A DNA stretch of 64,000 nt from an uncultured Gemmatimonadales bacterium (GCA_963798845.1 CAWCUS010000004.1:451781-515780), one strand, 5' to 3'. Shown: positions 1 through 64,000, counted from the first letter of the stretch. Notes: a model not told the origin generated them from the letters alone. Made by a program: numbers and translations.

Positions 1-2
1 AC

Positions 3-2363
3 GACGCGGCCGGCGTGGGGAGGTCCCTCGTCGCCAGGCTCCAGAAGCGCGGCGTGACCACGCTCGTGGTGGATGACGCCCCGTCCGCGGACGTGCTCGC
101 CGCGCGGCTGACGGCGTGGCATGCCGACGGTCCGGTCCGCGGCCTCTACTGGCTGCCCGCGCTGGACGTGGTGGACGACGCGACCCTGCGCGACCCGGTA
201 GCGCGCAGGGAGGCGGTGCGCGCGCGCGTGAGGCTGCTGTACACGACGCTGAGGACCCTGTACGACGGTCTGGGCGCCGCGGGTACGTTCGTGCTCACGG
301 CCACGCGGCTGGGAGGGCGCCACGGCTATGACGAAGAGGGTGCGGCCGACGTGCTCGGCGGGGCCGTGGCCGGGCTGACGAAGTCGTTCGCGCGCGAGCG
401 GCCGGATGCGCTGGTGAAAGCCGTGGATTTCGCACCCGGGGCCAGGGCGGCGGAGCTGGCCGATGTCCTGATCGACGAGACGCTGCGGGACGGCGGCGCG
501 GTGGAGGTCGGCCATGCCCTCGGCCGTCGGTGGACCGTCGGCCTCGAGGAACGCCCCGTCGAGCCGGGGAGTGCGCTGCCCGGCCGCAATGGGGTGTGGG
601 TGGTCACCGGCGCCGCGGGGAGCATCACGTCCGCGATCCTCGGAGACGTGGCCGCCGGTGGCGGCGAGTTCTGGCTCCTGGACCTGACCCCGGAGCCGGA
701 CGCGTCGGACCCGGACCTGGCTCGTCTGAGCACGGACCGGGACGGGCTCAGGCGCGACGTGTTCGCCCGCCTGAACGCGGCCGGCGAGCGCGCGACTCCC
801 GCGCTGGTCGAGAAGGAGCTGGCGAAGCTGGAACGCTCTGCCGCCGCCCTCGCCGCCATCCGTGCGGTGGAAGCGGCCGGTGGGACGGCGCACTGGCGCG
901 CCGTGGACCTGCGGGATGCGGACGCGGTCGGCGCGGTGATGTCGGAAGTGGTGAGGTCGCGGGGCAGGGTGGACGTGCTGGTGCACGCCGCCGGTCTCGA
1001 GATCAGCCGGGCGCTGCCGGACAAGTCGCCGCAGGAGTTCGACCTGGTGTTCGACGTGAAGACCGAGGGCTGGTTCAACGTCCTTGCCGGGCTCGGCGAC
1101 GCGGAGCTGGGCGCCGCCGTCGTCTTCAGCTCGATCGCCGGCCGCTTCGGCAACGCGGGCCAGGCGGACTACAGCGCCGCCAACGACCTGCTGTGCAAGG
1201 CAGTCTCGTCGTTCCGGAACCGGCGCCCGGACGCCCGGGGCGTCGCCGTGGACTGGACCGCGTGGGGTGGCATCGGAATGGCGAGCCGCGGCTCCATCCC
1301 CGCGATCATGAAGTCGGCCGGGATCGACATGCTGGAGCCGGCGGCCGGGATCCCCGTGGTACGCCGCGAGCTGTCGGCCGGCGTGCGCGGCGAGGTGGTG
1401 ATCGCGGGCTCGCTCGGCGTCATGCTCGAGGAGAGGATCGCGGCAGGCGGGGTGGAGCATGCGGTCGCGGACGGCGCCGGCCCGATGACCGGCCGCATCG
1501 CCGGCTTCGGTGTCCACGAAGGCCTGGTGGTGGAGACGCTCCTGGACCCCGGGATCCAGCCCTTCCTGGACGACCACCGCATCGACGGCATTGCCGTGCT
1601 CCCCGGCGTCATGGGCATCGAGGCCATGGTCGAGGCCGCGTGCCTCCCGTTCCCCGGGCTCCGGGTGGCGGCGGTGGAGGACGTACGCTTCCTGGCGCCG
1701 TTCAAGTTCTACCGCGACGAGCCGCGCACCGTGACCGTCCGCGTCCACCACGACCTGGCCGGCGACGACGTCCTGGCCGATTGTGTCCTGCTCGGCACCC
1801 GCACGCTCCATGGCCGCCCCGAGCCCGAAGTCACCGCGCACTTCGTGGCCCGGGTCCGGCTCACCTCTTCGCCCGCCGACCCGCCGACCTCGCGGGCGCT
1901 GCCGCCGGCGGCCGAGACGATCGGGGCCGACGCCATCTACGACGTCTATTTTCACGGACCTGCCTATCGCGTGCTCGGGGAGGCGTGGCGCGCGGGCAAT
2001 GCGATGGTGGGGCGGCTCGCGAGCCGGCTCCCGCCGAACCACCAGCCGGCGACGCTCGCGACGCTGGCCTCGCCCCGCCTGATCGAGCTCGCCTTCCAGA
2101 CTGCCGGACTCGTCGAGATCGCGGACGCGGCGCGAATGGGGCTACCCCACAGCGTGGACTCCGTGGTCCCGACCCGGCACGGGGACGGTGACCTGGAGGG
2201 CGCGGCGGCCCTGCTCCTCCCCGGTGACCCGGAGCGGGGTCACGACCTCGACGTGGTGGCGGCGAACGGAACCGTCCTGCTCTCGATCCGCGGCTACCGT
2301 ACCGCGGCGCTCCAGTCGCCCGTGGCGGCCGGTGTATTCCCGGCGCTACGGGCGGGCGCATGA
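3..2363 (+). CDS. C-terminal part of a type I (PfaA/Hgl-like, probably iterative) polyketide/fatty-acid synthase: KR domain plus terminal dehydratase domain; 5' end lies outside the window
   Basis: KR motifs VTGAAGSIT, VHAAG, FSSIAGRFGNAGQADYSAAN; DH motif FLDDHRIDGIAVLPG; frame open to the window edge; followed by a PPTase. Confidence 0.85.
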   Translation, partial: DAAGVGRSLVARLQKRGVTTLVVDDAPSADVLAARLTAWHADGPVRGLYWLPALDVVDDATLRDPVARREAVRARVRLLYTTLRTLYDGLGAAGTFVLTATRLGGRHGYDEEGAADVLGGAVAGLTKSFARERPDALVKAVDFAPGARAAELADVLIDETLRDGGAVEVGHALGRRWTVGLEERPVEPGSALPGRNGVWVVTGAAGSITSAILGDVAAGGGEFWLLDLTPEPDASDPDLARLSTDRDGLRRDVFARLNAAGERATPALVEKELAKLERSAAALAAIRAVEAAGGTAHWRAVDLRDADAVGAVMSEVVRSRGRVDVLVHAAGLEISRALPDKSPQEFDLVFDVKTEGWFNVLAGLGDAELGAAVVFSSIAGRFGNAGQADYSAANDLLCKAVSSFRNRRPDARGVAVDWTAWGGIGMASRGSIPAIMKSAGIDMLEPAAGIPVVRRELSAGVRGEVVIAGSLGVMLEERIAAGGVEHAVADGAGPMTGRIAGFGVHEGLVVETLLDPGIQPFLDDHRIDGIAVLPGVMGIEAMVEAACLPFPGLRVAAVEDVRFLAPFKFYRDEPRTVTVRVHHDLAGDDVLADCVLLGTRTLHGRPEPEVTAHFVARVRLTSSPADPPTSRALPPAAETIGADAIYDVYFHGPAYRVLGEAWRAGNAMVGRLASRLPPNHQPATLATLASPRLIELAFQTAGLVEIADAARMGLPHSVDSVVPTRHGDGDLEGAAALLLPGDPERGHDLDVVAANGTVLLSIRGYRTAALQSPVAAGVFPALRAGA

Positions 2364-3220
2364 TGGCCGGCGCATCGTACGCGGGCGCCCGGGCCGGACC
2401 CACGTCGGGTGGCGGGGCGCCCCGCCTCCACGAGGTCGTCGCCCGCGAGGCCGACGTCCCCGCGGACGCCGGCTGGCTGACGGACACGGAGCTCCAGCTG
2501 CTGGTGGCGTTCCGGATACCGAAGCGACGGGACGACTGGCGGCTCGGCCGGTGGGCCGCGAAGCGGGCGGTGGCCGCCGCCCTGGGCCGCCCGACGGGGG
2601 CGGCGAGGCGGGGGATCTCCGCGGCCACCCTCGGCCGCATCGAGATCCTGAGGGCCGAGGATGGGGCGCCGGAGGCTCGGGTCGAAGACGTGGAGGCGCC
2701 CGGCCGCGCGCTGGCCCTGTCCATCAGCCACAGCCATGGCACCGCGTTCGCCGCGGCCGCCGTGGGCAGTGGCGCGCTGGGCGTGGACATCGAGGCCGTC
2801 GAGCCACGAAGCGACCGCTTCGTAGCCGATTACTTCACGGCCGACGAGGCGGCGCGCGTCCGCGCCGCGTCGGCCGCCGATCGCCCGCTCCTCGCGAACC
2901 TCACGTGGGCGGCCAAGGAAGCGGCCCTGAAGGCGCTGCGCACCGGACTGCGCCTGGACACCCGCGCCGTGGTGGTGGAGCGGATCGGGGCGGCCGAGTT
3001 CACCGTCAGGATGCCCGGCGGCGCGTGCTGGGACGGGTCCTGGTGCGAGGCGGACGGGCTGGTCCGGACCATCCTCTGGGCTCCGGTGTCCGCCTCCAGG
3101 GCCGCCGACGCGGGCGAGGCGCAGGACAAGGCCTGGCCCTCGCGGTCGGCCCCGGATGGCCGCTGGTCGATCGTGGACGACAGGTCGCACAGGAGTCCCA
3201 CTGCTCCCGAGCTGGCGTAG
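2360..3220 (+). CDS. 4'-phosphopantetheinyl transferase (Sfp-type)
   Basis: ISHSHG, LGVDIE and WAAKEAALKAL motifs; ATGA overlap with the PKS stop. Confidence 0.9.
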   Translation: MMAGASYAGARAGPTSGGGAPRLHEVVAREADVPADAGWLTDTELQLLVAFRIPKRRDDWRLGRWAAKRAVAAALGRPTGAARRGISAATLGRIEILRAEDGAPEARVEDVEAPGRALALSISHSHGTAFAAAAVGSGALGVDIEAVEPRSDRFVADYFTADEAARVRAASAADRPLLANLTWAAKEAALKALRTGLRLDTRAVVVERIGAAEFTVRMPGGACWDGSWCEADGLVRTILWAPVSASRAADAGEAQDKAWPSRSAPDGRWSIVDDRSHRSPTAPELA

Positions 3221-3363
3221 ACACCCCGGGCTCGGGGCATCCCCGCAGGGCCGATCGGGCTCGCCCGTCCGTTCCGCCAGCCGCTGGACCGGTGGCGCGG
3301 ACCAGCCCACATTGATCGCAGGACGGCCGCAGGGCCGGACGCACGGATCCCACAGGAGAACCG

Positions 3364-6300
3364 ATGATGAGGTCGAACCGGATCGGAGTCGCCGCCCCAG
3401 GGGCCGCCGCGACTCCGCTTCTCGTTGCGGCGCTGCTGGTCCTGGGCGGCGCGAGCTCGCTGGCTGCGCAGACCAGGCTGCTGCGCTTCCCCGACATCCA
3501 CGGCGACCAGGTGGTCTTCACCTACGCGGGGGACCTCTGGACCGCCGGCTCCGACGGCGGCACGGCCGTGCGCCTGACCGCCCACCCGGGGCAGGAGCTG
3601 TTCGCCAAGTACTCGCCCGATGGCAGGTGGATCGCGTTCACCGGGCAGTACGACGGCGATGAGCAGGTCTACGTCGTGCCCGCCGGGGGCGGCGTCCCGA
3701 AGCAGCTCACCTACTACCCGGCACAGGGTCCGCTCCCGCCGCGCTGGGGCTACGACAACCAGGTCTACGGGTGGACCCCGGACGGGAAGGGGATCCTCTT
3801 CCGCTCGATGCGAGACAGCTGGGACCTGGCGAACCAGCACCTCTACGTGATCTCGATGGACGGGGGGCTGCCGCAGCAGCTGCCGATGCCGCGCGCGGGT
3901 GCGGGGACGCTGTCGCCGGACGGGAAGACCGTCTTCTACTCGCCGCTCTTCCGCGATTTCCGCGCGTGGAAGCGTTACCAGGGCGGCTGGGCCGAGGACC
4001 TGTGGACGTTCGATCTGGCGAGTCACGAGGCGAAGAACCTGACGGACGACGTGCGCACCGACCGCGACCCCATGTGGATCGGCGGCCGCCTCTATTTCGC
4101 CTCGGACCGCACGGGCACGCTCAACCTCTACTCGATGGCCGCGGATGGCGGCGACCTGAAGCAGCTCACCAGGAGCACGAGCTGGGACGTGCGCTGGCCC
4201 AGCGCTTCCGAGGACGGGCAGATCGTCTACGAGATGGGCGGCGAGCTGCACGTGTTCGACTCCGCTTCCGCCGCGGACCGCAAGCTGGACATCCGGGTCC
4301 CCGATGACGGCGTGGCCTGGCGTCCCGTGCACAAGAGTGTCTCCCGGTGGGTCGAGGACTTCGGCCTCGCCCCCAAGGGGCAGCGCGCGGTCTTCATCGC
4401 CCGGGGCGACCTCTTCACCGCTCCCATCGAGCACGGCGCCACGCGCAACCTTACCCACAGCTCCACCTCGCACGAGAAGGGCGCGGCCTGGTCCCCGGAC
4501 GGCCGCAGGATCGCATTCATCTCCGACCGCTCGGGCGAAGAGGAGCTCTACCTGGTCGACCAGGACGGATCCGGAGAGCCGGAACAGCTCACGTCCGACG
4601 GCGACGTCATGCGCTACGGCCCGCAGTGGGCGCCCGACGGCAAGAAGCTGTCGTTCTCCGACGCCCGCGGACGGCTGTGGGTCCTGGACCTCGCCAGCCG
4701 GAAGAGCACGCTCGTCGCCCGTGACTCCAGCGGTCGGCTGTTCGACCAGAGCTGGTCGAACGACGGGCGCTGGCTGGCCTTCTCCCTCAATGACGCCGCC
4801 GGGTTCCGATCGCTCTACATCTGGGGCGTGGGCGAGGACGCGCCGCACCGTGTCACGAGCGACCTCACCAACGACTACGAGCCCGTCTTCGGCGCCGACG
4901 GCGACTACCTCTACTTCCTCAGCGACCGCGAGTACGCGCCGCAGATCAGCAACGCGGAGTGGAGCTTCGCCACGACGAAGAGCACGGGCATCTTCGCGCT
5001 GGCACTGCGCAAGGACGTCCCCGCGCCCTTCCCGCCGCAGAGCGACGAGGTCGAGGTGGCCGGTGCCGATGAGGCACCCGCGAAGGCCGGCAGCGCGCCG
5101 GAGAAGAAGGCGGCAGCCTCGCCGGTGAGCATTGAATTCGACGGCCTGGCAGACCGCTTGGCGCCGGTCCCCGTCGACCCCGACAACTATGGCGGACTCA
5201 ACGCCGTGGAAGGGAAGCTCGTGTACGTGCGCGCGCCCGCGTTCTTCTACGGGCGCGACTCGGGCGACGAGCCGGCGCTGATCACGTTCGACCTGAAGGA
5301 CCGCAAACCCTCCACGCTCGCCGAGGGCGTGCGCGGATACGCGCTGTCGCCCGACGGAACCAAGCTGCTCGCACGCCAGGGGCGGGGGTTCACGCTCTAC
5401 GACGTCGCCAAGGGGGAAGGCTCCAAGAAGACCGTGTCCACAGACGGCCTCGAGGCCGACGTCGTACCGAAGCAGGAGTGGAACGAGATCTACGACGAGG
5501 TCTGGCGCCGGTTCCGGGACTTCTTCTACGTCCCGAACATGAACGGCTACGACTGGAAGGCGCTGCGAGAGCAGTACCGTCCGCTCCTCCAGTACGTGGG
5601 CGATCGCTCCGACCTCGACTACGTCCTCAACGAGATGATCGCGGAGCTGAGCAACTCCCACACGTACATCTCCGGGGGCGACCACGACCTGCCCGAACGG
5701 GCCGACGTGGCTTTGCCCGGGGCCCGATTCGAGCTGGACCCGGAGGTTGGACGCTATCGCATCGCCGAGATCTTCCCGGGCGACAACGCCGAGGCGGAAT
5801 ACCGCTCGCCGCTGACCCAGGTGGGCGTGGATGCCCGCGTCGGCGACTACGTTCTGGCGATCGACGGCCAGGAGCTGAAGGCGCCCGACAACCCGTACCG
5901 GCTGCTCCGGAACCGGGCCGACCACCCCGTCACGCTGACGCTGAACGGCAAGCCCGGCCCGGAGGGCGCGCGCCCGGTGTCGTTCCAGCCGCGCACGGCC
6001 GAGGACAAGCTCATCTACTACGACTGGGTGAAGCAGAACCGCGAGCGCGTCGCGAAGATGACGGACGGCAAGGTCGGCTACATGCACCTGCCGGACATGG
6101 GCGCCGAAGGCATCCGCGAGTTCGTGAAGTGGTACTATCCGCAGATCCGCAAGGAAGGGCTGATCGTGGACGACCGCGGCAACGGCGGCGGCAACATCTC
6201 CTCCATGGTGATCGCGCGGCTCAGCCAGCAGCTCCTGGCCAGCGGGTACTCGCGCAACGACGAGTATCCGTCCACCTACCCCCGTGGGCCCATCTTCTAC

Positions 6301-6681
6301 GGCTCGCTCGTGGCCCTGCTCGATGAGACGTCCGCCTCCGATGGTGACATCTTCCCCGCCATGTTCAAGCAGGCCGGTCTCGGCCCGCTCGTCGGCAAGC
6401 GGTCCTGGGGCGGCGTGACCGGCATCACGAACCACGGCCCGCTCATCAATGGCGGCACCGTCAACGTCCCCGAGTTCGGCTTCATCGGCGTGGACGGCTC
6501 CTGGATCATCGAGGGTCACGGCGTCGACCCGGACATCGTCGTGGACAACGACCCCAAGTCCGTGCTGGACGGGCGCGATCCCCAGCTGGAGCGCGCCGTC
6601 CAGGAAGTGCTGAAGGAGATGAAGGAGAATCCCAAGCACCTGCCGGCCCGGCCGACACCGCCGGTTCGAACGGGGCAGTAG
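3364..6681 (+). CDS. Tricorn protease homolog (peptidase S41; beta-propellers, PDZ and catalytic domains), secreted
   Basis: Signal peptide; RLLRFPDIHGD start; PD40-like SPDG repeats; DDRGNGGGN, TSASDGDIF and GKRSWGG motifs; AGGAG RBS. Confidence 0.95.
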   Translation: MMRSNRIGVAAPGAAATPLLVAALLVLGGASSLAAQTRLLRFPDIHGDQVVFTYAGDLWTAGSDGGTAVRLTAHPGQELFAKYSPDGRWIAFTGQYDGDEQVYVVPAGGGVPKQLTYYPAQGPLPPRWGYDNQVYGWTPDGKGILFRSMRDSWDLANQHLYVISMDGGLPQQLPMPRAGAGTLSPDGKTVFYSPLFRDFRAWKRYQGGWAEDLWTFDLASHEAKNLTDDVRTDRDPMWIGGRLYFASDRTGTLNLYSMAADGGDLKQLTRSTSWDVRWPSASEDGQIVYEMGGELHVFDSASAADRKLDIRVPDDGVAWRPVHKSVSRWVEDFGLAPKGQRAVFIARGDLFTAPIEHGATRNLTHSSTSHEKGAAWSPDGRRIAFISDRSGEEELYLVDQDGSGEPEQLTSDGDVMRYGPQWAPDGKKLSFSDARGRLWVLDLASRKSTLVARDSSGRLFDQSWSNDGRWLAFSLNDAAGFRSLYIWGVGEDAPHRVTSDLTNDYEPVFGADGDYLYFLSDREYAPQISNAEWSFATTKSTGIFALALRKDVPAPFPPQSDEVEVAGADEAPAKAGSAPEKKAAASPVSIEFDGLADRLAPVPVDPDNYGGLNAVEGKLVYVRAPAFFYGRDSGDEPALITFDLKDRKPSTLAEGVRGYALSPDGTKLLARQGRGFTLYDVAKGEGSKKTVSTDGLEADVVPKQEWNEIYDEVWRRFRDFFYVPNMNGYDWKALREQYRPLLQYVGDRSDLDYVLNEMIAELSNSHTYISGGDHDLPERADVALPGARFELDPEVGRYRIAEIFPGDNAEAEYRSPLTQVGVDARVGDYVLAIDGQELKAPDNPYRLLRNRADHPVTLTLNGKPGPEGARPVSFQPRTAEDKLIYYDWVKQNRERVAKMTDGKVGYMHLPDMGAEGIREFVKWYYPQIRKEGLIVDDRGNGGGNISSMVIARLSQQLLASGYSRNDEYPSTYPRGPIFYGSLVALLDETSASDGDIFPAMFKQAGLGPLVGKRSWGGVTGITNHGPLINGGTVNVPEFGFIGVDGSWIIEGHGVDPDIVVDNDPKSVLDGRDPQLERAVQEVLKEMKENPKHLPARPTPPVRTGQ

Positions 6682-6732
6682 CCGTTGCGCCCTGGGGCGG
6701 CGAGGCCGCCCCGGGCCACGCGACGCAGCAGC

Positions 6733-6809
6733 CCCGGGGAGCCGGCCCGGGGAGCCGGCCCGGGGAGCAGGCCCGTGAGCCGGCCCGGGGAGCCGGCCCG
6801 GGGAGCGGG
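6733..6809. repeat. Tandem array of six 13-bp units, consensus CCCGGGGAGCCGG (one 12-bp variant)
   Basis: Units start at 6733, 6746, 6759, 6772, 6784 and 6797. Confidence 0.9.
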
Positions 6810-6841
6810 CGGGGGGCAGGCCCGCCCCTCCGGGCGGCCGG

Positions 6842-6978
6842 TCGCCATCGTCCGAAATCTCTCCATCCGGAGAGATCGTGGCGGCGGCCAATCTATCGTA
6901 AAGCCAAGATATACAATAAGTTGTAGCGCTTCACTTGATGTAATGGATCTCTCCATGTGGAGCGATTCTCGACGGCGA
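6842..6978. repeat. ~137-bp element with imperfect ~35-bp terminal inverted repeats, each containing a 20-bp palindrome, around an AT-rich core
   Basis: ATCTCTCC-ATCC-GGAGAGAT (6857-6876) and ATCTCTCC-ATGT-GGAGCGAT (6947-6966); outer TCGCCATCG (6842) versus CGACGGCGA (6970-6978). Confidence 0.75.
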
Positions 6979-7088
6979 AGAACGACGCCGGCCACGGCGA
7001 AGAACGACGCCGGCCACGGCGAAGAACGACGCCGGCCACGGCGAAGAACGACGCCGGCCACGGCGAAGAACGACGCCGGCCACGGCGA
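6972..7088. repeat. Perfect tandem array of five 22-bp units ACGGCGAAGAACGACGCCGGCC plus a 7-bp partial unit
   Basis: Identical units at 6972, 6994, 7016, 7038 and 7060; no spacers. Confidence 0.95.
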
Positions 7089-7127
7089 CGTTGTGACCGC
7101 GACGCGTACCTGGTTACCTTGCGCGCC

Positions 7128-7616
7128 ATGGCGATCAGACTCTTCGTGACCGGCGGCACGTTCGACAAGGAATACGACGAGATCCGGGGTCGGCTCTTCT
7201 TCCACGACACGCACCTCCCGGAGATGCTGCAGATGGGGCGGTGCAGGGTGGAGGTGGAGATCCGGACGCTCATGATGGTGGACTCGCTCGACATGTCCGA
7301 GAGCGACCGAGAGCTCATCGCCCGGCAGTGCCGCGACAGCCCTGAGGACCGGATCGTCGTCACCCACGGGACGGACACCATGGTGGACACTGCCGCCGTC
7401 CTGGCGCGCGCGGTGCCGGGCAAGACCATCGTCCTGACCGGCGCAATGATCCCGATCGCGTTCGGCAGCTCGGACGGCCTCTTCAACCTGGGCGGTGCGC
7501 TCACAGCCGTGCAGATCCTGCCGCCCGGCGTGTACGTGGTCATGAATGGGCGCGTGTTCGACTGGGACCGGGTGGGCAAGAACCGCCAGACCGGGATCTT
7601 CGAACGCGTCGACTGA
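7128..7616 (+). CDS. Short L-asparaginase-domain protein (N-terminal domain only)
   Basis: VTGGTFDK and VTHGTDTM motifs; ATG at 7128 lies after the repeat array. Confidence 0.88.
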   Translation: MAIRLFVTGGTFDKEYDEIRGRLFFHDTHLPEMLQMGRCRVEVEIRTLMMVDSLDMSESDRELIARQCRDSPEDRIVVTHGTDTMVDTAAVLARAVPGKTIVLTGAMIPIAFGSSDGLFNLGGALTAVQILPPGVYVVMNGRVFDWDRVGKNRQTGIFERVD

Positions 7617-7663
7617 TCGCCCGTCTTTCCCACACCGGCGACAGACGACATCGCTTCGCCGGC

Positions 7664-8683
7664 TCAACCCTGGTTTTCGTGGAGCCGCGGGGCGAGGACG
7701 CGCCACGCCACGAGCGCGGGGATGCTGAGCGCAATCTCCCGGAGGCGCTTCACGAGGGATACGGCAACGCCGGTCGCGGCGGCCAGCCCGACGAGCCGTG
7801 CGCCGAGGAGGTAGCCGCCCTCTTCCGCCCCCATGCCGCCGGGGATCATGAAGCCGGCGTTCGCGGCCGCCTGCCCGACGCTCTCCATGGCCACGAGGGC
7901 GGCGGGGGCCAGCACGTGGCCCGTAACGTAGAGGATGAGTCCGATCTCCACCGCCCCGAACGCCCAGGCGAGAAAGCTCCAGAAGGCGCTGAACGCCAGC
8001 GGCGTCCGCTTCTGGTAGATCTCGGAGAAGCAGGCGTCCACGCGGGCGAGGTTGCCTGACAGCCGGAGGAGCGCGTCTCGCTCCGTCGCCTCCTCCACCT
8101 TCCGCGCCAGCCGTATCAGGAGCCCGCTGCGCTGCACGACGTAGAAGACGCCGAACGCCGCGGCCAGGCCCGCGCCGGCGGCTTCGAGGCCCGCGGCCGG
8201 CGCGCCCTCCTCCAGCACGAGCAGCGCCACGCCGATCGCGATGAAGCCCACGAGCGTGAACAGCCGGATCGTCATCTCCACGACGATGACGGCGCTGGCC
8301 ACCGCGCCGTCGATCCCCTGCGCGGCCTGCAGGTCCGCGCGCACGAACGCGCCGCCGATTCCGGCCACCGGGAGCAGCGAATCGACCGAGTCGCTGAGCC
8401 AGCGCAGCGCGAACAGCTCGCGGAAGGGACGTCGCACACCCTGCGCTCGCAGGAGGGTGCCCCAGGAAGCGGTCTTGAGCGCGTACTCCAGCGGATGCAG
8501 CGCCGCGATCGGGATCAGCCACAGCCCGGCCCCGAGAACGAGCCTGAGCACGGCGGTCGTGTTCGCCAGCAGTACGAGGGCGACGAGAGCGAACGCCCCC
8601 GTCAGGAACAGGACGGCCGTCGAGATCCTCAGCTTCAGCGCGACCCGGGGTACCTCCGATTCCGGCCCTGTGACTGCCTCCAT
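7664..8683 (-). CDS. hpnL: HpnL-like hopanoid-associated membrane protein (lysylphosphatidylglycerol synthase TM/flippase-like family)
   Basis: Multi-TM protein; LLPVAGIGG, FMIPGGMGAEEGGY and SLVKRLRE motifs; divergent from shc. Confidence 0.75.
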   Translation of the reverse strand: MEAVTGPESEVPRVALKLRISTAVLFLTGAFALVALVLLANTTAVLRLVLGAGLWLIPIAALHPLEYALKTASWGTLLRAQGVRRPFRELFALRWLSDSVDSLLPVAGIGGAFVRADLQAAQGIDGAVASAVIVVEMTIRLFTLVGFIAIGVALLVLEEGAPAAGLEAAGAGLAAAFGVFYVVQRSGLLIRLARKVEEATERDALLRLSGNLARVDACFSEIYQKRTPLAFSAFWSFLAWAFGAVEIGLILYVTGHVLAPAALVAMESVGQAAANAGFMIPGGMGAEEGGYLLGARLVGLAAATGVAVSLVKRLREIALSIPALVAWRVLAPRLHENQG

Positions 8684-8801
8684 GAACTGGTTCAGGAGGC
8701 AACAGCCGTTCCACGATCGCAGCAGCGGGCTTCCGCCTTTCGCGTGCGGCTCGAATCGGCGGCGAGGCGTGTAGCTGTGGCCGGGACCGTGTGGTGAGGG
8801 T

Positions 8802-8818
8802 CTGGCGTATGGTTTGCA
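8802..8818 (+). promoter_or_regulatory. Putative sigma54 (-24/-12) promoter for the shc operon
   Basis: CTGGCGTATGGTTTGCA fits TGGC-N7-TTGCW with canonical GG-N10-GC spacing, in the intergenic region and oriented toward shc. Confidence 0.6.
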
Positions 8819-9072
8819 TTGACTCCGGCCGCACAAGGAGAGTAGCCGCTGCAGCATACGGGTGAGTCCCTGCTGCTGCTGCTGCTGCGAAAGCACCCGC
8901 CGAGCGGCGGCGCGCGCAACGGCCCGAATGGGGCCGTGAAGCGACGTCCGGAGCCGGTGCCTGGCGTCCGGGACACGTTGCCCGGACGCTTCGTATTTCG
9001 GGGGCTGCTGCACGATCGGGCTCGCGGCTCCCGAGACAGGCGAGCCGGGATCTGGACGAGGAAGGAGGATCG

Positions 9073-11130
9073 ATGGCATCACGCCATGTGCACAGGTCGC
9101 GACCCGGCACGCCGCCGGGAATCCGGTGGAATCGCCCGTCGGTCGCTCCGCCGGCGGGACCCGGCGCCGTGTTTCCGTCAGTGCAGCGGTCGGTGCTTCG
9201 AGCGCGCGACAACGTCTTGCGCCAGCAGCGGTCCGACGGCCACTGGTGCGGGATCCTGGAGGGCGACAGCATCCTCGAGTCCGAGTACGTCCTGCTTCAG
9301 CACTTCCTGGGGCGGGGAGACGGGATGAAGGCGCGCAAGGCCACGCGCCGGCTGCGCTCGCTCCAGACCGCCGATGGCGGTTGGTCAATGTACCCGGGCG
9401 GGCCACCGGACGTGAGCGCGTCCATCAAGGCGTACTTCGTCCTCAAGCTCCAGGGCGACGACCCCGAAGCGGCGCACATGCGCCGGGCCCGACAGGTCAT
9501 CCGGGCGCTCGGCGGGCTGCCGGCCGCCAACACCTACACGCGCGTCTATCTCGCCCTGTTCGGGCAGTGGGAGTGGGAGCGCTGCCCCGCCATCCCGCCC
9601 GAGATGCTGCTCCTCCCCCGCTGGTTCCCATTCCACGTCGACCGGATGTCGTCGTGGAGCCGCGCGATATTCGTCCCGCTCTCCGTCCTCTGGGCGCTCC
9701 GGCCGCGGGTCGACATCGCGCCGGCCGCGGGGCTCGGCGAGCTGCGGCCGGCCGAAGAGCGCGCGATGCTCGAGCGGCTCGCCGCGCACCCGGACGACCC
9801 CGATGGCGATGACGCGGACGTGGACATCGACGCCGAGCTCGGCCTGGGCGCCCTCGCATGGGGCGCCTTCTTTCGCACTGCCGATGCCGGGCTGCGGCAC
9901 ATCGAGCGGGTGCGCGTGACCCCGCTGCGACGCCGCGCTCTCGAGGCGGCGGAAGCCTGGATCCTCGAGCGCATCGACAGCACCGACGGCCTGGGTGCCG
10001 TCTTCCCGTCCATCGCCAACGCGATCATGGCGCTGCGCTGTCTCGGCTACGAGCAGGACCACCCAGCGCTCGCGTCCCAGCAGCGCGCGATGGAGAAGCT
10101 GGAGGTGGACCATGGGGACACCCTCCAGATCCAGCCGTCGCTGTCACCGGTCTGGGATACCGCGCAGGCCATGGCCGCCCTCGCGGCTGCCGGCGTCCCG
10201 CCCGAACACCCCGCCCTCCTCCTGGCCAGCGAATGGCTCCTGGACCGCGAGGTCACCGCCGCGGGCGACTGGCGGTGCGGCAATCCGGACGGACCCGTCG
10301 GCGGCTGGTATTTCGAATACGCCAACGAGTTCTACCCGGACTGCGACGACACCGCCGAGGTCCTCGAGGCCCTCCGCCCCCTCGCCGAGTCCGGCGCCGG
10401 CGACACCGCGCGGATCGAGGCCGCGCGTGACCGCGGACTGGAATGGCTGCTGTCCATGCAGAACGAGGACGGCGGCTGGAGCGCGTTCGATCGGGGCTGC
10501 GATTTCCGTCCCCTGATCCATGTCCCCTTCGCCGACCACAACGCCATGCTGGATCCCAGCTCCGTGGACATCACGGGCCGGATCGTCGACATGCTGGTAT
10601 CCGATGGGATGGACCCGACGCATCCCGTCATCAGGCGGGCGGTCGGCTTCATCCGCGCGCGCCAGGACGAGGACGGCACGTGGTACGGGCGCTGGGGATG
10701 CAACCGCATCTACGGCAGCTGGCTTGCCCTCACCGGCCTCGCGGCCGCCGGTGAGGACACGGAAGGAGAACCGGTGGCGCGCTGCGTGCGCTGGCTGCGG
10801 GATCACCAGAACGAGGATGGCGGGTGGGGCGAGACACCTACCTCCTATTGGGATCGGAGCAGCCGGGGCGTGGGCCCCAGCACGGCCGCCCAGACCGCGT
10901 GGGCGCTGCTCGCGCTCCACGCCGCCGGAGACCCCGGCTCTCCGGCCGTGCGCGCCGGGATCGCCTACCTGCTGCGCACGCAGCGGGCGGACGGGTCCTG
11001 GCACGACGAGTCGTGGACGGCAACCGGGTTCCCGAAGGTCTTCTTCCTCCAGTATCACATGTACGACGACTACTTCCCCCTGCTGGCGCTCGCCCGGTGG
11101 GCATCTGCTGAACGCGAGGAGTACCGATGA
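9073..11130 (+). CDS. shc: Squalene-hopene cyclase
   Basis: YPDCDDTA catalytic motif; QW repeats (QRSDGHW, QTADGGW, QNEDGGW, QRADGSW); AAGGAGG RBS. Confidence 0.97.
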   Translation: MASRHVHRSRPGTPPGIRWNRPSVAPPAGPGAVFPSVQRSVLRARDNVLRQQRSDGHWCGILEGDSILESEYVLLQHFLGRGDGMKARKATRRLRSLQTADGGWSMYPGGPPDVSASIKAYFVLKLQGDDPEAAHMRRARQVIRALGGLPAANTYTRVYLALFGQWEWERCPAIPPEMLLLPRWFPFHVDRMSSWSRAIFVPLSVLWALRPRVDIAPAAGLGELRPAEERAMLERLAAHPDDPDGDDADVDIDAELGLGALAWGAFFRTADAGLRHIERVRVTPLRRRALEAAEAWILERIDSTDGLGAVFPSIANAIMALRCLGYEQDHPALASQQRAMEKLEVDHGDTLQIQPSLSPVWDTAQAMAALAAAGVPPEHPALLLASEWLLDREVTAAGDWRCGNPDGPVGGWYFEYANEFYPDCDDTAEVLEALRPLAESGAGDTARIEAARDRGLEWLLSMQNEDGGWSAFDRGCDFRPLIHVPFADHNAMLDPSSVDITGRIVDMLVSDGMDPTHPVIRRAVGFIRARQDEDGTWYGRWGCNRIYGSWLALTGLAAAGEDTEGEPVARCVRWLRDHQNEDGGWGETPTSYWDRSSRGVGPSTAAQTAWALLALHAAGDPGSPAVRAGIAYLLRTQRADGSWHDESWTATGFPKVFFLQYHMYDDYFPLLALARWASAEREEYR

Positions 11131-12131
11131 TGCGATTTCCGCCCCATATCGTCACCGACAACATCCGGCACCAGGTGTCGAACGCCATGAAGGGGAACAG
11201 GCGCTATCCGTCTGTCCTGATGCTGGAGCCGCTGTACACGTGCAACCTGGCGTGCGTCGGCTGCGCGCTGGAGCGGCACACGGGTAAGCTCTCGGATCGT
11301 GTGTCGGTGGAGCGCGCCCTCGGAGCCGTCGAGGACTCCGGCGCCCCTGCTGTGTCCATCTGCGGTGGCGAGCCCACGATCTACCCGGAGCTGCCGGAGC
11401 TGGTGCAGGGCATCATCGATCGCAAGCGGCACATCTACCTGTGCACGAACGCCCTCATGCTGGACCGCCGCGTGTTCGACGTCATCCCGCCGCACAAGCG
11501 TCTGAGCATCAACATCCACCTCGATGGGATGCGAGACACGCACGATTTCGTGACGGACCGTGCCGGGGTGTTCGACAAGGCAGTCGAGATGATCAGGGAG
11601 TCCAAGGCGCGCGGCTATCACACCCTCACGAACACCACGATCTACAAGCAGACGGACGTGGAGGAGGTGGAGGAGCTCTGTCAGCTGTGTGCCGGCCTCG
11701 GCGTCGACGGGATGATGATCGCGCCAGGCTACCACTACGAGTCCGTGGAGCGGGACGTGTTCATGGTGCGCCAGGAGATCGAGGACAAGTTCAAGCGCGT
11801 GCGCGAGTTCGCGGACCGCTACCCGATCACGTCCACGCCCATGTTCCTCGAGTTCGCCGCGGGGCTGCGCGAGCTCGACTGCTCCCCCTGGAGCACCGTG
11901 ACGTACACGCCGCGCGGGTGGAAGGGCCCCTGCTATCTCATCGGCGAGCGCTACTACGACGACTGGGAAGAGTTCTGGAACACCACCGACTGGCAGTACT
12001 GGGAATCCCGCCAGGATCATCGCTGCCAGAACTGCAAGATGCACTCGGGGTTCGAGGCATCCGCCGTGCGTGAGGTGGCGAAGAGCCCGCGACACATGGC
12101 GAAGATGGCGCTCTGGCAGATCTCGGCGTGA
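11127..12131 (+). CDS. hpnH: Adenosylhopane synthase, radical SAM protein HpnH
   Basis: VLMLEPLYTCNLACVGC (CxxxCxxC); C-terminal CQNCKMHSGFE; overlaps the shc stop. Confidence 0.93.
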   Translation: MMRFPPHIVTDNIRHQVSNAMKGNRRYPSVLMLEPLYTCNLACVGCALERHTGKLSDRVSVERALGAVEDSGAPAVSICGGEPTIYPELPELVQGIIDRKRHIYLCTNALMLDRRVFDVIPPHKRLSINIHLDGMRDTHDFVTDRAGVFDKAVEMIRESKARGYHTLTNTTIYKQTDVEEVEELCQLCAGLGVDGMMIAPGYHYESVERDVFMVRQEIEDKFKRVREFADRYPITSTPMFLEFAAGLRELDCSPWSTVTYTPRGWKGPCYLIGERYYDDWEEFWNTTDWQYWESRQDHRCQNCKMHSGFEASAVREVAKSPRHMAKMALWQISA

Positions 12132-12137
12132 CTTCCC

Positions 12138-13133
12138 GTGCCCCCCTCCGTCCTGGTCACCGGCGCGACGGGATTCATCGGGTCCCACGTGGTCCGGGCG
12201 CTGATCCGGCGGGGCGACGTCGTCCGCTGCCTCGTCCGGCCGGACAGCAGCCGCGTCGCCCTGGATGGACTGTCGGTGGACCTCGTCGAGGGGGACCTGA
12301 CGCGCCCGGCCACGCTGCGGCCGGCCGTGCGCGGCGTCCGGACGGTCTTCCACTGCGCCGCCGATTATCGCTTCGGCGCCCATCTCGCCGACACGATCTT
12401 CCGCACCAACGTGGAAGGGACGCGGGCGATTCTGGAGGCGGCTGCGGAGGCCGGAGTGGGGCGCGTGGTCCACACGAGCTCCGTGGGCGCGCTCGCCGGC
12501 GGGCGGACGCGGTCCACGCCCGCAGACGAGATGTCGCTCCCGGACGTGGACGAGCTCGTGGGCGCCTACAAGCGAAGCAAGTACGAGGCGGAGCGCGTGG
12601 CCGAGGAATGGCACCGGCGCGGCCTGCCGGTCGTGATCGTGTCCCCGTCCACGCCCATCGGCGAGTGGGATGCCAAGCCGACGCCCACCGGCCAGATGAT
12701 CGTGGACGTCCTGAACGGCAGGATCCCGGCGTACGTGGAGGGCGGGCTCAACATCGTGGACGTGCGCGACGTGGCCGAGGGACACCTTCTCGCCGAGTCC
12801 CGCGGTCAGCCCGGCGAGCGCTACATCCTCGGAGGTCGCAACGTCACCTTCCGGGAGTTGTTCGAGATGATCGCCCGCGCGGCGGGGCTCGCGCCCCCAC
12901 GACTGCGTGTCCCGCGCTGGCTCCCGCTCGTTGCCGCGCACGCCGAGAGCGCGCTGGCGCGCGTCCGCGGCCGAGCCCCGCGGCTCACGCCGGAAGCCGT
13001 GCGCATGTCGGCACTGCCCATGTACTTCGACCCCGGACGCGCGATCCGGGAGCTGGGCCTTCCACAGCGCCCGGTGGAGGACGCCATCGCCCGCGCGGTG
13101 CGCTGGTTCCGGGACCGGGGGTACGCGCCTTGA
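12138..13133 (+). CDS. hpnA: Hopanoid-associated NAD-dependent epimerase/dehydratase HpnA
   Basis: VTGATGFIG, FHCAADYR, YKRSK and DAKPTPTG motifs; hpn gene context. Confidence 0.88.
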   Translation: MPPSVLVTGATGFIGSHVVRALIRRGDVVRCLVRPDSSRVALDGLSVDLVEGDLTRPATLRPAVRGVRTVFHCAADYRFGAHLADTIFRTNVEGTRAILEAAAEAGVGRVVHTSSVGALAGGRTRSTPADEMSLPDVDELVGAYKRSKYEAERVAEEWHRRGLPVVIVSPSTPIGEWDAKPTPTGQMIVDVLNGRIPAYVEGGLNIVDVRDVAEGHLLAESRGQPGERYILGGRNVTFRELFEMIARAAGLAPPRLRVPRWLPLVAAHAESALARVRGRAPRLTPEAVRMSALPMYFDPGRAIRELGLPQRPVEDAIARAVRWFRDRGYAP

Positions 13134-13864
13134 CCAGCGCTGCCGTCCTCGTCGTGACCGCGCTGCCGGAAGAGACGCGGCCGGTGCGCCGGGCCCTTCG
13201 AGGCCGACGCGACGTCGTCGTCGCCACCACCGGCGATGGCGCCGAGCGCGCCCGCGCGGCCACGCGCGACCTCCTCGCCGAGCACCGCCCCCGGCTGCTG
13301 GTCGTGGCCGGGCTCGCCGGCTCCCTCACCTCTGGCGCCGCCCCGGGGGACGTGCGCCTGGCACGAGAGGTCCGCGACGAAGTCGGGCGCGTGCGTCACC
13401 CGGATGCGCTCCTGCTGGAGCGCGCTCGCGAGGCCGGCGTGGCGGAGGACGTGCTGGTCAGCGCCAGGAGCCTTGCGCGCACGCCCGAAGAGAGGGACCG
13501 TACGCGGCGACTCGCGCGCGTCCTCGTGCCCGGAACGGGCCTGGTCGACCTGGAGACGGCGGCGTGTGTGGACACGGCGGTGGAGGCCGGTGTAGCATGG
13601 CTCGCCGTGCGCGCCGTGAGCGACGGCCCGGACGACCTCCTCCCCGCTTGGCTGGAGGAAGCCCGTGATGCGCGGGGGTCGATCTCCCGCGGCGCCATCA
13701 TCGGCGGCGCCGTGTTGCGCCCGGGGCGGATCCCCGCGCTCATCGCCCTCGGCCGCCGCGCCCGGCGCGCGGGCCGTGCGCTCGGGGACGCCGTGGCTTC
13801 CATCGTGATGGCGGCCGTCCCCGCCGTGGAGTCTGGGCAACGAAGGATCGGAAACAGAGCATGA
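13130..13864 (+). CDS. hpnG: Nucleoside phosphorylase-fold protein, HpnG-like (adenosylhopane nucleosidase)
   Basis: VTALPEE, VAGLAGSL, VDLETAA and AVRAVSD motifs; TTG start overlaps the hpnA stop. Confidence 0.75.
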   Translation: MTSAAVLVVTALPEETRPVRRALRGRRDVVVATTGDGAERARAATRDLLAEHRPRLLVVAGLAGSLTSGAAPGDVRLAREVRDEVGRVRHPDALLLERAREAGVAEDVLVSARSLARTPEERDRTRRLARVLVPGTGLVDLETAACVDTAVEAGVAWLAVRAVSDGPDDLLPAWLEEARDARGSISRGAIIGGAVLRPGRIPALIALGRRARRAGRALGDAVASIVMAAVPAVESGQRRIGNRA

Positions 13865-14898
13865 GCACCGTGGAGAACGAATTCCAGGCCGCGACCTCGC
13901 AGCGGAAGGCGGAGCATATCCGGCTTGCCATGGACGCGCGCAACCAGCTCGAGGCCCACTATTTCGACCAGTGGCGCCTGGAGCACGATGCGTTGCCGGA
14001 GCTGGCGCTGGAGGAGATCGACACCCGCGTCTCGTTCCTGGGCCGGTCGATGAAGGCGCCGCTCGTGATCTCGTGCATGACGGGCGGCACCGCGGAGGCC
14101 GGGACCATCAACCGGAACCTGGCGGCGGCGGCCCGGGCGAGCGGGGTTGCGCTCGGCGTGGGGTCGCAGCGCGCGGCGGTGGAGGACCCGTCGCTCGCCT
14201 GGACGTTCCAGGTGCGCGACGTGGCGCCCGACGTTCCGCTTCTGGCGAACCTGGGCGCCGTTCAGCTCAACCACGGCTTCGGTCTGGACGAGTGCCGCGC
14301 GGCGGTGGACATGATCGGCGCGGATGCCCTCGTGCTCCACCTCAACGTGCTCCAGGAAGCGATCCAGCCGGAGGGAGACACGGACTTCCGGGGCCTGATC
14401 GAGCGGATCGGCGCCGTGGCCGATGGCCTGGACGTCCCGGTCATCGTGAAGGAGATCGGCTGTGGCATCTCCGGCGCCGTGGCCACTCGCCTCCAGCGCG
14501 TCGGCGTCCGCATGGTCGACGTGGCAGGCGTCGGGGGGACCAGCTGGGCGCGCATCGAGAGCCGTCGCGCCCCGGACGCCGAGCTTGGCGAGCGCTTCGC
14601 CGGGTGGGGGATTCCCACGCCGGAAGCGATCCTCCAGGTCGCAGCGATCGAGGGTTTGACGGTCATCGGCAGCGGCGGGATCCGGACCGGGATCGACGTG
14701 GCCAAGGCCGTGGCGCTCGGCGCGACGCTGGCCGGGCTGGCCCAGCCGTTCCTCGCCCCGGCGAGGGAGTCGGCGGCAGCCGTGGAGGATCGCGTCGGCC
14801 GCATAGTACGGGAGTTGCGCGTGGCCATGCTTTGCAGCGGCGCTGGAGATCTGGGCGCGCTGAGCCGAATCGCCATCCGGAAGGAAGTGCAGCCATGA
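13861..14898 (+). CDS. fni: Type 2 (FMN-dependent) isopentenyl-diphosphate delta-isomerase
   Basis: RKAEHI, SCMTGG, GVGSQR, HLNVLQEAIQPEGD, VKEIGCG and GGTSW motifs. Confidence 0.95.
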   Translation: MSTVENEFQAATSQRKAEHIRLAMDARNQLEAHYFDQWRLEHDALPELALEEIDTRVSFLGRSMKAPLVISCMTGGTAEAGTINRNLAAAARASGVALGVGSQRAAVEDPSLAWTFQVRDVAPDVPLLANLGAVQLNHGFGLDECRAAVDMIGADALVLHLNVLQEAIQPEGDTDFRGLIERIGAVADGLDVPVIVKEIGCGISGAVATRLQRVGVRMVDVAGVGGTSWARIESRRAPDAELGERFAGWGIPTPEAILQVAAIEGLTVIGSGGIRTGIDVAKAVALGATLAGLAQPFLAPARESAAAVEDRVGRIVRELRVAMLCSGAGDLGALSRIAIRKEVQP

Positions 14899-16256
14899 AG
14901 AGAAGCACCGTGACCACCACCTCGCCCCAGGTGCACCTGCGGAACGGCAACGGGAACGGCCACCATAACGGCAACGGCCATCATCCCGCCGGCCAGCAGA
15001 TCGCGGACGACGCGCTCGTGCACGACATGGCCACGGGGAAGCGGGCCCTGCACCGGATTCCGGACAGCATCGACGCCGGTCGGGCCGCGGAGCTTCGGCG
15101 CCGCGCCCTGGCGCGGATCACCGGTGTGGAGCTGGCACACACCGGCCACTACAGCCTCGATGCCGAGCGTGCGGCGCGCTACAACTGCGAGAACTTCGTG
15201 GGTGTTGCGCAGGTCCCCGTGGGCGTGGTCGGGCCGCTTCCCGTGCGAGGCCGCAGCGAGCCGCTGTTCGTCCCGCTCGCCACCACCGAGGGCGCGCTCC
15301 TCGCCAGCACCAACCGCGGGTGCGCCGCCATCAGCGCCGCTGGCGGCGCCACCGTGGACGTGGAGGACGTCGGAATGACCCGCGCACCGGTGTTCCGGAC
15401 CACGGGCATCGAGCACACCCGCAGGGTGGAGGCGTGGGTGGCGTCTCACCTGGAGGAAATGCGGGCCGTGGCCGCGCGAGACAGCCGCTTCATCCAGCTG
15501 CTGGACGTCCGCTCCCAGGCCGTCGGCACCTCGCTCTACCTGCGCTTCCGGTTCTCCACTGCGGACGCCATGGGCATGAACATGGCCACGATCGCCACCG
15601 ACCGGATCGTAACCGAGCTCATCGAGCCGGCCACCGGCGCCGACTGCGTTTCCCTGTCCGGCAACTACGGCGTGGACAAGAAGCCGTCCGCCATCAACGC
15701 GCGGGAGGGGAGGGGAAAGCGGATCTTCGCCGAGGTCGTGCTCAGCGGAGAGATCCTCGAGCGCTACCTGAAGACCAGTGCCGCCCCGCTGGTCGAGGTC
15801 CAGTACAGGAAGAACCTCCTCGGCTCGGCCGTGGCGGGGTCGCTCGGCTTCAATGCCCACTACGCCAATCTCGCGGCCGCGCTCTTCATCGCCACCGGGC
15901 AGGACCCGGCGCAGGTCGCCGAGGCGGCGCTGGGCACCACGTGCATCGAGCGCCGCGGCGAGGACGGCGTCTACTTCTCCATCTGCATGCCCAATGCGCC
16001 CGTGGGCGTCGTGGGGGGCGGCACCGGCCTGGCCACGCAGCGGGAGGCGCTCGCCCTCATGGGCGCGCTCCCGGACCCCGACAACCCGGGACAGGGAGCG
16101 ATCCGCCTGGCAGAGGCGCTGGGCGCCACCGTCCTCGCGGGCGAGCTCTCCCTTCTGGCCGCCCTCACCTCTCGCGACCTGGCACGCGCCCACGAGAGGC
16201 TGGGCCGGGCCGGCACCGCCGCCGAGGTCGCCGAGGTCGTCGAGGCGAGGGAATGA
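14895..16256 (+). CDS. hmgA: Class I (NADPH) HMG-CoA reductase
   Basis: ENFVG, PLATTEGAL, DAMGMNM, SGNYGVDKKPSAIN, GQDPAQ and VGGGT motifs. Confidence 0.95.
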   Translation: MKRSTVTTTSPQVHLRNGNGNGHHNGNGHHPAGQQIADDALVHDMATGKRALHRIPDSIDAGRAAELRRRALARITGVELAHTGHYSLDAERAARYNCENFVGVAQVPVGVVGPLPVRGRSEPLFVPLATTEGALLASTNRGCAAISAAGGATVDVEDVGMTRAPVFRTTGIEHTRRVEAWVASHLEEMRAVAARDSRFIQLLDVRSQAVGTSLYLRFRFSTADAMGMNMATIATDRIVTELIEPATGADCVSLSGNYGVDKKPSAINAREGRGKRIFAEVVLSGEILERYLKTSAAPLVEVQYRKNLLGSAVAGSLGFNAHYANLAAALFIATGQDPAQVAEAALGTTCIERRGEDGVYFSICMPNAPVGVVGGGTGLATQREALALMGALPDPDNPGQGAIRLAEALGATVLAGELSLLAALTSRDLARAHERLGRAGTAAEVAEVVEARE

Positions 16257-17393
16257 ACCGTCCGGCCACCGTCCCGGCCACCGGCCGCGCTCCCGCCGCA
16301 CCTCCCCCTGACGGGGTGGCGCGTCCGGAGCGGGCCTCTGCCCCGGGGAAGCTCATCCTCATGGGCGAGCATTCGGTGGTCTACGGCCAACCCGCCGTGG
16401 CCGCGGCCGTGCAGCGGCGATATGCGCGTGACAGTGTCGCCGCGAACGCCGTCGGCAGAGCCCGGCGTCGCCCTGAAGCTGGGCCGCCATGCTCCCGTGT
16501 TCGTGCCGTGGAGCGAGGCCGTACGGGAGGTCGAGGCGGCCGTTGCGGCGGCAGGACGTGGCCGGGGCGACGGCGCGGCTCTCGCCGTGACGGCGCTGGG
16601 GGAGGCCGCGCGCCGCATCGGAGGCCAGCCGCCTTCCTTCGACGTCACGGTGGACAGCGACATCCCCGCCGGCCACGGCATGGGCAGCTCTGCCGCGCTC
16701 GCCCTGGCGATCCTCGACGCGGTCTGCCGTGCGGCTGGCCGTGGGCTCGATCGCGAAGCGCTCGAGGCAGCGGCTCACGTCGTCGAGCGCCGGCAGCACG
16801 GCGCCCCTTCCGGCGTCGACGTCGCCACGGTCCTGAGAGGCGGCGTCATATGCGCGTCCGCGCACGAACCGACCGGCCAAGCCGGGCGCGCGGACGCCCC
16901 CCGCCTCCGGTTCCACGCCCTCGATGCCAGCTCCGCATCGCTGTCGCGCCTGCGCGTGTTCGACTCGGGGTGTCCGGCGAACGGGACGGGCGAGGTCGTG
17001 AGGGCGGTGCGGCGTCGCCTGGACGCGGATCCCGGCCTCGAAAGCGAGCTGGAGCGGATGGGCCGGCTGGCGGCCGGCTTCGCGGATCTCCTCGTCGCCG
17101 GTGACGACCCGGCGGCCGAGGCGAAGGCGATCCGGGAGTTCCAGGCGGCCCTGGAATCGCTCGGCGTGGTCCCGCCGTCCGCGGCGCGCCTGATCCGCCG
17201 CATCGAAGCGGAAGGCGGGGCGGCCAAGGTCTCCGGCGCGGGCGGCCTGTGCGATGGCGAGGATGGGAGGCCGGGCGCGGGCATGATCCTGGTCCACCAC
17301 GAGGACCCGGAGCGCGTGCTCCGCTGGCCGTTCCTCGGCGGGCTCGAGCCCGTCGACGCCCTCGTCGGCGGCCCCGGGCTGGAGGCGTGGTGA
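16253..17393 (+). CDS. mvk: Mevalonate kinase, split by an apparent +1 frameshift near 16415-16422
   Basis: SAPGKLILMGEHSVVYG in the frame from 16253; SDIPAGHGMGSSAA, HGAPSGVD and AAKVSGAGG in the frame 16422-17393. Confidence 0.88.
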
Positions 17394-18412
17394 GCGTCGT
17401 GCGCGCGGGCTCCGCCCTGGAGGTGTCGACGTGGATGGCTCCCGCCAACATTGCGCTCGTCAAGTACTGGGGCTCGCGTGATCCCAATGCAGGGCTGCCG
17501 GTGAACGCCTCCGTCTCCATGACTCTGGATCGGTGCGTCGCCACGTGCACGGTGCGTCCGCGCCGGGGCGGCGGGGTCCGCGTCATGCGCGACGATGGAC
17601 ACCGGCTGGCGCCCGCGCCCCCGCCGCTCCGCGACCCGGTGGCCGCGCACGTCCAGCGCGTCGCGCGGCGGGCCCAGTGGGATGGCGGGGCCAATGTGGC
17701 CGTGCACGTGAACTTCCCGGTGGCGGCGGGGCTGGCCTCCTCGGCGGCGATCTTCGCGGCCGTCACCTGCGCGGCGGCCTCGGCCTTCGGCCTGGAGCTT
17801 TCCGCGGGCGACCTGGCGAACCTCGCCCGCGCCGGCGGCTCCGGCTCCGCGGCACGGTCGGTCACCGGCGGTTACGTCGAGTGGCGGCCGGGCGCCGACG
17901 GAAGCGGCACCGAGCTGCAGATCGTCGCGCCGGCCTCGCACTGGAGCCTGGCCGACGTCATCGCCATCGCCGATCCGACGCCGAAGCGCGTGTCATCGCG
18001 CGAAGGCCACCGCCGCGCATTCACCAGCCCCTATTTCGAGCGGCGCCTCGCGCTTCTGGACGCCCGCGTCGCGCGGGTTCGGGAGGCGATCGCGGCGCGC
18101 GACCTCGCCGCCCTGGGCGAGGTCGTGGAGGAGGAGGCCACGGACCTGCACCTGATCGCCATGTCGTCCAGGCCGCCGATCCGCTACTGGCGCCCGGCCA
18201 CGGTGGCGATCCTGGAGACGGTGGAGGCTCTCCGACAGGACGGGCGGGCCGCGTGGAGCACCCTCGATGCCGGTCCGAACGTCCACGTGATATGCGATCC
18301 GGACGTGGAGGAGGACGTGGCGGCGCGTCTCGCTGCCGTCCCCGGCGTTCAGCGCGTGATCCGGGACCGCACCGGCCGTGGTCCGGCCGTGTCGCCGGAG
18401 CACCTGTTGTGA
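17390..18412 (+). CDS. mvaD: Diphosphomevalonate-decarboxylase-family enzyme, probably mevalonate-5-phosphate decarboxylase
   Basis: APANIALVKYWG, AAGLASSAA, SGSAARS and TLDAGPNVH motifs; adjacent to IPK with no PMK in the operon. Confidence 0.9.
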   Translation: MSVVRAGSALEVSTWMAPANIALVKYWGSRDPNAGLPVNASVSMTLDRCVATCTVRPRRGGGVRVMRDDGHRLAPAPPPLRDPVAAHVQRVARRAQWDGGANVAVHVNFPVAAGLASSAAIFAAVTCAAASAFGLELSAGDLANLARAGGSGSAARSVTGGYVEWRPGADGSGTELQIVAPASHWSLADVIAIADPTPKRVSSREGHRRAFTSPYFERRLALLDARVARVREAIAARDLAALGEVVEEEATDLHLIAMSSRPPIRYWRPATVAILETVEALRQDGRAAWSTLDAGPNVHVICDPDVEEDVAARLAAVPGVQRVIRDRTGRGPAVSPEHLL

Positions 18413-18423
18413 CGGAGGCGGGA

Positions 18424-19368
18424 ATGCCTGGAACGGTCACGCTCGTCAAGCTCGGTGGCAGCCTGATCACCGACAAGAACGCGCCGGGGACGGCGCGCCC
18501 GGAACTGATCCGCCAGCTGGCGGAGCAGCTGGCGAGGGCGCACCGGTGCGGGCATCGCCTGGTGGTCGGGCACGGCAGCGGCTCCTTCGGTCACCCTGAA
18601 GCCAGGCGGGCAGGGCTGACGGGCTCCGGCGCTGACGCACCACGAGTGGCCGTCCCGGCGGGTACGGGCGCCGCAGCGCCCGTCGACGCCGCTCCTCGAG
18701 CCGGCCGGGACGCCGGAAGGCTCCGCACCGCGCAGGCGGTACCGGTCCGCGCGGCCGGTGCCCGGGGAGAGCAGGGTGATGAGGCGCCATTCCCGCCGGC
18801 CGTCGCCCGGGTCCAGGCCAGGGCTGCCGAGCTGCACCGGCTGGTCCTCGACGCGCTCCTCGCCGCCGGCGCCGCTCCCTTCTCCGTCCCCCCGTCCGCC
18901 GTGGCGGTGGCGCGGGACGGCCGGATCGAGCATTTCCACGCCGAGACGGTCCGCCTGGCGCTGGGCCGGGACTTCATCCCGGTGCTCTACGGCGACGTGG
19001 TCCTGGACCGTGTCCGGGGCGCCTCCATCTGTTCGACCGAGAGCGCGCTCGGCGCCGTGGCGGACTCGCTCCGCGCAGTCGGCTGGCGCATCGATCGCTG
19101 CCTCTGGCTTGGCGCCACACCCGGGGTGATCGGCCCGGACGGCCGCCCATTGGAGCGGATTTCCGTCGATCAGGGACAGGTGCTCCGTTCGGCCGCCGGT
19201 GGAGCAGAAGCCCCCGACGTCACCGGCGGCATGCGCCACCGCGTGGACGCCGCCCTCGCCTTCGCCCGGGCCGGCATCCCCTCGTGGATCGGTGATGGCA
19301 GCTCGCCCGACGTCCTCGAGCGGCTCCTCGCCGACGCCGAAGTCCCCGGTACCCTCGTCGCGCCATGA
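18424..19368 (+). CDS. ipk: Isopentenyl phosphate kinase (amino-acid kinase family)
   Basis: VKLGGSLITDK, HGSGSFGH (IPK His), IPVLYGDVV and DVTGGM motifs; alternative GTG start at 18409. Confidence 0.9.
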   Translation: MPGTVTLVKLGGSLITDKNAPGTARPELIRQLAEQLARAHRCGHRLVVGHGSGSFGHPEARRAGLTGSGADAPRVAVPAGTGAAAPVDAAPRAGRDAGRLRTAQAVPVRAAGARGEQGDEAPFPPAVARVQARAAELHRLVLDALLAAGAAPFSVPPSAVAVARDGRIEHFHAETVRLALGRDFIPVLYGDVVLDRVRGASICSTESALGAVADSLRAVGWRIDRCLWLGATPGVIGPDGRPLERISVDQGQVLRSAAGGAEAPDVTGGMRHRVDAALAFARAGIPSWIGDGSSPDVLERLLADAEVPGTLVAP

Positions 19369-19396
19369 CCCGATCCCGCGCTCCCGGAGAGCCACG

Positions 19397-20353
19397 ATGA
19401 TCGCCACCGAACGCAGGAAGCAGCTGCACTCGCTCCTGGAGGAGACCAGCCGCACGTTCGCCCTGGCCATACCACTCCTTCCGGATCCGCTCTGTACCGA
19501 GGTCACGGAGGCCTACCTGCTGTTCCGCATCGCCGACACCTTCGAGGACTCCACCCGCTGGCCGGTTCCGCGACGGACAGCCGCTCTCGACGAGATGGCC
19601 AGGGTGTTGCAGCAACGGCCCGGCTCACGCGGCGTCCGTGCCGCCCTGGCCCGCCGCTGGCGCGAAGCCCGCCCGGTGGAGCACGCGGGCTACCTCCACC
19701 TCCTGGAGAAAGCGCCCCTCGTCTTTCAGGGGCTCCAGGAGATGCGCCCCGAGGCCGCCGACATCATCGCCGGCCATACCGTCCGGACCTGTCAGGGGAT
19801 GGCTTCCTTCCTCCGCCGCGCCGACGCCGATGGCGTGCTCCGGCTGCGCGACCTGGACGAGCTCCGCGCCTACTGCTACGCGGTGGCGGGGATCGTGGGC
19901 GAGATGCTCACCGAGCTCTTCCTCCTCGATTGCGACGACGCGGCCCAGCTCGGCCCCCGCCTCCGCCGCCGCGCCCGCGAGTTCGGCGAGGCGCTCCAGC
20001 TTGTGAACGTGCTGCGGGACTCCTCGGCCGACGTGAAGGAAGGAAGATCGCTCGTGCCTGGGTCCGTGTCGCGCCAGACGCTTTTCGATCTCGCGCGCGC
20101 CGACCTGCGCCGCGCGGCCGAATACACGCTCGCTCTCCAGTCCGCCGGCGCTGATGGCGGGATCGTCGCGTTCAACGCGCTCCCCGTTCTCCTCGCCATG
20201 GCGACCCTCGACCGGGTCCAGGAGGCGGGGCCCGGGAGCAAGATCTCACGCCCGCGGGTGTGGTCCCTCATGGCGCGCCTGAAGGCCGACATCCGCCTGG
20301 GCCGTCCCGTCATCCGCCTCGAGCGCGACGAGGCCGCCAGCCGCCCCGCGTGA
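19397..20353 (+). CDS. Squalene synthase (single-enzyme FPP:FPP farnesyltransferase type; squalene/phytoene synthase family)
   Basis: SRTFALAI, YLLFRIADTFED, YCYAVAGIVG and LQLVNVLRD motifs. Confidence 0.85.
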   Translation: MIATERRKQLHSLLEETSRTFALAIPLLPDPLCTEVTEAYLLFRIADTFEDSTRWPVPRRTAALDEMARVLQQRPGSRGVRAALARRWREARPVEHAGYLHLLEKAPLVFQGLQEMRPEAADIIAGHTVRTCQGMASFLRRADADGVLRLRDLDELRAYCYAVAGIVGEMLTELFLLDCDDAAQLGPRLRRRAREFGEALQLVNVLRDSSADVKEGRSLVPGSVSRQTLFDLARADLRRAAEYTLALQSAGADGGIVAFNALPVLLAMATLDRVQEAGPGSKISRPRVWSLMARLKADIRLGRPVIRLERDEAASRPA

Positions 20354-21645
20354 CAGCCGCCCCGCCCCGGACCGTCTCCGTCGGGGTGCTGGTCACCCTG
20401 CACCGCGGCCCCGGGGAAGGGGGGCACGTCCGCTGCTGGGAGCGGTTCGCGGAGGCCGCCGTGGATACGCCCGAGCTCGACCTCACCGTCTATTTCCTCG
20501 GCGACAATGGGTCCGAGCACCGCCTGGGGCCCCGGACCCGCTACGTCACGCTGCGACCCCGGCTGGGGACCGACCGCTTCGCTTTCCTTCGCCAGGGCGC
20601 CGGGGACACCGACCTCGCTCCCGTCCACGGCCGCCTGGCCGCGCTGCTCCCGCGCCACGACGTTCTCCACGCCACCGACACGTTCGCCTTCGGGCGCACG
20701 GCCAGGCGGGTGGCCCGGCGCTCCGGCAGGCCGCTGGTCTTCTCGTTCCACACGCACCTGCCGCGCTTCACTCGCGTGTACGCCCGCCGCATCTTCCGCC
20801 GCACCTTCGGGATGGGGGTTCCGGGATGGCTGGGTCTCGACCACGTGCTGGTGGACGCGCTCCGGGTCCACGTCTGGGCCGCCCGCCTCACACGCCGCTC
20901 CGTGGAAGGGTTCATGCGGGACAGCCGGACCGTCTTCGTGTCCAACGAGCAGGATCGGGCCTGGGCCACCGACACCGTCCCGCCGGCGCGCGTCCGGATG
21001 CTCCGGCGCGGAATCGACCCGGAGCGCTTCCGACCCCGCGCCAATGCGGCCGTGGAGGTCCGGCGCAGGTACGCGCTCCCGGACCGGCCGCTGGTGCTTT
21101 TCGCCGGGCGAGTCGACGACAGCAAGAACGTCCTCCTCGTGGCTCGCGCGCTCCGCCGCCTGCTGGACTCGGACGCCACCGCCCACCTGGTGGTGGTCGG
21201 GGAAGGGGAGCGCACGACCGACCTCGCCCACATCCTGGGCCCCGCCGTCTCCTGCCTCGGGGCACTGCCCCAGGAAGCGCTCGCCGATGTCTACGCGGCG
21301 GCCGACGTCTTCGCCTTCCCATCGCGAACCGAGACGGTCGGCAACGTGGTCATCGAGGCGCTTTCCTCCGGCCTCCCTGCCGTCGTCGCGGCCGGGACGT
21401 CGTGCGCCGAGCGCGTGGCAGGGGCCGGTCGCGTCGGGCCGGTGGATGCGGGCACCGTCGTCGCCGAAGACAGCCCGGAGGCCTGGGCCGAGGCGCTCCG
21501 CCCCTTCCTGTCTGGGAACGGCCGGAAGGCGGCGGCGAGTGCCGCGGCGCGGCGCAGGATCGAGCGCGGGTGGCCGTCCTGGAGCGACGTGCTGCGGGAG
21601 GACCTGCTCCCGGTCTGGACCGAGCTCCGGCAGCCGCGCCCGTGA
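20350..21645 (+). CDS. Glycosyltransferase family 4 (GT-B)
   Basis: FHTHLP, LFAGRVDDSKN and FPSRTETVGNVVIEALSSGLP motifs; GTGA overlap with squalene synthase. Confidence 0.88.
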   Translation: MTAAPPRTVSVGVLVTLHRGPGEGGHVRCWERFAEAAVDTPELDLTVYFLGDNGSEHRLGPRTRYVTLRPRLGTDRFAFLRQGAGDTDLAPVHGRLAALLPRHDVLHATDTFAFGRTARRVARRSGRPLVFSFHTHLPRFTRVYARRIFRRTFGMGVPGWLGLDHVLVDALRVHVWAARLTRRSVEGFMRDSRTVFVSNEQDRAWATDTVPPARVRMLRRGIDPERFRPRANAAVEVRRRYALPDRPLVLFAGRVDDSKNVLLVARALRRLLDSDATAHLVVVGEGERTTDLAHILGPAVSCLGALPQEALADVYAAADVFAFPSRTETVGNVVIEALSSGLPAVVAAGTSCAERVAGAGRVGPVDAGTVVAEDSPEAWAEALRPFLSGNGRKAAASAAARRRIERGWPSWSDVLREDLLPVWTELRQPRP

Positions 21646-21699
21646 CCGTAGGCGGCACGGGATGCCTGGCGGGCCCGGTTCGCGCATATTGATCGTCGC

Positions 21700-24279
21700 A
21701 TGACGCGATCCTGGACCCCGGACGCCGTGAAGGCGTCGTGGCGGCGGCTCGAGCCGCTGCTGGCGCTTCCGTTCCTGCTCGTGGCGGTGGTGATGATCCA
21801 CCACGAGATGCGGGAGTTCCGCTGGGCCGACGTGCGCGTTGCGGTGGCCGACCTCCCCGCCGGGCACGTGGCCGTGGCCGTCCTGCTCACCGCGTTGAGC
21901 TTCCTCGTGCTGACCACGTTCGACGTCCTGGGCCTCCGCTACGCCGGCCAGCCGCTCCGCTATCGCCGCACCGCCTTCGCTTCCTTCCTCGGCTACGCGT
22001 TCAGCAACGCGCTCGGCTTCCCGCTCCTCACCGGAGCCCCGGTCCGCTACCGCCTCTACACGGCGTGGGAGGTGGAGCCGGCGCGCATCCGCGACATCGT
22101 CGCATTCTACACGGCCTCGTTCTGGATCGGCTTCCTCGCCCTCGGCGGTGTGGTCCTGTTCCTCGAGCCGATCCACATCCCGGGGCTCCTTCGACTCCCC
22201 TTCCACAATGCGCGACCCCTGGGTGCCGCCTTCGCCCTCGCCGCCGTGGCGTATGCGTCGTGGGGTGTCGCGGGCGGCCGCGGCTTGCGGTTCGGCCGCT
22301 GGCAGATCTCGCCGCCCGGACCGGCGCTGACCTTCGCCCAGCTCGGGGTAGCCATGGCCGACTGGGCGGTGGCCGCCGCGGTGCTCTACGTCCTGCTCCC
22401 GCCCGGAAGCGGCCTGGGCTACCCGGCCTTCATCGGCATCTTCCTGCTCGCGCAGATCGCGGGCCTGGTCAGCCATGTGCCCGGCGGGCTGGGCGTGTTC
22501 GAGGCCGTCACCCTGGCTTTTCTCCCCGATGAGATCGGACAGGGCGCCCTGCTCGCCTCCCTCCTCGTCTACCGCGCCGTCTACTACCTCCTCCCGCTCC
22601 TCGTCGCCGTCGCCGCGCTCGGCGTCTTCGAGGCGCGCCGCCGGCGCGAAGGGTTGGAGCGCGCGGCCGGCCTCATTGGCCGGGGCCTCACCCTGGTGGT
22701 CCCGCAGGCCATGGCGATCGCCACTTTCGTGGCCGGACTCGTCCTCCTTTTCTCCGGCGCTACTCCCGCAATGGGAGGACGCCTGCGCTGGCTCGATGAT
22801 GTCCTCCCCCTCGGCCTCATCGAAGCATCCCATTTCCTCGCCAGCCTGGCTGGCGGCGGCCTCCTCGTCCTCGCCTGGGGTATACAGCGACGCCTCGACG
22901 CCGCCTACCACCTCACCGTCGCCCTCCTCCTCACGGGGATCGTCTTCACGCTGCTCAAGGGGCTCGACTACGAGGAGGCCGTCGTCCTCGCCATCACGAC
23001 CGGTGCCCTCGTGGCCAGCCGCGGAGAGTTCTACCGCCGCGCTTCCCTCCTCGCCGAGCCGTTCACCGCCGGGTGGGCCGCGGCCGTGCTCGGCGCGCTC
23101 ATCGCCACGATCGGCCTCGGGCTCCTGGCCTACAAGAACGTGGTCTACACCGACGCTCTCTGGTGGCGCTTCGCCCGCGACGCCGACGCGCCCCGGTTCC
23201 TCCGGGCGACGGTCGGCACCCTCACGGCCGTCGGCACGTTCGCGCTCGCCCGCCTCCTCGCGCCCGCTCGCCCCTCAGCGCCGCTCCCGCCCGCCGATGA
23301 CGTCGCCACCGCCGCCGACATCGCCCGGCGCTCTCCCCGCGCGTACCCCCAGCTGGCGCTGCTCGGGGACAAGCATTTCCTCTTCGACGAGGAGCGGAGC
23401 GCGTTCCTGATGTACGGCGTCGAAGGTCGCAGCTGGGTGGCGATGGGCGATCCGGTCGGACCCGATCCGCCCGCGCGAGAGCTCGCGTGGCAGTTCCTCG
23501 AGCGCGCACACCGCCACGGTGACTGGCCCGTGTTCTACCAGGTCACGCCCGCCCGGCTGCCCCTGTACGTCGACCTCGGCCTCTCCCTGACCAAGATCGG
23601 CGAGGAGGCTCGCGTCCCGCTCCCGGAGTTCTCCCTCGAGGGCGGCCGCCGCAAGGGGATGCGCTACACGCTCCGCAAGGCCGACGACAAGGGCGCTTCG
23701 TTCCGGGTGCTCGAGCCCGACGAGCTCGCGCAGGCCCTGCCCCGGCTGCGCGCCGTCTCCGACGACTGGATCGCCCGCAAGAACACGCGCGAGAAGGGCT
23801 TCTCCCTCGGGTTCTTCGACGAGGCGTACCTTCGCGCGACCAGCGTGGCCGTCGTCGAGCTGCAAGGAGAGATCGTCGCTTTCGCCAACGTGCTCCGCGG
23901 CGCCGACCGCCACGAGCTCTCCGTCGACCTCATGCGCTACGCCGCCGCCGCGCCCCCGAGCACCATGGAGTACCTCTTCGTTCGGCTCCTCCTCTGGGGG
24001 CGGGACACGGGGTACGACTGGTTCAGCCTGGGCATGGCCCCGCTCGCCGGGCTCCAGGCCCGCCCCCTCGCCCCCTTCTGGGTCCGGGCTGGCGCCGCCC
24101 TGTTCCACCACGGCGAACAGTTCTACAACTTCGAGGGGCTGCGCGAGTACAAGGAGAAATTCGATCCGGTCTGGGAGCCCCGCTACATCGCTTCCCCCGG
24201 CGGACTGGCCCTCCCGCGCGTCCTGGCCAACGTGGCGACGCTCGTCAGCGGAGGCTTCCGCGGCGTCGTCGGGCGCTGA
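21700..24279 (+). CDS. mprF: Bifunctional aminoacyl-phosphatidylglycerol flippase/synthetase MprF
   Basis: N-terminal multi-TM region with SHVPGGLGVFE; C-terminal MGDPVG, KIGEEA, EKGFSLG, SVDLMRY and YNFEGLREYKEKFDPVWEPRY motifs. Confidence 0.95.
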   Translation: MTRSWTPDAVKASWRRLEPLLALPFLLVAVVMIHHEMREFRWADVRVAVADLPAGHVAVAVLLTALSFLVLTTFDVLGLRYAGQPLRYRRTAFASFLGYAFSNALGFPLLTGAPVRYRLYTAWEVEPARIRDIVAFYTASFWIGFLALGGVVLFLEPIHIPGLLRLPFHNARPLGAAFALAAVAYASWGVAGGRGLRFGRWQISPPGPALTFAQLGVAMADWAVAAAVLYVLLPPGSGLGYPAFIGIFLLAQIAGLVSHVPGGLGVFEAVTLAFLPDEIGQGALLASLLVYRAVYYLLPLLVAVAALGVFEARRRREGLERAAGLIGRGLTLVVPQAMAIATFVAGLVLLFSGATPAMGGRLRWLDDVLPLGLIEASHFLASLAGGGLLVLAWGIQRRLDAAYHLTVALLLTGIVFTLLKGLDYEEAVVLAITTGALVASRGEFYRRASLLAEPFTAGWAAAVLGALIATIGLGLLAYKNVVYTDALWWRFARDADAPRFLRATVGTLTAVGTFALARLLAPARPSAPLPPADDVATAADIARRSPRAYPQLALLGDKHFLFDEERSAFLMYGVEGRSWVAMGDPVGPDPPARELAWQFLERAHRHGDWPVFYQVTPARLPLYVDLGLSLTKIGEEARVPLPEFSLEGGRRKGMRYTLRKADDKGASFRVLEPDELAQALPRLRAVSDDWIARKNTREKGFSLGFFDEAYLRATSVAVVELQGEIVAFANVLRGADRHELSVDLMRYAAAAPPSTMEYLFVRLLLWGRDTGYDWFSLGMAPLAGLQARPLAPFWVRAGAALFHHGEQFYNFEGLREYKEKFDPVWEPRYIASPGGLALPRVLANVATLVSGGFRGVVGR

Positions 24280-24366
24280 CCCCTCTCCGCCCGGCATCGC
24301 CGTTGCCTTTTCCGGATGTATGCGTGAACTTGACTCAAACGCGATCTGCAACTCCGGAATTCAGCC

Positions 24367-25776
24367 GTGCCCGATCCGGGTCGAAACGCTCCGGCCCCGA
24401 GTGCCCACGTCACCGTCACCGGACGCGTTCGGCTGGCCATTGCCGCCCTTGCCGTAGCCCTCGCCGTCCTGGCCGTCACCCCCGTCACCGTTTCCGTGCG
24501 GACCCGGGCGCTCCGGTCGGAGATCACGGAGGTCGCCGAGCCCACCAGCGCCACACTGGCGGAGATCGAGCGCACGGTGGCCCTTCAGCTCGCCGCGCTC
24601 CGGGGTTATGCGCTCTTCGGGGACAGCAGCTATCTCGCCGAGTACCGGCGCCTCGATGCCGCCGAAACCCGTGCTGCGGGGCGCCTGGACGGGCTCCCGG
24701 CGGGCCTCGACCCGGAGGTGCACCACCAGGCTACGCTGCTCTTGCGGCGGGAGCGGGAGTGGGACGTTGCGGCCCACCGCGTCCTGGCGCCGGGGGTGAC
24801 GCCGGTGACGGTGGCCGCGCTCCTCAGGGACGAGGATGTGCCGCAGACGGTGCTGCGGGAGGCCGCCAGCCTGCGCGGCTCCATCCAGCTCCTGGAGCGG
24901 ATCCGCCGCAGCGACATCGCGGGGGTGGAGGCCGTGGAGATCTGGGTGAACCGGTTCATGATCCTGCTGGCCGCGCTCTCCGCCATCGCGCTGGCTGTCC
25001 TGGGCCGTCAGCTCCGGCAGCTGGTCGAGGAGGCCGAGAGCAGCCGCGCCGAGCTCCAGCACGAGCTGGGGCGCCGCGCCCGGCTGATCCGGGGGATCAG
25101 CCATGATCTGAAGAACCCGCTCGGCGCCGCGGATGCGCACGCGGAGCTGCTCGAGACCGGGATCAAGGGTCCGCTCGCGGAGGAACAGAGGGCGTCGCTG
25201 CGGGCCATCCGGCGGTCGGTCCGGAGCACGGTACGGCTCATCGATGACCTGCTCCACCTCGCCCGCGCGGAGCGGGGGGAGGTCCCGGTCGAGCCGGAGG
25301 AGGTGGACTTCGCGTCGCTGGTGGCGGAGATCGCCGAGGACACCCGCTCGGAGGCCGAAGCCCACGGCCTGCGCCTCGAGCTCCGTCTCCCGGAGCAGCC
25401 GGTCCACGGGCGAACGGACCCGCGCCGAGCCCGGGAAGTACTCGGAAACCTCCTCACGAACGCCATTCGCTACACACCGGCCGGAGGCACCGTGCAGCTC
25501 AGCTTGCAGCCGCTGCCGCCGCTCGGGCGCCGCAGGGGCGCGGGGGCGCGCATCTCGGTGTCGGACACGGGGCCCGGCATCGCGCGGGACGACCGGGAGC
25601 GGATCTTCGACGAGTTCGAGCGGATCGGGCGGGACGGGCCGGGGAGCGGCCTCGGCCTTGCCATCAGCCGCGAGATGGCGCGCCTGCTCGGCGGCGACAT
25701 CGAGCTGGAGTCGGAGGTGGGCCGCGGCTCCACCTTCTCACTCGTCCTCCCCGCAGGCGATGGGGGCGCGGGCTAG
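24367..25776 (+). CDS. Membrane sensor histidine kinase (no response regulator nearby)
   Basis: Two TM segments; H-box SHDLKNPL, N-box NLLTNAIRY, DTGPGI and GSGLGLAI motifs. Confidence 0.9.
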   Translation: MPDPGRNAPAPSAHVTVTGRVRLAIAALAVALAVLAVTPVTVSVRTRALRSEITEVAEPTSATLAEIERTVALQLAALRGYALFGDSSYLAEYRRLDAAETRAAGRLDGLPAGLDPEVHHQATLLLRREREWDVAAHRVLAPGVTPVTVAALLRDEDVPQTVLREAASLRGSIQLLERIRRSDIAGVEAVEIWVNRFMILLAALSAIALAVLGRQLRQLVEEAESSRAELQHELGRRARLIRGISHDLKNPLGAADAHAELLETGIKGPLAEEQRASLRAIRRSVRSTVRLIDDLLHLARAERGEVPVEPEEVDFASLVAEIAEDTRSEAEAHGLRLELRLPEQPVHGRTDPRRAREVLGNLLTNAIRYTPAGGTVQLSLQPLPPLGRRRGAGARISVSDTGPGIARDDRERIFDEFERIGRDGPGSGLGLAISREMARLLGGDIELESEVGRGSTFSLVLPAGDGGAG

Positions 25777-26789
25777 AATACGTCCACTTTCACTTCCGGC
25801 CTCACCTTGGAGGGATCCGCGCGGATCTCCTCGACCAGCGCCTGCAGGTCCACCACCATCTTGAGGAGCTGGTCGTAGAGCGCGGGATCATCGAGGAACC
25901 GCGCCACCGTCCCGTCGCTGCTGCCCAGCTTCCCGACGAAGCCCTGAACACCCGCCAGCGTGGAGTCCGCCCGCCCCAGCATCCCCACGGCGCCCCGGTA
26001 CAGAGAGTCGTCCTGGATCAGGTGGCCGAGCGTCCCCGTGCCGGAGGCCACCGTGGCCAGGAGGGTGTCGAAGCGGGCGAGCGACGCGTCCAGTCGCTCG
26101 TAGAGGGTCGGGTCGCGGATGAGCCGGCTGAGCGTGCCGTCGGAGCGGTTCACCGTCGCCAGCAGGGCGCTCAGCTGCGTGGTGGCCGTCACCATCCGCT
26201 CGTACAGGCGATCGTCCGTCATCAGGGCGCCCAGCGTGCCCTCGCCTGACGTGATCTTGGCCGTGAGCGTGTCCACGTTGGACACGATGCTCTGGAGCTG
26301 GTCCAGTGTCGCGGCGGCGGTCTGGAGGACCTCTTCGTAATCCACTGCCGCTTCCGTCGGCAGGGTGTCACCCGCCTGAAGCACCGGGCTTTCCGGCGAC
26401 CCGGGGGCGATGTCCACGTACCGATCCCCGAGCAGCCCCTGCGTTCGCAGCGTGGCGCGGCTGTCGCCCCGGATCTGGTCCCGTACCCGCTCGTTCACGC
26501 TGATGCGCACGCCCACGTTGGCCGACCCGTGCCGCTTCTCCACCGGGATGAAGCGGATCTCGTCCACCTGCCCGATCCGCTGCCCGGCCAGCGTCACCGG
26601 CGCCCCCGTCATCAGCCCGCCCGAGTTCTCCACCATGGCGTACAGCAGGTAGCGGTCCGCGAACACGTCGAACAGGCGGCCGACCTGGTAGATGCCGTAG
26701 CCGAGGATCAGGAGAGCGACCACGACGACGATGCCGACGCGCACCCGCCGGGCCGTCTGTCTCCCTCGGTTCAGCTTTCCCCTCGGCAT
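25773..26789 (-). CDS. mlaD: MlaD/MCE-family lipid transport protein
   Basis: N-terminal TM anchor; GLMTGAPVTLAG and GLLGDRYVDIAPG MCE motifs; helical repeat tail. Confidence 0.9.
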   Translation of the reverse strand: MPRGKLNRGRQTARRVRVGIVVVVALLILGYGIYQVGRLFDVFADRYLLYAMVENSGGLMTGAPVTLAGQRIGQVDEIRFIPVEKRHGSANVGVRISVNERVRDQIRGDSRATLRTQGLLGDRYVDIAPGSPESPVLQAGDTLPTEAAVDYEEVLQTAAATLDQLQSIVSNVDTLTAKITSGEGTLGALMTDDRLYERMVTATTQLSALLATVNRSDGTLSRLIRDPTLYERLDASLARFDTLLATVASGTGTLGHLIQDDSLYRGAVGMLGRADSTLAGVQGFVGKLGSSDGTVARFLDDPALYDQLLKMVVDLQALVEEIRADPSKVRPEVKVDVF

Positions 26790-26802
26790 CCCGTCCTCCC
26801 CC

Positions 26803-27678
26803 TCAGCTGAGCGCCAGGAAGCGCTGGATGTAGCGGTCGTCCGCCGCGATCATCTCCTCCGGCGTGCCGTCGAACGTCACCCGCCCTTCGCGCATCAGGT
26901 TCACCCGCGAGGCCACTCGGAATCCGGCCCGGATGTCGTGCGTCACCACGATGCTCGTGACCCCCCGCTCCCGCTGCAGCTTCCGGATCAGGTCACCGAT
27001 CGTGCCCACCGTGAGCGGGTCCAGCCCCGCCGTCGGCTCATCGTAGAGCACCACGTCCGGATCCGTGGCGATCGCCCGCGCGAGCCCCACCCGCTTCTTC
27101 ATCCCGCCCGACAGCTCGCCCGGGAGCTTCGGCGACACCTGGTCGGGGTCCAGGTCCACGAACCTGAGCCGCTCCCGCACCACCTCCTCGATCTCGCCTT
27201 CCGACATCCGCGTGTTCTCCCGCAGCGGATAGGCCACATTGTCGAACACGCTCACCGAGTCGAACAGCGCCGCGTTCTGGAACACCATACCTATGCCCCG
27301 CCGCAGCGTCAGCGCGTCCTCGAAGCTGAGCTCGGTGATCTCCTGTCCGAACACGCGGATCGACCCGGCGTCCGGAACCAGAAGGCGGAGGATCAGCTTC
27401 AGGAGCGTCGACTTCCCGATCCCCGACTCGCCCAGCACCAGCAGCGTCTCGCCCTTCCTGGCCGTCAGCGAGAGCCCGTCCAGCACGTGCAGCGTCCCGA
27501 AGGAGAGCTGGATCTCCTCCAGCTCGATCACCTTGGCGCGGCCCTCGGTACGAGCCCGCGGACGACTCGCGTCCGCCGTGGCCATCTCCTCACGGATCGA
27601 GCGCCGGAGGATGCGCTGCTCGATCGACTCCTCTTCCTCCCCCGACTCGCGGAGAGGATCCGCCGCGCCCGAACCCAT
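26803..27678 (-). CDS. mlaF: ABC transporter ATP-binding protein, MlaF-like
   Basis: GESGIGKS, LSGGMKKR, YDEPTAGLDP and VTHD motifs. Confidence 0.92.
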   Translation of the reverse strand: MGSGAADPLRESGEEEESIEQRILRRSIREEMATADASRPRARTEGRAKVIELEEIQLSFGTLHVLDGLSLTARKGETLLVLGESGIGKSTLLKLILRLLVPDAGSIRVFGQEITELSFEDALTLRRGIGMVFQNAALFDSVSVFDNVAYPLRENTRMSEGEIEEVVRERLRFVDLDPDQVSPKLPGELSGGMKKRVGLARAIATDPDVVLYDEPTAGLDPLTVGTIGDLIRKLQRERGVTSIVVTHDIRAGFRVASRVNLMREGRVTFDGTPEEMIAADDRYIQRFLALS

Positions 27679-28496
27679 CAGCCGCGCAGCGGTACGAGAA
27701 TGAAGAGCAGCTGCGTCAGGAAGTAATCCACCGCCAGCACCAGGATCGACGCCGTGACCACCGCGCGAGTCGTGGCCGTGCCCACCCCTTCCGTTCCGCC
27801 TTCCGCCGAAAGGCCGTAGTAGCATCCCGTCAGCGCGATGATCCCCCCGAACACCAGCGGCTTCACCAGTCCGCTCACGAAGTCCCGCGGGAACACCCCG
27901 GCGACGAAGCCCGACTGCGCCAGCGTGACCCACACCCCACGCAGGTACGCGTCGGCGGGCACCTGGATCCGGAAGACGGAGACCAGCAGACCCCCGAAGA
28001 TCCCCACCGCGTCCGTCACCACCGTGAGCAGTGGCACCATGATCACCCCCGCCAGGATCCGCGGCGTCACCAGCTTCTTGATCGGGTCCGTGCCGAAGCT
28101 CTGGAGCGCGTCGATCTGCTCCGTCACCCGCATCGCCCCCAGCTCCGCCGCGATCCCCGACCCCACACGGCCCGCGAAGATCAGCGCCGCCAGCACCGGA
28201 CCCAGCTCCCGCACCATCGACGCTCCCACCAGGCTCCCCACGTAGATGTCCGCCCCGAAACGGCGCAGCGACACCGCGCTCTGGAGCGCCAGCACCATCC
28301 CGGTGAACAGCCCCGTCAGAAGCAGGATCGGCACCGAGCCCACCCCCATCCGATCCATCTGCGTCAGCGTGTCCCGCCAGTAGAAGGGGCGTGCCACCAC
28401 GAACCGGGACGCGCGCGTTCCGAGTGTGAAGTAGTCCTGCACACCGGAAGCCGCGCTCCGCATCCAATCATCCACCCTGGCGACGAGGCCGTCCAT
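27678..28496 (-). CDS. mlaE: ABC transporter permease, MlaE family
   Basis: VRELGPVL, AELGAMRVTEQIDAL and GGTEGVG motifs. Confidence 0.93.
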   Translation of the reverse strand: MDGLVARVDDWMRSAASGVQDYFTLGTRASRFVVARPFYWRDTLTQMDRMGVGSVPILLLTGLFTGMVLALQSAVSLRRFGADIYVGSLVGASMVRELGPVLAALIFAGRVGSGIAAELGAMRVTEQIDALQSFGTDPIKKLVTPRILAGVIMVPLLTVVTDAVGIFGGLLVSVFRIQVPADAYLRGVWVTLAQSGFVAGVFPRDFVSGLVKPLVFGGIIALTGCYYGLSAEGGTEGVGTATTRAVVTASILVLAVDYFLTQLLFILVPLRG

Positions 28497-28618
28497 GCCG
28501 TTCCGCTGCTGTTCGGCCGGGCCCGTTTCTTTACACGCCCCATGGGGGGGCATACGTTTCCGGCTCGCTTGAAGTCGGGTCTCGCAGACACAAGTTCCGT
28601 GCCCACGCCCGTGGCTGA

Positions 28619-29624
28619 ATGCAGCGCCTGAATCTCGATCGAGCCGGAGAGCTCCTCGACCGCATCCGCACCGTGCGTGTGCTCGTCGTGGGCGACCTGA
28701 TGCTGGATGTCTACCTTCGGGGCGGTGCGTCACGCATCTCGCCGGAGGCGCCCGTGCCCGTGGTCCGGGTGCGTGACGAGTGGCGGGCGCTGGGTGGCGC
28801 GGCCAACGTGGCGGCGAACCTGGAAGCGCTGGGCGCGCACGCTGCCATGCTGGGCGTGGTGGGGGGAGACGCCGCCGGTCGTGCGCTGCGCGAGGAGGCG
28901 GAAGCGCATGGGATCGACGCCAGCGGGCTGGTGGAGCTCCCGGACCGGCCGACGACCATGAAGACGCGGGTCCTGGTGGGCCACCAGCAGGTGGCGCGCT
29001 ACGACCGCGAGGAGGACGGGGACCTCGGGGCGGAAGCGGTGGCGCTCCTGTGCGACCGGGTGGAGGCGCTGGCCGCGGGGGCCGCGGCCGTGGTCCTCGA
29101 GGACTACGACAAGGGCGTGCTGGTGCCGTCGGTGATCGACGCGGCCCTCGACGCGGCCCGCCGACACGACATCCCGGTGGTGGTGGATCCGAAGGCGAGG
29201 CATTTCTTCGGCTACGGCGGCAGCACGGTGTTCAAGCCGAACCGTGGCGAGCTGGCGGACGCGCTACGTGCCCCGGTGCAGCCGGAGGATGCCGCCTGGA
29301 TGGACCGGACGCGGAAGCACCTGGGGTGCGAGAACCTCCTCGTGACGCTGGGCGCCGGAGGGGATGGCGCTCGCCACCGCCGACGGCGCCCTGTTGCGCG
29401 TGCCGGCCGTGGGCCGCGCCGTTTACGACGTGTCTGGAGCGGGCGACACGGTCGTCGCCGTGATCGCGGCCACGTTGGCGGTGGGCGGAACGGTCGAGGA
29501 GGGGGCGCTGCTGGCCACGCACGCGGCCGGGGTGGAAGTGGGGAAGGCGGGGGTGGTCACCGTCGCCCCATCGGAGATCGTGGCGAGCGTCCGCGAGCTG
29601 ACGGCTGCGGGCGCGTCTGCCTGA
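28619..29624 (+). CDS. rfaE1: D-glycero-beta-D-manno-heptose-7-phosphate kinase (HldE kinase domain), apparent +1 frameshift near 29355
   Basis: VGDLMLD, RISPEAPVPVV and GGAANVA motifs; VYDVSGAGDTV lies in the shifted frame 29364-29624. Confidence 0.88.
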
Positions 29625-29647
29625 GCGACGGAATCGAGGAGGCGAGG

Positions 29648-30034
29648 ATGGCGGATATCACGCGGGTCTACACCGACGCGGCGCCGCAGGCGATCGGCCC
29701 GTACAGTCAGGCGCTGAAGCTGGGGAACCTGGTGTTCACGGCGGGGCAGATCGCCCTGGACCCGGGCTCCATGCAGGCGATCGAGGGGGACGTGGCCGCG
29801 CAGACGGAGCGGGTGCTCACGAGCCTGGAGGCCATCCTGCGCGAGGCGGGCGCGAGCCTCGATTCCGTGCTCAAGACCACCGTCTACCTGGTGGACATCG
29901 GCGACTTCGCAGCCATGAACGAGGTCTACGGCCGCTTCTTCGACAGCCACAAGCCGGCCCGCTCGACCGTGGCGGTCGCGGCGTTGCCGAAGGGCATGAA
30001 GGTGGAGATCGACGCGATCGCCACCACCGCCTGA
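29648..30034 (+). CDS. ridA: RidA family reactive intermediate deaminase
   Basis: APQAIGPYSQA, AGQIALDP, PARSTVAV and VEIDAIA motifs. Confidence 0.92.
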   Translation: MADITRVYTDAAPQAIGPYSQALKLGNLVFTAGQIALDPGSMQAIEGDVAAQTERVLTSLEAILREAGASLDSVLKTTVYLVDIGDFAAMNEVYGRFFDSHKPARSTVAVAALPKGMKVEIDAIATTA

Positions 30035-30037
30035 CGT

Positions 30038-31837
30038 TCAGTCCTCGATCTGGTACGCCACCGCCCACGCCCCGCGCCCGATGTGGGTGGCGATGACGGG
30101 AGTGGCCGGGGAGAGGAGGATGTCGCGCTCGCCGAACCGATCGCGGAGCGCCTCGCGCACCCCCTCCGCGGTTTCGGCACAGTCCACGTGGACCACGCCG
30201 AAGCGGAACTGGCGCGCGTCGCCGATCCGGTCGGTCAGGAGCTGGAGCACGCGCGGCAGGAGCGCCTCGGCACCCCTGACCTTGGCGAGTGGCTTCACCG
30301 CCCCCTCCCGGTCCAGGGCGAGGATCGGCTTGATGTCCAGAAGGCTGCCCAGCCACGCACGACCGCGGCTCACGCGTCCCGACGCGATCAGCCGGTCGAA
30401 CGTGGCCACCGTGAACAGGATCCCCGACCGATCGCGGACCCGGTCGAGCTCCGCCGCGATGTCCTCGGGCCCCCATCCGAGCTCCGCGAGCTCGGCCGCC
30501 TTCATGGTCAGCAGCCCCTGCGATACCGATGCCGAGCGCGAGTCCACCAGGTGCACGGGCGCGCCGGAGAACTGCTTTGCCGCCGTCTGCGCGGATGCGA
30601 ACGTGCCCGAAAGACGGGAGGCCAGGAGGACGGCCACGATCGCTTCGCCGTCATCGGCCGCGCGGCCGTAGGCCTCGAAGAAAGCGCTGGGCGGCGGTTG
30701 GGACGTGGTGGGGTGCTCGTCCCGCCGCAGCCGCTCCACGAACGTGTCCGCGTCAATGTCGATCCGGTCGCGCAGCACCCGGGTGTCGTAGACCAGTGAG
30801 AGCGGGACCACGTGGATCCCGTGGGCCCGGATCACCGCTTCCGGCAGGTCGGCACCGCTGTCCGTCACGACCGTCACCGGGCGCCTCGCCAGCCCCGTAC
30901 CACCCCGCCCGATGGCGCGGTGCTGCGCTTCCATGTCCTCCGCCTTGTGCGACTCGAGACGGCCGACCGTCCGCAGGTAGGCGAACACGGGCTCCGGGTC
31001 GTCCGTGTGGATGTGCACCTTGAGGAGATCCTCTCCCCGGATCACGATGAGCGAGTCTCCGAGCTCGCGCAGGACCGACCGCACCACGGCTTCGGCCGGC
31101 ACCCCGTCGCCGCGCACCAGCGCTTCCGTGCAGTACCGGAACCGGCTGTCGTGGGCGGGGAACTCGGCGCTCGCCACGGGATCGGCATCGCCGTATTCCG
31201 GCGGTTCGCTCACGGGCTGGATCGGCTCGCCCTCGAGCAGCTCGGTGATCCCTTCGAGCCACTGGACGAAACCCTTGGCGCCCGCGTCCACCACGCCTGC
31301 CTTCTTGAGCGCCGGCAGCATGTCCGGCGTTCGGGACAGGGCGTCGCGAGCGCGGGCAAGGATTCGGCTGTGCAGCACGGCCAGGTCGGGACTGGTGCAC
31401 TCCTCCGCCGCTTCCGCCGCCTCCCGCATCACCGTCAGCATGGTGCCCTCCACCGGCTTTTCCAGCGACGCGTAGATGTGGTCGGCGGCGCGCCGAAGCG
31501 CCGTCTTCATGTCGTCCACGTGCACCCGTCCGCGCTCGCGCAGCGATTCGGACAGCCCGATGAGCCAGTGCGAGAGGATCATCCCGCAGTTCCCCCTCGC
31601 CCCCAGCAGGCCCGCCTCCGCGGCCGCCCGCGCGACCCCGCCCGCGTCCGGATCCGTGTTCCGCTTCAGCTCGTCGGCCACGGACGTGACCGTGAGGGCC
31701 AGGTTCGTGCCCGTGTCGCCGTCCGGCACCGGGAACACGTTGATCCGGTTCAGCTCGGCCTTCCCTCGGCGTGCGTGATCGCACGCCGCGATCAGCGCGC
31801 GGCGCAGGCGGTCGCCGTCCAGGTAGCGGATCTTCAT
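30038..31837 (-). CDS. DAK2-domain/DegV fusion (fatty acid kinase FakA-FakB-like)
   Basis: INVFPVPDGDTGTN, GARGNCG and VDAGAKG motifs; C-terminal DegV motifs VTDSGADL, TTSQPP, LSGTF and THIG. Confidence 0.9.
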   Translation of the reverse strand: MKIRYLDGDRLRRALIAACDHARRGKAELNRINVFPVPDGDTGTNLALTVTSVADELKRNTDPDAGGVARAAAEAGLLGARGNCGMILSHWLIGLSESLRERGRVHVDDMKTALRRAADHIYASLEKPVEGTMLTVMREAAEAAEECTSPDLAVLHSRILARARDALSRTPDMLPALKKAGVVDAGAKGFVQWLEGITELLEGEPIQPVSEPPEYGDADPVASAEFPAHDSRFRYCTEALVRGDGVPAEAVVRSVLRELGDSLIVIRGEDLLKVHIHTDDPEPVFAYLRTVGRLESHKAEDMEAQHRAIGRGGTGLARRPVTVVTDSGADLPEAVIRAHGIHVVPLSLVYDTRVLRDRIDIDADTFVERLRRDEHPTTSQPPPSAFFEAYGRAADDGEAIVAVLLASRLSGTFASAQTAAKQFSGAPVHLVDSRSASVSQGLLTMKAAELAELGWGPEDIAAELDRVRDRSGILFTVATFDRLIASGRVSRGRAWLGSLLDIKPILALDREGAVKPLAKVRGAEALLPRVLQLLTDRIGDARQFRFGVVHVDCAETAEGVREALRDRFGERDILLSPATPVIATHIGRGAWAVAYQIED

Positions 31838-31901
31838 GGCCCGCCAAAGATAGCTCCGCCGGAGCCGCTTGCAACGAGCGACCGCGCGCGGGGGGCGTTG
31901 C

Positions 31902-33269
31902 TCAGGAGGGCGCGAGCGTGGACAGAACCCGGCGTCCGACGCGCCGCAGCACTGCCCGGTCCGAGGGCTCCTCGACCTGGGCCCGCGAGCTCCGCAGCGT
32001 CGCGGCGACGTGGCGCGCCACCGTCCGCCGGTGTTCCGGCGGCAGCAGCGCGCCGAGCTGCTCGAGGCGCTCCAGCAGCGTCCGGGCGAAGCGCGGGTTG
32101 CCGGCGCCGAAGTGGCGGATCTGGTCGAACGCCAGGTCCATCAGGCTGACGAGCTCGAGGCGGGGGAGGATGAGCGCGCTGCGGCCGTGGTCCGCGCGCC
32201 GCACGCGCCCGGGCGGGTCGCGTCGACCGAACGCGAGGAGGAGCTCGATGATCCGGTCGACGCACAGCGTCGCCGTGGTCGGGTCGTTGATCCCGGGCGA
32301 GAGTGCCTTCACCGCGATGTCCACCAGCTCGATGAACGCCAGCTCGAGGTCCATGTGCGGCGTGCGCTGACGACCGAGCACGAACGCGTCACGGATCGCG
32401 CCGGCGGTGTCGTCGCTGTCGCTTCCGGAGGGCCAGACCGTGGCCAGCACGGTCCCGGGGAGGACGAAGTCGCCCACCTGCCGCTCGATCCTGACCGTCC
32501 GGTTCCCGCCCTCGAGCAGGTCCAGCAGCGCCTCGTGATTCAGCCCCTGCACGTATCCGCTGCGCTCCGAATCCACCAGCCGCCCTGGCGCTGCCGGGAG
32601 GACTGCGGCCACGTCGTCGTCCCCGGCGATCCCCACAGTCTCTGGAACCAGCCGGGAGAGCGCACGCATGCCGTCGTGCATGACCCGGTGGATGATGGTG
32701 GACGCCTGGACCGAGCGCGCGGAGTGATCGATGAAGTAGATCAGGAGCCCTATGCTCACCACCGTCAGCACCACCGCGCCCGTGACGGCGATGTTCGGGA
32801 CGAACGCCGTCGACCCCGCCGCGCCCGCCCCCGTGGCGCCGGCGGCTGCCGCGTCGGCGCCGGCCGGATCGGCGCCTCCCCGCACCACCCGCAGCACCAG
32901 GAGGGCGTACGTGAAAGTGCCGATGAACGCACCCAGCACGACCTGGTTGCCCCGGTCCGCCATGAAATTTCGCAGGATCCGCGGCGTGAACTGCGTGGAG
33001 GCGAGCTGCAGCGCCACGATCGTGACGGAGAAGACCACGCCGGTCACCGTGATCAGCCCCGAGGCGATCGCGGTCAGGACGCCGCGCGCCCCGGAGGCGC
33101 TCCCGCTGAAGATCCACAGGCCGACCTCGGAGCGGGGGAGGAGCCCGGCCATGTCCAGCTGGATGGCGCCGAACGCGAGCGCGCCCGCGCCCAGCGTCAT
33201 GAACGTCGGGACGAACCAGAGGCTGTCCTTCGCCCGGTTCCACAGCGCCGTCAGCTTGTCGAGGCCCAC
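31902..33269 (-). CDS. DUF2254-family membrane protein
   Basis: SLWFVP, LQLASTQFTPRILRNF and KALSPGINDPTTA motifs. Confidence 0.85.
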   Translation of the reverse strand: MGLDKLTALWNRAKDSLWFVPTFMTLGAGALAFGAIQLDMAGLLPRSEVGLWIFSGSASGARGVLTAIASGLITVTGVVFSVTIVALQLASTQFTPRILRNFMADRGNQVVLGAFIGTFTYALLVLRVVRGGADPAGADAAAAGATGAGAAGSTAFVPNIAVTGAVVLTVVSIGLLIYFIDHSARSVQASTIIHRVMHDGMRALSRLVPETVGIAGDDDVAAVLPAAPGRLVDSERSGYVQGLNHEALLDLLEGGNRTVRIERQVGDFVLPGTVLATVWPSGSDSDDTAGAIRDAFVLGRQRTPHMDLELAFIELVDIAVKALSPGINDPTTATLCVDRIIELLLAFGRRDPPGRVRRADHGRSALILPRLELVSLMDLAFDQIRHFGAGNPRFARTLLERLEQLGALLPPEHRRTVARHVAATLRSSRAQVEEPSDRAVLRRVGRRVLSTLAPS

Positions 33270-33349
33270 CCCTCGCCCCCCGTGCCGGTCCGCAGCCCGG
33301 CCGGTGGTCGGCCGCCGGACGGCCGGTGGGGGGGCAGGAAGCGTGCCGG

Positions 33350-34261
33350 TCAGTGGCTCCTCGCCACCCCCGCGGTGCCCAGCACGATGAGCGCCGCCCC
33401 GGCGAATCCCCACGCGTCGGGAATCTCGTGGTAGAACATCACGCCCCAGACGGCCGCGAACACGATCTGCAGGTAGCCCACCGTCATGGCGCGCCCCGCC
33501 TTCTCCTCCCGCAACCCACGCGTGAGCAGGAGCTGCGCCCCCTGCGTCACCACCCCGATCCCGACGAGCATGGCCCATTCCCGGGCGGTGGGGAGCAGCG
33601 CGTCGGCGATCGTGAACGGGATCGACGCCAGCGTCGCCACCATGGCGAAGTAGAAGACGATCACCAGCGGATCTTCCGTCCGCGTCAGGTGCCGGACCAC
33701 CACGTAGGCCGTGGCGCTGAACAGCGCCCCCAGCAGCGCGATTCCCACCGCCATCGGGTCGAGCCGCACCTCCAGCCCGCCGAACAGGAAGCCGGGCCTC
33801 ATCAGGAGGACCACCCCGAGCAGGCTCGCCAGCACCAGCACCACGTCCCGCGTCCGCAGCGCCTCCGCCAGGAAGAGCGCCGCAAGCACGGCCGTGAACA
33901 CCGGGTTCGTGTACTGCATCACCGTGGCGTCGGCCAGCGGCAGGTGGATGACGGCGTAGAAGAAGCAGCTGAGCGCACCGAACCCGAGCAGACCCCGGAG
34001 GATCAGGAGCCCCCGCCGCGTCCCCGACCCGGACAGGCCCCGCCGCTGGAGCATCCACCAGCTCAGCGCCGCCCCCACCCCGGACCGCGCCAGCACCACC
34101 TCCTGCACCGGCAGCCGCTGTCCGGCCGTCTTCACCAGCAGGCTCATGACGCTGAACAGGAACGCCGCCCCGACCATGTAGCGGATCCCCGGCGGGATCG
34201 GCAGCACCTTGCCCCCGCTCGCCGTGCGCGCCCCCCGCGCCTCGTCCGCCCGTTCCACCAT
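33350..34261 (-). CDS. DMT/EamA family transporter
   Basis: About ten TM segments in two EamA repeats; YTNPVFTAVLAALFLAE; start approximate. Confidence 0.88.
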   Translation of the reverse strand: MVERADEARGARTASGGKVLPIPPGIRYMVGAAFLFSVMSLLVKTAGQRLPVQEVVLARSGVGAALSWWMLQRRGLSGSGTRRGLLILRGLLGFGALSCFFYAVIHLPLADATVMQYTNPVFTAVLAALFLAEALRTRDVVLVLASLLGVVLLMRPGFLFGGLEVRLDPMAVGIALLGALFSATAYVVVRHLTRTEDPLVIVFYFAMVATLASIPFTIADALLPTAREWAMLVGIGVVTQGAQLLLTRGLREEKAGRAMTVGYLQIVFAAVWGVMFYHEIPDAWGFAGAALIVLGTAGVARSH

Positions 34262-34702
34262 GCCCCGCTCCCGTGTGATTCCGTGGCCGCGCCGAAGGTA
34301 TCCCGCACCCTCGCCGGCGAACAGGTCCGGGGGAGGTGAGGGCCCTCCTTCCGGCTCGCACGGGGAACCGATCTTGCCCCTTCCTTCCACGTCGTGCGTC
34401 GCTCCTCGGGTCACCCGCCGCCTCGAACATCCAATGCGGTGCTCCATTTCGACGGCAGCCACGCCCTCGAGCCGCTGGAGCGGACGCCTGGGTGGGACCG
34501 CGGCGAGGCGCCGGAGACGTGCCCTTCGGGCTTCTGAAGCTCGCGCGCGGGAAGCGGGGGAAGCGGCCTTGCCGGGCCGGGAGGCGCCCGCGTAGTGTGC
34601 CCGCGGGCGAGTCGCATGCCGTCGGGGCGTGGAGCGGTCGTATGGGCCCGCCCGGCGCCTTGCCTCGTCCCGGATCCAGCAACCCGCGAGGATGGAGCCG
34701 AC

Positions 34703-35860
34703 ATGCTCGAATGTCAGAAGGCGGCGTTCACGCTTCCGGACGGTGCCCACTACCTGAACGGGGCATACATGTCGCCGTTGCTGAAGTCCGTCGAGGAAGC
34801 GGGCGTGGCCGCGGTGCGCCGGAAGCGGTTCCCGGCGGACATCACGGCCCGGGACTTCTTCGCGCACGCGGACCGGGCCCGCCGCCTTTTCGCGGACATG
34901 GTCGGATCCGGGGAGCCGGAGCGGGTGGCCATCCTCCCGGCTGTGTCGTACGGGATCTCGGCGGCGGCGAGGAACACGGCCGTGGCGCCGGGCCAGAACA
35001 TCGTGATCCTGGAGGGGCAGTTCCCGAGCAACGCGCTGCCGTGGCGGAGCCTGGCCCGTGAGAAGGGCGCGGAGCTGCGCACGATTGCGGCGCCGACGGG
35101 CGCGCGCGGGCGGAGCCGCGCGTGGAACGAGCGGATCCTGGACGCGGTGGATGGCGCCACCGCCGTGGTCGCGCTGGCGCCGGTGCACTGGACGGACGGG
35201 ACGGTGTTCGACCTGGCGTCGATCGGCGAGCGGGCGAGAGAGCACGGCGCGGCGCTGGTGGTGGATGGGACGCAGGCGGTGGGAGCCATGCCGTTCGACG
35301 TGGAGTCCGTGCGGCCGGATGCCCTGGTATGCGCGGCGTACAAGTGGCTGCTGGGGCCGTACTCGGTGGCGTTCGGCTGGTTCGGGTCGCGTTACGACGG
35401 GGGAACGCCGCTCGAAGAGACGTGGCTGGCGAGGGAAGGAAGCGACGATTTCCGCAGCCTCGTCGCCTACAATGACGCCTACCGCCCGGCGGCCGCGCGC
35501 TACGACGTGGGTGGCCGCAGCAACTTCACGCTCATGCCGATGGCGATCGCGGCGCTCGAGCAGGTCCGGGCGTGGAGCCCGGCCGCGATCCAGGAATACT
35601 GCCGCGCCCTCACGACGGAGCTATTCGACGCGCTGCCGGAGCTCGGCTTCGAGGCCGACCTCCCCGCGGGCCGGGCGGCCCACATCTTCGGCCTCCGGGC
35701 CACCGGCGCTGCGGACAACGAGGAGATCCGGGCCGCGCTGGAGCGTCGCAGCGTCTACGTCTCGCTGCGCGGAAGCGCGGTGCGCGTCGCACCGAACGTC
35801 TACAACGACGACTCGGACGTCGGCGCGCTGCGCGAGGCGCTCGCCTCGGCGCGAAGCTAG
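34703..35860 (+). CDS. Class V-fold PLP-dependent enzyme
   Basis: HYLNGAYMSP, VVDGTQAVG and AYKWLLGP (PLP lysine) motifs. Confidence 0.88.
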   Translation: MLECQKAAFTLPDGAHYLNGAYMSPLLKSVEEAGVAAVRRKRFPADITARDFFAHADRARRLFADMVGSGEPERVAILPAVSYGISAAARNTAVAPGQNIVILEGQFPSNALPWRSLAREKGAELRTIAAPTGARGRSRAWNERILDAVDGATAVVALAPVHWTDGTVFDLASIGERAREHGAALVVDGTQAVGAMPFDVESVRPDALVCAAYKWLLGPYSVAFGWFGSRYDGGTPLEETWLAREGSDDFRSLVAYNDAYRPAAARYDVGGRSNFTLMPMAIAALEQVRAWSPAAIQEYCRALTTELFDALPELGFEADLPAGRAAHIFGLRATGAADNEEIRAALERRSVYVSLRGSAVRVAPNVYNDDSDVGALREALASARS

Positions 35861-35903
35861 CAGCCCGGCGTTCGGGGCGTGCGGCCTCGGGTCCCGGCTG
35901 TCG

Positions 35904-37184
35904 CTACAGCAGTGACACGACGAACAGCGCTCCGAAAGCGGCGAGGATCATCAGCGCGAGCCAGGAAAGCGCCTGCAGTCCTCGCCCGGGCCGGTGCTCC
36001 GGGGCCACGGCGTCGCTCGTGATGGCGCGGAGGTTCAGGAATCCGAGGACCGGCGCGGTGAGGAAGGTCACGGTGGTCGCGAAGTCCACCATCGACGTGA
36101 GCGACCCGGCGAAGAGCGCCAGCAGGAGCGGGATCGCGACACCGATGACGATGATGGCGCCCCAGTACAGCCGCTCCGGCTCTGACTGGCCGGTCATGAC
36201 CGGCCGGAGGTCGTGATCCGCTCGTGAACGCGTGCCGCGCAGCACCGCGATGGAGCGGGCGATCCCTCGCGGGAAGCCGTCCACCACCGTGAGCGCCGTG
36301 GAGAGCATCGTGGTCAGCACGGCCACGAGGACGAAGGGGCGGGACCACGCGCCAAGCGTGCGCGCGTACAGGTCCACGAGCTGGAGCGAGAACGCGGTGC
36401 CGGCGGAGCTGAACGCCTCTCCGCTCCGGTGCATGACCGCCGCCCCCAGGGTGAGGAAGGCGAACGCCATCACCGCCGTCCCCAGGTAGCCGATGCGGAA
36501 GTCCAGCAGCGCGTGGGCGACGCTCGTGCGGACGCCCTCGTCGCGGTCCTTGGCCAGCGTCCAGAGGGAGTTCCACACCGAGATGTCCACCGCCGACGGC
36601 ATCCACCCCGCCAGCGCCAGGATGAAAGCCAGCGAAACGCCCGTGGCTGTGCCGATCGGCGGGACGAGTGCGAAAGTGCCGAGGTCGGCCCGGGGGAAGG
36701 CGACGGTCGCGGCGAACAGCGTGGAGAGCGCGAGCGCGACGAGGATGACCTTGACCGTGCGGTCGAGCAGCCTGAACCGTCCGACCCAGAGCAGTGCCGC
36801 GCACGCCAGGTACAGCACGCCCGCGGCGGCCCAAACCGGCCAGTGGACCCCGACCACGCTCAGGAGCAGGAAGCCGGTGAAGAGGAGGATGGCCGCGTCC
36901 ACGATGAGCGCGGTCCCGAGCGTGATCAGGAGGTAGAGCCAGACGGCCCAGCGGCCGATCCGCGCATAGCCCTCGACGAGGCTCTCGCCCGTCGCGGCGG
37001 CGTAGCGCGGGCCGAACTCGAAGAACGGGTACTTGAGGATGAGAGCGGCCAGGATCACGCCCGACAGGGCGAAGCCGGCATCCGCCCCCGCGCGTGTGGA
37101 CTGCACGAGGTGCGACACGCCAATGGCCGCGGCCGCCCACAGCAGCCCGGGCCCGAAGCTCCTCCAGAAGTCCTTTCCGATCAT
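35904..37184 (-). CDS. NRAMP-like divalent metal/solute transporter
   Basis: GPGLLWAAAAIGVSHLVQSTRAGA and GWMPS motifs; about eleven TM segments. Confidence 0.75.
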   Translation of the reverse strand: MIGKDFWRSFGPGLLWAAAAIGVSHLVQSTRAGADAGFALSGVILAALILKYPFFEFGPRYAAATGESLVEGYARIGRWAVWLYLLITLGTALIVDAAILLFTGFLLLSVVGVHWPVWAAAGVLYLACAALLWVGRFRLLDRTVKVILVALALSTLFAATVAFPRADLGTFALVPPIGTATGVSLAFILALAGWMPSAVDISVWNSLWTLAKDRDEGVRTSVAHALLDFRIGYLGTAVMAFAFLTLGAAVMHRSGEAFSSAGTAFSLQLVDLYARTLGAWSRPFVLVAVLTTMLSTALTVVDGFPRGIARSIAVLRGTRSRADHDLRPVMTGQSEPERLYWGAIIVIGVAIPLLLALFAGSLTSMVDFATTVTFLTAPVLGFLNLRAITSDAVAPEHRPGRGLQALSWLALMILAAFGALFVVSLL

Positions 37185-37289
37185 GGCGCCGAATAAGGGG
37201 GTCGACGGCGGGGAGAGCAAGGATCCCGGGTTGCCCCGGCTCCGCGCGGTGCGTTAGCCTACGCCCCGGCTCGGGTGGACGCGGAGCGA

Positions 37290-37386
37290 GGGGGCGGATC
37301 TGGTCTGGTGGCTGGCGCGCTCTTCAAAAGCGTTGAGCCGGGGCTGACCCCCGGCTGGTGGGTTCGATTCCCACACGCTCCCGCCA
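37290..37386 (+). tRNA. selC: tRNA-Sec (anticodon UCA)
   Basis: 8-position acceptor stem; 6-bp D-stem with TGGT loop; loop CTTCAAA (TCA at 37324-37326); long variable arm AGCCGGGG/CCCCGGCT; GTGGG-TTCGATT-CCCAC T-arm; G discriminator plus CCA. Confidence 0.93.
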
Positions 37387-37404
37387 CTCGCGCCGGCGTG
37401 GGTG

Positions 37405-38166
37405 TCAGTGCCAGGGATTGCCGATCCAGCTTCCGTACATCGGGTTCGGCACCAGGAAGAACCGGCGCCCGAACGCATCCAGCGCCGAGGCCGGCGCCTC
37501 GCGCAGCGACTGGTCGAGCCCCGGGAAGTCGCGGATGTTGTCGCCTACCCAGAGCGCAATGTGAAGCGGCGGGAGCCCCGGGGCGGCCGTCCCCTGTTCC
37601 ACCATTCTGAAGCGCGGCTCCTTCTCACCCGTGTCGGTCTCGCACAGCACGACGGCCGCGTTCACCCCGATCGCTTCCAGGTTCCGCTTCGTGGCCGGAC
37701 ACAGGCGCTCGTCGCGGTTCGTTACGATCGCCAATCGCCCGCCCAGGCTCTGCACCAGGTGGATGAACTCCACCGCGCCCGGTACCGCTCCCGCCGCTTC
37801 TTCGAACACCCACCGGTCCCACATGCTCTCCTCGAACGTCTCGCCGCTCTCGGCCAGGCGACGCTCGAAGTCGCTGTTGTCCAGCACTGTATCGTCGCCG
37901 TCCATCACCACCGCCCAGTCCTTCCCCAGCGTGGGCGCCAGCGCCTGGATGCGCGCTCCCGCGTCCCGGTAGATCTGGAACGTCAGCGCCCGGTATTCCG
38001 CGGAGCTCCGGACCCAGTGCACCTCGAGGTGCCGCTGCACAGCGTTCTCCGCGCTCGGCGGCTGCGCCCCCGCCATGGGTCCGGGTGCGGAGGGGGCGGG
38101 CGGCGAGGCCGTGGCGCACCCGGCGGTCAGCGTTCCGAGGACCAGCAGGACGGCAGCGTGTCTCAC
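37405..38166 (-). CDS. HAD class C acid phosphatase / 5'-nucleotidase lipoprotein (e(P4)-like)
   Basis: Lipobox LTAGC; MDGDDTVLDNS, VTNR, VGDNIRDF and PNPMYGSW motifs. Confidence 0.88.
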   Translation of the reverse strand: MRHAAVLLVLGTLTAGCATASPPAPSAPGPMAGAQPPSAENAVQRHLEVHWVRSSAEYRALTFQIYRDAGARIQALAPTLGKDWAVVMDGDDTVLDNSDFERRLAESGETFEESMWDRWVFEEAAGAVPGAVEFIHLVQSLGGRLAIVTNRDERLCPATKRNLEAIGVNAAVVLCETDTGEKEPRFRMVEQGTAAPGLPPLHIALWVGDNIRDFPGLDQSLREAPASALDAFGRRFFLVPNPMYGSWIGNPWH

Positions 38167-38278
38167 GAGATCTCTCCAGTGCGATCGGTTCACCTCGACC
38201 CCAAGATAGGCCTCCCCTCTCCACGCCGCCTCCCTTTCCGCCATTGCGCCGCCCCGGTCCTCGCCTTCCTTTCCGCCC

Positions 38279-38941
38279 ATGCGTGTCACCGCCCTCAAGC
38301 GGCACCCCCGCCGCGAGCGCGTCCGGGTCTTCGTCGATGGCGGCGATGCCCCCGTGGCCGAGCTGGCGCTCGAGCTCGCTGCCGCCGGGCGGCTGCACGT
38401 CGGGTGTGAGCTGACGGCGGAGGAGCTCGCCCGGCTCCAGCGCGAGGATGAGGTTTTTCGCGCCCGTGACGCCGCGCTGAGCCTGCTCTCGCACCGCGCC
38501 CGCTCCCGCGTCGAGCTGCGCCGGCGGCTGGAGCGAAAGGAGCTGAGCGCGGGCGCCATCGAGCAGGCCATGGCCTGGCTGGACGAGCGCGGCTACCTGG
38601 ACGACGACGCGTTCGCCGACGCCTTCATCCGGGATCGCCTCCGTCTGCGCCCTCGGGGCCGCGTCGGGCTCGTCCAGGAGCTGCGTCGCAAGGGCATCGG
38701 GCGCGACGTCGCCGAGGCTGCGATCGACCGGGTGCTCGGAGCCGAAGACGTGGACGAGGGTGCGCTGGCCGTCAGGGCCGCGGAAGGCTGGGGCCGCCGG
38801 AACGGCCGCATTCTGGACGCCGCCCGGGCGTCGCGCGAGAACGCCGCCGCGGCGCGGCGGCGGCTGTACGGCCACCTGGCGCGCCGCGGCTTTGCGCCCG
38901 ACGCCATTCGGCGGGCGCTGGATCACGTTCTGGGCGATTGA
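38279..38941 (+). CDS. recX: Regulatory protein RecX
   Basis: LLSHRARSRVELRRRL, GYLDDDAFA, ELRRKGI and LARRGF motifs. Confidence 0.9.
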   Translation: MRVTALKRHPRRERVRVFVDGGDAPVAELALELAAAGRLHVGCELTAEELARLQREDEVFRARDAALSLLSHRARSRVELRRRLERKELSAGAIEQAMAWLDERGYLDDDAFADAFIRDRLRLRPRGRVGLVQELRRKGIGRDVAEAAIDRVLGAEDVDEGALAVRAAEGWGRRNGRILDAARASRENAAAARRRLYGHLARRGFAPDAIRRALDHVLGD

Positions 38942-38973
38942 CCCCCCGCGCGGGCCCGCGTACCATCCGGCCC

Positions 38974-39909
38974 ATGCCCAGAGCACGTGTCATCCTCAAC
39001 CCCACGGCCGGGGACGGCCGCGCCGGCAGGGCGGCGGAGCCGATCCTCGTCGGCCTCGAGCGACGCGGGATCGAAGCCGACATCGTCTCCACCGGCGGCC
39101 CCCGGGAAGCCGTCGCCCTGGGGCTCGAGGCCGCCCGGGCTCGCTACGACATCATCATCGCCGCCGGCGGCGACGGCACCGTCCACGAGGTGGCCAACGG
39201 GCTGCTCAAGGCCCTCGCCCAGGGCGTGGATGGGCCCGCGCTCGCGGTCCTGCCGGTGGGCACCGGGAACGACTTCGCCAAGCTGGTGGGCCCGCTCGGC
39301 GACCTCGAGGCTTCACTCGACATCGTCGCCGCGGGCCGACTGCGCCGCTTCGATGCCGCCGTGGCGGCGTGGGAAGACCGCGAGCAGTGGTTCGTCAACG
39401 CCGCCGGGACGGGGATCGACGTCGAGGTGGTACGGCAGATCCAGCGCCGTCGTGGCCGGCCGAGCCCCGCCATCGCGAAGTACCTGGCCGCTGTGGTCAG
39501 GGCGCTGGTGACCTACCGCGCCATCCCGCTCCGCTTCCATTTCGACACCGACGTGATCGACCGTGACACCATGATCATTGCCGCGGCCAACGGCCGCTGC
39601 ATCGGCGGCGGCTTCTGGATCTGCCCGCGCGCGGAACCCGCCGACGGCCGGTTCGATATCTGCATAGTGAACAAGCTGTCGTTCCTCGGCGCCATGCGCG
39701 CCCTTCCGCTCATCATGCGGGGCAAGCACGAGCAGCACCGCAAGGTCGAGATGTTCCGCGCCAGCACGGTGGTGATCGAAGCGCTCGGGCCCGACCCGCT
39801 CTTCTTCCAGCTGGATGGCGAGCTGCACGAGCCGCCCGGGCTCCGCAAGCTTTCGCTGCGCCTGGTGCCATCGGCGCTCCCCGTCCTCGTGGGCGCCGGT
39901 CCGGCATGA
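38974..39909 (+). CDS. Diacylglycerol kinase family lipid kinase (YegS/BmrU-like)
   Basis: ILNPTAG, GGDGTVHEVANG, PVGTGNDF and QLDGE motifs. Confidence 0.9.
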   Translation: MPRARVILNPTAGDGRAGRAAEPILVGLERRGIEADIVSTGGPREAVALGLEAARARYDIIIAAGGDGTVHEVANGLLKALAQGVDGPALAVLPVGTGNDFAKLVGPLGDLEASLDIVAAGRLRRFDAAVAAWEDREQWFVNAAGTGIDVEVVRQIQRRRGRPSPAIAKYLAAVVRALVTYRAIPLRFHFDTDVIDRDTMIIAAANGRCIGGGFWICPRAEPADGRFDICIVNKLSFLGAMRALPLIMRGKHEQHRKVEMFRASTVVIEALGPDPLFFQLDGELHEPPGLRKLSLRLVPSALPVLVGAGPA

Positions 39910-40559
39910 CCCCCAGGATCCTGCTCGGCACTCTCCTCCTCGTCACCGCGGTCCCGCTCCGCGCGCAGGTCGGGGACACCACCCAGGTGCCGGTGGATTC
40001 CGTCATCGTCACCCCGAAAGCGAAGGTCGCCGTGGAAGCCGCCGCCGACACGGTCCGCCCCATGGCGCCCCGGGACGCCATGATTCGCTCCATGATCGTG
40101 CCGGGGTGGGGACAGGCGGCGTTCGGGTCGTATTTCCGTGGCGGGATCTACTTCGCCGGCTGGGCGGGCAACTGGTACATGGATTTCCGCAACGTGGTCC
40201 GCGTCCACTCCGCGGAGCAGCGCTTCGACCGCCGGCGCACCGAGATCACGGACGCCCTCGTCGCATCGTCACCGAACCCCGACTCGATGCAGGCCCAGAT
40301 CGACTCGTTCCCCGCTCTCGTCGACAGCGCCGTCCGCGCCGACTCCGCCGGCAACGACCTGCGCAAGCTGGTGCGAGGCCGGAAGCAGCAGCGCCAGGAC
40401 TGGATCGCGTGGTCGATCTTCTGGCTCCTGGCTTCCGGCGTCGACGCCTACGTCAACGCACACCTCTCCGACTTCCCGGCCGCCATCGACGTGGAGCCCG
40501 CGGGCTACCGTGCCGCCTCACTGGGTCTGCGCATCACTCTCCCGCCGAGGCGACCGTGA
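39906..40559 (+). CDS. Exported hypothetical protein (DUF5683-like)
   Basis: Signal peptide; RSMIVPGWGQ and DAYVNAHLSDF motifs; overlaps both neighbours. Confidence 0.7.
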   Translation: MTPRILLGTLLLVTAVPLRAQVGDTTQVPVDSVIVTPKAKVAVEAAADTVRPMAPRDAMIRSMIVPGWGQAAFGSYFRGGIYFAGWAGNWYMDFRNVVRVHSAEQRFDRRRTEITDALVASSPNPDSMQAQIDSFPALVDSAVRADSAGNDLRKLVRGRKQQRQDWIAWSIFWLLASGVDAYVNAHLSDFPAAIDVEPAGYRAASLGLRITLPPRRP

Positions 40560-41422
40560 CGTCGCTCCACGCCGCCGTCGAGCGCGATCGCCCCATCGGC
40601 GTCTTCGATTCCGGCTTCGGCGGGCTCACCGTCGTGGAAGCGCTGGCCAGACGTCTGCCGGCCGAGTCGATCCTCTATTTCGGCGACACCGCCCGCGTGC
40701 CCTACGGCTCCAAGTCGCCGAGCACGGTCCGCCGCTTCGCACGCGAGGCCGCCCGCTTCCTCCTGGCCCGCGACATCAAGCTCCTCGTCATCGCCTGCAA
40801 CACCGCCACGGCGCATGCCGAGGAGGTGCTGCGCCAGGAGCTCGAGATCCCCGTGGTCGGCGTCATCGAGCCCGGCGCCACGGCGGCTGTCGCCGCCACA
40901 CGCACCGGCCGCATCGGCGTGGTCGGGACGGCCGGCACGATCGCTTCCGGGGCGTACGACCGCGCCGTCCGCTCCCGCCTGGGAGAGGCCGCCCGCGTCT
41001 ACTCCCAGCCATGCCCGCTCTTCGTGCCGCTGGTCGAGGAAGGCTGGACCGACCACCCCGTCACCTCCGCCGTCGCCGCCGAGTACCTCCGGCCGCTGAA
41101 GGAGGTGGACGTCGACGTGGTCATCCTCGGCTGCACGCACTACCCCCTCCTGAAGCGCACCATGGCCGCCGAGATGGGCGACGCAGTCGCCCTCGTCGAC
41201 TCGGGCGAGGAGACCGCCCGCGCCGTCGCCCGGATCCTCGAGCGCGAAGGGCTCCAGCGCCCGGCGGACTCCAAGCCCAGCCACGGCTTCTTCGTCAGCG
41301 ATTCTCCCGCGCGATTCCGCGACGTCGGGCGCCGTTTCGTCGGTGACCTCATCACCGAGGTGACTCACGTGGAGATCGACGAGCTCGGGATGCACGTGGA
41401 GCGGCTGAAGGACGGGCGATAG
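40556..41422 (+). CDS. murI: Glutamate racemase
   Basis: IGVFDSGFGGLTV, PYGSKS, IACNTA and LGCTHYP motifs. Confidence 0.96.
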   Translation: MTSLHAAVERDRPIGVFDSGFGGLTVVEALARRLPAESILYFGDTARVPYGSKSPSTVRRFAREAARFLLARDIKLLVIACNTATAHAEEVLRQELEIPVVGVIEPGATAAVAATRTGRIGVVGTAGTIASGAYDRAVRSRLGEAARVYSQPCPLFVPLVEEGWTDHPVTSAVAAEYLRPLKEVDVDVVILGCTHYPLLKRTMAAEMGDAVALVDSGEETARAVARILEREGLQRPADSKPSHGFFVSDSPARFRDVGRRFVGDLITEVTHVEIDELGMHVERLKDGR

Positions 41423-41546
41423 CCGGTCGGCCGCCGGCTCCCGACACCCGCAACGGCACACCCGCGACCCGCGAAGGTCTCTCCACCCGGCGAGATCCGG
41501 ATTCTCGGGTGACCGACCGCAGAGGACTGCGCCCGGCCTGCCACTC

Positions 41547-42290
41547 TCAGCCCCCGGTCGGCCCGTCGGCCCACCGGCGCAGCGTCGGGGTGCCGTCGTC
41601 GCTCACCGTGATGTAGGTCCAGTGCGTGAGCCAGTCGCCGGCGTTCAGGTAGTGGCGGCCGGGCTCCACCTCGACGACCGCCGGGAGGTGCGAGTGACCA
41701 CACACGACCCAGCCCAGCTCGGGCTCCCCGGCCAGCGTCTGGCGGGCCCATTCCTCGATGAACGCGGCGCGGCCGCGTTTCCCCGGATCGGAGTCGGATT
41801 TGGCCTCGGTGGTGGAGACCCGCTGCGCGAGGCGGACGCCCAGCTCGGGGTGGAGCGCGCGGAAGCCCCAGATCGCGGCCCGACTCCGGAGCACGCGCTT
41901 GAGCGCCCGGTACTTGAAATCCCCTCGGCCCAGGCCGTCGCCGTGCGCGAGCAGCGCGGGCCGGCCCGCGATCTCGGTACGGACGTGGCCGGCGTGGAAC
42001 TCGACTCCGACGTGCTCTCCGAGGAAGCGTCCGCCCCAGGCGTCGTGGTTTCCGCCGGTGACCAGGACCGGCATGCCCGCGTCGACGAGGGCGGCGAGGG
42101 CGGCGAGGGCGCGGAAGTGGCGGCCGGGAATGATGTCGCCGTACTCGAACCAGAAGTCGAACAGGTCGCCCGGGATGATGAGCCGGCTCGCCTCCGCCCC
42201 CACGTGGTCCAGGAAACGGAGGAACGCCCGCTCCGTCTCATCCGGAACGGCGCCCAGGTGGACGTCCGAGACGATGAACAGCGGTTTCAT
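41547..42290 (-). CDS. lpxH: UDP-2,3-diacylglucosamine diphosphatase
   Basis: SDVHLG, GDLFDFW, GNHD, AHGD and GHSH metallophosphoesterase motifs. Confidence 0.85.
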   Translation of the reverse strand: MKPLFIVSDVHLGAVPDETERAFLRFLDHVGAEASRLIIPGDLFDFWFEYGDIIPGRHFRALAALAALVDAGMPVLVTGGNHDAWGGRFLGEHVGVEFHAGHVRTEIAGRPALLAHGDGLGRGDFKYRALKRVLRSRAAIWGFRALHPELGVRLAQRVSTTEAKSDSDPGKRGRAAFIEEWARQTLAGEPELGWVVCGHSHLPAVVEVEPGRHYLNAGDWLTHWTYITVSDDGTPTLRRWADGPTGG

Positions 42291-42413
42291 GGTGGCCGAA
42301 GCTAACCGCCGGCCCCGGACCCTGCTACCGGAGAGCCGCGGTGGGCCTGCGGCCACGCGGAGCGCCTTTGCGATGACTGGACGCCCGCAGCCGCGTCGCC
42401 CTATGTTCCCGGC

Positions 42414-43430
42414 GTGCAAACGAAGCAGAACGAACGAGTGGGGCTGCGGCCCCTGAGCCCCTACGAGCCGGCACGGGCGAGAGAGGGTCGGAACCCCGGT
42501 GTCCCGCTGGACCTGGACTGGGTCAGGGACACGCGCATCAATCGGAGTGCGGTGGAGCGGCGCGCGACCACGCTCGTGAGGCGCCGCTCGGTGAAGAAGC
42601 AGTGGCAGGCGGCGTGGCTGCTGCGTGCCGTCTCCTGCATCGACCTCACCACGCTTTCCGGCGACGACACGCCCGGCAACGTCCGTCGGCTCGCAGCCAA
42701 GGCGCGCCAGCCGCTCCGGGCGGACCTGCTGCGCGCGGTCGGGGTGGAGCCGGGCTCTCTGCACGTGGCCGCCGTCTGCGTCTACCACGCGCTGGTGCCC
42801 GCGGCCGTCGGAGCGCTGCGGGGCTCCGGGATCCCGGTGGCCGCCGTTTCGACGGGCTTCCCCGCGGGGCTGGGCCCGTTCGAGCAGCGGGTGGCGGAGA
42901 TCCGGGCGTCCGTGGAAGCGGGGGCGGACGAGATCGACATCGTGATCAGCCGTGCCCACGTGCTCACCGGCAACTGGCGCGCGCTGCACGACGAGGTGCG
43001 CACGTTCCGTGACGCGTGCGGCGATGCCCACATGAAGACCATTCTGGCCACGGGCGAGCTGGGTACACTCACCAACGTCGCGCGGGCCAGCCGGGTCTGC
43101 CTGATGGCGGGGGCGGACTTCATCAAGACATCCACCGGCAAGGAGCCGGTCAACGCCACTCTCCCCGTGGGCGTGGTGATGACGCGGGCCATCCGGGACT
43201 ATCTGGAGCGCACCGGCCACGTCGCCGGGTTCAAGCCCGCGGGCGGGATCCGCAGCGCCAGGGACGCGCTCCAGTGGCTGGCCCTGATGAAGGAGGAGCT
43301 GGGCGAGGCGTGGACCCGCCCCGAGCGCTTCCGCTTCGGCGCGAGCTCGCTGCTCGGCGACATCGAGCGGCAGATCGAGCATTTCGTCACCGGCCGCTAC
43401 TCCGCGGGCCATCGACACCCCATGGCATGA
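42414..43430 (+). CDS. deoC: Deoxyribose-phosphate aldolase
   Basis: IDLTTLSGDDT, GADEIDIV, ADFIKTSTGK, FKPAGGI and RFGASSLL motifs. Confidence 0.95.
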   Translation: MQTKQNERVGLRPLSPYEPARAREGRNPGVPLDLDWVRDTRINRSAVERRATTLVRRRSVKKQWQAAWLLRAVSCIDLTTLSGDDTPGNVRRLAAKARQPLRADLLRAVGVEPGSLHVAAVCVYHALVPAAVGALRGSGIPVAAVSTGFPAGLGPFEQRVAEIRASVEAGADEIDIVISRAHVLTGNWRALHDEVRTFRDACGDAHMKTILATGELGTLTNVARASRVCLMAGADFIKTSTGKEPVNATLPVGVVMTRAIRDYLERTGHVAGFKPAGGIRSARDALQWLALMKEELGEAWTRPERFRFGASSLLGDIERQIEHFVTGRYSAGHRHPMA

Positions 43431-45956
43431 CCGAAGACACCGCGACAGTCCCGCGTCTCATGGAGACGCTCGAGTACGGACCCGCCCCGGAGAGCTCCGT
43501 CGAGGTCCGCGCCTGGATCGACGGCGCCGGCCCGTTCGGCCATTTCATCGGCGGGCGCTGGGTGGAGCCTGCGGCCGGCGAGCGCTTCGACGTCCACGAT
43601 CCGTCCACGGGGGCGGTGCTGACACAGGTCGCCCAGGGCTCCGCCGCCGACGTGGATGCGGCAGTCCGCGCCGCACGCGCGGCGTTCCCGGCCTGGTCCG
43701 CGCTCCAGGGCCACGTCCGCGCCCGCTACCTCTACGCCATCGCCCGCCAGCTCCAGAAGCACTCCCGCTTCTTCTCGGTGCTGGAGTCGCTCGACAACGG
43801 CAAGCCGATCCGCGAATCCCGCGACATCGACATCCCGCTCGTGGCCCGCCACTTCTATCATCACGCCGGCTGGGCCCAGCTCCTCGACCGCGATCCCGAG
43901 CTCCGCGACCAGGTGCCGCTGGGCGTGGCCGGCCAGATCATCCCGTGGAACTTCCCGCTCCTCATGCTGGCGTGGAAGGTCGCGCCCGCGCTCGCCACCG
44001 GGAACACGGTGGTCCTCAAGCCCGCCGAGTTCACCCCCCTCACCGCGATCCGCTTCGGCATCCTGTGCCACACGGTGGGCCTTCCGGCCGGTGTGGTGAA
44101 CGTCGTCACCGGGGATGGTGAGACGGGCGCGGCGCTCGTCGCCCACCCCGACGTGGACAAGATCGCGTTCACGGGCAGCACGGAAGTGGGGCGGATCATC
44201 CGCCGCGCCACGGCGGGCACCGGGAAGCACGTCTCCCTCGAGCTGGGCGGGAAGTCGCCCTTCGTGGTGTTCGAGGACGCGGACCTGGACAGCGTGGTGG
44301 AGGGCGTGGTCGACGCCATCTGGTTCAATCAGGGGCAGGTCTGCTGCGCCGGCTCGCGCATCCTGGTGCAGGAAGGCGTAGCCGAAACGCTCCTCCACAA
44401 GCTGCGCGAGCGCATGGAACGTTTGCGCATCGGCTCGCCGCTGGACAAGAGCGTGGACATCGGCGCCATCGTCGCACCGGTCCAGCTCGAGCGCATCACG
44501 CGCCTGGTGGAGCAGGGGAGGGACGAGGGCGCGCGCATCTGGCAGCCGTCGTGGGGGTGCCCCCAGGAAGGCTGGTTCTATCCGCCCACCGTCATCACGG
44601 ACGTCGCGCCGGCCGCCACCGTGGCCCAGGTGGAGATCTTCGGCCCCGTGGTGGTCCTCATGACGTTCCGGACCCCGGACGAGGCCGTGGAGCTCGCCAA
44701 CAACACGCCGTACGGCCTGGCCGCCAGCATCTGGACCGAGAACATCAACGTCGCCCTCGACCTCGCCCCCCGCATCAAGGCCGGCACCGTCTGGGTCAAC
44801 GCCACGAACCTGTTCGACGCCGCTTCCGGCTTCGGCGGCTACCGGGAGAGCGGGTTCGGCCGCGAGGGTGGGAAGGAAGGGCTCTGGCAGTACCTCCAGC
44901 CGCGCTGGGAAAAGGAGCGCGCGGACGGACAGGCCGCCAACGCGGGCGGGGCCGCGCACCGCGAGACGACCGGCGACTCGACCGGTGACTCGACCGGCGA
45001 GTCGACCGGCACGCCCGGGAGCCCGCACGCCTCCGATGCCGAGGCGGTGCTGCCGGGTGAGGCCGGTGCAGCCGATGCCGCCGCGGCCGTCGCGTCGCCT
45101 GCCATGCCGGGGATCGATCGCACCGCGAAGCTGTTCATCGGGGGCAGGCAGGAGCGCCCCGACGCGGGCTACTCGCTCGACGTGCTGGGCCCCGGCGGCG
45201 TGCGCCTCGGCGAGGTCGGGGCCGGCAACCGCAAGGACGTCCGGAACGCGGTGGAGGCTGCGCGCAGGGCGCAGCCGAAGTGGGCGGCCACGGCGGCTCA
45301 CGGCCGTGCCCAGGTGCTGTACTACCTGGCCGAGAACCTTTCGGCCCGCGAGTCGGAGTTCGTCGCGCGGATCCGATCCATGACAGGCGCTTCGGAGGCG
45401 GCCGCGGGCGAGGAGGTCGACGCGGCGATCCGTCGCCTGTTCAGCTACGCCGCGTGGGCCGACAAGTGGGATGGCGCGGTACACCACACGCCGATCCGCA
45501 ACGTGACCATCGCCATGCCGGAGGCGATCGGGGTGGTGGCCGTCGTCGCTCCGCAGCCGTTCCCGCTCCTCGGCCTGGTGTCGAGCGTGGCCCCTCTCCT
45601 GGCCGCCGGGAACGCCGTGGTCGCCATTCCCTCCGGGAGCGCGCCGCTCGCCGCCACGGACCTGTACCAGGTCGTGGAAACTTCGGACGTCCCGGCCGGC
45701 GTGATCAACATCGTCACGGGCGACGCTGCCGGCCTCGTCCCCGTGCTCGCCGCCCACTACGGTGTGGACGCCATCTGGCACTTCGGCGCCCCGGCACTCG
45801 CGGAAATGGTGGAGCGGGAGTCCGCGTCCAACATGAAGCAGACGTGGGTGGACACGGCCGGCCGCCGCTGGCTCGATGCGGGCGAGGGCGAAGGGCCGGA
45901 GTTCCTGCGCCGGGCAACGCAGGTCAAGAACATTCTGGGTGCCCTACGGCGCATGA
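43427..45956 (+). CDS. Two-domain aldehyde dehydrogenase (ALDH16-like); extra T near 45933 hides the true C-terminus KNIWVPYGA*
   Basis: IIPWNFP, FTGSTEVG, LELGGKSP and FNQGQVCCAG motifs; second ALDH-like domain; removing one T gives WVPYGA-TGA overlapping the next ATG. Confidence 0.88.
44967..45010 (+). repeat. In-frame 12-bp tandem repeat (3.7 copies) encoding TGDS/TGES in the ALDH linker
   Basis: CGACCGGCGACT, CGACCGGTGACT, CGACCGGCGAGT, CGACCGGC. Confidence 0.8.
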
Positions 45957-46363
45957 TCGGGCACGCGACGGAGCCCTTTCGGATACGGTACGCGGAAACC
46001 GACCAGATGGGCGTGGCCTACCACGCCAACTACCTGGCCTGGTGCGAGATCGGACGCACCGAGCTCATGCGCGACGTCGGCCTCACCTACGCCGAGATGG
46101 AGCGCCGAGGCCAGTTCCTGGCCGTTGCCGAGGCTTCCGTCCGCTACATCGCCGCCGCTCGCTATGACGACCTGATCCGCGTTCGAACCGGGATCGAGGG
46201 CGTGAAGTCGCGCACGGTCACGTTCGCTTACGAGATCGAGCGCCTGGAGCCCGCTCCCGCCCGGCTCGCCAGCGCGCACACCACGCTGATCTGCCTGGAC
46301 CCGGGCGGCAGGCCGCGACGGCTTCCGGACGACGTCTTCGCCCTGCTCGAGCCGCGCGAATGA
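45953..46363 (+). CDS. Acyl-CoA thioesterase, YbgC/4HBT family
   Basis: RYAETDQMGVAYHANYL motif. Confidence 0.9.
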   Translation: MIGHATEPFRIRYAETDQMGVAYHANYLAWCEIGRTELMRDVGLTYAEMERRGQFLAVAEASVRYIAAARYDDLIRVRTGIEGVKSRTVTFAYEIERLEPAPARLASAHTTLICLDPGGRPRRLPDDVFALLEPRE

Positions 46364-48544
46364 CCCGGCTCCCCCTCCGTCCCCGTGCGGTGCGGCGGAC
46401 CGCTGGCGCGGCGGCGCTCCTGTCCGCGCTCGCCTCCGGCGCGTGCGCCCACGGCTCGCTCTCGCCCGCGCCGGCACCCTCGCCCATCACGCTCGACGAA
46501 AGGCAGGTGGCGCACATTGCCACGCTCCTCTCGTTCGAAGACCGACGCACGTTCGCCCCCGACACCTTCGCCTTCCTTGCCCGCGACCCCTCGCCGGAGG
46601 TCCGCGGGCGAACGGCGCTCGCCGCCGGGCGGATCGGCGACCCCGCCGCGCTCCCGGTCCTGCTCCGGATGCTCGGTGACGCCGATGACCGCGTGCGCGC
46701 CGACGCCGCTTTCGCTCTCGGCGAGCTCGGCGACAGCACCCCGGCAGCGGTGTCGGCGCTGGAGCGCGCGGCCCCGTCGAACTGGGCCGTCGTCCGGGAA
46801 TCGGACGTCCGCGTGGGGCGGGAGGTCATGGCCGCGCTCGGGAAGATCGGCACGGACGACGCCCGCGAGGCCGTGCTCCGCGGCCTGCGCGAGCTGTACC
46901 CCGCCGCCGGATCGCGGCCGGCCGCCACGGCGGAGGCGGCGCTCCTGGCCGTCTGGCGCTTCCGCGAGGGCGCTGGCCGCGTGGCGAGCGTGAGACCCTA
47001 TCTCGACCATCCCGACGCCCAGGTGCGCTGGCGCGCGGCGTACGCCCTCATGCGCATCGGCACCCCTGACGCCGTCGCCGGGCTGCTCCAGCTCGCCCAC
47101 GACCCGGACCACCGCGTGCGCGCTTCCGTCGCCCGCGGGCTCCGCGCCGGCCCCGCCGATACCGCCGGCGTGACCGACAGCGCTCGCGCCACTCTCGTCC
47201 GGCTTCTCACCGACGACCACGCTCACGTCCGGATCAACGCGCTGCGCGCGCTGGCGGCCTGGCCCGACCCGCCGGTCGCCGTGATGGCGGCGTCGCTGAG
47301 CGACCGCGACCCGAACGTGGTCGTGGCGGCCGCCACCGCGCTGGGCGAGGCGGGAGAGGCGGCAGCGCCTGCGCTCGACAGCCTGCTCCGGCGCGACGCG
47401 GCGCCGCTGGCGGCGAGGGTCGCCGCGGCGATCCAGCTCGCGCCGTTCCGACCGGCCGCCGTGGTGCCCGTCCTCGAGACGTGGAGCGGAGGCGGGACCC
47501 GGGAGCGGTACGCCGCCGCCCGCGCCCTCGCTGCGGTCGGATGGGACCGCGCTCGGGACGTGTTGAGTCGCCTCGCCGCGGATGCCGACGTGAGGGTTGC
47601 CGTCGCGGCGACGCAAGCGGCCGGCGCGCTGGCGGCCGATTCCTCTCTGGCCGCGCCGGCCGCGGCGGGGCTGCACGACCTGCTGAGGACCGTGGCCCGG
47701 AGCGACCGCCCCCGTCTCGCGGCGGTCGGGCTCCGCGCGCTCGCGCCCCTGCTGAGCCCCGACGACCTGCCGGCGGTTCTCGACGCGTACGCCGCGGCGA
47801 TCACGGTCGGCGCCGCCGGCCCGGGCTCCGCCGCGGAGCCGAGCGCCGCTGCCGCCGATCTCGAGGTCGACTCGCTCGGCCCGGACCGGCGGGAGATGGC
47901 GGAGGCCGCCGTGGCGGGGCTTGCCGCGCTGGACGAAGCGATGGACGGCCGCGCCGGTCAGGCGTTCCGCTCCCGCTTCGGGACTCCGTCGGATCGCCGG
48001 CTCGCCCGCTCCGCGGCGCAGGCCATGGGCGGGGACTCGCCGACCGCACCCTCCCGGGAACCTGACGTTCTATCGCGACATCGTCCGCCGCTACGTGGTC
48101 CCGCCCCTGGAGGGGAAGGGGCGCCCCCGGGCTCGCATTCGCACCGCGGCCGGCACCATCACCGTGGAGCTGCTCGGCGACGTTGCACCCCTGACGGTGG
48201 ACAACTTCGTCCGCCTGGCCCAGGCCGGCTTCTACGACGATGGCGTCTGGCACCGCGTGGTCCCGAACTTCGTCGTCCAGGACGGCGCCCCCGCCGGTGA
48301 CCCGGATGGCGGCCCGGGCTGGGCCATCCGCAATGAGATCAACCCGGTGCGCTACCTTCGAGGCGTCGTGGGGATGGCCCTTTCCGGCCCGGACACAGGT
48401 GGGAGCCAGTGGTTCATCACCCTTTCGCCGCAGCCCCACCTCGACGGCGGGTACACCGTTTTCGGCGTCGTATCCGGCGGGATGGACGCCGCGGACCGGG
48501 TTCTGCAGGGGGACCCGATCGATTCCGTCGGGGTCCGCTGGTGA
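46360..48544 (+). CDS. HEAT-repeat lipoprotein fused to a cyclophilin-type PPIase; apparent +1 frameshift near 48055
   Basis: Lipobox-like ASGAC; HEAT repeats (VRADAAFALG, VRWRAAYAL); shifted frame carries APLTVDNF, WHRVVPNFVVQDG, GMALSGPDTGGSQWFI and HLDGGYTVFG. Confidence 0.82.
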
Positions 48545-48630
48545 CCGTGCCCCGCCAACGCCGCCGGCGTTTCAACGGCGGTTGACGCTCTTCTCGATCG
48601 GCCGGTATGTTGCACGCTTCGCTAAACAGG

Positions 48631-49287
48631 ATGCACTTCCGCCCGGCGGTGGCGTCGGCCGTCCTGGCCCTCTCGGCCGGGTGCGCCGGCCGCGCAGTGC
48701 CACCCACGCTCGACCCTTCCGCGGCCGCGGCGGCCGTCGAGGCCACCGCCCCGCGCACGCCGCTGCGGGTCGTGTTCGGCTGGCAGGCGCAGGACGGCAG
48801 CGCTCGTTTTCACGGCCGCGGCGTCGCGCGCATCGCGCCGGCGTACCACGCGCGCCTCGACCTCTTCGGTCCCGGCGGCGACGGCTACCTCAGTGCGGCC
48901 CTGGTCGGAGGGGATCTTCGCCTGCCGGGCGGGGGCAGCGAGGTCCGGCTCCCGCCGCCGGCGTTCATGTGGGCGGTGCTCGGTGTGGTTGCGCCCCCCG
49001 CCGGGGCCACGCTCATCGCGACCAGCGAAGAGGGCGCCACGACCGAGCTGTTCTACGACCTGGACGACGGGCGCCTCATCTACACCCTCGTCGACGGCCG
49101 CCTGAGCCGCGCCACCTGGGACCGGCGTGGCGGCGCCGCGCTGGTGGAGCTGAAGGATCTCGGCGGAACCGTCCCCGGGACTGCGCTGTACCGGGACCGT
49201 GCCGCCAACATGGAGCTGCTTCTCAATGTCGAGCGAACGGATGAAGTGGAGGCATTCCCGCCAGAGATCTGGGACCCGGGCCGCTGA
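48631..49287 (+). CDS. Hypothetical lipoprotein
   Basis: Lipobox LSAGC; ARLDLFGP; overlaps lptE. Confidence 0.7.
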   Translation: MHFRPAVASAVLALSAGCAGRAVPPTLDPSAAAAAVEATAPRTPLRVVFGWQAQDGSARFHGRGVARIAPAYHARLDLFGPGGDGYLSAALVGGDLRLPGGGSEVRLPPPAFMWAVLGVVAPPAGATLIATSEEGATTELFYDLDDGRLIYTLVDGRLSRATWDRRGGAALVELKDLGGTVPGTALYRDRAANMELLLNVERTDEVEAFPPEIWDPGR

Positions 49288-49786
49288 GCGGCTGGCGCTC
49301 CTCGCGGTCATCCTCCTCGTCCTGGCGGGCTGCAACTACGGCTTCGAGGGCGGCGGGTTCCCGTCGTCCATCCGCACCCTCTACATCGCACCGTTCGAGA
49401 ACGAGACGCCTCAGTTCGGGCTGGAACAGAAGCTCTACGCCACCATGCTCGACCGCCTCCCTGGCCAGCTCGGCGTCCGGATCGGCGGCGAGGAGACGGC
49501 CGACGCGATCGTGCGGGGGTCCATCGTCCGCTATGACAATGTCGCCCAGAACTACCGCCCCGGCACCGCGGGTCAGCCGGCCGCGGACGTGGTCTCGCAC
49601 GAGGTGCAGATCGGCGTGAAGGTGCAGCTCATCGACGTCCACCGGAACGTCGTTCTCTGGGACTCGCAGAGCCTGGTCGGCAAGGGGAGCTACCGCCCCA
49701 ACGAGGACTCGGACCAGGTCGCGCAGACCACCGCCATCCAGGACCTGATCAAGCAGATGGTCGACGGAGCGCAATCCCAGTGGTAG
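49241..49786 (+). CDS. lptE: LptE-family LPS assembly lipoprotein
   Basis: LAGCNYGF lipobox; IRTLYIAPFENET motif; start uncertain. Confidence 0.75.
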   Translation: MKWRHSRQRSGTRAAERLALLAVILLVLAGCNYGFEGGGFPSSIRTLYIAPFENETPQFGLEQKLYATMLDRLPGQLGVRIGGEETADAIVRGSIVRYDNVAQNYRPGTAGQPAADVVSHEVQIGVKVQLIDVHRNVVLWDSQSLVGKGSYRPNEDSDQVAQTTAIQDLIKQMVDGAQSQW

Positions 49787-51078
49787 AGGCGATCCGCCCC
49801 GAGCACTTCTTCCTCGTTCTGATCGCCATACTCGTCTTCGGCAAGGGGATCGGCGAGATCGCCGAGCGGATCGGCCAGCCCGCGGTCCTCGGCGAGCTGG
49901 TGGCCGGCGTCCTCCTCGGCGCCAGCGTCCTCGGCGTCATCCCCGCCGGCGGGCCGATGGCCGAGATGATCACGCTCCTCGCCGAGGTCGGTGTGGCCAT
50001 TCTCCTCTTCGAGATCGGATTGGAGACCGACCTCCGCGAGATGTTCCGCGTGGGCACGTCCGCCACCATGGTGGCCGTCGTGGGCGTGACCGTTCCGTTC
50101 GCCCTCGGCTTCCTGTACTGGTTCACTCTCCGTCCGGCCATCGGCACCCACCCGGGCGACATCACCGACACCATCGTCGCCATCTTCGCGGGCGCCACGC
50201 TCACCGCCACCTCCGTGGGCATCACGGCCCGCGTCCTCACCGACCTCGGCCGCATCCACACCCGCGAGGCGAGGATCATCATCGGCGCGGCCGTGGTCGA
50301 CGACGTCCTGGGCCTCGTGATCCTGGCCATTGTCAGCGGGCTGGCTTCCGGCGCCGCCCTGAGCCCGTTCGGCATCGCCCGCACGTTCTTCATCGCGGTC
50401 GGCTTCCTGGTCGCCGCCGTCATCGTCGGGAACTGGGTTGCGCCGCGCGTATTCGGAGTCATCGACCAGCTGCGCGTCCGGGGCGTTCTCCTGGTGGGCG
50501 CCTTCTCCTTCGCGCTCCTCTTCGGCGCGCTCGCCGGCCTCGCCGGCTCCGCCATGATCATCGGCAGCTTCGCCGCCGGGATCGTCCTCAGCTCCACCAA
50601 CCAGTTCGACGTCATCGAGGACCGCATCAAGCCCGTCGCCGACATCTTCACTCCGATCTTCTTCGTCTCCGTCGGCGCTTCCGTGAACGTCCGCCTCTTC
50701 CTCCCCTGGACGGCCGACTTCAACTGGGGCGTGCTCATGGTCGGCGGCGTGCTCCTGGTCATCGCCGTCGTCGGCAAGGTGGTGGCCGGCTACAGCGTGG
50801 GGTGGGGGAAGCACAGGCTGAACCACCTGGCCGTGGGCGTGGGCATGATCCCACGCGGCGAGGTGGGGCTCATCTTCGCCCAGCTCGGGCTGAACCAGCA
50901 CATCCTTTCCTCCGAGGTGTTCAGCGCCGTGCTCATCATGGTCATCTTCACCACGTTCATCTCCCCGCCGCTGCTCAAGCTGATCTTCCACGACGAGCAT
51001 TCCGGCGACGCCGCGGCGGGACTCCCCGTGCACCCCGGCGCCGCGGACGTCGAGACCGCCCGCGCCCGCTGGTCCTGA
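49780..51078 (+). CDS. Cation:proton antiporter (CPA2)
   Basis: [25 protein letters not shown] and MIPRGEVG motifs. Confidence 0.92.
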
Positions 51079-51079
51079 G

Positions 51080-51571
51080 ATGACGGCCCCCCCCACGTCG
51101 CCCGAGGAGAAGGTGCTGCAGCGCAGCGCGCTGCTCGCGCGCTTCGGCCGCCCTCGCGACGGTCGTCTCGTCTTCACCAACGGCTGCTTCGATCTCCTGC
51201 ACCGGGGTCACGTCGCCTACCTGTTCGCCGCGCGCGCCCTCGGCGATGCCCTCGTCGTCGGAGTGAATGCCGACGACTCCGTCCGCCGCCTCAAGGGGCC
51301 CGGCCGCCCCATCGTGCCCCTCGAGGACCGGCTCTTCGTCCTCGCCGGGCTCGGCTGCGTGGATGCGGTGGTTCCGTTCGGCGAGGACACGCCGCGCGAG
51401 CTCATCGCCGCGCTGCTGCCGGACGTGCTCGTGAAGGGCGGCGACTATCGCGCGGACGACGTGGTCGGCGCCCGCGAAGTCCGGGAAGCGGGCGGCGACG
51501 TCATCATCCTCCCCTTCGTCCGGGGGCGCTCCACCACACAGCTCATTCAACGCCTGGAGGACCGTGCCTGA
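51080..51571 (+). CDS. rfaE2: D-glycero-beta-D-manno-heptose-1-phosphate adenylyltransferase
   Basis: [28 protein letters not shown] and STT motifs. Confidence 0.93.
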
Positions 51572-52283
51572 ACCGCGCAGCGACCGCACCAATGACGACC
51601 TCCGACCCATCACCCTCGAGCGAGGGGCGGCCCCCTTCGCCGAAGGCTCCTGTCGCGTCCGCTTCGGCCGGACCGAGGTGCTCTGCACGGCTTCCGTCCA
51701 GCCCGACGTGCCGGGGTGGCGGAAGGGGAGCGGGCTCGGCTGGGTCACCGCCGAGTACGCCATGCTCCCGCGCTCCACGCAGACGCGGACGGGACGCGAG
51801 CGCTTCCGCCTCGGCGGCCGGACCCAGGAGATCCAGCGTCTCATCGGCCGCTCCCTCCGCGCGGCCATGGATCTCGCCGCCCTCGGCGAGCGCCAGATCA
51901 TCGTCGACTGCGACGTCCTCGTGGCCGACGGAGGCACCCGCACCGCCGCCATCACCGGCGGGGCCGTGGCGCTCGCAGACGCTTGCGCCTGGCTCGTGAC
52001 GCGCGGACACGTGGCCGCGTCCCCGATGCGCGAGTTCGTCGCGGCGGTGAGCGTCGGGGTGGTGGGCGGCGAGCCGCGCCTCGACCTGGAGTACGTCGAG
52101 GACGTGGCCGCGGAAGTGGACATGAACGTGGTCATGCTGGAGGGCGGCGGCCTCGTCGAGGTGCAGGGAACGGGAGAGCAGGGCACGTTCACGCGCGCCG
52201 AGCTCGACCAGCTCCTCGACCTCGCCACGGCCGGCATCCGCGACCTCCACCGCCGCCAGGGCCACGCGCTCGCCCGGCCATGA
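51564..52283 (+). CDS. rph: Ribonuclease PH
   Basis: [35 protein letters not shown] and EVQGTGE motifs. Confidence 0.97.
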
Positions 52284-52918
52284 GCACCACCCTCGTCCTC
52301 GCCACCCGCAGCGCCCACAAGGCCGCCGAGATCGAACGCATCCTGGCGCCGCTCGGGATTCACGTGCAGACGCTCGCCGAGCTCGGCGTCCAGCCCCTCG
52401 AGGAGGAGGACGCCATCGAGATCCACGACACCTTCCGCGCCAACGCCGCGGCCAAGGCCATCTACTTCGCCTCCAGGCTTCAGCGCCCCGTCCTCGCCGA
52501 CGACTCCGGGCTGCGTGTCGACGCCCTCGGCGGCGAGCCCGGCGTCCGCACCAAGCGCTTCTCCGGACGCGACGACCTCTCCGGCTCCGAGCTCGACCGG
52601 GCCAACAACGCGCTGCTCCTCCAGCGCCTCGACGGCGTGCCCGATGAGCGGCGTGGCGCCCGCTACGTCTGCGCCGCGGTGCTCGGCTGGTCCGACGGGC
52701 GCACCCTGTGCGCCACCGGCACCGTCACGGGCCGGATCGCCCCCACGCCGGCCGGGCGCGCCGGCTTCGGCTACGACCCGCTCTTCTTCGTCCCGACGCT
52801 CGGCGCCCGCTTCGCCGAGGTGGATCCTGCCGCCAAGGATGCCATGAGCCACCGCGCCCGGGCGTTCCGCGCCCTGGCTTCGGCACTGGAAGCCGCGCCG
52901 TGGTCGCTGTTACCTTGA
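52280..52918 (+). CDS. rdgB: Non-canonical purine NTP pyrophosphatase (RdgB/HAM1)
   Basis: [25 protein letters not shown] and SHRARAF motifs. Confidence 0.95.
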
Positions 52919-53067
52919 TGCTGCAAACACTCGAACTGCGCGGACCCATGGCCCGATACATCAAGATTCTCGCGTTCGCCCTCGCGGGCGTGCTCGTTGC
53001 CCGCTTCCTCGTCCTCGGGCTCGATGCCATAGGGGAGGCGGCCGAGCGGCGCTCGCTGCGCGCCTGA
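52918..53067 (+). CDS. Small single-TM hypothetical protein
   Basis: TGATG overlap with the rdgB stop (alternative ATG at 52948); hydrophobic ILAFALAGVLVARFLVLGL. Confidence 0.45.
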   Translation: MLQTLELRGPMARYIKILAFALAGVLVARFLVLGLDAIGEAAERRSLRA

Positions 53068-53325
53068 GCCGACGGTCCGTCGAACGTACGCTCGCCCGCG
53101 CAGCTTCGGGCACAGGTCACGAAGGAACCCCGGATTCGCTTTGTTTGGATTGCTTCTCGTCGCCGCGCGCCTGCTCGGTGGAGCCGATGTTGCCGCCGCC
53201 CGGACACTCCCGTTTCAGCACGCGCATAACGACCGCGGCGACGCGGAGTTCCGCGCCCTCATGGAGCGGACCCGAGACTGGACGATCCGCTCGCAGCTGT
53301 TCATGGTGAAAGGCGACGGCGCCTG

Positions 53326-53745
53326 ATGGAGCTCCGCTTCGCGCTCCTCGCCGACCACATCACCGAGACCCGCGACGGCAAGCTGGTCCTGATCGGGGAG
53401 TTCGACGGCCTCATGCTGTCCGACCTCCAGAAGCCGTTCCCTCGCCTCAGCCTCGTCGCCCGCTTCGAGGCCGACGACGCCGAAGGCTCCGACCACCGGC
53501 TCCAGATCGGCTGCTTCGACGACGACGGCTCAGCCGTCCTCCCGCTCTCCCCGGAGCTCCACCTCCGCTTCCACCCCCTCGGGCCGGGGCGGGGAAGCCG
53601 GGGGCAGGTCATCATGAACTTCGATCACGTGCTCTTCCCCCGCTACGGCGAGTACTCCTTCCGGCTCCTGGTGGACGGCCATCTCGCCGGCCGCGTCCCT
53701 CTCCACGTCTCCTCCCCTCCGCGGCCATCCGGCGTCCTGCACTGA
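53326..53745 (+). CDS. Hypothetical protein (DUF6941-like)
   Basis: FALLADH...DGKLVLIGEFD N-terminus; FPRYGEYSFRLLVDG C-terminus. Confidence 0.65.
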   Translation: MELRFALLADHITETRDGKLVLIGEFDGLMLSDLQKPFPRLSLVARFEADDAEGSDHRLQIGCFDDDGSAVLPLSPELHLRFHPLGPGRGSRGQVIMNFDHVLFPRYGEYSFRLLVDGHLAGRVPLHVSSPPRPSGVLH

Positions 53746-53821
53746 TGCCGCCGGCCATCCACACCGGGCGCCCGCTTCTGCCTCCGCCGGGGACCTGCGG
53801 CACAGCCGGACAGCGGGTATC

Positions 53822-55084
53822 TTGGGGGTCCCGGCTCATCGGACATCTCGGCGGAGGCTCGTGGTAGGCAAGCGGCTGTTGTTCCTCGGCGATTCACTTC
53901 CGTACCCTGCGGACCGCGGTCTCGCGCTCCGGAGCTACCACGTGCTGCGCCTGCTCGCGTCCCGCTACGACGTGGACGCGCTCTTCTTCCATCACAGGGA
54001 TGACCCGACGCAGATGCCGCTGCACGACCGCGTGCGGCACCTCCAGGAGCTCGCGCGCGTCGAGGTTTTCCCGCTCCCGGGCGAGTCGAGTGCGCGGCGA
54101 CGCATCCGGGACCGGGTGCTCAGCTCCTTCGTGCGTCGCACGATCACGCGCTGGCAATACGACGACCCCCGCTTCCGCCGCCGCGTCCTGGAGCTGCGGC
54201 TCGAGCACGACCCCCGCATCGTCCACGTGGATCGGATCACGCTCAACCGTTACCTGCCGCTCCTCGAGGGGAACACGGTCGTCCTCACACACCACCGCGT
54301 GGAGAGCCAGTCCCTCGCGCTCCGCGCCGAGCTGGCGCAGGGGACCGAGCGACGCTTCCTCCAGCGCCAGGCCCGGTGGATGGAGGATGCCGAGCGCTTC
54401 TGGATGCCGCGGGCCACGCTCAACGTGGCGCGCTCCGAGCACGACCGCGGCGCCCTCGCGCAGCTCGCCCCCGACGCCGCCCTGGAGGCCTGGCCCGATG
54501 GCGTCGACATCCGCCACTTCACCCCGGCCCGCGGCACAGGCAAGGGCCTCGCCTACGTCGGCGGCGCCGAGCGAACCCGCGACCGCGACGCGCTGGAGTA
54601 CTTCGCCACGCGGATCCTCCCGCGGCTGCGCAGCATCAGCGGCATGCAGGCGCTGGAGCCGATCGCGTGGGTCGGGAGCGCGAACGAGCCGGACCGCCGC
54701 CGCTACCGGGAGATCGGAATCGACCTCACCGGCTACGTCGAGGACATCCGCCCCGTCGTCCGGCCCGCCGCATGCTACATCGTCCCGATCCGCATCGCCG
54801 GCGGCGCCCGCTTCAAGGTCCTCCTCGCCTGGGCCATGGGGAAGGCAGTGGTCAGCACCTCGGCCGGGTGCGAGGGGCTCGAGGCCGTCAATGGCCGCAA
54901 TATCCTCATCCGCGACGATCCCGACGCCTTCGCCCGCGCCGTCGCCGACATCCTCGAGGACCGCGACCTCCGCGCCCGGCTGGGCGAGGCCGGCCGCACC
55001 ACCGTCGAGGACCGCTACAGCTGGGACCTCATCGGCAAGGACATGCTCGCCCGCTACGAGGCGCTGGAGCACGCGAGGCCTTGA
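53822..55084 (+). CDS. Glycosyltransferase family 4
   Basis: LPYPADRG, GYVEDIRP, PIRIAGGARFKVL, AMGKAVVST and YSW motifs; start uncertain (53822 or ~53862). Confidence 0.85.
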   Translation: MGVPAHRTSRRRLVVGKRLLFLGDSLPYPADRGLALRSYHVLRLLASRYDVDALFFHHRDDPTQMPLHDRVRHLQELARVEVFPLPGESSARRRIRDRVLSSFVRRTITRWQYDDPRFRRRVLELRLEHDPRIVHVDRITLNRYLPLLEGNTVVLTHHRVESQSLALRAELAQGTERRFLQRQARWMEDAERFWMPRATLNVARSEHDRGALAQLAPDAALEAWPDGVDIRHFTPARGTGKGLAYVGGAERTRDRDALEYFATRILPRLRSISGMQALEPIAWVGSANEPDRRRYREIGIDLTGYVEDIRPVVRPAACYIVPIRIAGGARFKVLLAWAMGKAVVSTSAGCEGLEAVNGRNILIRDDPDAFARAVADILEDRDLRARLGEAGRTTVEDRYSWDLIGKDMLARYEALEHARP

Positions 55085-55425
55085 GCCGGTAGCGGGGAGC
55101 AGGGATCACCGCGTGACTTCGCCGGCTCGGTTCCGCCAACCGCCGCCCCATCGGTGCCGCGCGCACCGAAGTCCGTGACCTGTTCACTGCGGGTGGTCCG
55201 ATCCAGCAGTTCGACGGGATCTGGGCACTCCGGCGATCAAAGTCCCTATGGCCGCGATCCTCACCACCACGTGCACCAGCACGTATTCGGTGGATCTGTA
55301 ATCTCTCGTTGTGGCTGCGTTAGGACGGCAACGCTCAGGCGGATGGGCTTGTGCCGCACGCGTGGCGGCCTCGACTCACGCGCTGCCAGCCCTGCAGCGG
55401 CTATGTACCGGAGCGGGCCACCCGG

Positions 55426-55749
55426 TCACCACGGCTTGGCCGGCTCGATCCAACCGGGCGGGCCGGGCTCCTTCTCCGGGGTGGGCGGAGCGCCCGGCTC
55501 GTCCTCCCACGCCTCGTCATACTGCTCTTCCTCCTCTCTCCTCCTCCTCCTCCTCCTCCTCTCTTCTTCTTCTTCTTCTTCTTCCTCCTCCTCCTCCTCC
55601 TCCTCCTCCTCCTCCTCCTCCTCGAACGTCCACGGGTCCGGCCACCACGCCTCGAGCCCCCAGCCGGGGGCGGTCGTGGACTTTCCCTCCGGACACTGCG
55701 CTCGCGCAGCGGCCAGGGGCGTGCGGACCTCAGGTGACGGTTCGGTCAT
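55426..55749 (-). CDS. Possible small acidic poly-Glu protein
   Basis: GAAGGGGAG RBS before the ATG; overlaps the end of the upstream gene; Trp/Pro-rich flanks around the Glu tract. Confidence 0.35.
   Translation of the reverse strand: MTEPSPEVRTPLAAARAQCPEGKSTTAPGWGLEAWWPDPWTFEEEEEEEEEEEEEEEEEEEEERRRRRRRREEEEQYDEAWEDEPGAPPTPEKEPGPPGWIEPAKPW
55525..55623. repeat. 99-nt pure polypyrimidine/polypurine microsatellite ((CTC)n/(TTC)n)
   Basis: Only C and T on the + strand from 55525 to 55623. Confidence 0.95.
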
Positions 55750-56266
55750 GCTCCCCTTCCGGGACGAAGAAATGGTCGTCGGGTAGCTCGCTTCGGATAA
55801 TCGCCTCACAGCGATCACGCAGCCGGGGGTTGAGCCGGGGGTCGACGTAGCTTGTGGCGATCTCCTGCTGTTTCCGCAGGAGCCGTCGCAGCTGCTCGCG
55901 CTCCACCTCGCCGTAGCGCTGTCGGTCCTCGATGTCGTGGATCAGGTCGCGCAGGTCGAAACCCAGGCCTTTGTAGCGCGTCACCCTCTCCTCCAGCTTC
56001 CGGATCCGCTCGGAGGGCTTGGCCACGGGTTGGTAAATGGCCAGGAGCGCCGCGACCGCGCCCAGCGCCTTCCAGAGCGCGCCGTCGAGCAGGTCGGAGA
56101 AGACCCACACGCCGCCCAGCGCAGATGACGCGGCGGCGGCGAGGACGATCTCGACCCAGAAGTTGCGGCGGGTAACCGCCGCGAGCTGCCAGCGGTAATA
56201 CTCGGTGTTGAGGCGGACCGTTCGATAGAGGTCGTAGACCTGCCAGACGGGCTCTCTGCGGGACAC
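55730..56266 (-). CDS. 2-TM protein resembling SLATT-type effectors
   Basis: N-terminal helix, two TM segments (FWVEIVLAAAASSALGGVWVF; LWKALGAVAALLAIYQP) and a charged C-terminal helix; GGAGG RBS before GTG 56266. Confidence 0.6.
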   Translation of the reverse strand: MSRREPVWQVYDLYRTVRLNTEYYRWQLAAVTRRNFWVEIVLAAAASSALGGVWVFSDLLDGALWKALGAVAALLAIYQPVAKPSERIRKLEERVTRYKGLGFDLRDLIHDIEDRQRYGEVEREQLRRLLRKQQEIATSYVDPRLNPRLRDRCEAIIRSELPDDHFFVPEGEHDRTVT

Positions 56267-56306
56267 GAATCGCACCTCCCGGCCGCGGTAGGGAGCTCGG
56301 TCCTAC

Positions 56307-56335
56307 TCGTTATGTGGCGGACGCGCCGGTGTCAA
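56307..56335 (-). promoter_or_regulatory. Putative sigma70 promoter of the 2-TM gene
   Basis: TTGACA-N17-TAACGA on the minus strand; the -10 box is weak. Confidence 0.4.
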
Positions 56336-56612
56336 GTGCACCGGCACGCGGCATCCGCGTGCGGTTTTCGCCCTGCCAAACCGCAGCCACCGGCCTCGGG
56401 GCTGGCGGCCTGGAGTGCTTTCAACCCCGGACGGAGCGGCCTCCCGGGCGGAAACGCTGGGGCCCACCCGCGCCTAGGCGTCGGAACGCGCTCATGTTAC
56501 CTTCTGTGCCACCACTTCTGGCACCGTTTCGCCGCTGCGCAGCGGTTCTTGACGCAGTTTCAGAAACGGTGGCTCCGCAAGAACAGCGGAAGAGGTTGAA
56601 ATAGAAGGACTT

Positions 56613-56686
56613 CGGGGCGTGGCGCAGTCCGGTAGCGCACCTGCTTTGGGAGCAGGGGGTCGCCGGTTCGAATCCGGCCGCCCCGA
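56613..56686 (+). tRNA. tRNA-Pro (anticodon TGG); CCA not encoded
   Basis: CGGGGCG/CGCCCCG acceptor stem; CCTGC-TTTGGGA-GCAGG anticodon arm; GCCGG-TTCGAAT-CCGGC T-arm. Confidence 0.96.
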
Positions 56687-56731
56687 CTCGGTTTTTTCCC
56701 TCGACGCTCACTCCGCCTGAAGGGGTGTGCC

Positions 56732-56935
56732 ATGGCTGCGACCCTCGCTTTTCTCCAGGCCGCCGTCGAATACGGTGCGGCCGTGGGCGCCGCGGCGAAC
56801 GGCAGCTCCGGAAACGGCGCGCTGCTGCACCGGGGCGCGGACCTCGTGATCGACAACCCCGTCGCGGTTCTCATCGCGCTCGCCACGCTCCTCGTTCTGG
56901 CCGCTCTCGCGGCGACCCGCGGCTACCGGTCCTGA
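56732..56935 (+). CDS. Small hypothetical membrane protein
   Basis: GAAGGGG RBS; C-terminal TM segment PVAVLIALATLLVLAALAA. Confidence 0.5.
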   Translation: MAATLAFLQAAVEYGAAVGAAANGSSGNGALLHRGADLVIDNPVAVLIALATLLVLAALAATRGYRS

Positions 56936-57006
56936 GCTTTCTGGAGCCGTCCCAGGCCTTCATTCCCGACCTGAACGCTCGCGCATCCCGTCCCTCGAAC
57001 GGGACC

Positions 57007-57057
57007 TTGCCCTCTCCCGGTGTGTATCTTACCGTGTCGTTAGACCGATCGGTCGAA
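57007..57057 (+). promoter_or_regulatory. Sigma70-like promoter with a TetR-type operator palindrome near +1
   Basis: TTGCCC (57007)-N17-TACCGT (57030); perfect palindrome GACCGATCGGTC (57043-57054) just upstream of the tetR gene. Confidence 0.65.
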
Positions 57058-57082
57058 CCGCGAAGTTGAGAGCCGGCGGAGC

Positions 57083-57724
57083 ATGGCACGGAACCGATTC
57101 GACAACCTGGAGCTGGACCGGCAGGAGGCGATCCTGGCCGCTGCGGCGGAGGAGTTCGCGCTGCGCGGCTACACGGGTGCGTCGCTGAGCCGGATCATCG
57201 AGCAGGCGGGGATCAGCAAGGGGTCGCTGTACTACTACTTCGACGACAAGGAAGACCTGTTCGCGACGGTGGTGGCGGTGGTGATCGATCGGCTGCTGGA
57301 GGCGGTGGGTGGTTTCGGGCTGGACGCGGTGACTGCATCGTCGTACTGGGAGTGGATGCGGGAGATGGCGCTGCGCAGTGTCGCGCTCCTGAGCGAGGAC
57401 CGGTGGGACGTGCGGCTCGCGATGGCGTTTCCGCGGCTGCGGGCGGAGCCGGAGGCGGCGGACGCGGTGCGGCCGGCGCTGGAGTGGGCGACGCAGATGA
57501 CGACGGGTGTGCTGTCGCGGGGACGGGAGCTCGGGGTGGTGAGGCGTGATCTGCCGCTGGGCCTCCTGGTGGAGGTGACGATGGCGGCCGATGATGCCGC
57601 GGATCGCTGGCTTGCGGAGCACCGGGAGGACTACGACCAGGCCGGCCTCCGTGGCCTGATCGAGGCGCGGACGGACCTGATGCGGGACATGCTGGACGCG
57701 GAGAACGAAGGGTGGGAGCGATGA
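57083..57724 (+). CDS. TetR/AcrR family transcriptional regulator
   Basis: HTH motif EEFALRGYTGASLSRIIEQAGISKGSLYYYFDDKEDLF. Confidence 0.95.
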   Translation: MARNRFDNLELDRQEAILAAAAEEFALRGYTGASLSRIIEQAGISKGSLYYYFDDKEDLFATVVAVVIDRLLEAVGGFGLDAVTASSYWEWMREMALRSVALLSEDRWDVRLAMAFPRLRAEPEAADAVRPALEWATQMTTGVLSRGRELGVVRRDLPLGLLVEVTMAADDAADRWLAEHREDYDQAGLRGLIEARTDLMRDMLDAENEGWER

Positions 57725-58548
57725 CACGACGAAGTGCGCGGGCGGGCAGGTCGTGGTGGGCGGGCGCGTCGGTTGTGGCGTGGCTGGCGGTGGGCGCGGG
57801 AGTTCCGGCCGTCGCCGCGCTGGCGGTGATTCCGGCGAGGGCGAGCGCCCAGGAGCCGAAGCTGCCGTCCGTGAAGGAGGTGACGGATTACCTGGACGAG
57901 CTCTACCGGTCCGAATCGTCGCACGCGGTGATGACGATGACGGTCGTTCGGGAGCGTGGGACGCGCGAGCTGACCATGGAGATGTGGTCGAGGGGCCAGG
58001 ACGATGCGCTCATCGTGATACGGTCGCCCGCGCGCGAGGCGGGCACGGCCACGCTCATGACGGACGAGGGGATGTGGAACTACGCGCCGAGGGCCGACCG
58101 GCTGATCCGGATCCCGACGGGACTGCTGTCGGAGAGCTGGATGGGGAGCCATTTCAGCAACGACGACCTGATGCGTGAGACGAAGTACGACGAGGACTAC
58201 GACAGCGAGGTGGCGTGGGTCACGCGCGACGGGGAGCGCTATCTCCAGGTCACGCTCACCCCGAAGCCCAATGCGCCCGTGGTGTACACGAAGGTCCTTT
58301 TCCTCCTCAGGCCGGAGAAGTGGACGCCGGAGGCGGAGGAGTTCTACGACCAGGGCCAGCTGATCCGCACGATGCGCTTCGATGACGTCCGGACCGTGGC
58401 CGGGAAGCCGCTGCCCTTCCGGATGGTGCTCCAGCCGACGGACGCGCCGGACGAGCGCACGGTGGTGCAGTACGACAAGCTGGAGCTGGACGTGCCGGTC
58501 TCGACGGACCTGTTCACGCGGCGGGGCTTGCGGCGAGTGGCGCAATGA
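57721..58548 (+). CDS. Outer-membrane lipoprotein-sorting (LolA-like) periplasmic protein
   Basis: Signal peptide; SPAREAGTATL, SWMGSHFSNDDL and DLFTRRGL motifs. Confidence 0.85.
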   Translation: MTRRSARAGRSWWAGASVVAWLAVGAGVPAVAALAVIPARASAQEPKLPSVKEVTDYLDELYRSESSHAVMTMTVVRERGTRELTMEMWSRGQDDALIVIRSPAREAGTATLMTDEGMWNYAPRADRLIRIPTGLLSESWMGSHFSNDDLMRETKYDEDYDSEVAWVTRDGERYLQVTLTPKPNAPVVYTKVLFLLRPEKWTPEAEEFYDQGQLIRTMRFDDVRTVAGKPLPFRMVLQPTDAPDERTVVQYDKLELDVPVSTDLFTRRGLRRVAQ

Positions 58549-59855
58549 TCTCGTTCAAGCTGGGGCTGCGGAACCTGTTCCGTAACCGCTGGCGGAGCGG
58601 GCTCACGCTGGCGGCGATCTCGGTGGCCGTGGCCGTCATGGTCTGGACGCTGGGGTTTTACGCGGGCTGGCTGGACGAGATGGTGCGCGGCGCCACCGCG
58701 GTGGAGGTGACGCAGGCGCAGGTCCACACGGCCGCCTACGTGGAGGCACCGCGCAGCTATCGCACGTTCCCGTTCGACAGCGCCCGCCTCGACAGCATCC
58801 TCGCCGTCCCGGGCGTGGTGGCGGTGAGCCCCCGCGCCGAGCTGACCGGGCTGGTAGGGAACGAGGAGCGGTCGCAGGTCGCGCGCATCATCGGCGTGCG
58901 GCCGGACCTCGAGGCCGCGGCCACGCCGGTGCCGCGCGCGCTCACCGCCGGCCGCTGGCTGTCGCCCGATCCGGCGCCGTATCCGGCGCCGCGCGAGGCG
59001 GTGATCGGTGAAGGCGTGGCGCAGCAGCTCCGCGTGGGCGTGGACGACGAGCTCGTCGTGTTCCTGGAAGCGGCCGACGGGTCTCTCGGCAACGAGCTGC
59101 TGCGCGTGGTCGGCATCGTCCATACCGGCAACACCCAGGTGGACCGGATGGCGGCGTACGTCCACCTTTCCGACGCCCAGAACATGGGCGCGCTGGGCGA
59201 CGGCATTCACGAGATCGCGATCCGCGCCGCCGACCTCGAGCGCGCGCCGGAGCTCGCCATGGCCGTGGCCGCCGCCATCGGCGCGTTCGCGGGTACGCCG
59301 CCCGACTCGGCGGTGGAGCGCGGCGAGATGCCGGGCGACGACCTGGTCGTCCAGCCGTGGCAGGAGATCGTGCCTTCCATCAACCAGATGGTCATCCTCT
59401 TCCGCCAGTCCTACTGGTTCATGTACCTGCTCATCTACCTCGTGGCCGCAATCGGGATCCTGAACACGCAGCGCATGAGCGCGCTGGAGCGGCGCCGGGA
59501 GTTCGGCGTGCTGATGGCGATCGGGATGCGGCCGCGCCGCATGTTCCGCACGCTGGTCGTGGAGACGGTGGTCCTCGGCACGGTGGGGGCGCTCATGGGC
59601 GCCCTCGTGGGCGGGCTGGCCACCTGGTATTTCGCCGCGAAGGGGCTGGACATGGGGCTCCTCACCAGCTCCGGAAACGCGAGCTTCTCCTTCATGGGCG
59701 TGGCGTTTTCGGACCGTCTCTACTTCGGCCTGTATCCGGGCGCCGTGATCCAGCCGGTGGTCGTGATGCTCGTCGTGGCCGGCGTCAGCGGCCTGTGGCC
59801 GGCGATCAGGGCCGCACGCATCGACCCCGCGCCCACCATCGCCGGGAGGACGTGA
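58545..59855 (+). CDS. ABC transporter permease, FtsX/LolCE/MacB-like
   Basis: RNLFRNRWRS and ERRREFGVLMAIG motifs; large periplasmic domain. Confidence 0.9.
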   Translation: MISFKLGLRNLFRNRWRSGLTLAAISVAVAVMVWTLGFYAGWLDEMVRGATAVEVTQAQVHTAAYVEAPRSYRTFPFDSARLDSILAVPGVVAVSPRAELTGLVGNEERSQVARIIGVRPDLEAAATPVPRALTAGRWLSPDPAPYPAPREAVIGEGVAQQLRVGVDDELVVFLEAADGSLGNELLRVVGIVHTGNTQVDRMAAYVHLSDAQNMGALGDGIHEIAIRAADLERAPELAMAVAAAIGAFAGTPPDSAVERGEMPGDDLVVQPWQEIVPSINQMVILFRQSYWFMYLLIYLVAAIGILNTQRMSALERRREFGVLMAIGMRPRRMFRTLVVETVVLGTVGALMGALVGGLATWYFAAKGLDMGLLTSSGNASFSFMGVAFSDRLYFGLYPGAVIQPVVVMLVVAGVSGLWPAIRAARIDPAPTIAGRT

Positions 59856-61099
59856 TGCTGCTCAGGATCGCGTGGCGGAACCTGTGGAGGCACCGCACCC
59901 GCACCATCATCATGAGCTCGGCCGTGGCGCTGGCGTACGCGCTGGTGCTGGTCGCCCTGGGCATCTCCGACGACGGGCATCGCCGCATGCTCGAGGAGGC
60001 CAGCCGCGCCGCCGGCGGCGATATCCTCGTCCACGGCCGCGACTACTGGGCCACCCGCGCCAGCGACATCGTGATCCCCGACGCCGAGGCGGTGCTGGGC
60101 GAGGTGGCCGCGGTCCCTGGCGTGAAGGCCGTGGTGCCCCGCGTCCTGGTCAACGGGCTGGTGAGCACATCGGCCGACAGCCGCCCGCTCATGCTCCAGG
60201 GCATCGACCCGGCGGCCGAGGATGCGCTGAACGACTACCGGGACGACCTGGTGACGGGCAGCTACCTGGACGGCACCACCATGAAGCACCCGATCCTCCT
60301 GGGCCAGCGCCTCGCCGCACGCCTGGGGCTCCACGCGGGCGACCGCGTGGTCCTCACCGCCACGGGCCCGGATGGGGAGATGACGCGGGCGCTGTTCCAC
60401 CTGGCCGGCACGCTCGCAACCGGGATGCAGGAGCTCGACGAGGTGGCCGGCTTCACCACGCTGTCCGCCGCCCGCGACGCCCTCGGCATGGACGGCATGC
60501 TGACTCAGATCGGCGTGCTGGTCACCGGCGACGCGGACGTGGACAGCGTCGCCAGCCACATCCGCACCGCCGTCGACGCCTCCGCCGACGGTCTCGAGGT
60601 GCTCACGTGGCGCGACGCCGTGCCGGAAATGATCGGCTACGTGGAGCTCGACGACGCGTTCGGCTACGTGTACATGATCGTCATCTTCGCCGTCGTTCTC
60701 TTCTCCATCACCAACACGTTCCTCATGGCGGTGATGGAGCGGGTGCGCGAGTTCGGGCTGCTCAACGCCCTGGGACTCCGCAACGACCGCATCGGGCGGC
60801 TGCTCCTGGCCGAGACCGCGCTCATGACCGCGCTGGCGATGGCCGCCGGCTTCCTCATCGGCTACGGCGGGCACCTGGCGGCAAAGCACTGGGGGATCAG
60901 CATGGCCTCGTACGGCATCGAGGACATGGAGCTGTCCGGCGTGGACTTCAGCCAGCTGGTCATGCACAGCACCATTGTCCCGATCAAGTGGTTCCTCGCC
61001 TCGGCGTTCGTGGCCGTGACCACCATCGCGAGCGCCCTCTATCCCGCCTGGCGTGCCACGCGGCTCGCCCCGGCGGAAGCGATGCGCTTCTTCGAATGA
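59855..61099 (+). CDS. ABC transporter permease, FtsX/LolCE/MacB-like
   Basis: AWRNLWRHRTRT, ERVREFGLLNALG and YPAWRATRLAP motifs. Confidence 0.9.
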   Translation: MLLRIAWRNLWRHRTRTIIMSSAVALAYALVLVALGISDDGHRRMLEEASRAAGGDILVHGRDYWATRASDIVIPDAEAVLGEVAAVPGVKAVVPRVLVNGLVSTSADSRPLMLQGIDPAAEDALNDYRDDLVTGSYLDGTTMKHPILLGQRLAARLGLHAGDRVVLTATGPDGEMTRALFHLAGTLATGMQELDEVAGFTTLSAARDALGMDGMLTQIGVLVTGDADVDSVASHIRTAVDASADGLEVLTWRDAVPEMIGYVELDDAFGYVYMIVIFAVVLFSITNTFLMAVMERVREFGLLNALGLRNDRIGRLLLAETALMTALAMAAGFLIGYGGHLAAKHWGISMASYGIEDMELSGVDFSQLVMHSTIVPIKWFLASAFVAVTTIASALYPAWRATRLAPAEAMRFFE

Positions 61100-61115
61100 G
61101 CAGGAGGACGTGAAC

Positions 61116-61865
61116 GTGAGCACGAACACGCCCGTCGAGCAGCCGCCGCGGCACGGTCCCGGCCTCATCGACGGCCACGCCATGATCCACGCGCACTCCG
61201 TCACCAAGGTGTACCGCCAGGGCGAGCTGGACGTGCACGCGCTCCGCGGCGTGGACCTGGACATCGGCGAGGGGGAGTTCACGGCCCTCGCCGGCCCCTC
61301 TGGCTCCGGCAAGACCACGCTCCTCAACATCATCGGCGCCCTGGACGTGCCCACGAGCGGCCACGTGGAGGTGGCGGGCCGGAACGTCGCCACCCTGAGG
61401 AAGGGGGAGGCGGCCGATTTCCGGCTCGACACGGTCGGCTTCATCTTCCAGGCCTACAACCTGGTACCCGTGCTCACCGCGTACGAGAACGCGGAGTTCA
61501 CGCTGCTCTTGCGCGGAGTCGACGCTGCCGAGCGCCGCGGGATCGTGCAGCCGCTTCTGGAGCGGGTCGGGCTCGCCGAGATGATGGACCGCAAGCCCCA
61601 CGAGCTCTCGGGCGGGCAGCAGCAGCGCGTGGCCGTGGTCCGCGCACTGGCCACCCACCCGGCCATCGTCCTCGCCGATGAGCCCACGGCCAACCTGGAC
61701 AGCGAGACCTCGGCCGGGCTGCTGGACCTCATGCTGGAGCTCAACCGCGAGATGGGGATCACCTTCCTCTTCTCAACCCACGACCAGACCGTCATCGACC
61801 GCGCTCGGCGCGTCGTGGAGCTCCTCGACGGGCGGATCCACCGCGTGCGGGCGCCCGGGGACTGA
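61116..61865 (+). CDS. ABC transporter ATP-binding protein, LolD-like
   Basis: GPSGSGKTT, LSGGQQQRVA and ADEPTANLD motifs; AGGAGG RBS. Confidence 0.93.
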   Translation: MSTNTPVEQPPRHGPGLIDGHAMIHAHSVTKVYRQGELDVHALRGVDLDIGEGEFTALAGPSGSGKTTLLNIIGALDVPTSGHVEVAGRNVATLRKGEAADFRLDTVGFIFQAYNLVPVLTAYENAEFTLLLRGVDAAERRGIVQPLLERVGLAEMMDRKPHELSGGQQQRVAVVRALATHPAIVLADEPTANLDSETSAGLLDLMLELNREMGITFLFSTHDQTVIDRARRVVELLDGRIHRVRAPGD

Positions 61866-61868
61866 GCG

Positions 61869-63128
61869 GTGCCCCGCGCCCTGGCCCTCGCGGGTGCGCT
61901 CGCCGCCGCGGGCGCGACGCTCCTCGCCATTCCGACGGCGGCGGGCGCGCAGCTCACGCTCATCGGCAACGGCCATTTCACGGCGACCGTGGGCGGCTAC
62001 GTCCGCTCGATCACCGGCATCCAGGACCTCGGCTACGACATCCCCACGCTCCCCGGCGTCCCGGCCACCGCGGCGCAGAGCGGCTTCCACAGCGAGGTGG
62101 GCCGGGTCAAGTGGCTGGTCTCGGGCGACCACTGGCGGCTCGAGATCCACGACCGCCTCCAGGCCCGCGTCACCAGCCAGGCCGGTGACCAGGTCGTCGG
62201 GTTCGGCGTCAGCACCGTTCCCGACCGCCTCGTCGATCTCTCGTCCGACTTCATCGACCGCGACCGGCTCCACGTCTGGCACGACGTCGACCGTCTCAGC
62301 CTCTCCGTCTTCACCGACGCGGTGGATGTCACGCTCGGGCGGCAGGCGATCACCTGGGGAACCGCCGCCATCTTCCCGGTGGCCGACCTCTGGTCCCACT
62401 TCGCGCCGTTCGAGCAGGAGACCGAGGAGAAGCCGGGAGTGGACGCCGTGCGGGCGCTCTTCTATCCGGCGGAAGGGCTGGAGGTGGACGCGGTCGCGGC
62501 CTACCGCGGCAGCGCCGATGACGCTTCCGCGGGCGTCCGCGGCACCCTCTCGCTCCCGGGCGCCGACGTCTGGGCGGGTGCCGGCAAGTTCTGGCGGGAG
62601 GCCATCATCATGGCCGGTTTCGCCGTCCTCGGCGACGAGACCAAGCTCCGCCTCGAGGCCGCGTTCCCATGGTACCTCGACGGCGGCGATGCCCAGCGGC
62701 CCAGGATCACGGCGGGCGTCGACTGGATCCGCGGCACGCTCGTGCTCACCGGCGAGTACCACTACAACGGCATCGGCGCGGCGGTGGCCGCCGACTACGC
62801 CCGCCTCGCCGCAGACCCGAGGGTGCTGCGAGGAGAGACCTACTACCTGGGGCGCCACTACCTCGGCGCACTCGCCAGCTGGAGCCCCGACGTCGAGAAC
62901 CGCCTCACCCTCGCCACCAGCGCCCTCGTAAACCTCGGCGACGGCAGCGCCGCACTCACACCCGTCGCCACCTACGACATGGGCCAGGCCACACGCCTCT
63001 CACTCGGCGCGCTCCTCTCCAGCGGCGAGCCTCCCACGTTCCAGATCCAGCCTCCAGCCGTCCGCTTCGGCAGCGAGTTCGGCGCCTACGGCTCGGCGCT
63101 CTTCACCATGCTATCCGTCTATTTCTGA
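61869..63128 (+). CDS. Putative outer-membrane beta-barrel protein
   Basis: Signal peptide; TLGRQAITWG, KPGVDAVR and EYHYNG motifs; C-terminal LSVYF. Confidence 0.75.
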   Translation: MPRALALAGALAAAGATLLAIPTAAGAQLTLIGNGHFTATVGGYVRSITGIQDLGYDIPTLPGVPATAAQSGFHSEVGRVKWLVSGDHWRLEIHDRLQARVTSQAGDQVVGFGVSTVPDRLVDLSSDFIDRDRLHVWHDVDRLSLSVFTDAVDVTLGRQAITWGTAAIFPVADLWSHFAPFEQETEEKPGVDAVRALFYPAEGLEVDAVAAYRGSADDASAGVRGTLSLPGADVWAGAGKFWREAIIMAGFAVLGDETKLRLEAAFPWYLDGGDAQRPRITAGVDWIRGTLVLTGEYHYNGIGAAVAADYARLAADPRVLRGETYYLGRHYLGALASWSPDVENRLTLATSALVNLGDGSAALTPVATYDMGQATRLSLGALLSSGEPPTFQIQPPAVRFGSEFGAYGSALFTMLSVYF

Positions 63129-64000
63129 CTACGGGATCGCCCGCGCGATCAGAAGCACGGTGAAAACGACGTAGCCGACCAGCAGCACGCTGCCGGAAAC
63201 GCGCCCGAGCACCCGACCTCGCAGCGACAACGGGACCAGGATGAGGGCGAAGAAGATCATTGCCGGAGCGTCGAACTTGAGCACTTCCTCCGACACCGGG
63301 ATCGGGCGCAGGAGCGCCGACACGCCCAGGATGCTGAGCAGGTTGAAGATGTTCGAGCCCACCGCATTTCCCAGCGCGATGTCCGGCTCGTCGCGGCGGG
63401 CGGCCACCACGCAGGTCGCGAGCTCCGGCAGCGACGTGCCCATGGCCACCACGGTCAGCCCGACCACGATCTCCGACACCCCCAGGAGCCGCGCGAAGTA
63501 CACGGCCGACCCGACCAGCAGGTGGGCCCCCGCCACCAGCGCCGACAGCCCCAGCACCACCAGCACCACATCCCGGACCACACTTCCGTCCGACGCCGCC
63601 TTCTCTCCGCCGAACTGCCGGTACTCCGCTTCCACCTCCCGCGACTCCCGCGCGCTCTCCCGCTGAACGTACCAGAGGAAGCCCCCGAACAGGATGGCCA
63701 GCAGCGTCCCGTCCCACCGCCCGAGAATCCGGTTCCCCATCAGCAGCATCACCAGGATGCTCGCCGCCACCATCACCGGGGACTCCCGCCGCATCAGCCG
63801 CAGCCCCACCCGCAGCGGCCGCACCAGCGCCGAGATGCCCAGGATCAGGGCGATGTTGATGATGTTCGAGCCGACGACGTTGCCCAGCACCACGTCGCTC
63901 TGCCCCCGCAGCGACGCGACCACCCCCACCAGCAGCTCGGGCGCCGAGCTCCCGAACGCAACCACCGTGAGCCCGACCACGAGCGGGCTCACTCCCAGCC
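63129..64000 (-). CDS. Calcium/sodium antiporter (YrbG/CaCA family); 5' end lies outside the window
   Basis: Alpha repeats AFGSSAPE...GNVVGSNI and AMGTSLPE...GNAVGSNIFN. Confidence 0.93.
   Translation of the reverse strand, partial: LGVSPLVVGLTVVAFGSSAPELLVGVVASLRGQSDVVLGNVVGSNIINIALILGISALVRPLRVGLRLMRRESPVMVAASILVMLLMGNRILGRWDGTLLAILFGGFLWYVQRESARESREVEAEYRQFGGEKAASDGSVVRDVVLVVLGLSALVAGAHLLVGSAVYFARLLGVSEIVVGLTVVAMGTSLPELATCVVAARRDEPDIALGNAVGSNIFNLLSILGVSALLRPIPVSEEVLKFDAPAMIFFALILVPLSLRGRVLGRVSGSVLLVGYVVFTVLLIARAIP

Follow-up and report, generated by a model that had tools for sequence, protein, structure and literature searches.

A Gene Block Joining Hopanoid, Mevalonate, and Squalene Synthase Genes Recurs in an Uncultured Gemmatimonadales Bacterium and Its Relatives

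Do the hopanoid genes of an uncultured Gemmatimonadales bacterium come with a mevalonate pathway of their own, and is it the hopanoids that this pathway feeds? The question arises from a stretch of 64,000 nucleotides, here called the window (GCA_963798845.1 CAWCUS010000004.1:451781-515780), in which positions 9073-21645 hold eleven co-directional genes, all on the + strand, as seen in GC3 frame plots, open reading frame tables, and Pfam and NCBIfam scans. These data agree with the order and coordinates given in a preliminary description of the locus, which read it as one operon leading from HMG-CoA to extended hopanoids, and with all eleven gene identities proposed there, HpnG and Sqs falling under the curated cut-offs. 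The host belongs to the Gemmatimonadota and lives in soil or sediment.

Organization of the gene block

The 4-nt overlaps claimed for eight of the ten junctions are present, at shc/hpnH, hpnA/hpnG (TTGA), hpnG/idi, idi/hmgA, hmgA/mvk, mvk/decarboxylase, decarboxylase/ipk, and sqs/GT4. A gap of 6 nt separates hpnH from hpnA, and the ipk/sqs junction is a 29-nt gap if sqs starts at ATG 19397 or a 74-nt overlap if it starts at ATG 19295. Since a GTG over a TGA stop is common by chance at a GC3 of about 90%, the exact gene starts are tentative; the next alternative starts all lie at most 36 nt away, so the tight packing stands. This coupling makes a single transcript plausible, and the packing would serve co-transcription and translational coupling. 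Every gene of the module is under purifying selection between G000 and G001 (dN/dS of 0.10 to 0.37), and its GC content of 72.4% (genome mean, 70.6%; standard deviation, 1.5%) gives no sign of recent transfer.

There is next to no chance that assembly or binning joined DNA from two organisms here, a chimeric join being one way in which the preliminary reading could have failed. The genome assembly consists of six contigs with an estimated contamination of 3.2%. All 11 genes stand in the same order in G001, of the window's genus, together with mprF and a histidine kinase, and the order from shc to ipk is the same in G011; this gene order recurs in assemblies made independently, from the same genus and from another genus, another family, and another phylum. 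The 4-nt overlap junctions and the uniform GC along the block also speak against an artefact, and no point in favor of one was found.

Hopanoid genes

The first gene, shc (9073..11130), encodes a squalene-hopene cyclase of 685 aa (TIGR01507, 643 bits; cut-off, 431) with a DCDD motif at residue 423 and QW motifs, and a Shine-Dalgarno sequence, AAGGAGG, lies 5 nt before its ATG. In the shc tree, the window copy clusters with other Gemmatimonadota copies (100/99), and two f4 copies stand among or beside Acidobacteriota copies. The start of hpnH (11127..12131), for a radical SAM adenosyl-hopene transferase (TIGR03470, 351 bits; cut-off, 225) with a CNLACVGC motif at residue 39, overlaps the shc stop as ATGA. 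It is followed by hpnA (12138..13133), of the hopanoid-associated NAD-dependent epimerase/dehydratase family (TIGR03466, 424 bits; cut-off, 368), and by a gene for a divergent HpnG-like purine nucleosidase/phosphorylase (13130..13864), which begins with a TTG overlapping the hpnA stop. The latter matches PF01048 with 53 bits and TIGR03468 with 78 bits, below the cut-off of 187, and its position is kept in 20 related loci at identities of 28 to 40%. A search of the window's genome found no HpnN.

The last gene of the block (20350..21645) encodes a GT4 glycosyltransferase, which matches PF13692 and PF00534 but no NCBIfam model at cut-off, and its start overlaps sqs as GTGA. It follows sqs in G001 and in none of the other loci scanned. 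This restriction to the window's genus makes its role in the pathway doubtful and its link to hopanoids uncertain. Outside the module, mprF (21700..24279, + strand; NF033480, 921 bits; cut-off, 600) starts 55 nt downstream of the GT4 gene, and its synteny with the block is likewise seen in G001 only.

Squalene synthase homologue

The sqs gene (19397..20353; 318 aa from ATG 19397) encodes an Sqs-type squalene synthase homologue (PF00494, 118 bits) with DTFED and DSSAD motifs. Its top solved relatives are squalene synthases (7wgh, 61 bits), and its relatives are named in their sources as farnesyl-diphosphate farnesyltransferase or squalene/phytoene synthase family protein. The window's genome holds no HpnC/HpnD pair, and its only other SQS_PSY gene adjoins a CruF-type carotenoid gene, so SHC would otherwise be without a source of substrate. 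The proposal that squalene is made in one step by a single Sqs-type enzyme, rather than by HpnCDE, is borne out to this extent.

The enzyme might instead make another head-to-head product, such as dehydrosqualene, phytoene, or a related C30/C40 hydrocarbon, with no line from squalene to hopanoids. Such a product would fit the TIGR01559 score of 80 bits (cut-off, 287), the alignment to solved squalene synthases, which is limited to residues 31-262 of 352 in the ATG 19295 frame (residues -3 to 228 from ATG 19397), and the additional weak matches to CrtM and phytoene synthases. We nevertheless find it improbable, given that both the top family and the top solved matches are squalene synthases, that the gene shares a block with shc in G000, G001, G142, G322, and the genomes of family f7, and that SHC needs a source of substrate.

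Mevalonate genes

Five genes lie between the HpnG-like gene and sqs. The first, idi-2 (13861..14898), encodes a type 2 IPP isomerase (TIGR02151, 387 bits; cut-off, 281) and overlaps the preceding stop as ATGA. The second, hmgA (14895..16256), encodes a class I HMG-CoA reductase with TTEG, DAMGMN, DKKP, GQD, and ARAH motifs; it matches PF00368 with 378 bits and TIGR00533 with 421 bits (cut-off, 442), and its top solved relative is 6hr7 (366 bits). HpnG, Sqs, Mvk, and HmgA fall below the NCBIfam equivalog cut-offs, and Ipk is right at its cut-off. In the hmgA tree, the window copy falls in a bacterial clade separate from archaeal sequences, and the source of the copy in the window's genus is left unplaced. 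With this and a GC content free of any sign of recent transfer, the history of the module may be one of vertical descent with many losses.

The decarboxylase gene (17390..18412; TIGR01240, 187 bits; cut-off, 171) is predicted to encode a phosphomevalonate decarboxylase (PMD). Its top solved relative, 6n0x (233 bits), is the PMD of Anaerolinea thermophila, according to a passage of PMC9254496, and diphosphomevalonate decarboxylases score at most 145 bits. A Ser occupies the position of the Lys in the engineered 6n0z variant, His207 is retained, and the protein contains DAGPN. In an alignment of 59 homologues, two rows of which repeat contigs already in the set, the PMD-type His occurs in 59/59 and the DMD-type Lys in 1/59. 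No phosphomevalonate kinase was found in the genome with the GHMP-type model, the one model searched. The next gene, ipk (18409..19368; NF040647, 120.2 bits; cut-off, 120), encodes an isopentenyl phosphate kinase (IPK) with an insert of about 55 residues and a GSGSFGH motif. Of the seven solved sequences that match it best, six are isopentenyl phosphate kinases (up to 79 bits); the other is 3lkk, for which the only name given is gamma-glutamyl kinase related protein. Judged from these sequence features, the route is of the PMD + IPK, or "decarboxylate first," type. The label "archaeal-type" given to it earlier is apt if taken to mean the PMD + IPK route of haloarchaea and Chloroflexi; it does not fit hmgA, with its place in the bacterial clade.

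Mevalonate kinase frameshift and MEP genes

A feature missed in the preliminary description is that mvk (16253-17393) occupies two frames instead of one open frame. The N-terminal part (16253..16420), in the frame of ATG 16253, overlaps the hmgA stop as ATGA, carries the motif GKLILMGEHSVVYG, and is 72% identical to the N terminus in G001. The remainder (16422..17393), with the GHMP kinase domain, lies in the next frame (PF00288, 65 bits; TIGR00549, 100 bits for the stop-to-stop frame; cut-off, 163). Between them is an apparent 1-nt insertion (16418..16421), where DNA alignment sets CGATATG in the window against CGCCTG in G001. Both halves share one frame in G001 and G011, where the gene is intact. 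The extra base is either a recent inactivation, with hopanoids then depending on MEP-derived IPP, or an assembly error; with mvk frameshifted, the mevalonate branch may not work in the window's organism. A check of the rest of the genome for MEP genes, as had been suggested, found dxs, dxr, ispG, and ispH in addition to the mevalonate block, all over cut-off, and the hopanoid precursors therefore need not be derived from mevalonate.

It is possible, and we put it no higher than that, that once the module had arrived, or been retained, in a lineage with MEP genes, its hmgA-ipk segment became redundant and mvk was knocked out, so that hopanoids are now made from MEP-derived IPP. Besides the MEP genes themselves, such a history would account for an extra base that cuts the catalytic N-terminal motif off the rest of Mvk at a site with no homopolymer run, and for the higher dN/dS of mvk, pmd, and ipk (0.21 to 0.33) than of hmgA and idi2 (0.10). 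It also matches three genomes with dxs that have the same hopanoid block minus hmgA-ipk: G142 (shc-hpnH-hpnA-hpnG-sqs), G322 (shc-hpnH-hpnA-hpnG-idi2-sqs), and G189 (shc-hpnH-hpnG-idi2). On the other hand, the dN/dS of 0.33 between the mvk remainder and G001 indicates that purifying selection persisted through most of the period after G000 and G001 diverged, and all other genes of the block are unbroken, so a real lesion would be very recent. An assembly consensus error accounts for the insertion equally well, and two public runs with near-identical DNA yield short, low-depth contigs, none shown across the mvk site.

Distribution of the module

The search for shc co-localized with ipk, proposed as a check, showed that the layout recurs in two relatives, elsewhere among the Gemmatimonadota, and in MAGs of Acidobacteriota. 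Among 41 relatives, shc (over cut-off) and ipk share exactly three genomes, G000, G001, and G011, each with dxs. Of 401 genomes sampled from the phylum, 7 contain a true ipk; all 7 have shc, and the two are co-localized in 5. Of 80 hmgA-related loci, 58 form the bacterial group (at least 54% identity), where idi2 lies beside hmgA in 56 of the 58; mvk, the decarboxylase gene, and ipk are present in 37 of the 41 loci with enough downstream flank; and sqs is present in 27 of the 34 whose downstream sequence extends for 9 kb or more. Twelve of the 80 loci, all within this group, carry shc and hpnH upstream of hmgA. The layout, put forward as undescribed, is therefore not unique and recurs in many uncultured bacteria. 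The module is patchy in its distribution and was most likely gained by movement, or lost, as a unit, in whichever direction any transfer may have run.

In family f7, hopanoid genes flank the mevalonate genes on both sides, and HpnN (TIGR03480, 900 bits) separates ipk from sqs. The comparison genomes are mostly MAGs that are 90 to 96% complete, so that "not found" is no proof of absence; with this limit, dxs was not found in the f7 genomes G121, G394, G414, G285, and G423, and ispH was found in 0/6 genomes of genera g130, g94, and g155, against 30/41 in the whole family.

The module is thus the only isoprenoid route found in some Gemmatimonadota genera, where it must serve the whole cell. This raises an alternative role for the mevalonate genes, namely the supply of all isoprenoids (quinones, carotenoids, bactoprenol) and not of hopanoids alone, their proximity to hopanoid genes reflecting history or shared regulation. 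The Acidobacteriota cassette idi2-hmgA-mvk-pmd-ipk-sqs, mostly without shc nearby (none in 31 of the 38 loci with at least 7 kb upstream), points the same way. Overall, we regard this role as unlikely: in the window's genome, with MEP genes present, it is not needed, ipk is restricted within the family to shc-bearing genomes, and sqs, the committed triterpene step, so regularly accompanies the mevalonate cassette.

Proposed pathway

The best explanation, and probably the right one, is that three cassettes make up the block, which is a conserved lipid module: one for hopanoids (shc, hpnH, hpnA, and the hpnG-like gene), one for a decarboxylate-first mevalonate pathway (idi-2, class I hmgA, mvk, and the PMD and IPK genes), and a third of one gene, sqs. 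In the proposed route, an archaeal-type HMGS/thiolase/DUF35 trio encoded elsewhere would provide HMG-CoA, to be converted through mevalonate, mevalonate-5-phosphate, and isopentenyl phosphate to IPP and DMAPP. FPP synthase, also encoded elsewhere, would yield FPP, from which Sqs would make squalene and SHC hopene. HpnH would then form adenosylhopane, which the HpnG-like enzyme would turn into ribosylhopane on the way to lipids of the bacteriohopanetetrol type.

The module was earlier called near self-contained, which it is not: the genes for HMG-CoA synthase, thiolase, and DUF35 occupy a different contig, an FPP-synthase-like gene adjoins dxs on a third, and HpnN is missing from the genes found. 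The archaeal-type HMGS does not follow the distribution of the module: it occurs in five relatives without ipk and shc and was not found in G011. Coexisting with MEP genes in the window's genus, the module would be an auxiliary supply there.

Comparison with known systems

The arrangement has been partly noted in print. In its account of the acidobacterial SD22 MAG "Mor1," the paper of Sinninghe Damste et al. (2017, PMC5462960) mentions shc, hpnH, a squalene-synthase homologue replacing HpnCDE, most mevalonate genes, and no MEP genes, and its Figure 7 legend has a color class for mevalonate genes, drawn among hopanoid genes. That case, as mentioned there in passing, is one MAG of another phylum and lacks the MEP genes that the window's genome has; the PMD/IPK variant, the operon structure, and the distribution are given in the present analysis. 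What is new is the comparative series: genomes with the block and without dxs/ispH, genomes with MEP genes and a hopanoid block without hmgA-ipk, and the window's genus with both.

The combination of MVK, decarboxylase, and IPK, with no GHMP-type phosphomevalonate kinase found, is like the pathway of haloarchaea and Chloroflexi (Roseiflexus and Anaerolinea enzymes), and the decarboxylase, like the Anaerolinea PMD, lacks the DMD-type Lys and has the PMD-type His. In contrast with that pathway, the hosts here are Gemmatimonadota and Acidobacteriota, the reductase is of class I, and the route is one predicted from genes. Among bacteria, the passages on the PMD/IPK route in PMC6107057, PMC11052028, and PMC9254496 place it in Chloroflexi only.

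As in the canonical hpn clusters of Zymomonas, Rhodopseudomonas, Burkholderia, and Acidobacteria SD1, shc, hpnH, hpnG, and hpnA are clustered. The earlier view that precursor genes usually lie outside such clusters does not hold, an ispA/ispH-shc-hpnH cluster being described for Acidobacteria in PMC5462960. Canonical clusters contain HpnCDE and often MEP or prenyl genes, whereas the window's block uses Sqs, its precursor genes are of the mevalonate pathway, and its genome shows no HpnN.

In Streptomyces with the MEP pathway, clusters of mevalonate genes adjoin those for terpenoid biosynthesis, and MEP is kept for primary metabolism. The mevalonate route encoded there is the classical one, through phosphomevalonate kinase and diphosphomevalonate decarboxylase, and it supplies secondary metabolites rather than membrane hopanoids. 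By analogy, the module in the window's genus may be a similar case, an auxiliary mevalonate cluster beside a specific terpenoid pathway in a MEP host, although here it appears to be of the PMD + IPK type and stands beside genes for membrane hopanoids.

Organization of the gene block

Because the window has approximately 71% G+C, its genes were called from third-position GC by frame, together with start/stop tables, and named with Pfam and NCBIfam. These calls and the ORF tables show that positions 9073 to 21645 are filled by eleven co-directional genes, all on the + strand. The block opens with shc (9073 to 11130), whose product scores 643 bits with TIGR01507 (cut-off, 431) and carries DCDD at residue 423 and QW motifs, followed by hpnH (11127 to 12131; TIGR03470, 351 bits; cut-off, 225), which encodes a radical SAM protein of side-chain extension with a CxxxCxxC motif, and hpnA (12138 to 13133; TIGR03466, 424 bits; cut-off, 368). 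The fourth gene (13130 to 13864) encodes an HpnG-like nucleosidase of the PNP_UDP_1 fold family, which keeps its position between hpnA/hpnH and idi2 and scores 78 bits with TIGR03468, below the cut-off of 187. Next come idi-2 (13861 to 14898; TIGR02151, 387 bits; cut-off, 281) and a class I hmgA (14895 to 16256; PF00368, 378 bits; TIGR00533, 421 bits; cut-off, 442), the best solved relative of which is the class I enzyme 6hr7 (366 bits). The mevalonate kinase gene mvk (16253 to 17393) is present as two halves in neighboring frames. It is followed by a GHMP decarboxylase gene (17390 to 18412; TIGR01240, 187 bits; cut-off, 171; DAGPN motif), ipk (18409 to 19368; NF040647, 120.2 bits; cut-off, 120; GSGSFGH motif), a gene for an SQS_PSY protein (19397 to 20353; TIGR01559, 80 bits; cut-off, 287; DTFED and DSSAD motifs), and a GT4 gene (20350 to 21645) for which no NCBIfam model reaches its cut-off. 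Catalytic motifs are present in SHC, HpnH, HMGR, IPK, the decarboxylase, and the squalene synthase (Sqs) homologue.

The start/stop tables bear out the eleven-gene block of the preliminary description, with eight of the ten junctions as 4-nt start/stop overlaps. The hpnH/hpnA junction is a 6-nt gap, and that between ipk and sqs is a 29-nt gap if sqs starts at the ATG at 19397, a start that agrees with the onset of homology to solved squalene synthases. At such high GC, a GTG across a TGA stop is frequent by chance, so that exact starts are not proven; the alternative starts all lie at most 36 nt away, and the tight packing is therefore real. A strong AAGGAGG is found 5 nt upstream of the shc ATG. 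Promoter-like (one) and terminator-like (three) sites showed no excess over shuffled sequence, and a search of public runs listed no matching RNA run. The eight overlapping junctions lend indirect support to a predicted single transcript across the eleven genes.

An apparent frameshift in the mevalonate kinase gene

In the mvk frame ending at 17393, the open stretch begins only at 16257 and contains no start codon upstream of 16422. The neighboring frame, read from the ATG at 16253 that overlaps the hmgA stop, supplies the N-terminal motif conserved in mevalonate kinases, GKLILMGEHSVVYG. Both halves are recognizable in the window, and they lie in one frame in G001, a genome of the same genus, and in G011, of the same family. 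DNA alignment places one extra base at approximately 16418 to 16421 (CGATATG in the window and CGCCTG in G001), at a site that is not in a homopolymer run. The dN/dS ratio between the window's own genome (G000) and G001 is 0.33 for mvk, and spans 0.10 to 0.37 across all module genes. This indicates that purifying selection acted on mvk through most of the period after the two species diverged; the lesion either arose very recently or reflects an error of assembly. Near-identical DNA was found in two public DNA runs of one freshwater-sediment study (9% and 5% of sampled words); contigs from both runs measured 151 to 301 nt at a depth of about 1 to 3, with none shown to span 16418 to 16421 and no indel rows.

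Synteny, distribution, and neighboring genes

All eleven genes, together with mprF and a histidine kinase gene, occur in the same order in G001, and those from shc to ipk in G011. This synteny in independent genomes rules out a chimeric join of the block. A scan with the hmgA alignment, using one genome per species, gave 80 loci, 58 of which form a bacterial group at 54% identity or more (48 Acidobacteriota, 6 Gemmatimonadota, 2 Rhodothermota, 1 Pseudomonadota, and 1 unclassified). Within this group idi2 adjoins hmgA in 56 of the 58 loci; of the 41 loci that extend far enough downstream, 37 have mvk, the decarboxylase gene, and ipk there, and sqs follows in 27 of the 34 having at least 9 kb downstream. 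Both shc and hpnH are found upstream in 12 of the 58 loci (5 Gemmatimonadota and 7 Acidobacteriota), or in 9 when only the 41 loci whose upstream flank reaches 7 kb or more are counted. The preliminary description did not recognize the arrangement as one already described; it recurs in two phyla and is not unique, the block belonging to a modular hopanoid-mevalonate-squalene arrangement that is widespread.

In a set of 41 relatives, ipk and above-cut-off shc were confined to one trio of genomes (G000, G001, and G011). Sampling 401 genomes across the phylum revealed shc above cut-off in 15 and a true ipk in 7 (six above cut-off; 113 bits in G423, of family f7), and all 7 also have shc. The search for shc colocalized with ipk, proposed in the preliminary description, found the pair within about 10 kb in five of these seven; they lie 336 kb apart in G414, also of f7, and on different contigs in G423. 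The mprF orthologues of four family members that lack the module (G405, G010, G015, and G013) have unrelated neighbors, and no boundary of insertion or deletion could be defined from them.

The bifunctional mprF (21700 to 24279, +; 921 bits) starts 55 nt 3' of the GT4 gene and is followed by the sensor histidine kinase gene (24367 to 25776, +). Since GT4, mprF, and the kinase gene are syntenic only within the genus, GT4 possibly goes with MprF-type lipid modification rather than hopanoids. On the other side, between an asparaginase gene and shc, lies a gene (7733 to 8599, −) for a membrane protein whose only domain is LPG_synthase_TM (flippase-like); a tblastn search gave no copy at the corresponding place in G001, whose asparaginase-shc gap is about 720 nt. 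A 10-bp GC-rich hairpin is located at 8963 to 8990 (+), about 80 nt 5' of the shc start, in a region where terminator-like sites are no commoner than in shuffled sequence. Elsewhere the window encodes a PKS-like KR/DH protein cut by the window start (3 to 2363, +), a Dak2/FakA-like protein fused to DegV (30038 to 32140, −), and an aldehyde dehydrogenase followed by a thioesterase domain in a single open frame (43013 to 46363, +).

The mevalonate route

The block contains mvk, one decarboxylase gene, and ipk, and the window's genome gave no match at an E value of ≤0.001 to the GHMP-type phosphomevalonate kinase (PMK) model TIGR01220, the one PMK family searched. Against solved proteins, the decarboxylase scores 233 bits with 6n0x and at most 145 bits with every diphosphomevalonate decarboxylase (DMD). 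The Figure 5 legend of PMC9254496 identifies 6n0x as the phosphomevalonate decarboxylase (PMD) of Anaerolinea thermophila in complex with mevalonate-5-phosphate. Relative to 6n0x, the deposited variant 6n0z shows two aligned changes, N to K and H to M. According to a passage of PMC11052028, the conserved Lys of DMD is missing from PMD-like enzymes and one conserved His is kept. The window decarboxylase has Ser at the DMD-type Lys position and keeps the His (His207), and among 59 aligned homologues from related loci (two rows being duplicate contigs) the His is present in 59 and the Lys in 1. The model scores run contrary to this, as the archaeal MvaD model of NCBIfam gives 123 bits (cut-off, 475), whereas the DMD model TIGR01240 passes with 187 (cut-off, 171). 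On the residues and the solved relatives, the decarboxylase is predicted to be of the PMD type and not of the DMD type.

The seven best matches of the IPK homologue among solved structures comprise six named isopentenyl phosphate kinases and 3lkk, named only as a gamma-glutamyl kinase related protein, so that the homologue fits a predicted isopentenyl phosphate kinase (IPK). Between residues 73 and 130, the same protein (18409 to 19368, +) includes an insert some 55 residues long that is of low conservation, a stretch that also fails to align in G001 and G011.

The predicted route points to the haloarchaea/Chloroflexi type. In passages of PMC6107057 and PMC11052028, the PMD and IPK route is known in bacteria only from Chloroflexi. 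The archaeal type proposed in the preliminary description is best read as this haloarchaea/Chloroflexi route; hmgA falls in a bacterial clade separate from archaeal copies. In that tree (a quick method with 41 author-chosen rows of the 85 available), the window genus lies near Rhodothermales with an SH-aLRT of only 90, and no donor is therefore named.

Hopanoid and squalene genes

SQS_PSY genes number just two in the genome: the Sqs homologue of the block and, within a carotenoid cluster, one that is CrtB-like. The three-enzyme HpnCDE synthesis of squalene was not found in it. The Sqs homologue scores 118 bits with PF00494, has two Asp-rich motifs, and finds its best solved matches among squalene synthases; its 80 bits with TIGR01559 fall below the curated equivalog cut-off of 287. 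It has the SQS_PSY fold, is closest to known squalene synthases, and is taken here as a putative squalene synthase. Its closest homologues carry Gemmatimonadota names, in keeping with placement of the window in that phylum.

HpnN was not found in the window's genome (96% complete) with TIGR03480 at an E value of ≤1e-10 or by tblastn with the HpnN of locus L017. That locus, from the f7 Gemmatimonadota and on the contig G394:C27, encodes an HpnN RND transporter (12479 to 15253, +; TIGR03480, 900 bits) between ipk and sqs, its start overlapping the ipk stop, so that the mevalonate genes there have hopanoid genes on both sides.

The shc tree was built from 21 rows, leaving out L104 and L105 as copies of the contigs of L017 and L023. 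With 100/99 support, the shc of the window genus groups with those of G011, G189, and f7 in a Gemmatimonadota clade. Of the two copies from family f4, that of G142 pairs with an Acidobacteriota copy (99/98), the pair being sister to the Gemmatimonadota clade (94/92), and that of G322 has an unsupported placement among basal Acidobacteriota copies. These f4 placements suggest exchange between phyla. The module may have been transferred within the phylum, or inherited and then lost many times. The GC composition of the module gave no signal of recent transfer (72.4%, against 70.6 ± 1.5% for the genome in 12.5-kb windows; 92nd percentile).

Relation to the MEP pathway

A check for the MEP pathway in the rest of the genome found all four genes searched above cut-off on other contigs: dxs (789 bits, adjoined by a prenyl synthase gene), dxr (439 bits), ispG (389 bits), and ispH (233 bits). 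An archaeal-type HMG-CoA synthase gene (G000:C2:142182-143219, or 5183 to 6229 of locus L101; TIGR00748, 506 bits), followed by genes for an archaeal-type thiolase and a DUF35/BbsA-like protein, also lies on another contig, and the CrtB-like gene adjoins a CruF-type carotenoid gene and a prenyl synthase gene. With these elsewhere, the block is neither the near self-contained module of the preliminary description nor the only source of precursors. In this genome it is auxiliary to MEP, and its kinase is possibly inactivated.

In the carotenoid cluster (G000:C6:1117455-1121096, or 5456 to 9096, −, of locus L102), prenyl-synthase and CrtB-like domains occur in one 898-amino-acid open frame beside a CruF-like hydratase, as a fusion or two genes. 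The archaeal-type HMG-CoA synthase had been expected to travel with the module, which its distribution rules out: the same type occurs in five relatives without ipk and shc (G005, G010, G018, G019, and G039), where it probably has another role.

Across the phylum, three pathway states were observed; as most genomes compared are MAGs that are 90 to 99% complete, genes are described as not found. In the first, the f7 genera g130, g94, and g155 carry the module, and dxs was found in none of five genomes and ispH in none of six, versus 30 of 41 for the whole family. Neither was dxs found in G426 to G429, reached through loci and of unstated completeness (G426 being G394, an f7 genome). In the second, G142, G322, and G189 have dxs and a hopanoid block without hmgA-ipk, in the order shc-hpnH-hpnA-hpnG-sqs, shc-hpnH-hpnA-hpnG-idi2-sqs, or shc-hpnH-hpnG-idi2. 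In the third, dxs and the module occur together (G000, G001, and G011). In an MEP-bearing relative whose hopanoid block lacks hmgA-ipk (G322:C69:21925-23778 and L110), dxs and shc share a contig, with dxs some 7.5 kb upstream.

We consider it quite conceivable, if a shade short of probable, that the "decarboxylate first" route (MVK, PMD, and IPK) is a native and sometimes the sole isoprenoid pathway of a broad set of bacteria (Acidobacteriota, Gemmatimonadota, and Rhodothermota), not a Chloroflexi oddity, and that it is built into a squalene/hopanoid operon as one transferable unit of precursor supply, squalene synthesis, cyclization, tailoring, and, in some lineages, export. Gemmatimonadota would then show all stages of a pathway swap: mevalonate-only genera, the window genus with both pathways and a freshly broken kinase, and MEP genera that keep the hopanoid genes with hmgA-ipk deleted.

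Significance and comparison with known systems

Hopanoids are major geological biomarkers, and the interpretation of their isotopes and sources presupposes a precursor pathway. The mevalonate route differs from the MEP route in carbon and hydrogen isotope fractionation. The gene content suggests a capacity, in Gemmatimonadota and many Acidobacteriota, to supply hopanoid synthesis from a coupled PMD/IPK-type mevalonate route, the only one found in some genera. The known hosts of the pathway would then reach beyond Chloroflexi, and hopanoid producers would come to include soil and sediment phyla that have been little studied. The coupling would also offer a natural series in which to study the replacement of one essential pathway by another, and the compact block a ready-made part for engineering triterpenoid production.

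Passages of PMC5462960 describe an acidobacterial MAG in which MEP genes are missing and shc and hpnH occur along with a squalene-synthase homologue and most of the mevalonate genes, and the legend of its gene-map figure has a color class for mevalonate genes. That MAG is a partial precedent for the layout, in passing. Clusters of ispA/ispH-shc-hpnH appear in the same passages, contrary to the view that precursor genes are rare in hpn clusters. Sqs is regarded as prone to lateral transfer in excerpts of PMC7306690, which do not mention Gemmatimonadota. A literature search on hopanoids and mevalonate in these taxa gave nothing further. What the analysis adds is the predicted PMD/IPK route outside Chloroflexi and the apparent three-state evolutionary series in one phylum. 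Since the layout has once appeared in print in passing, the advance is incremental.

Compared with known hpn clusters, the block differs in that HpnCDE and HpnN were not found, and it shares with them an SHC with the DxDD motif and HpnH. It is like the mevalonate pathway of haloarchaea and Chloroflexi in combining a predicted PMD-type decarboxylase and a predicted IPK, with no GHMP-type PMK found in the genome; both halves of its mvk are recognizable, with the extra base between them.
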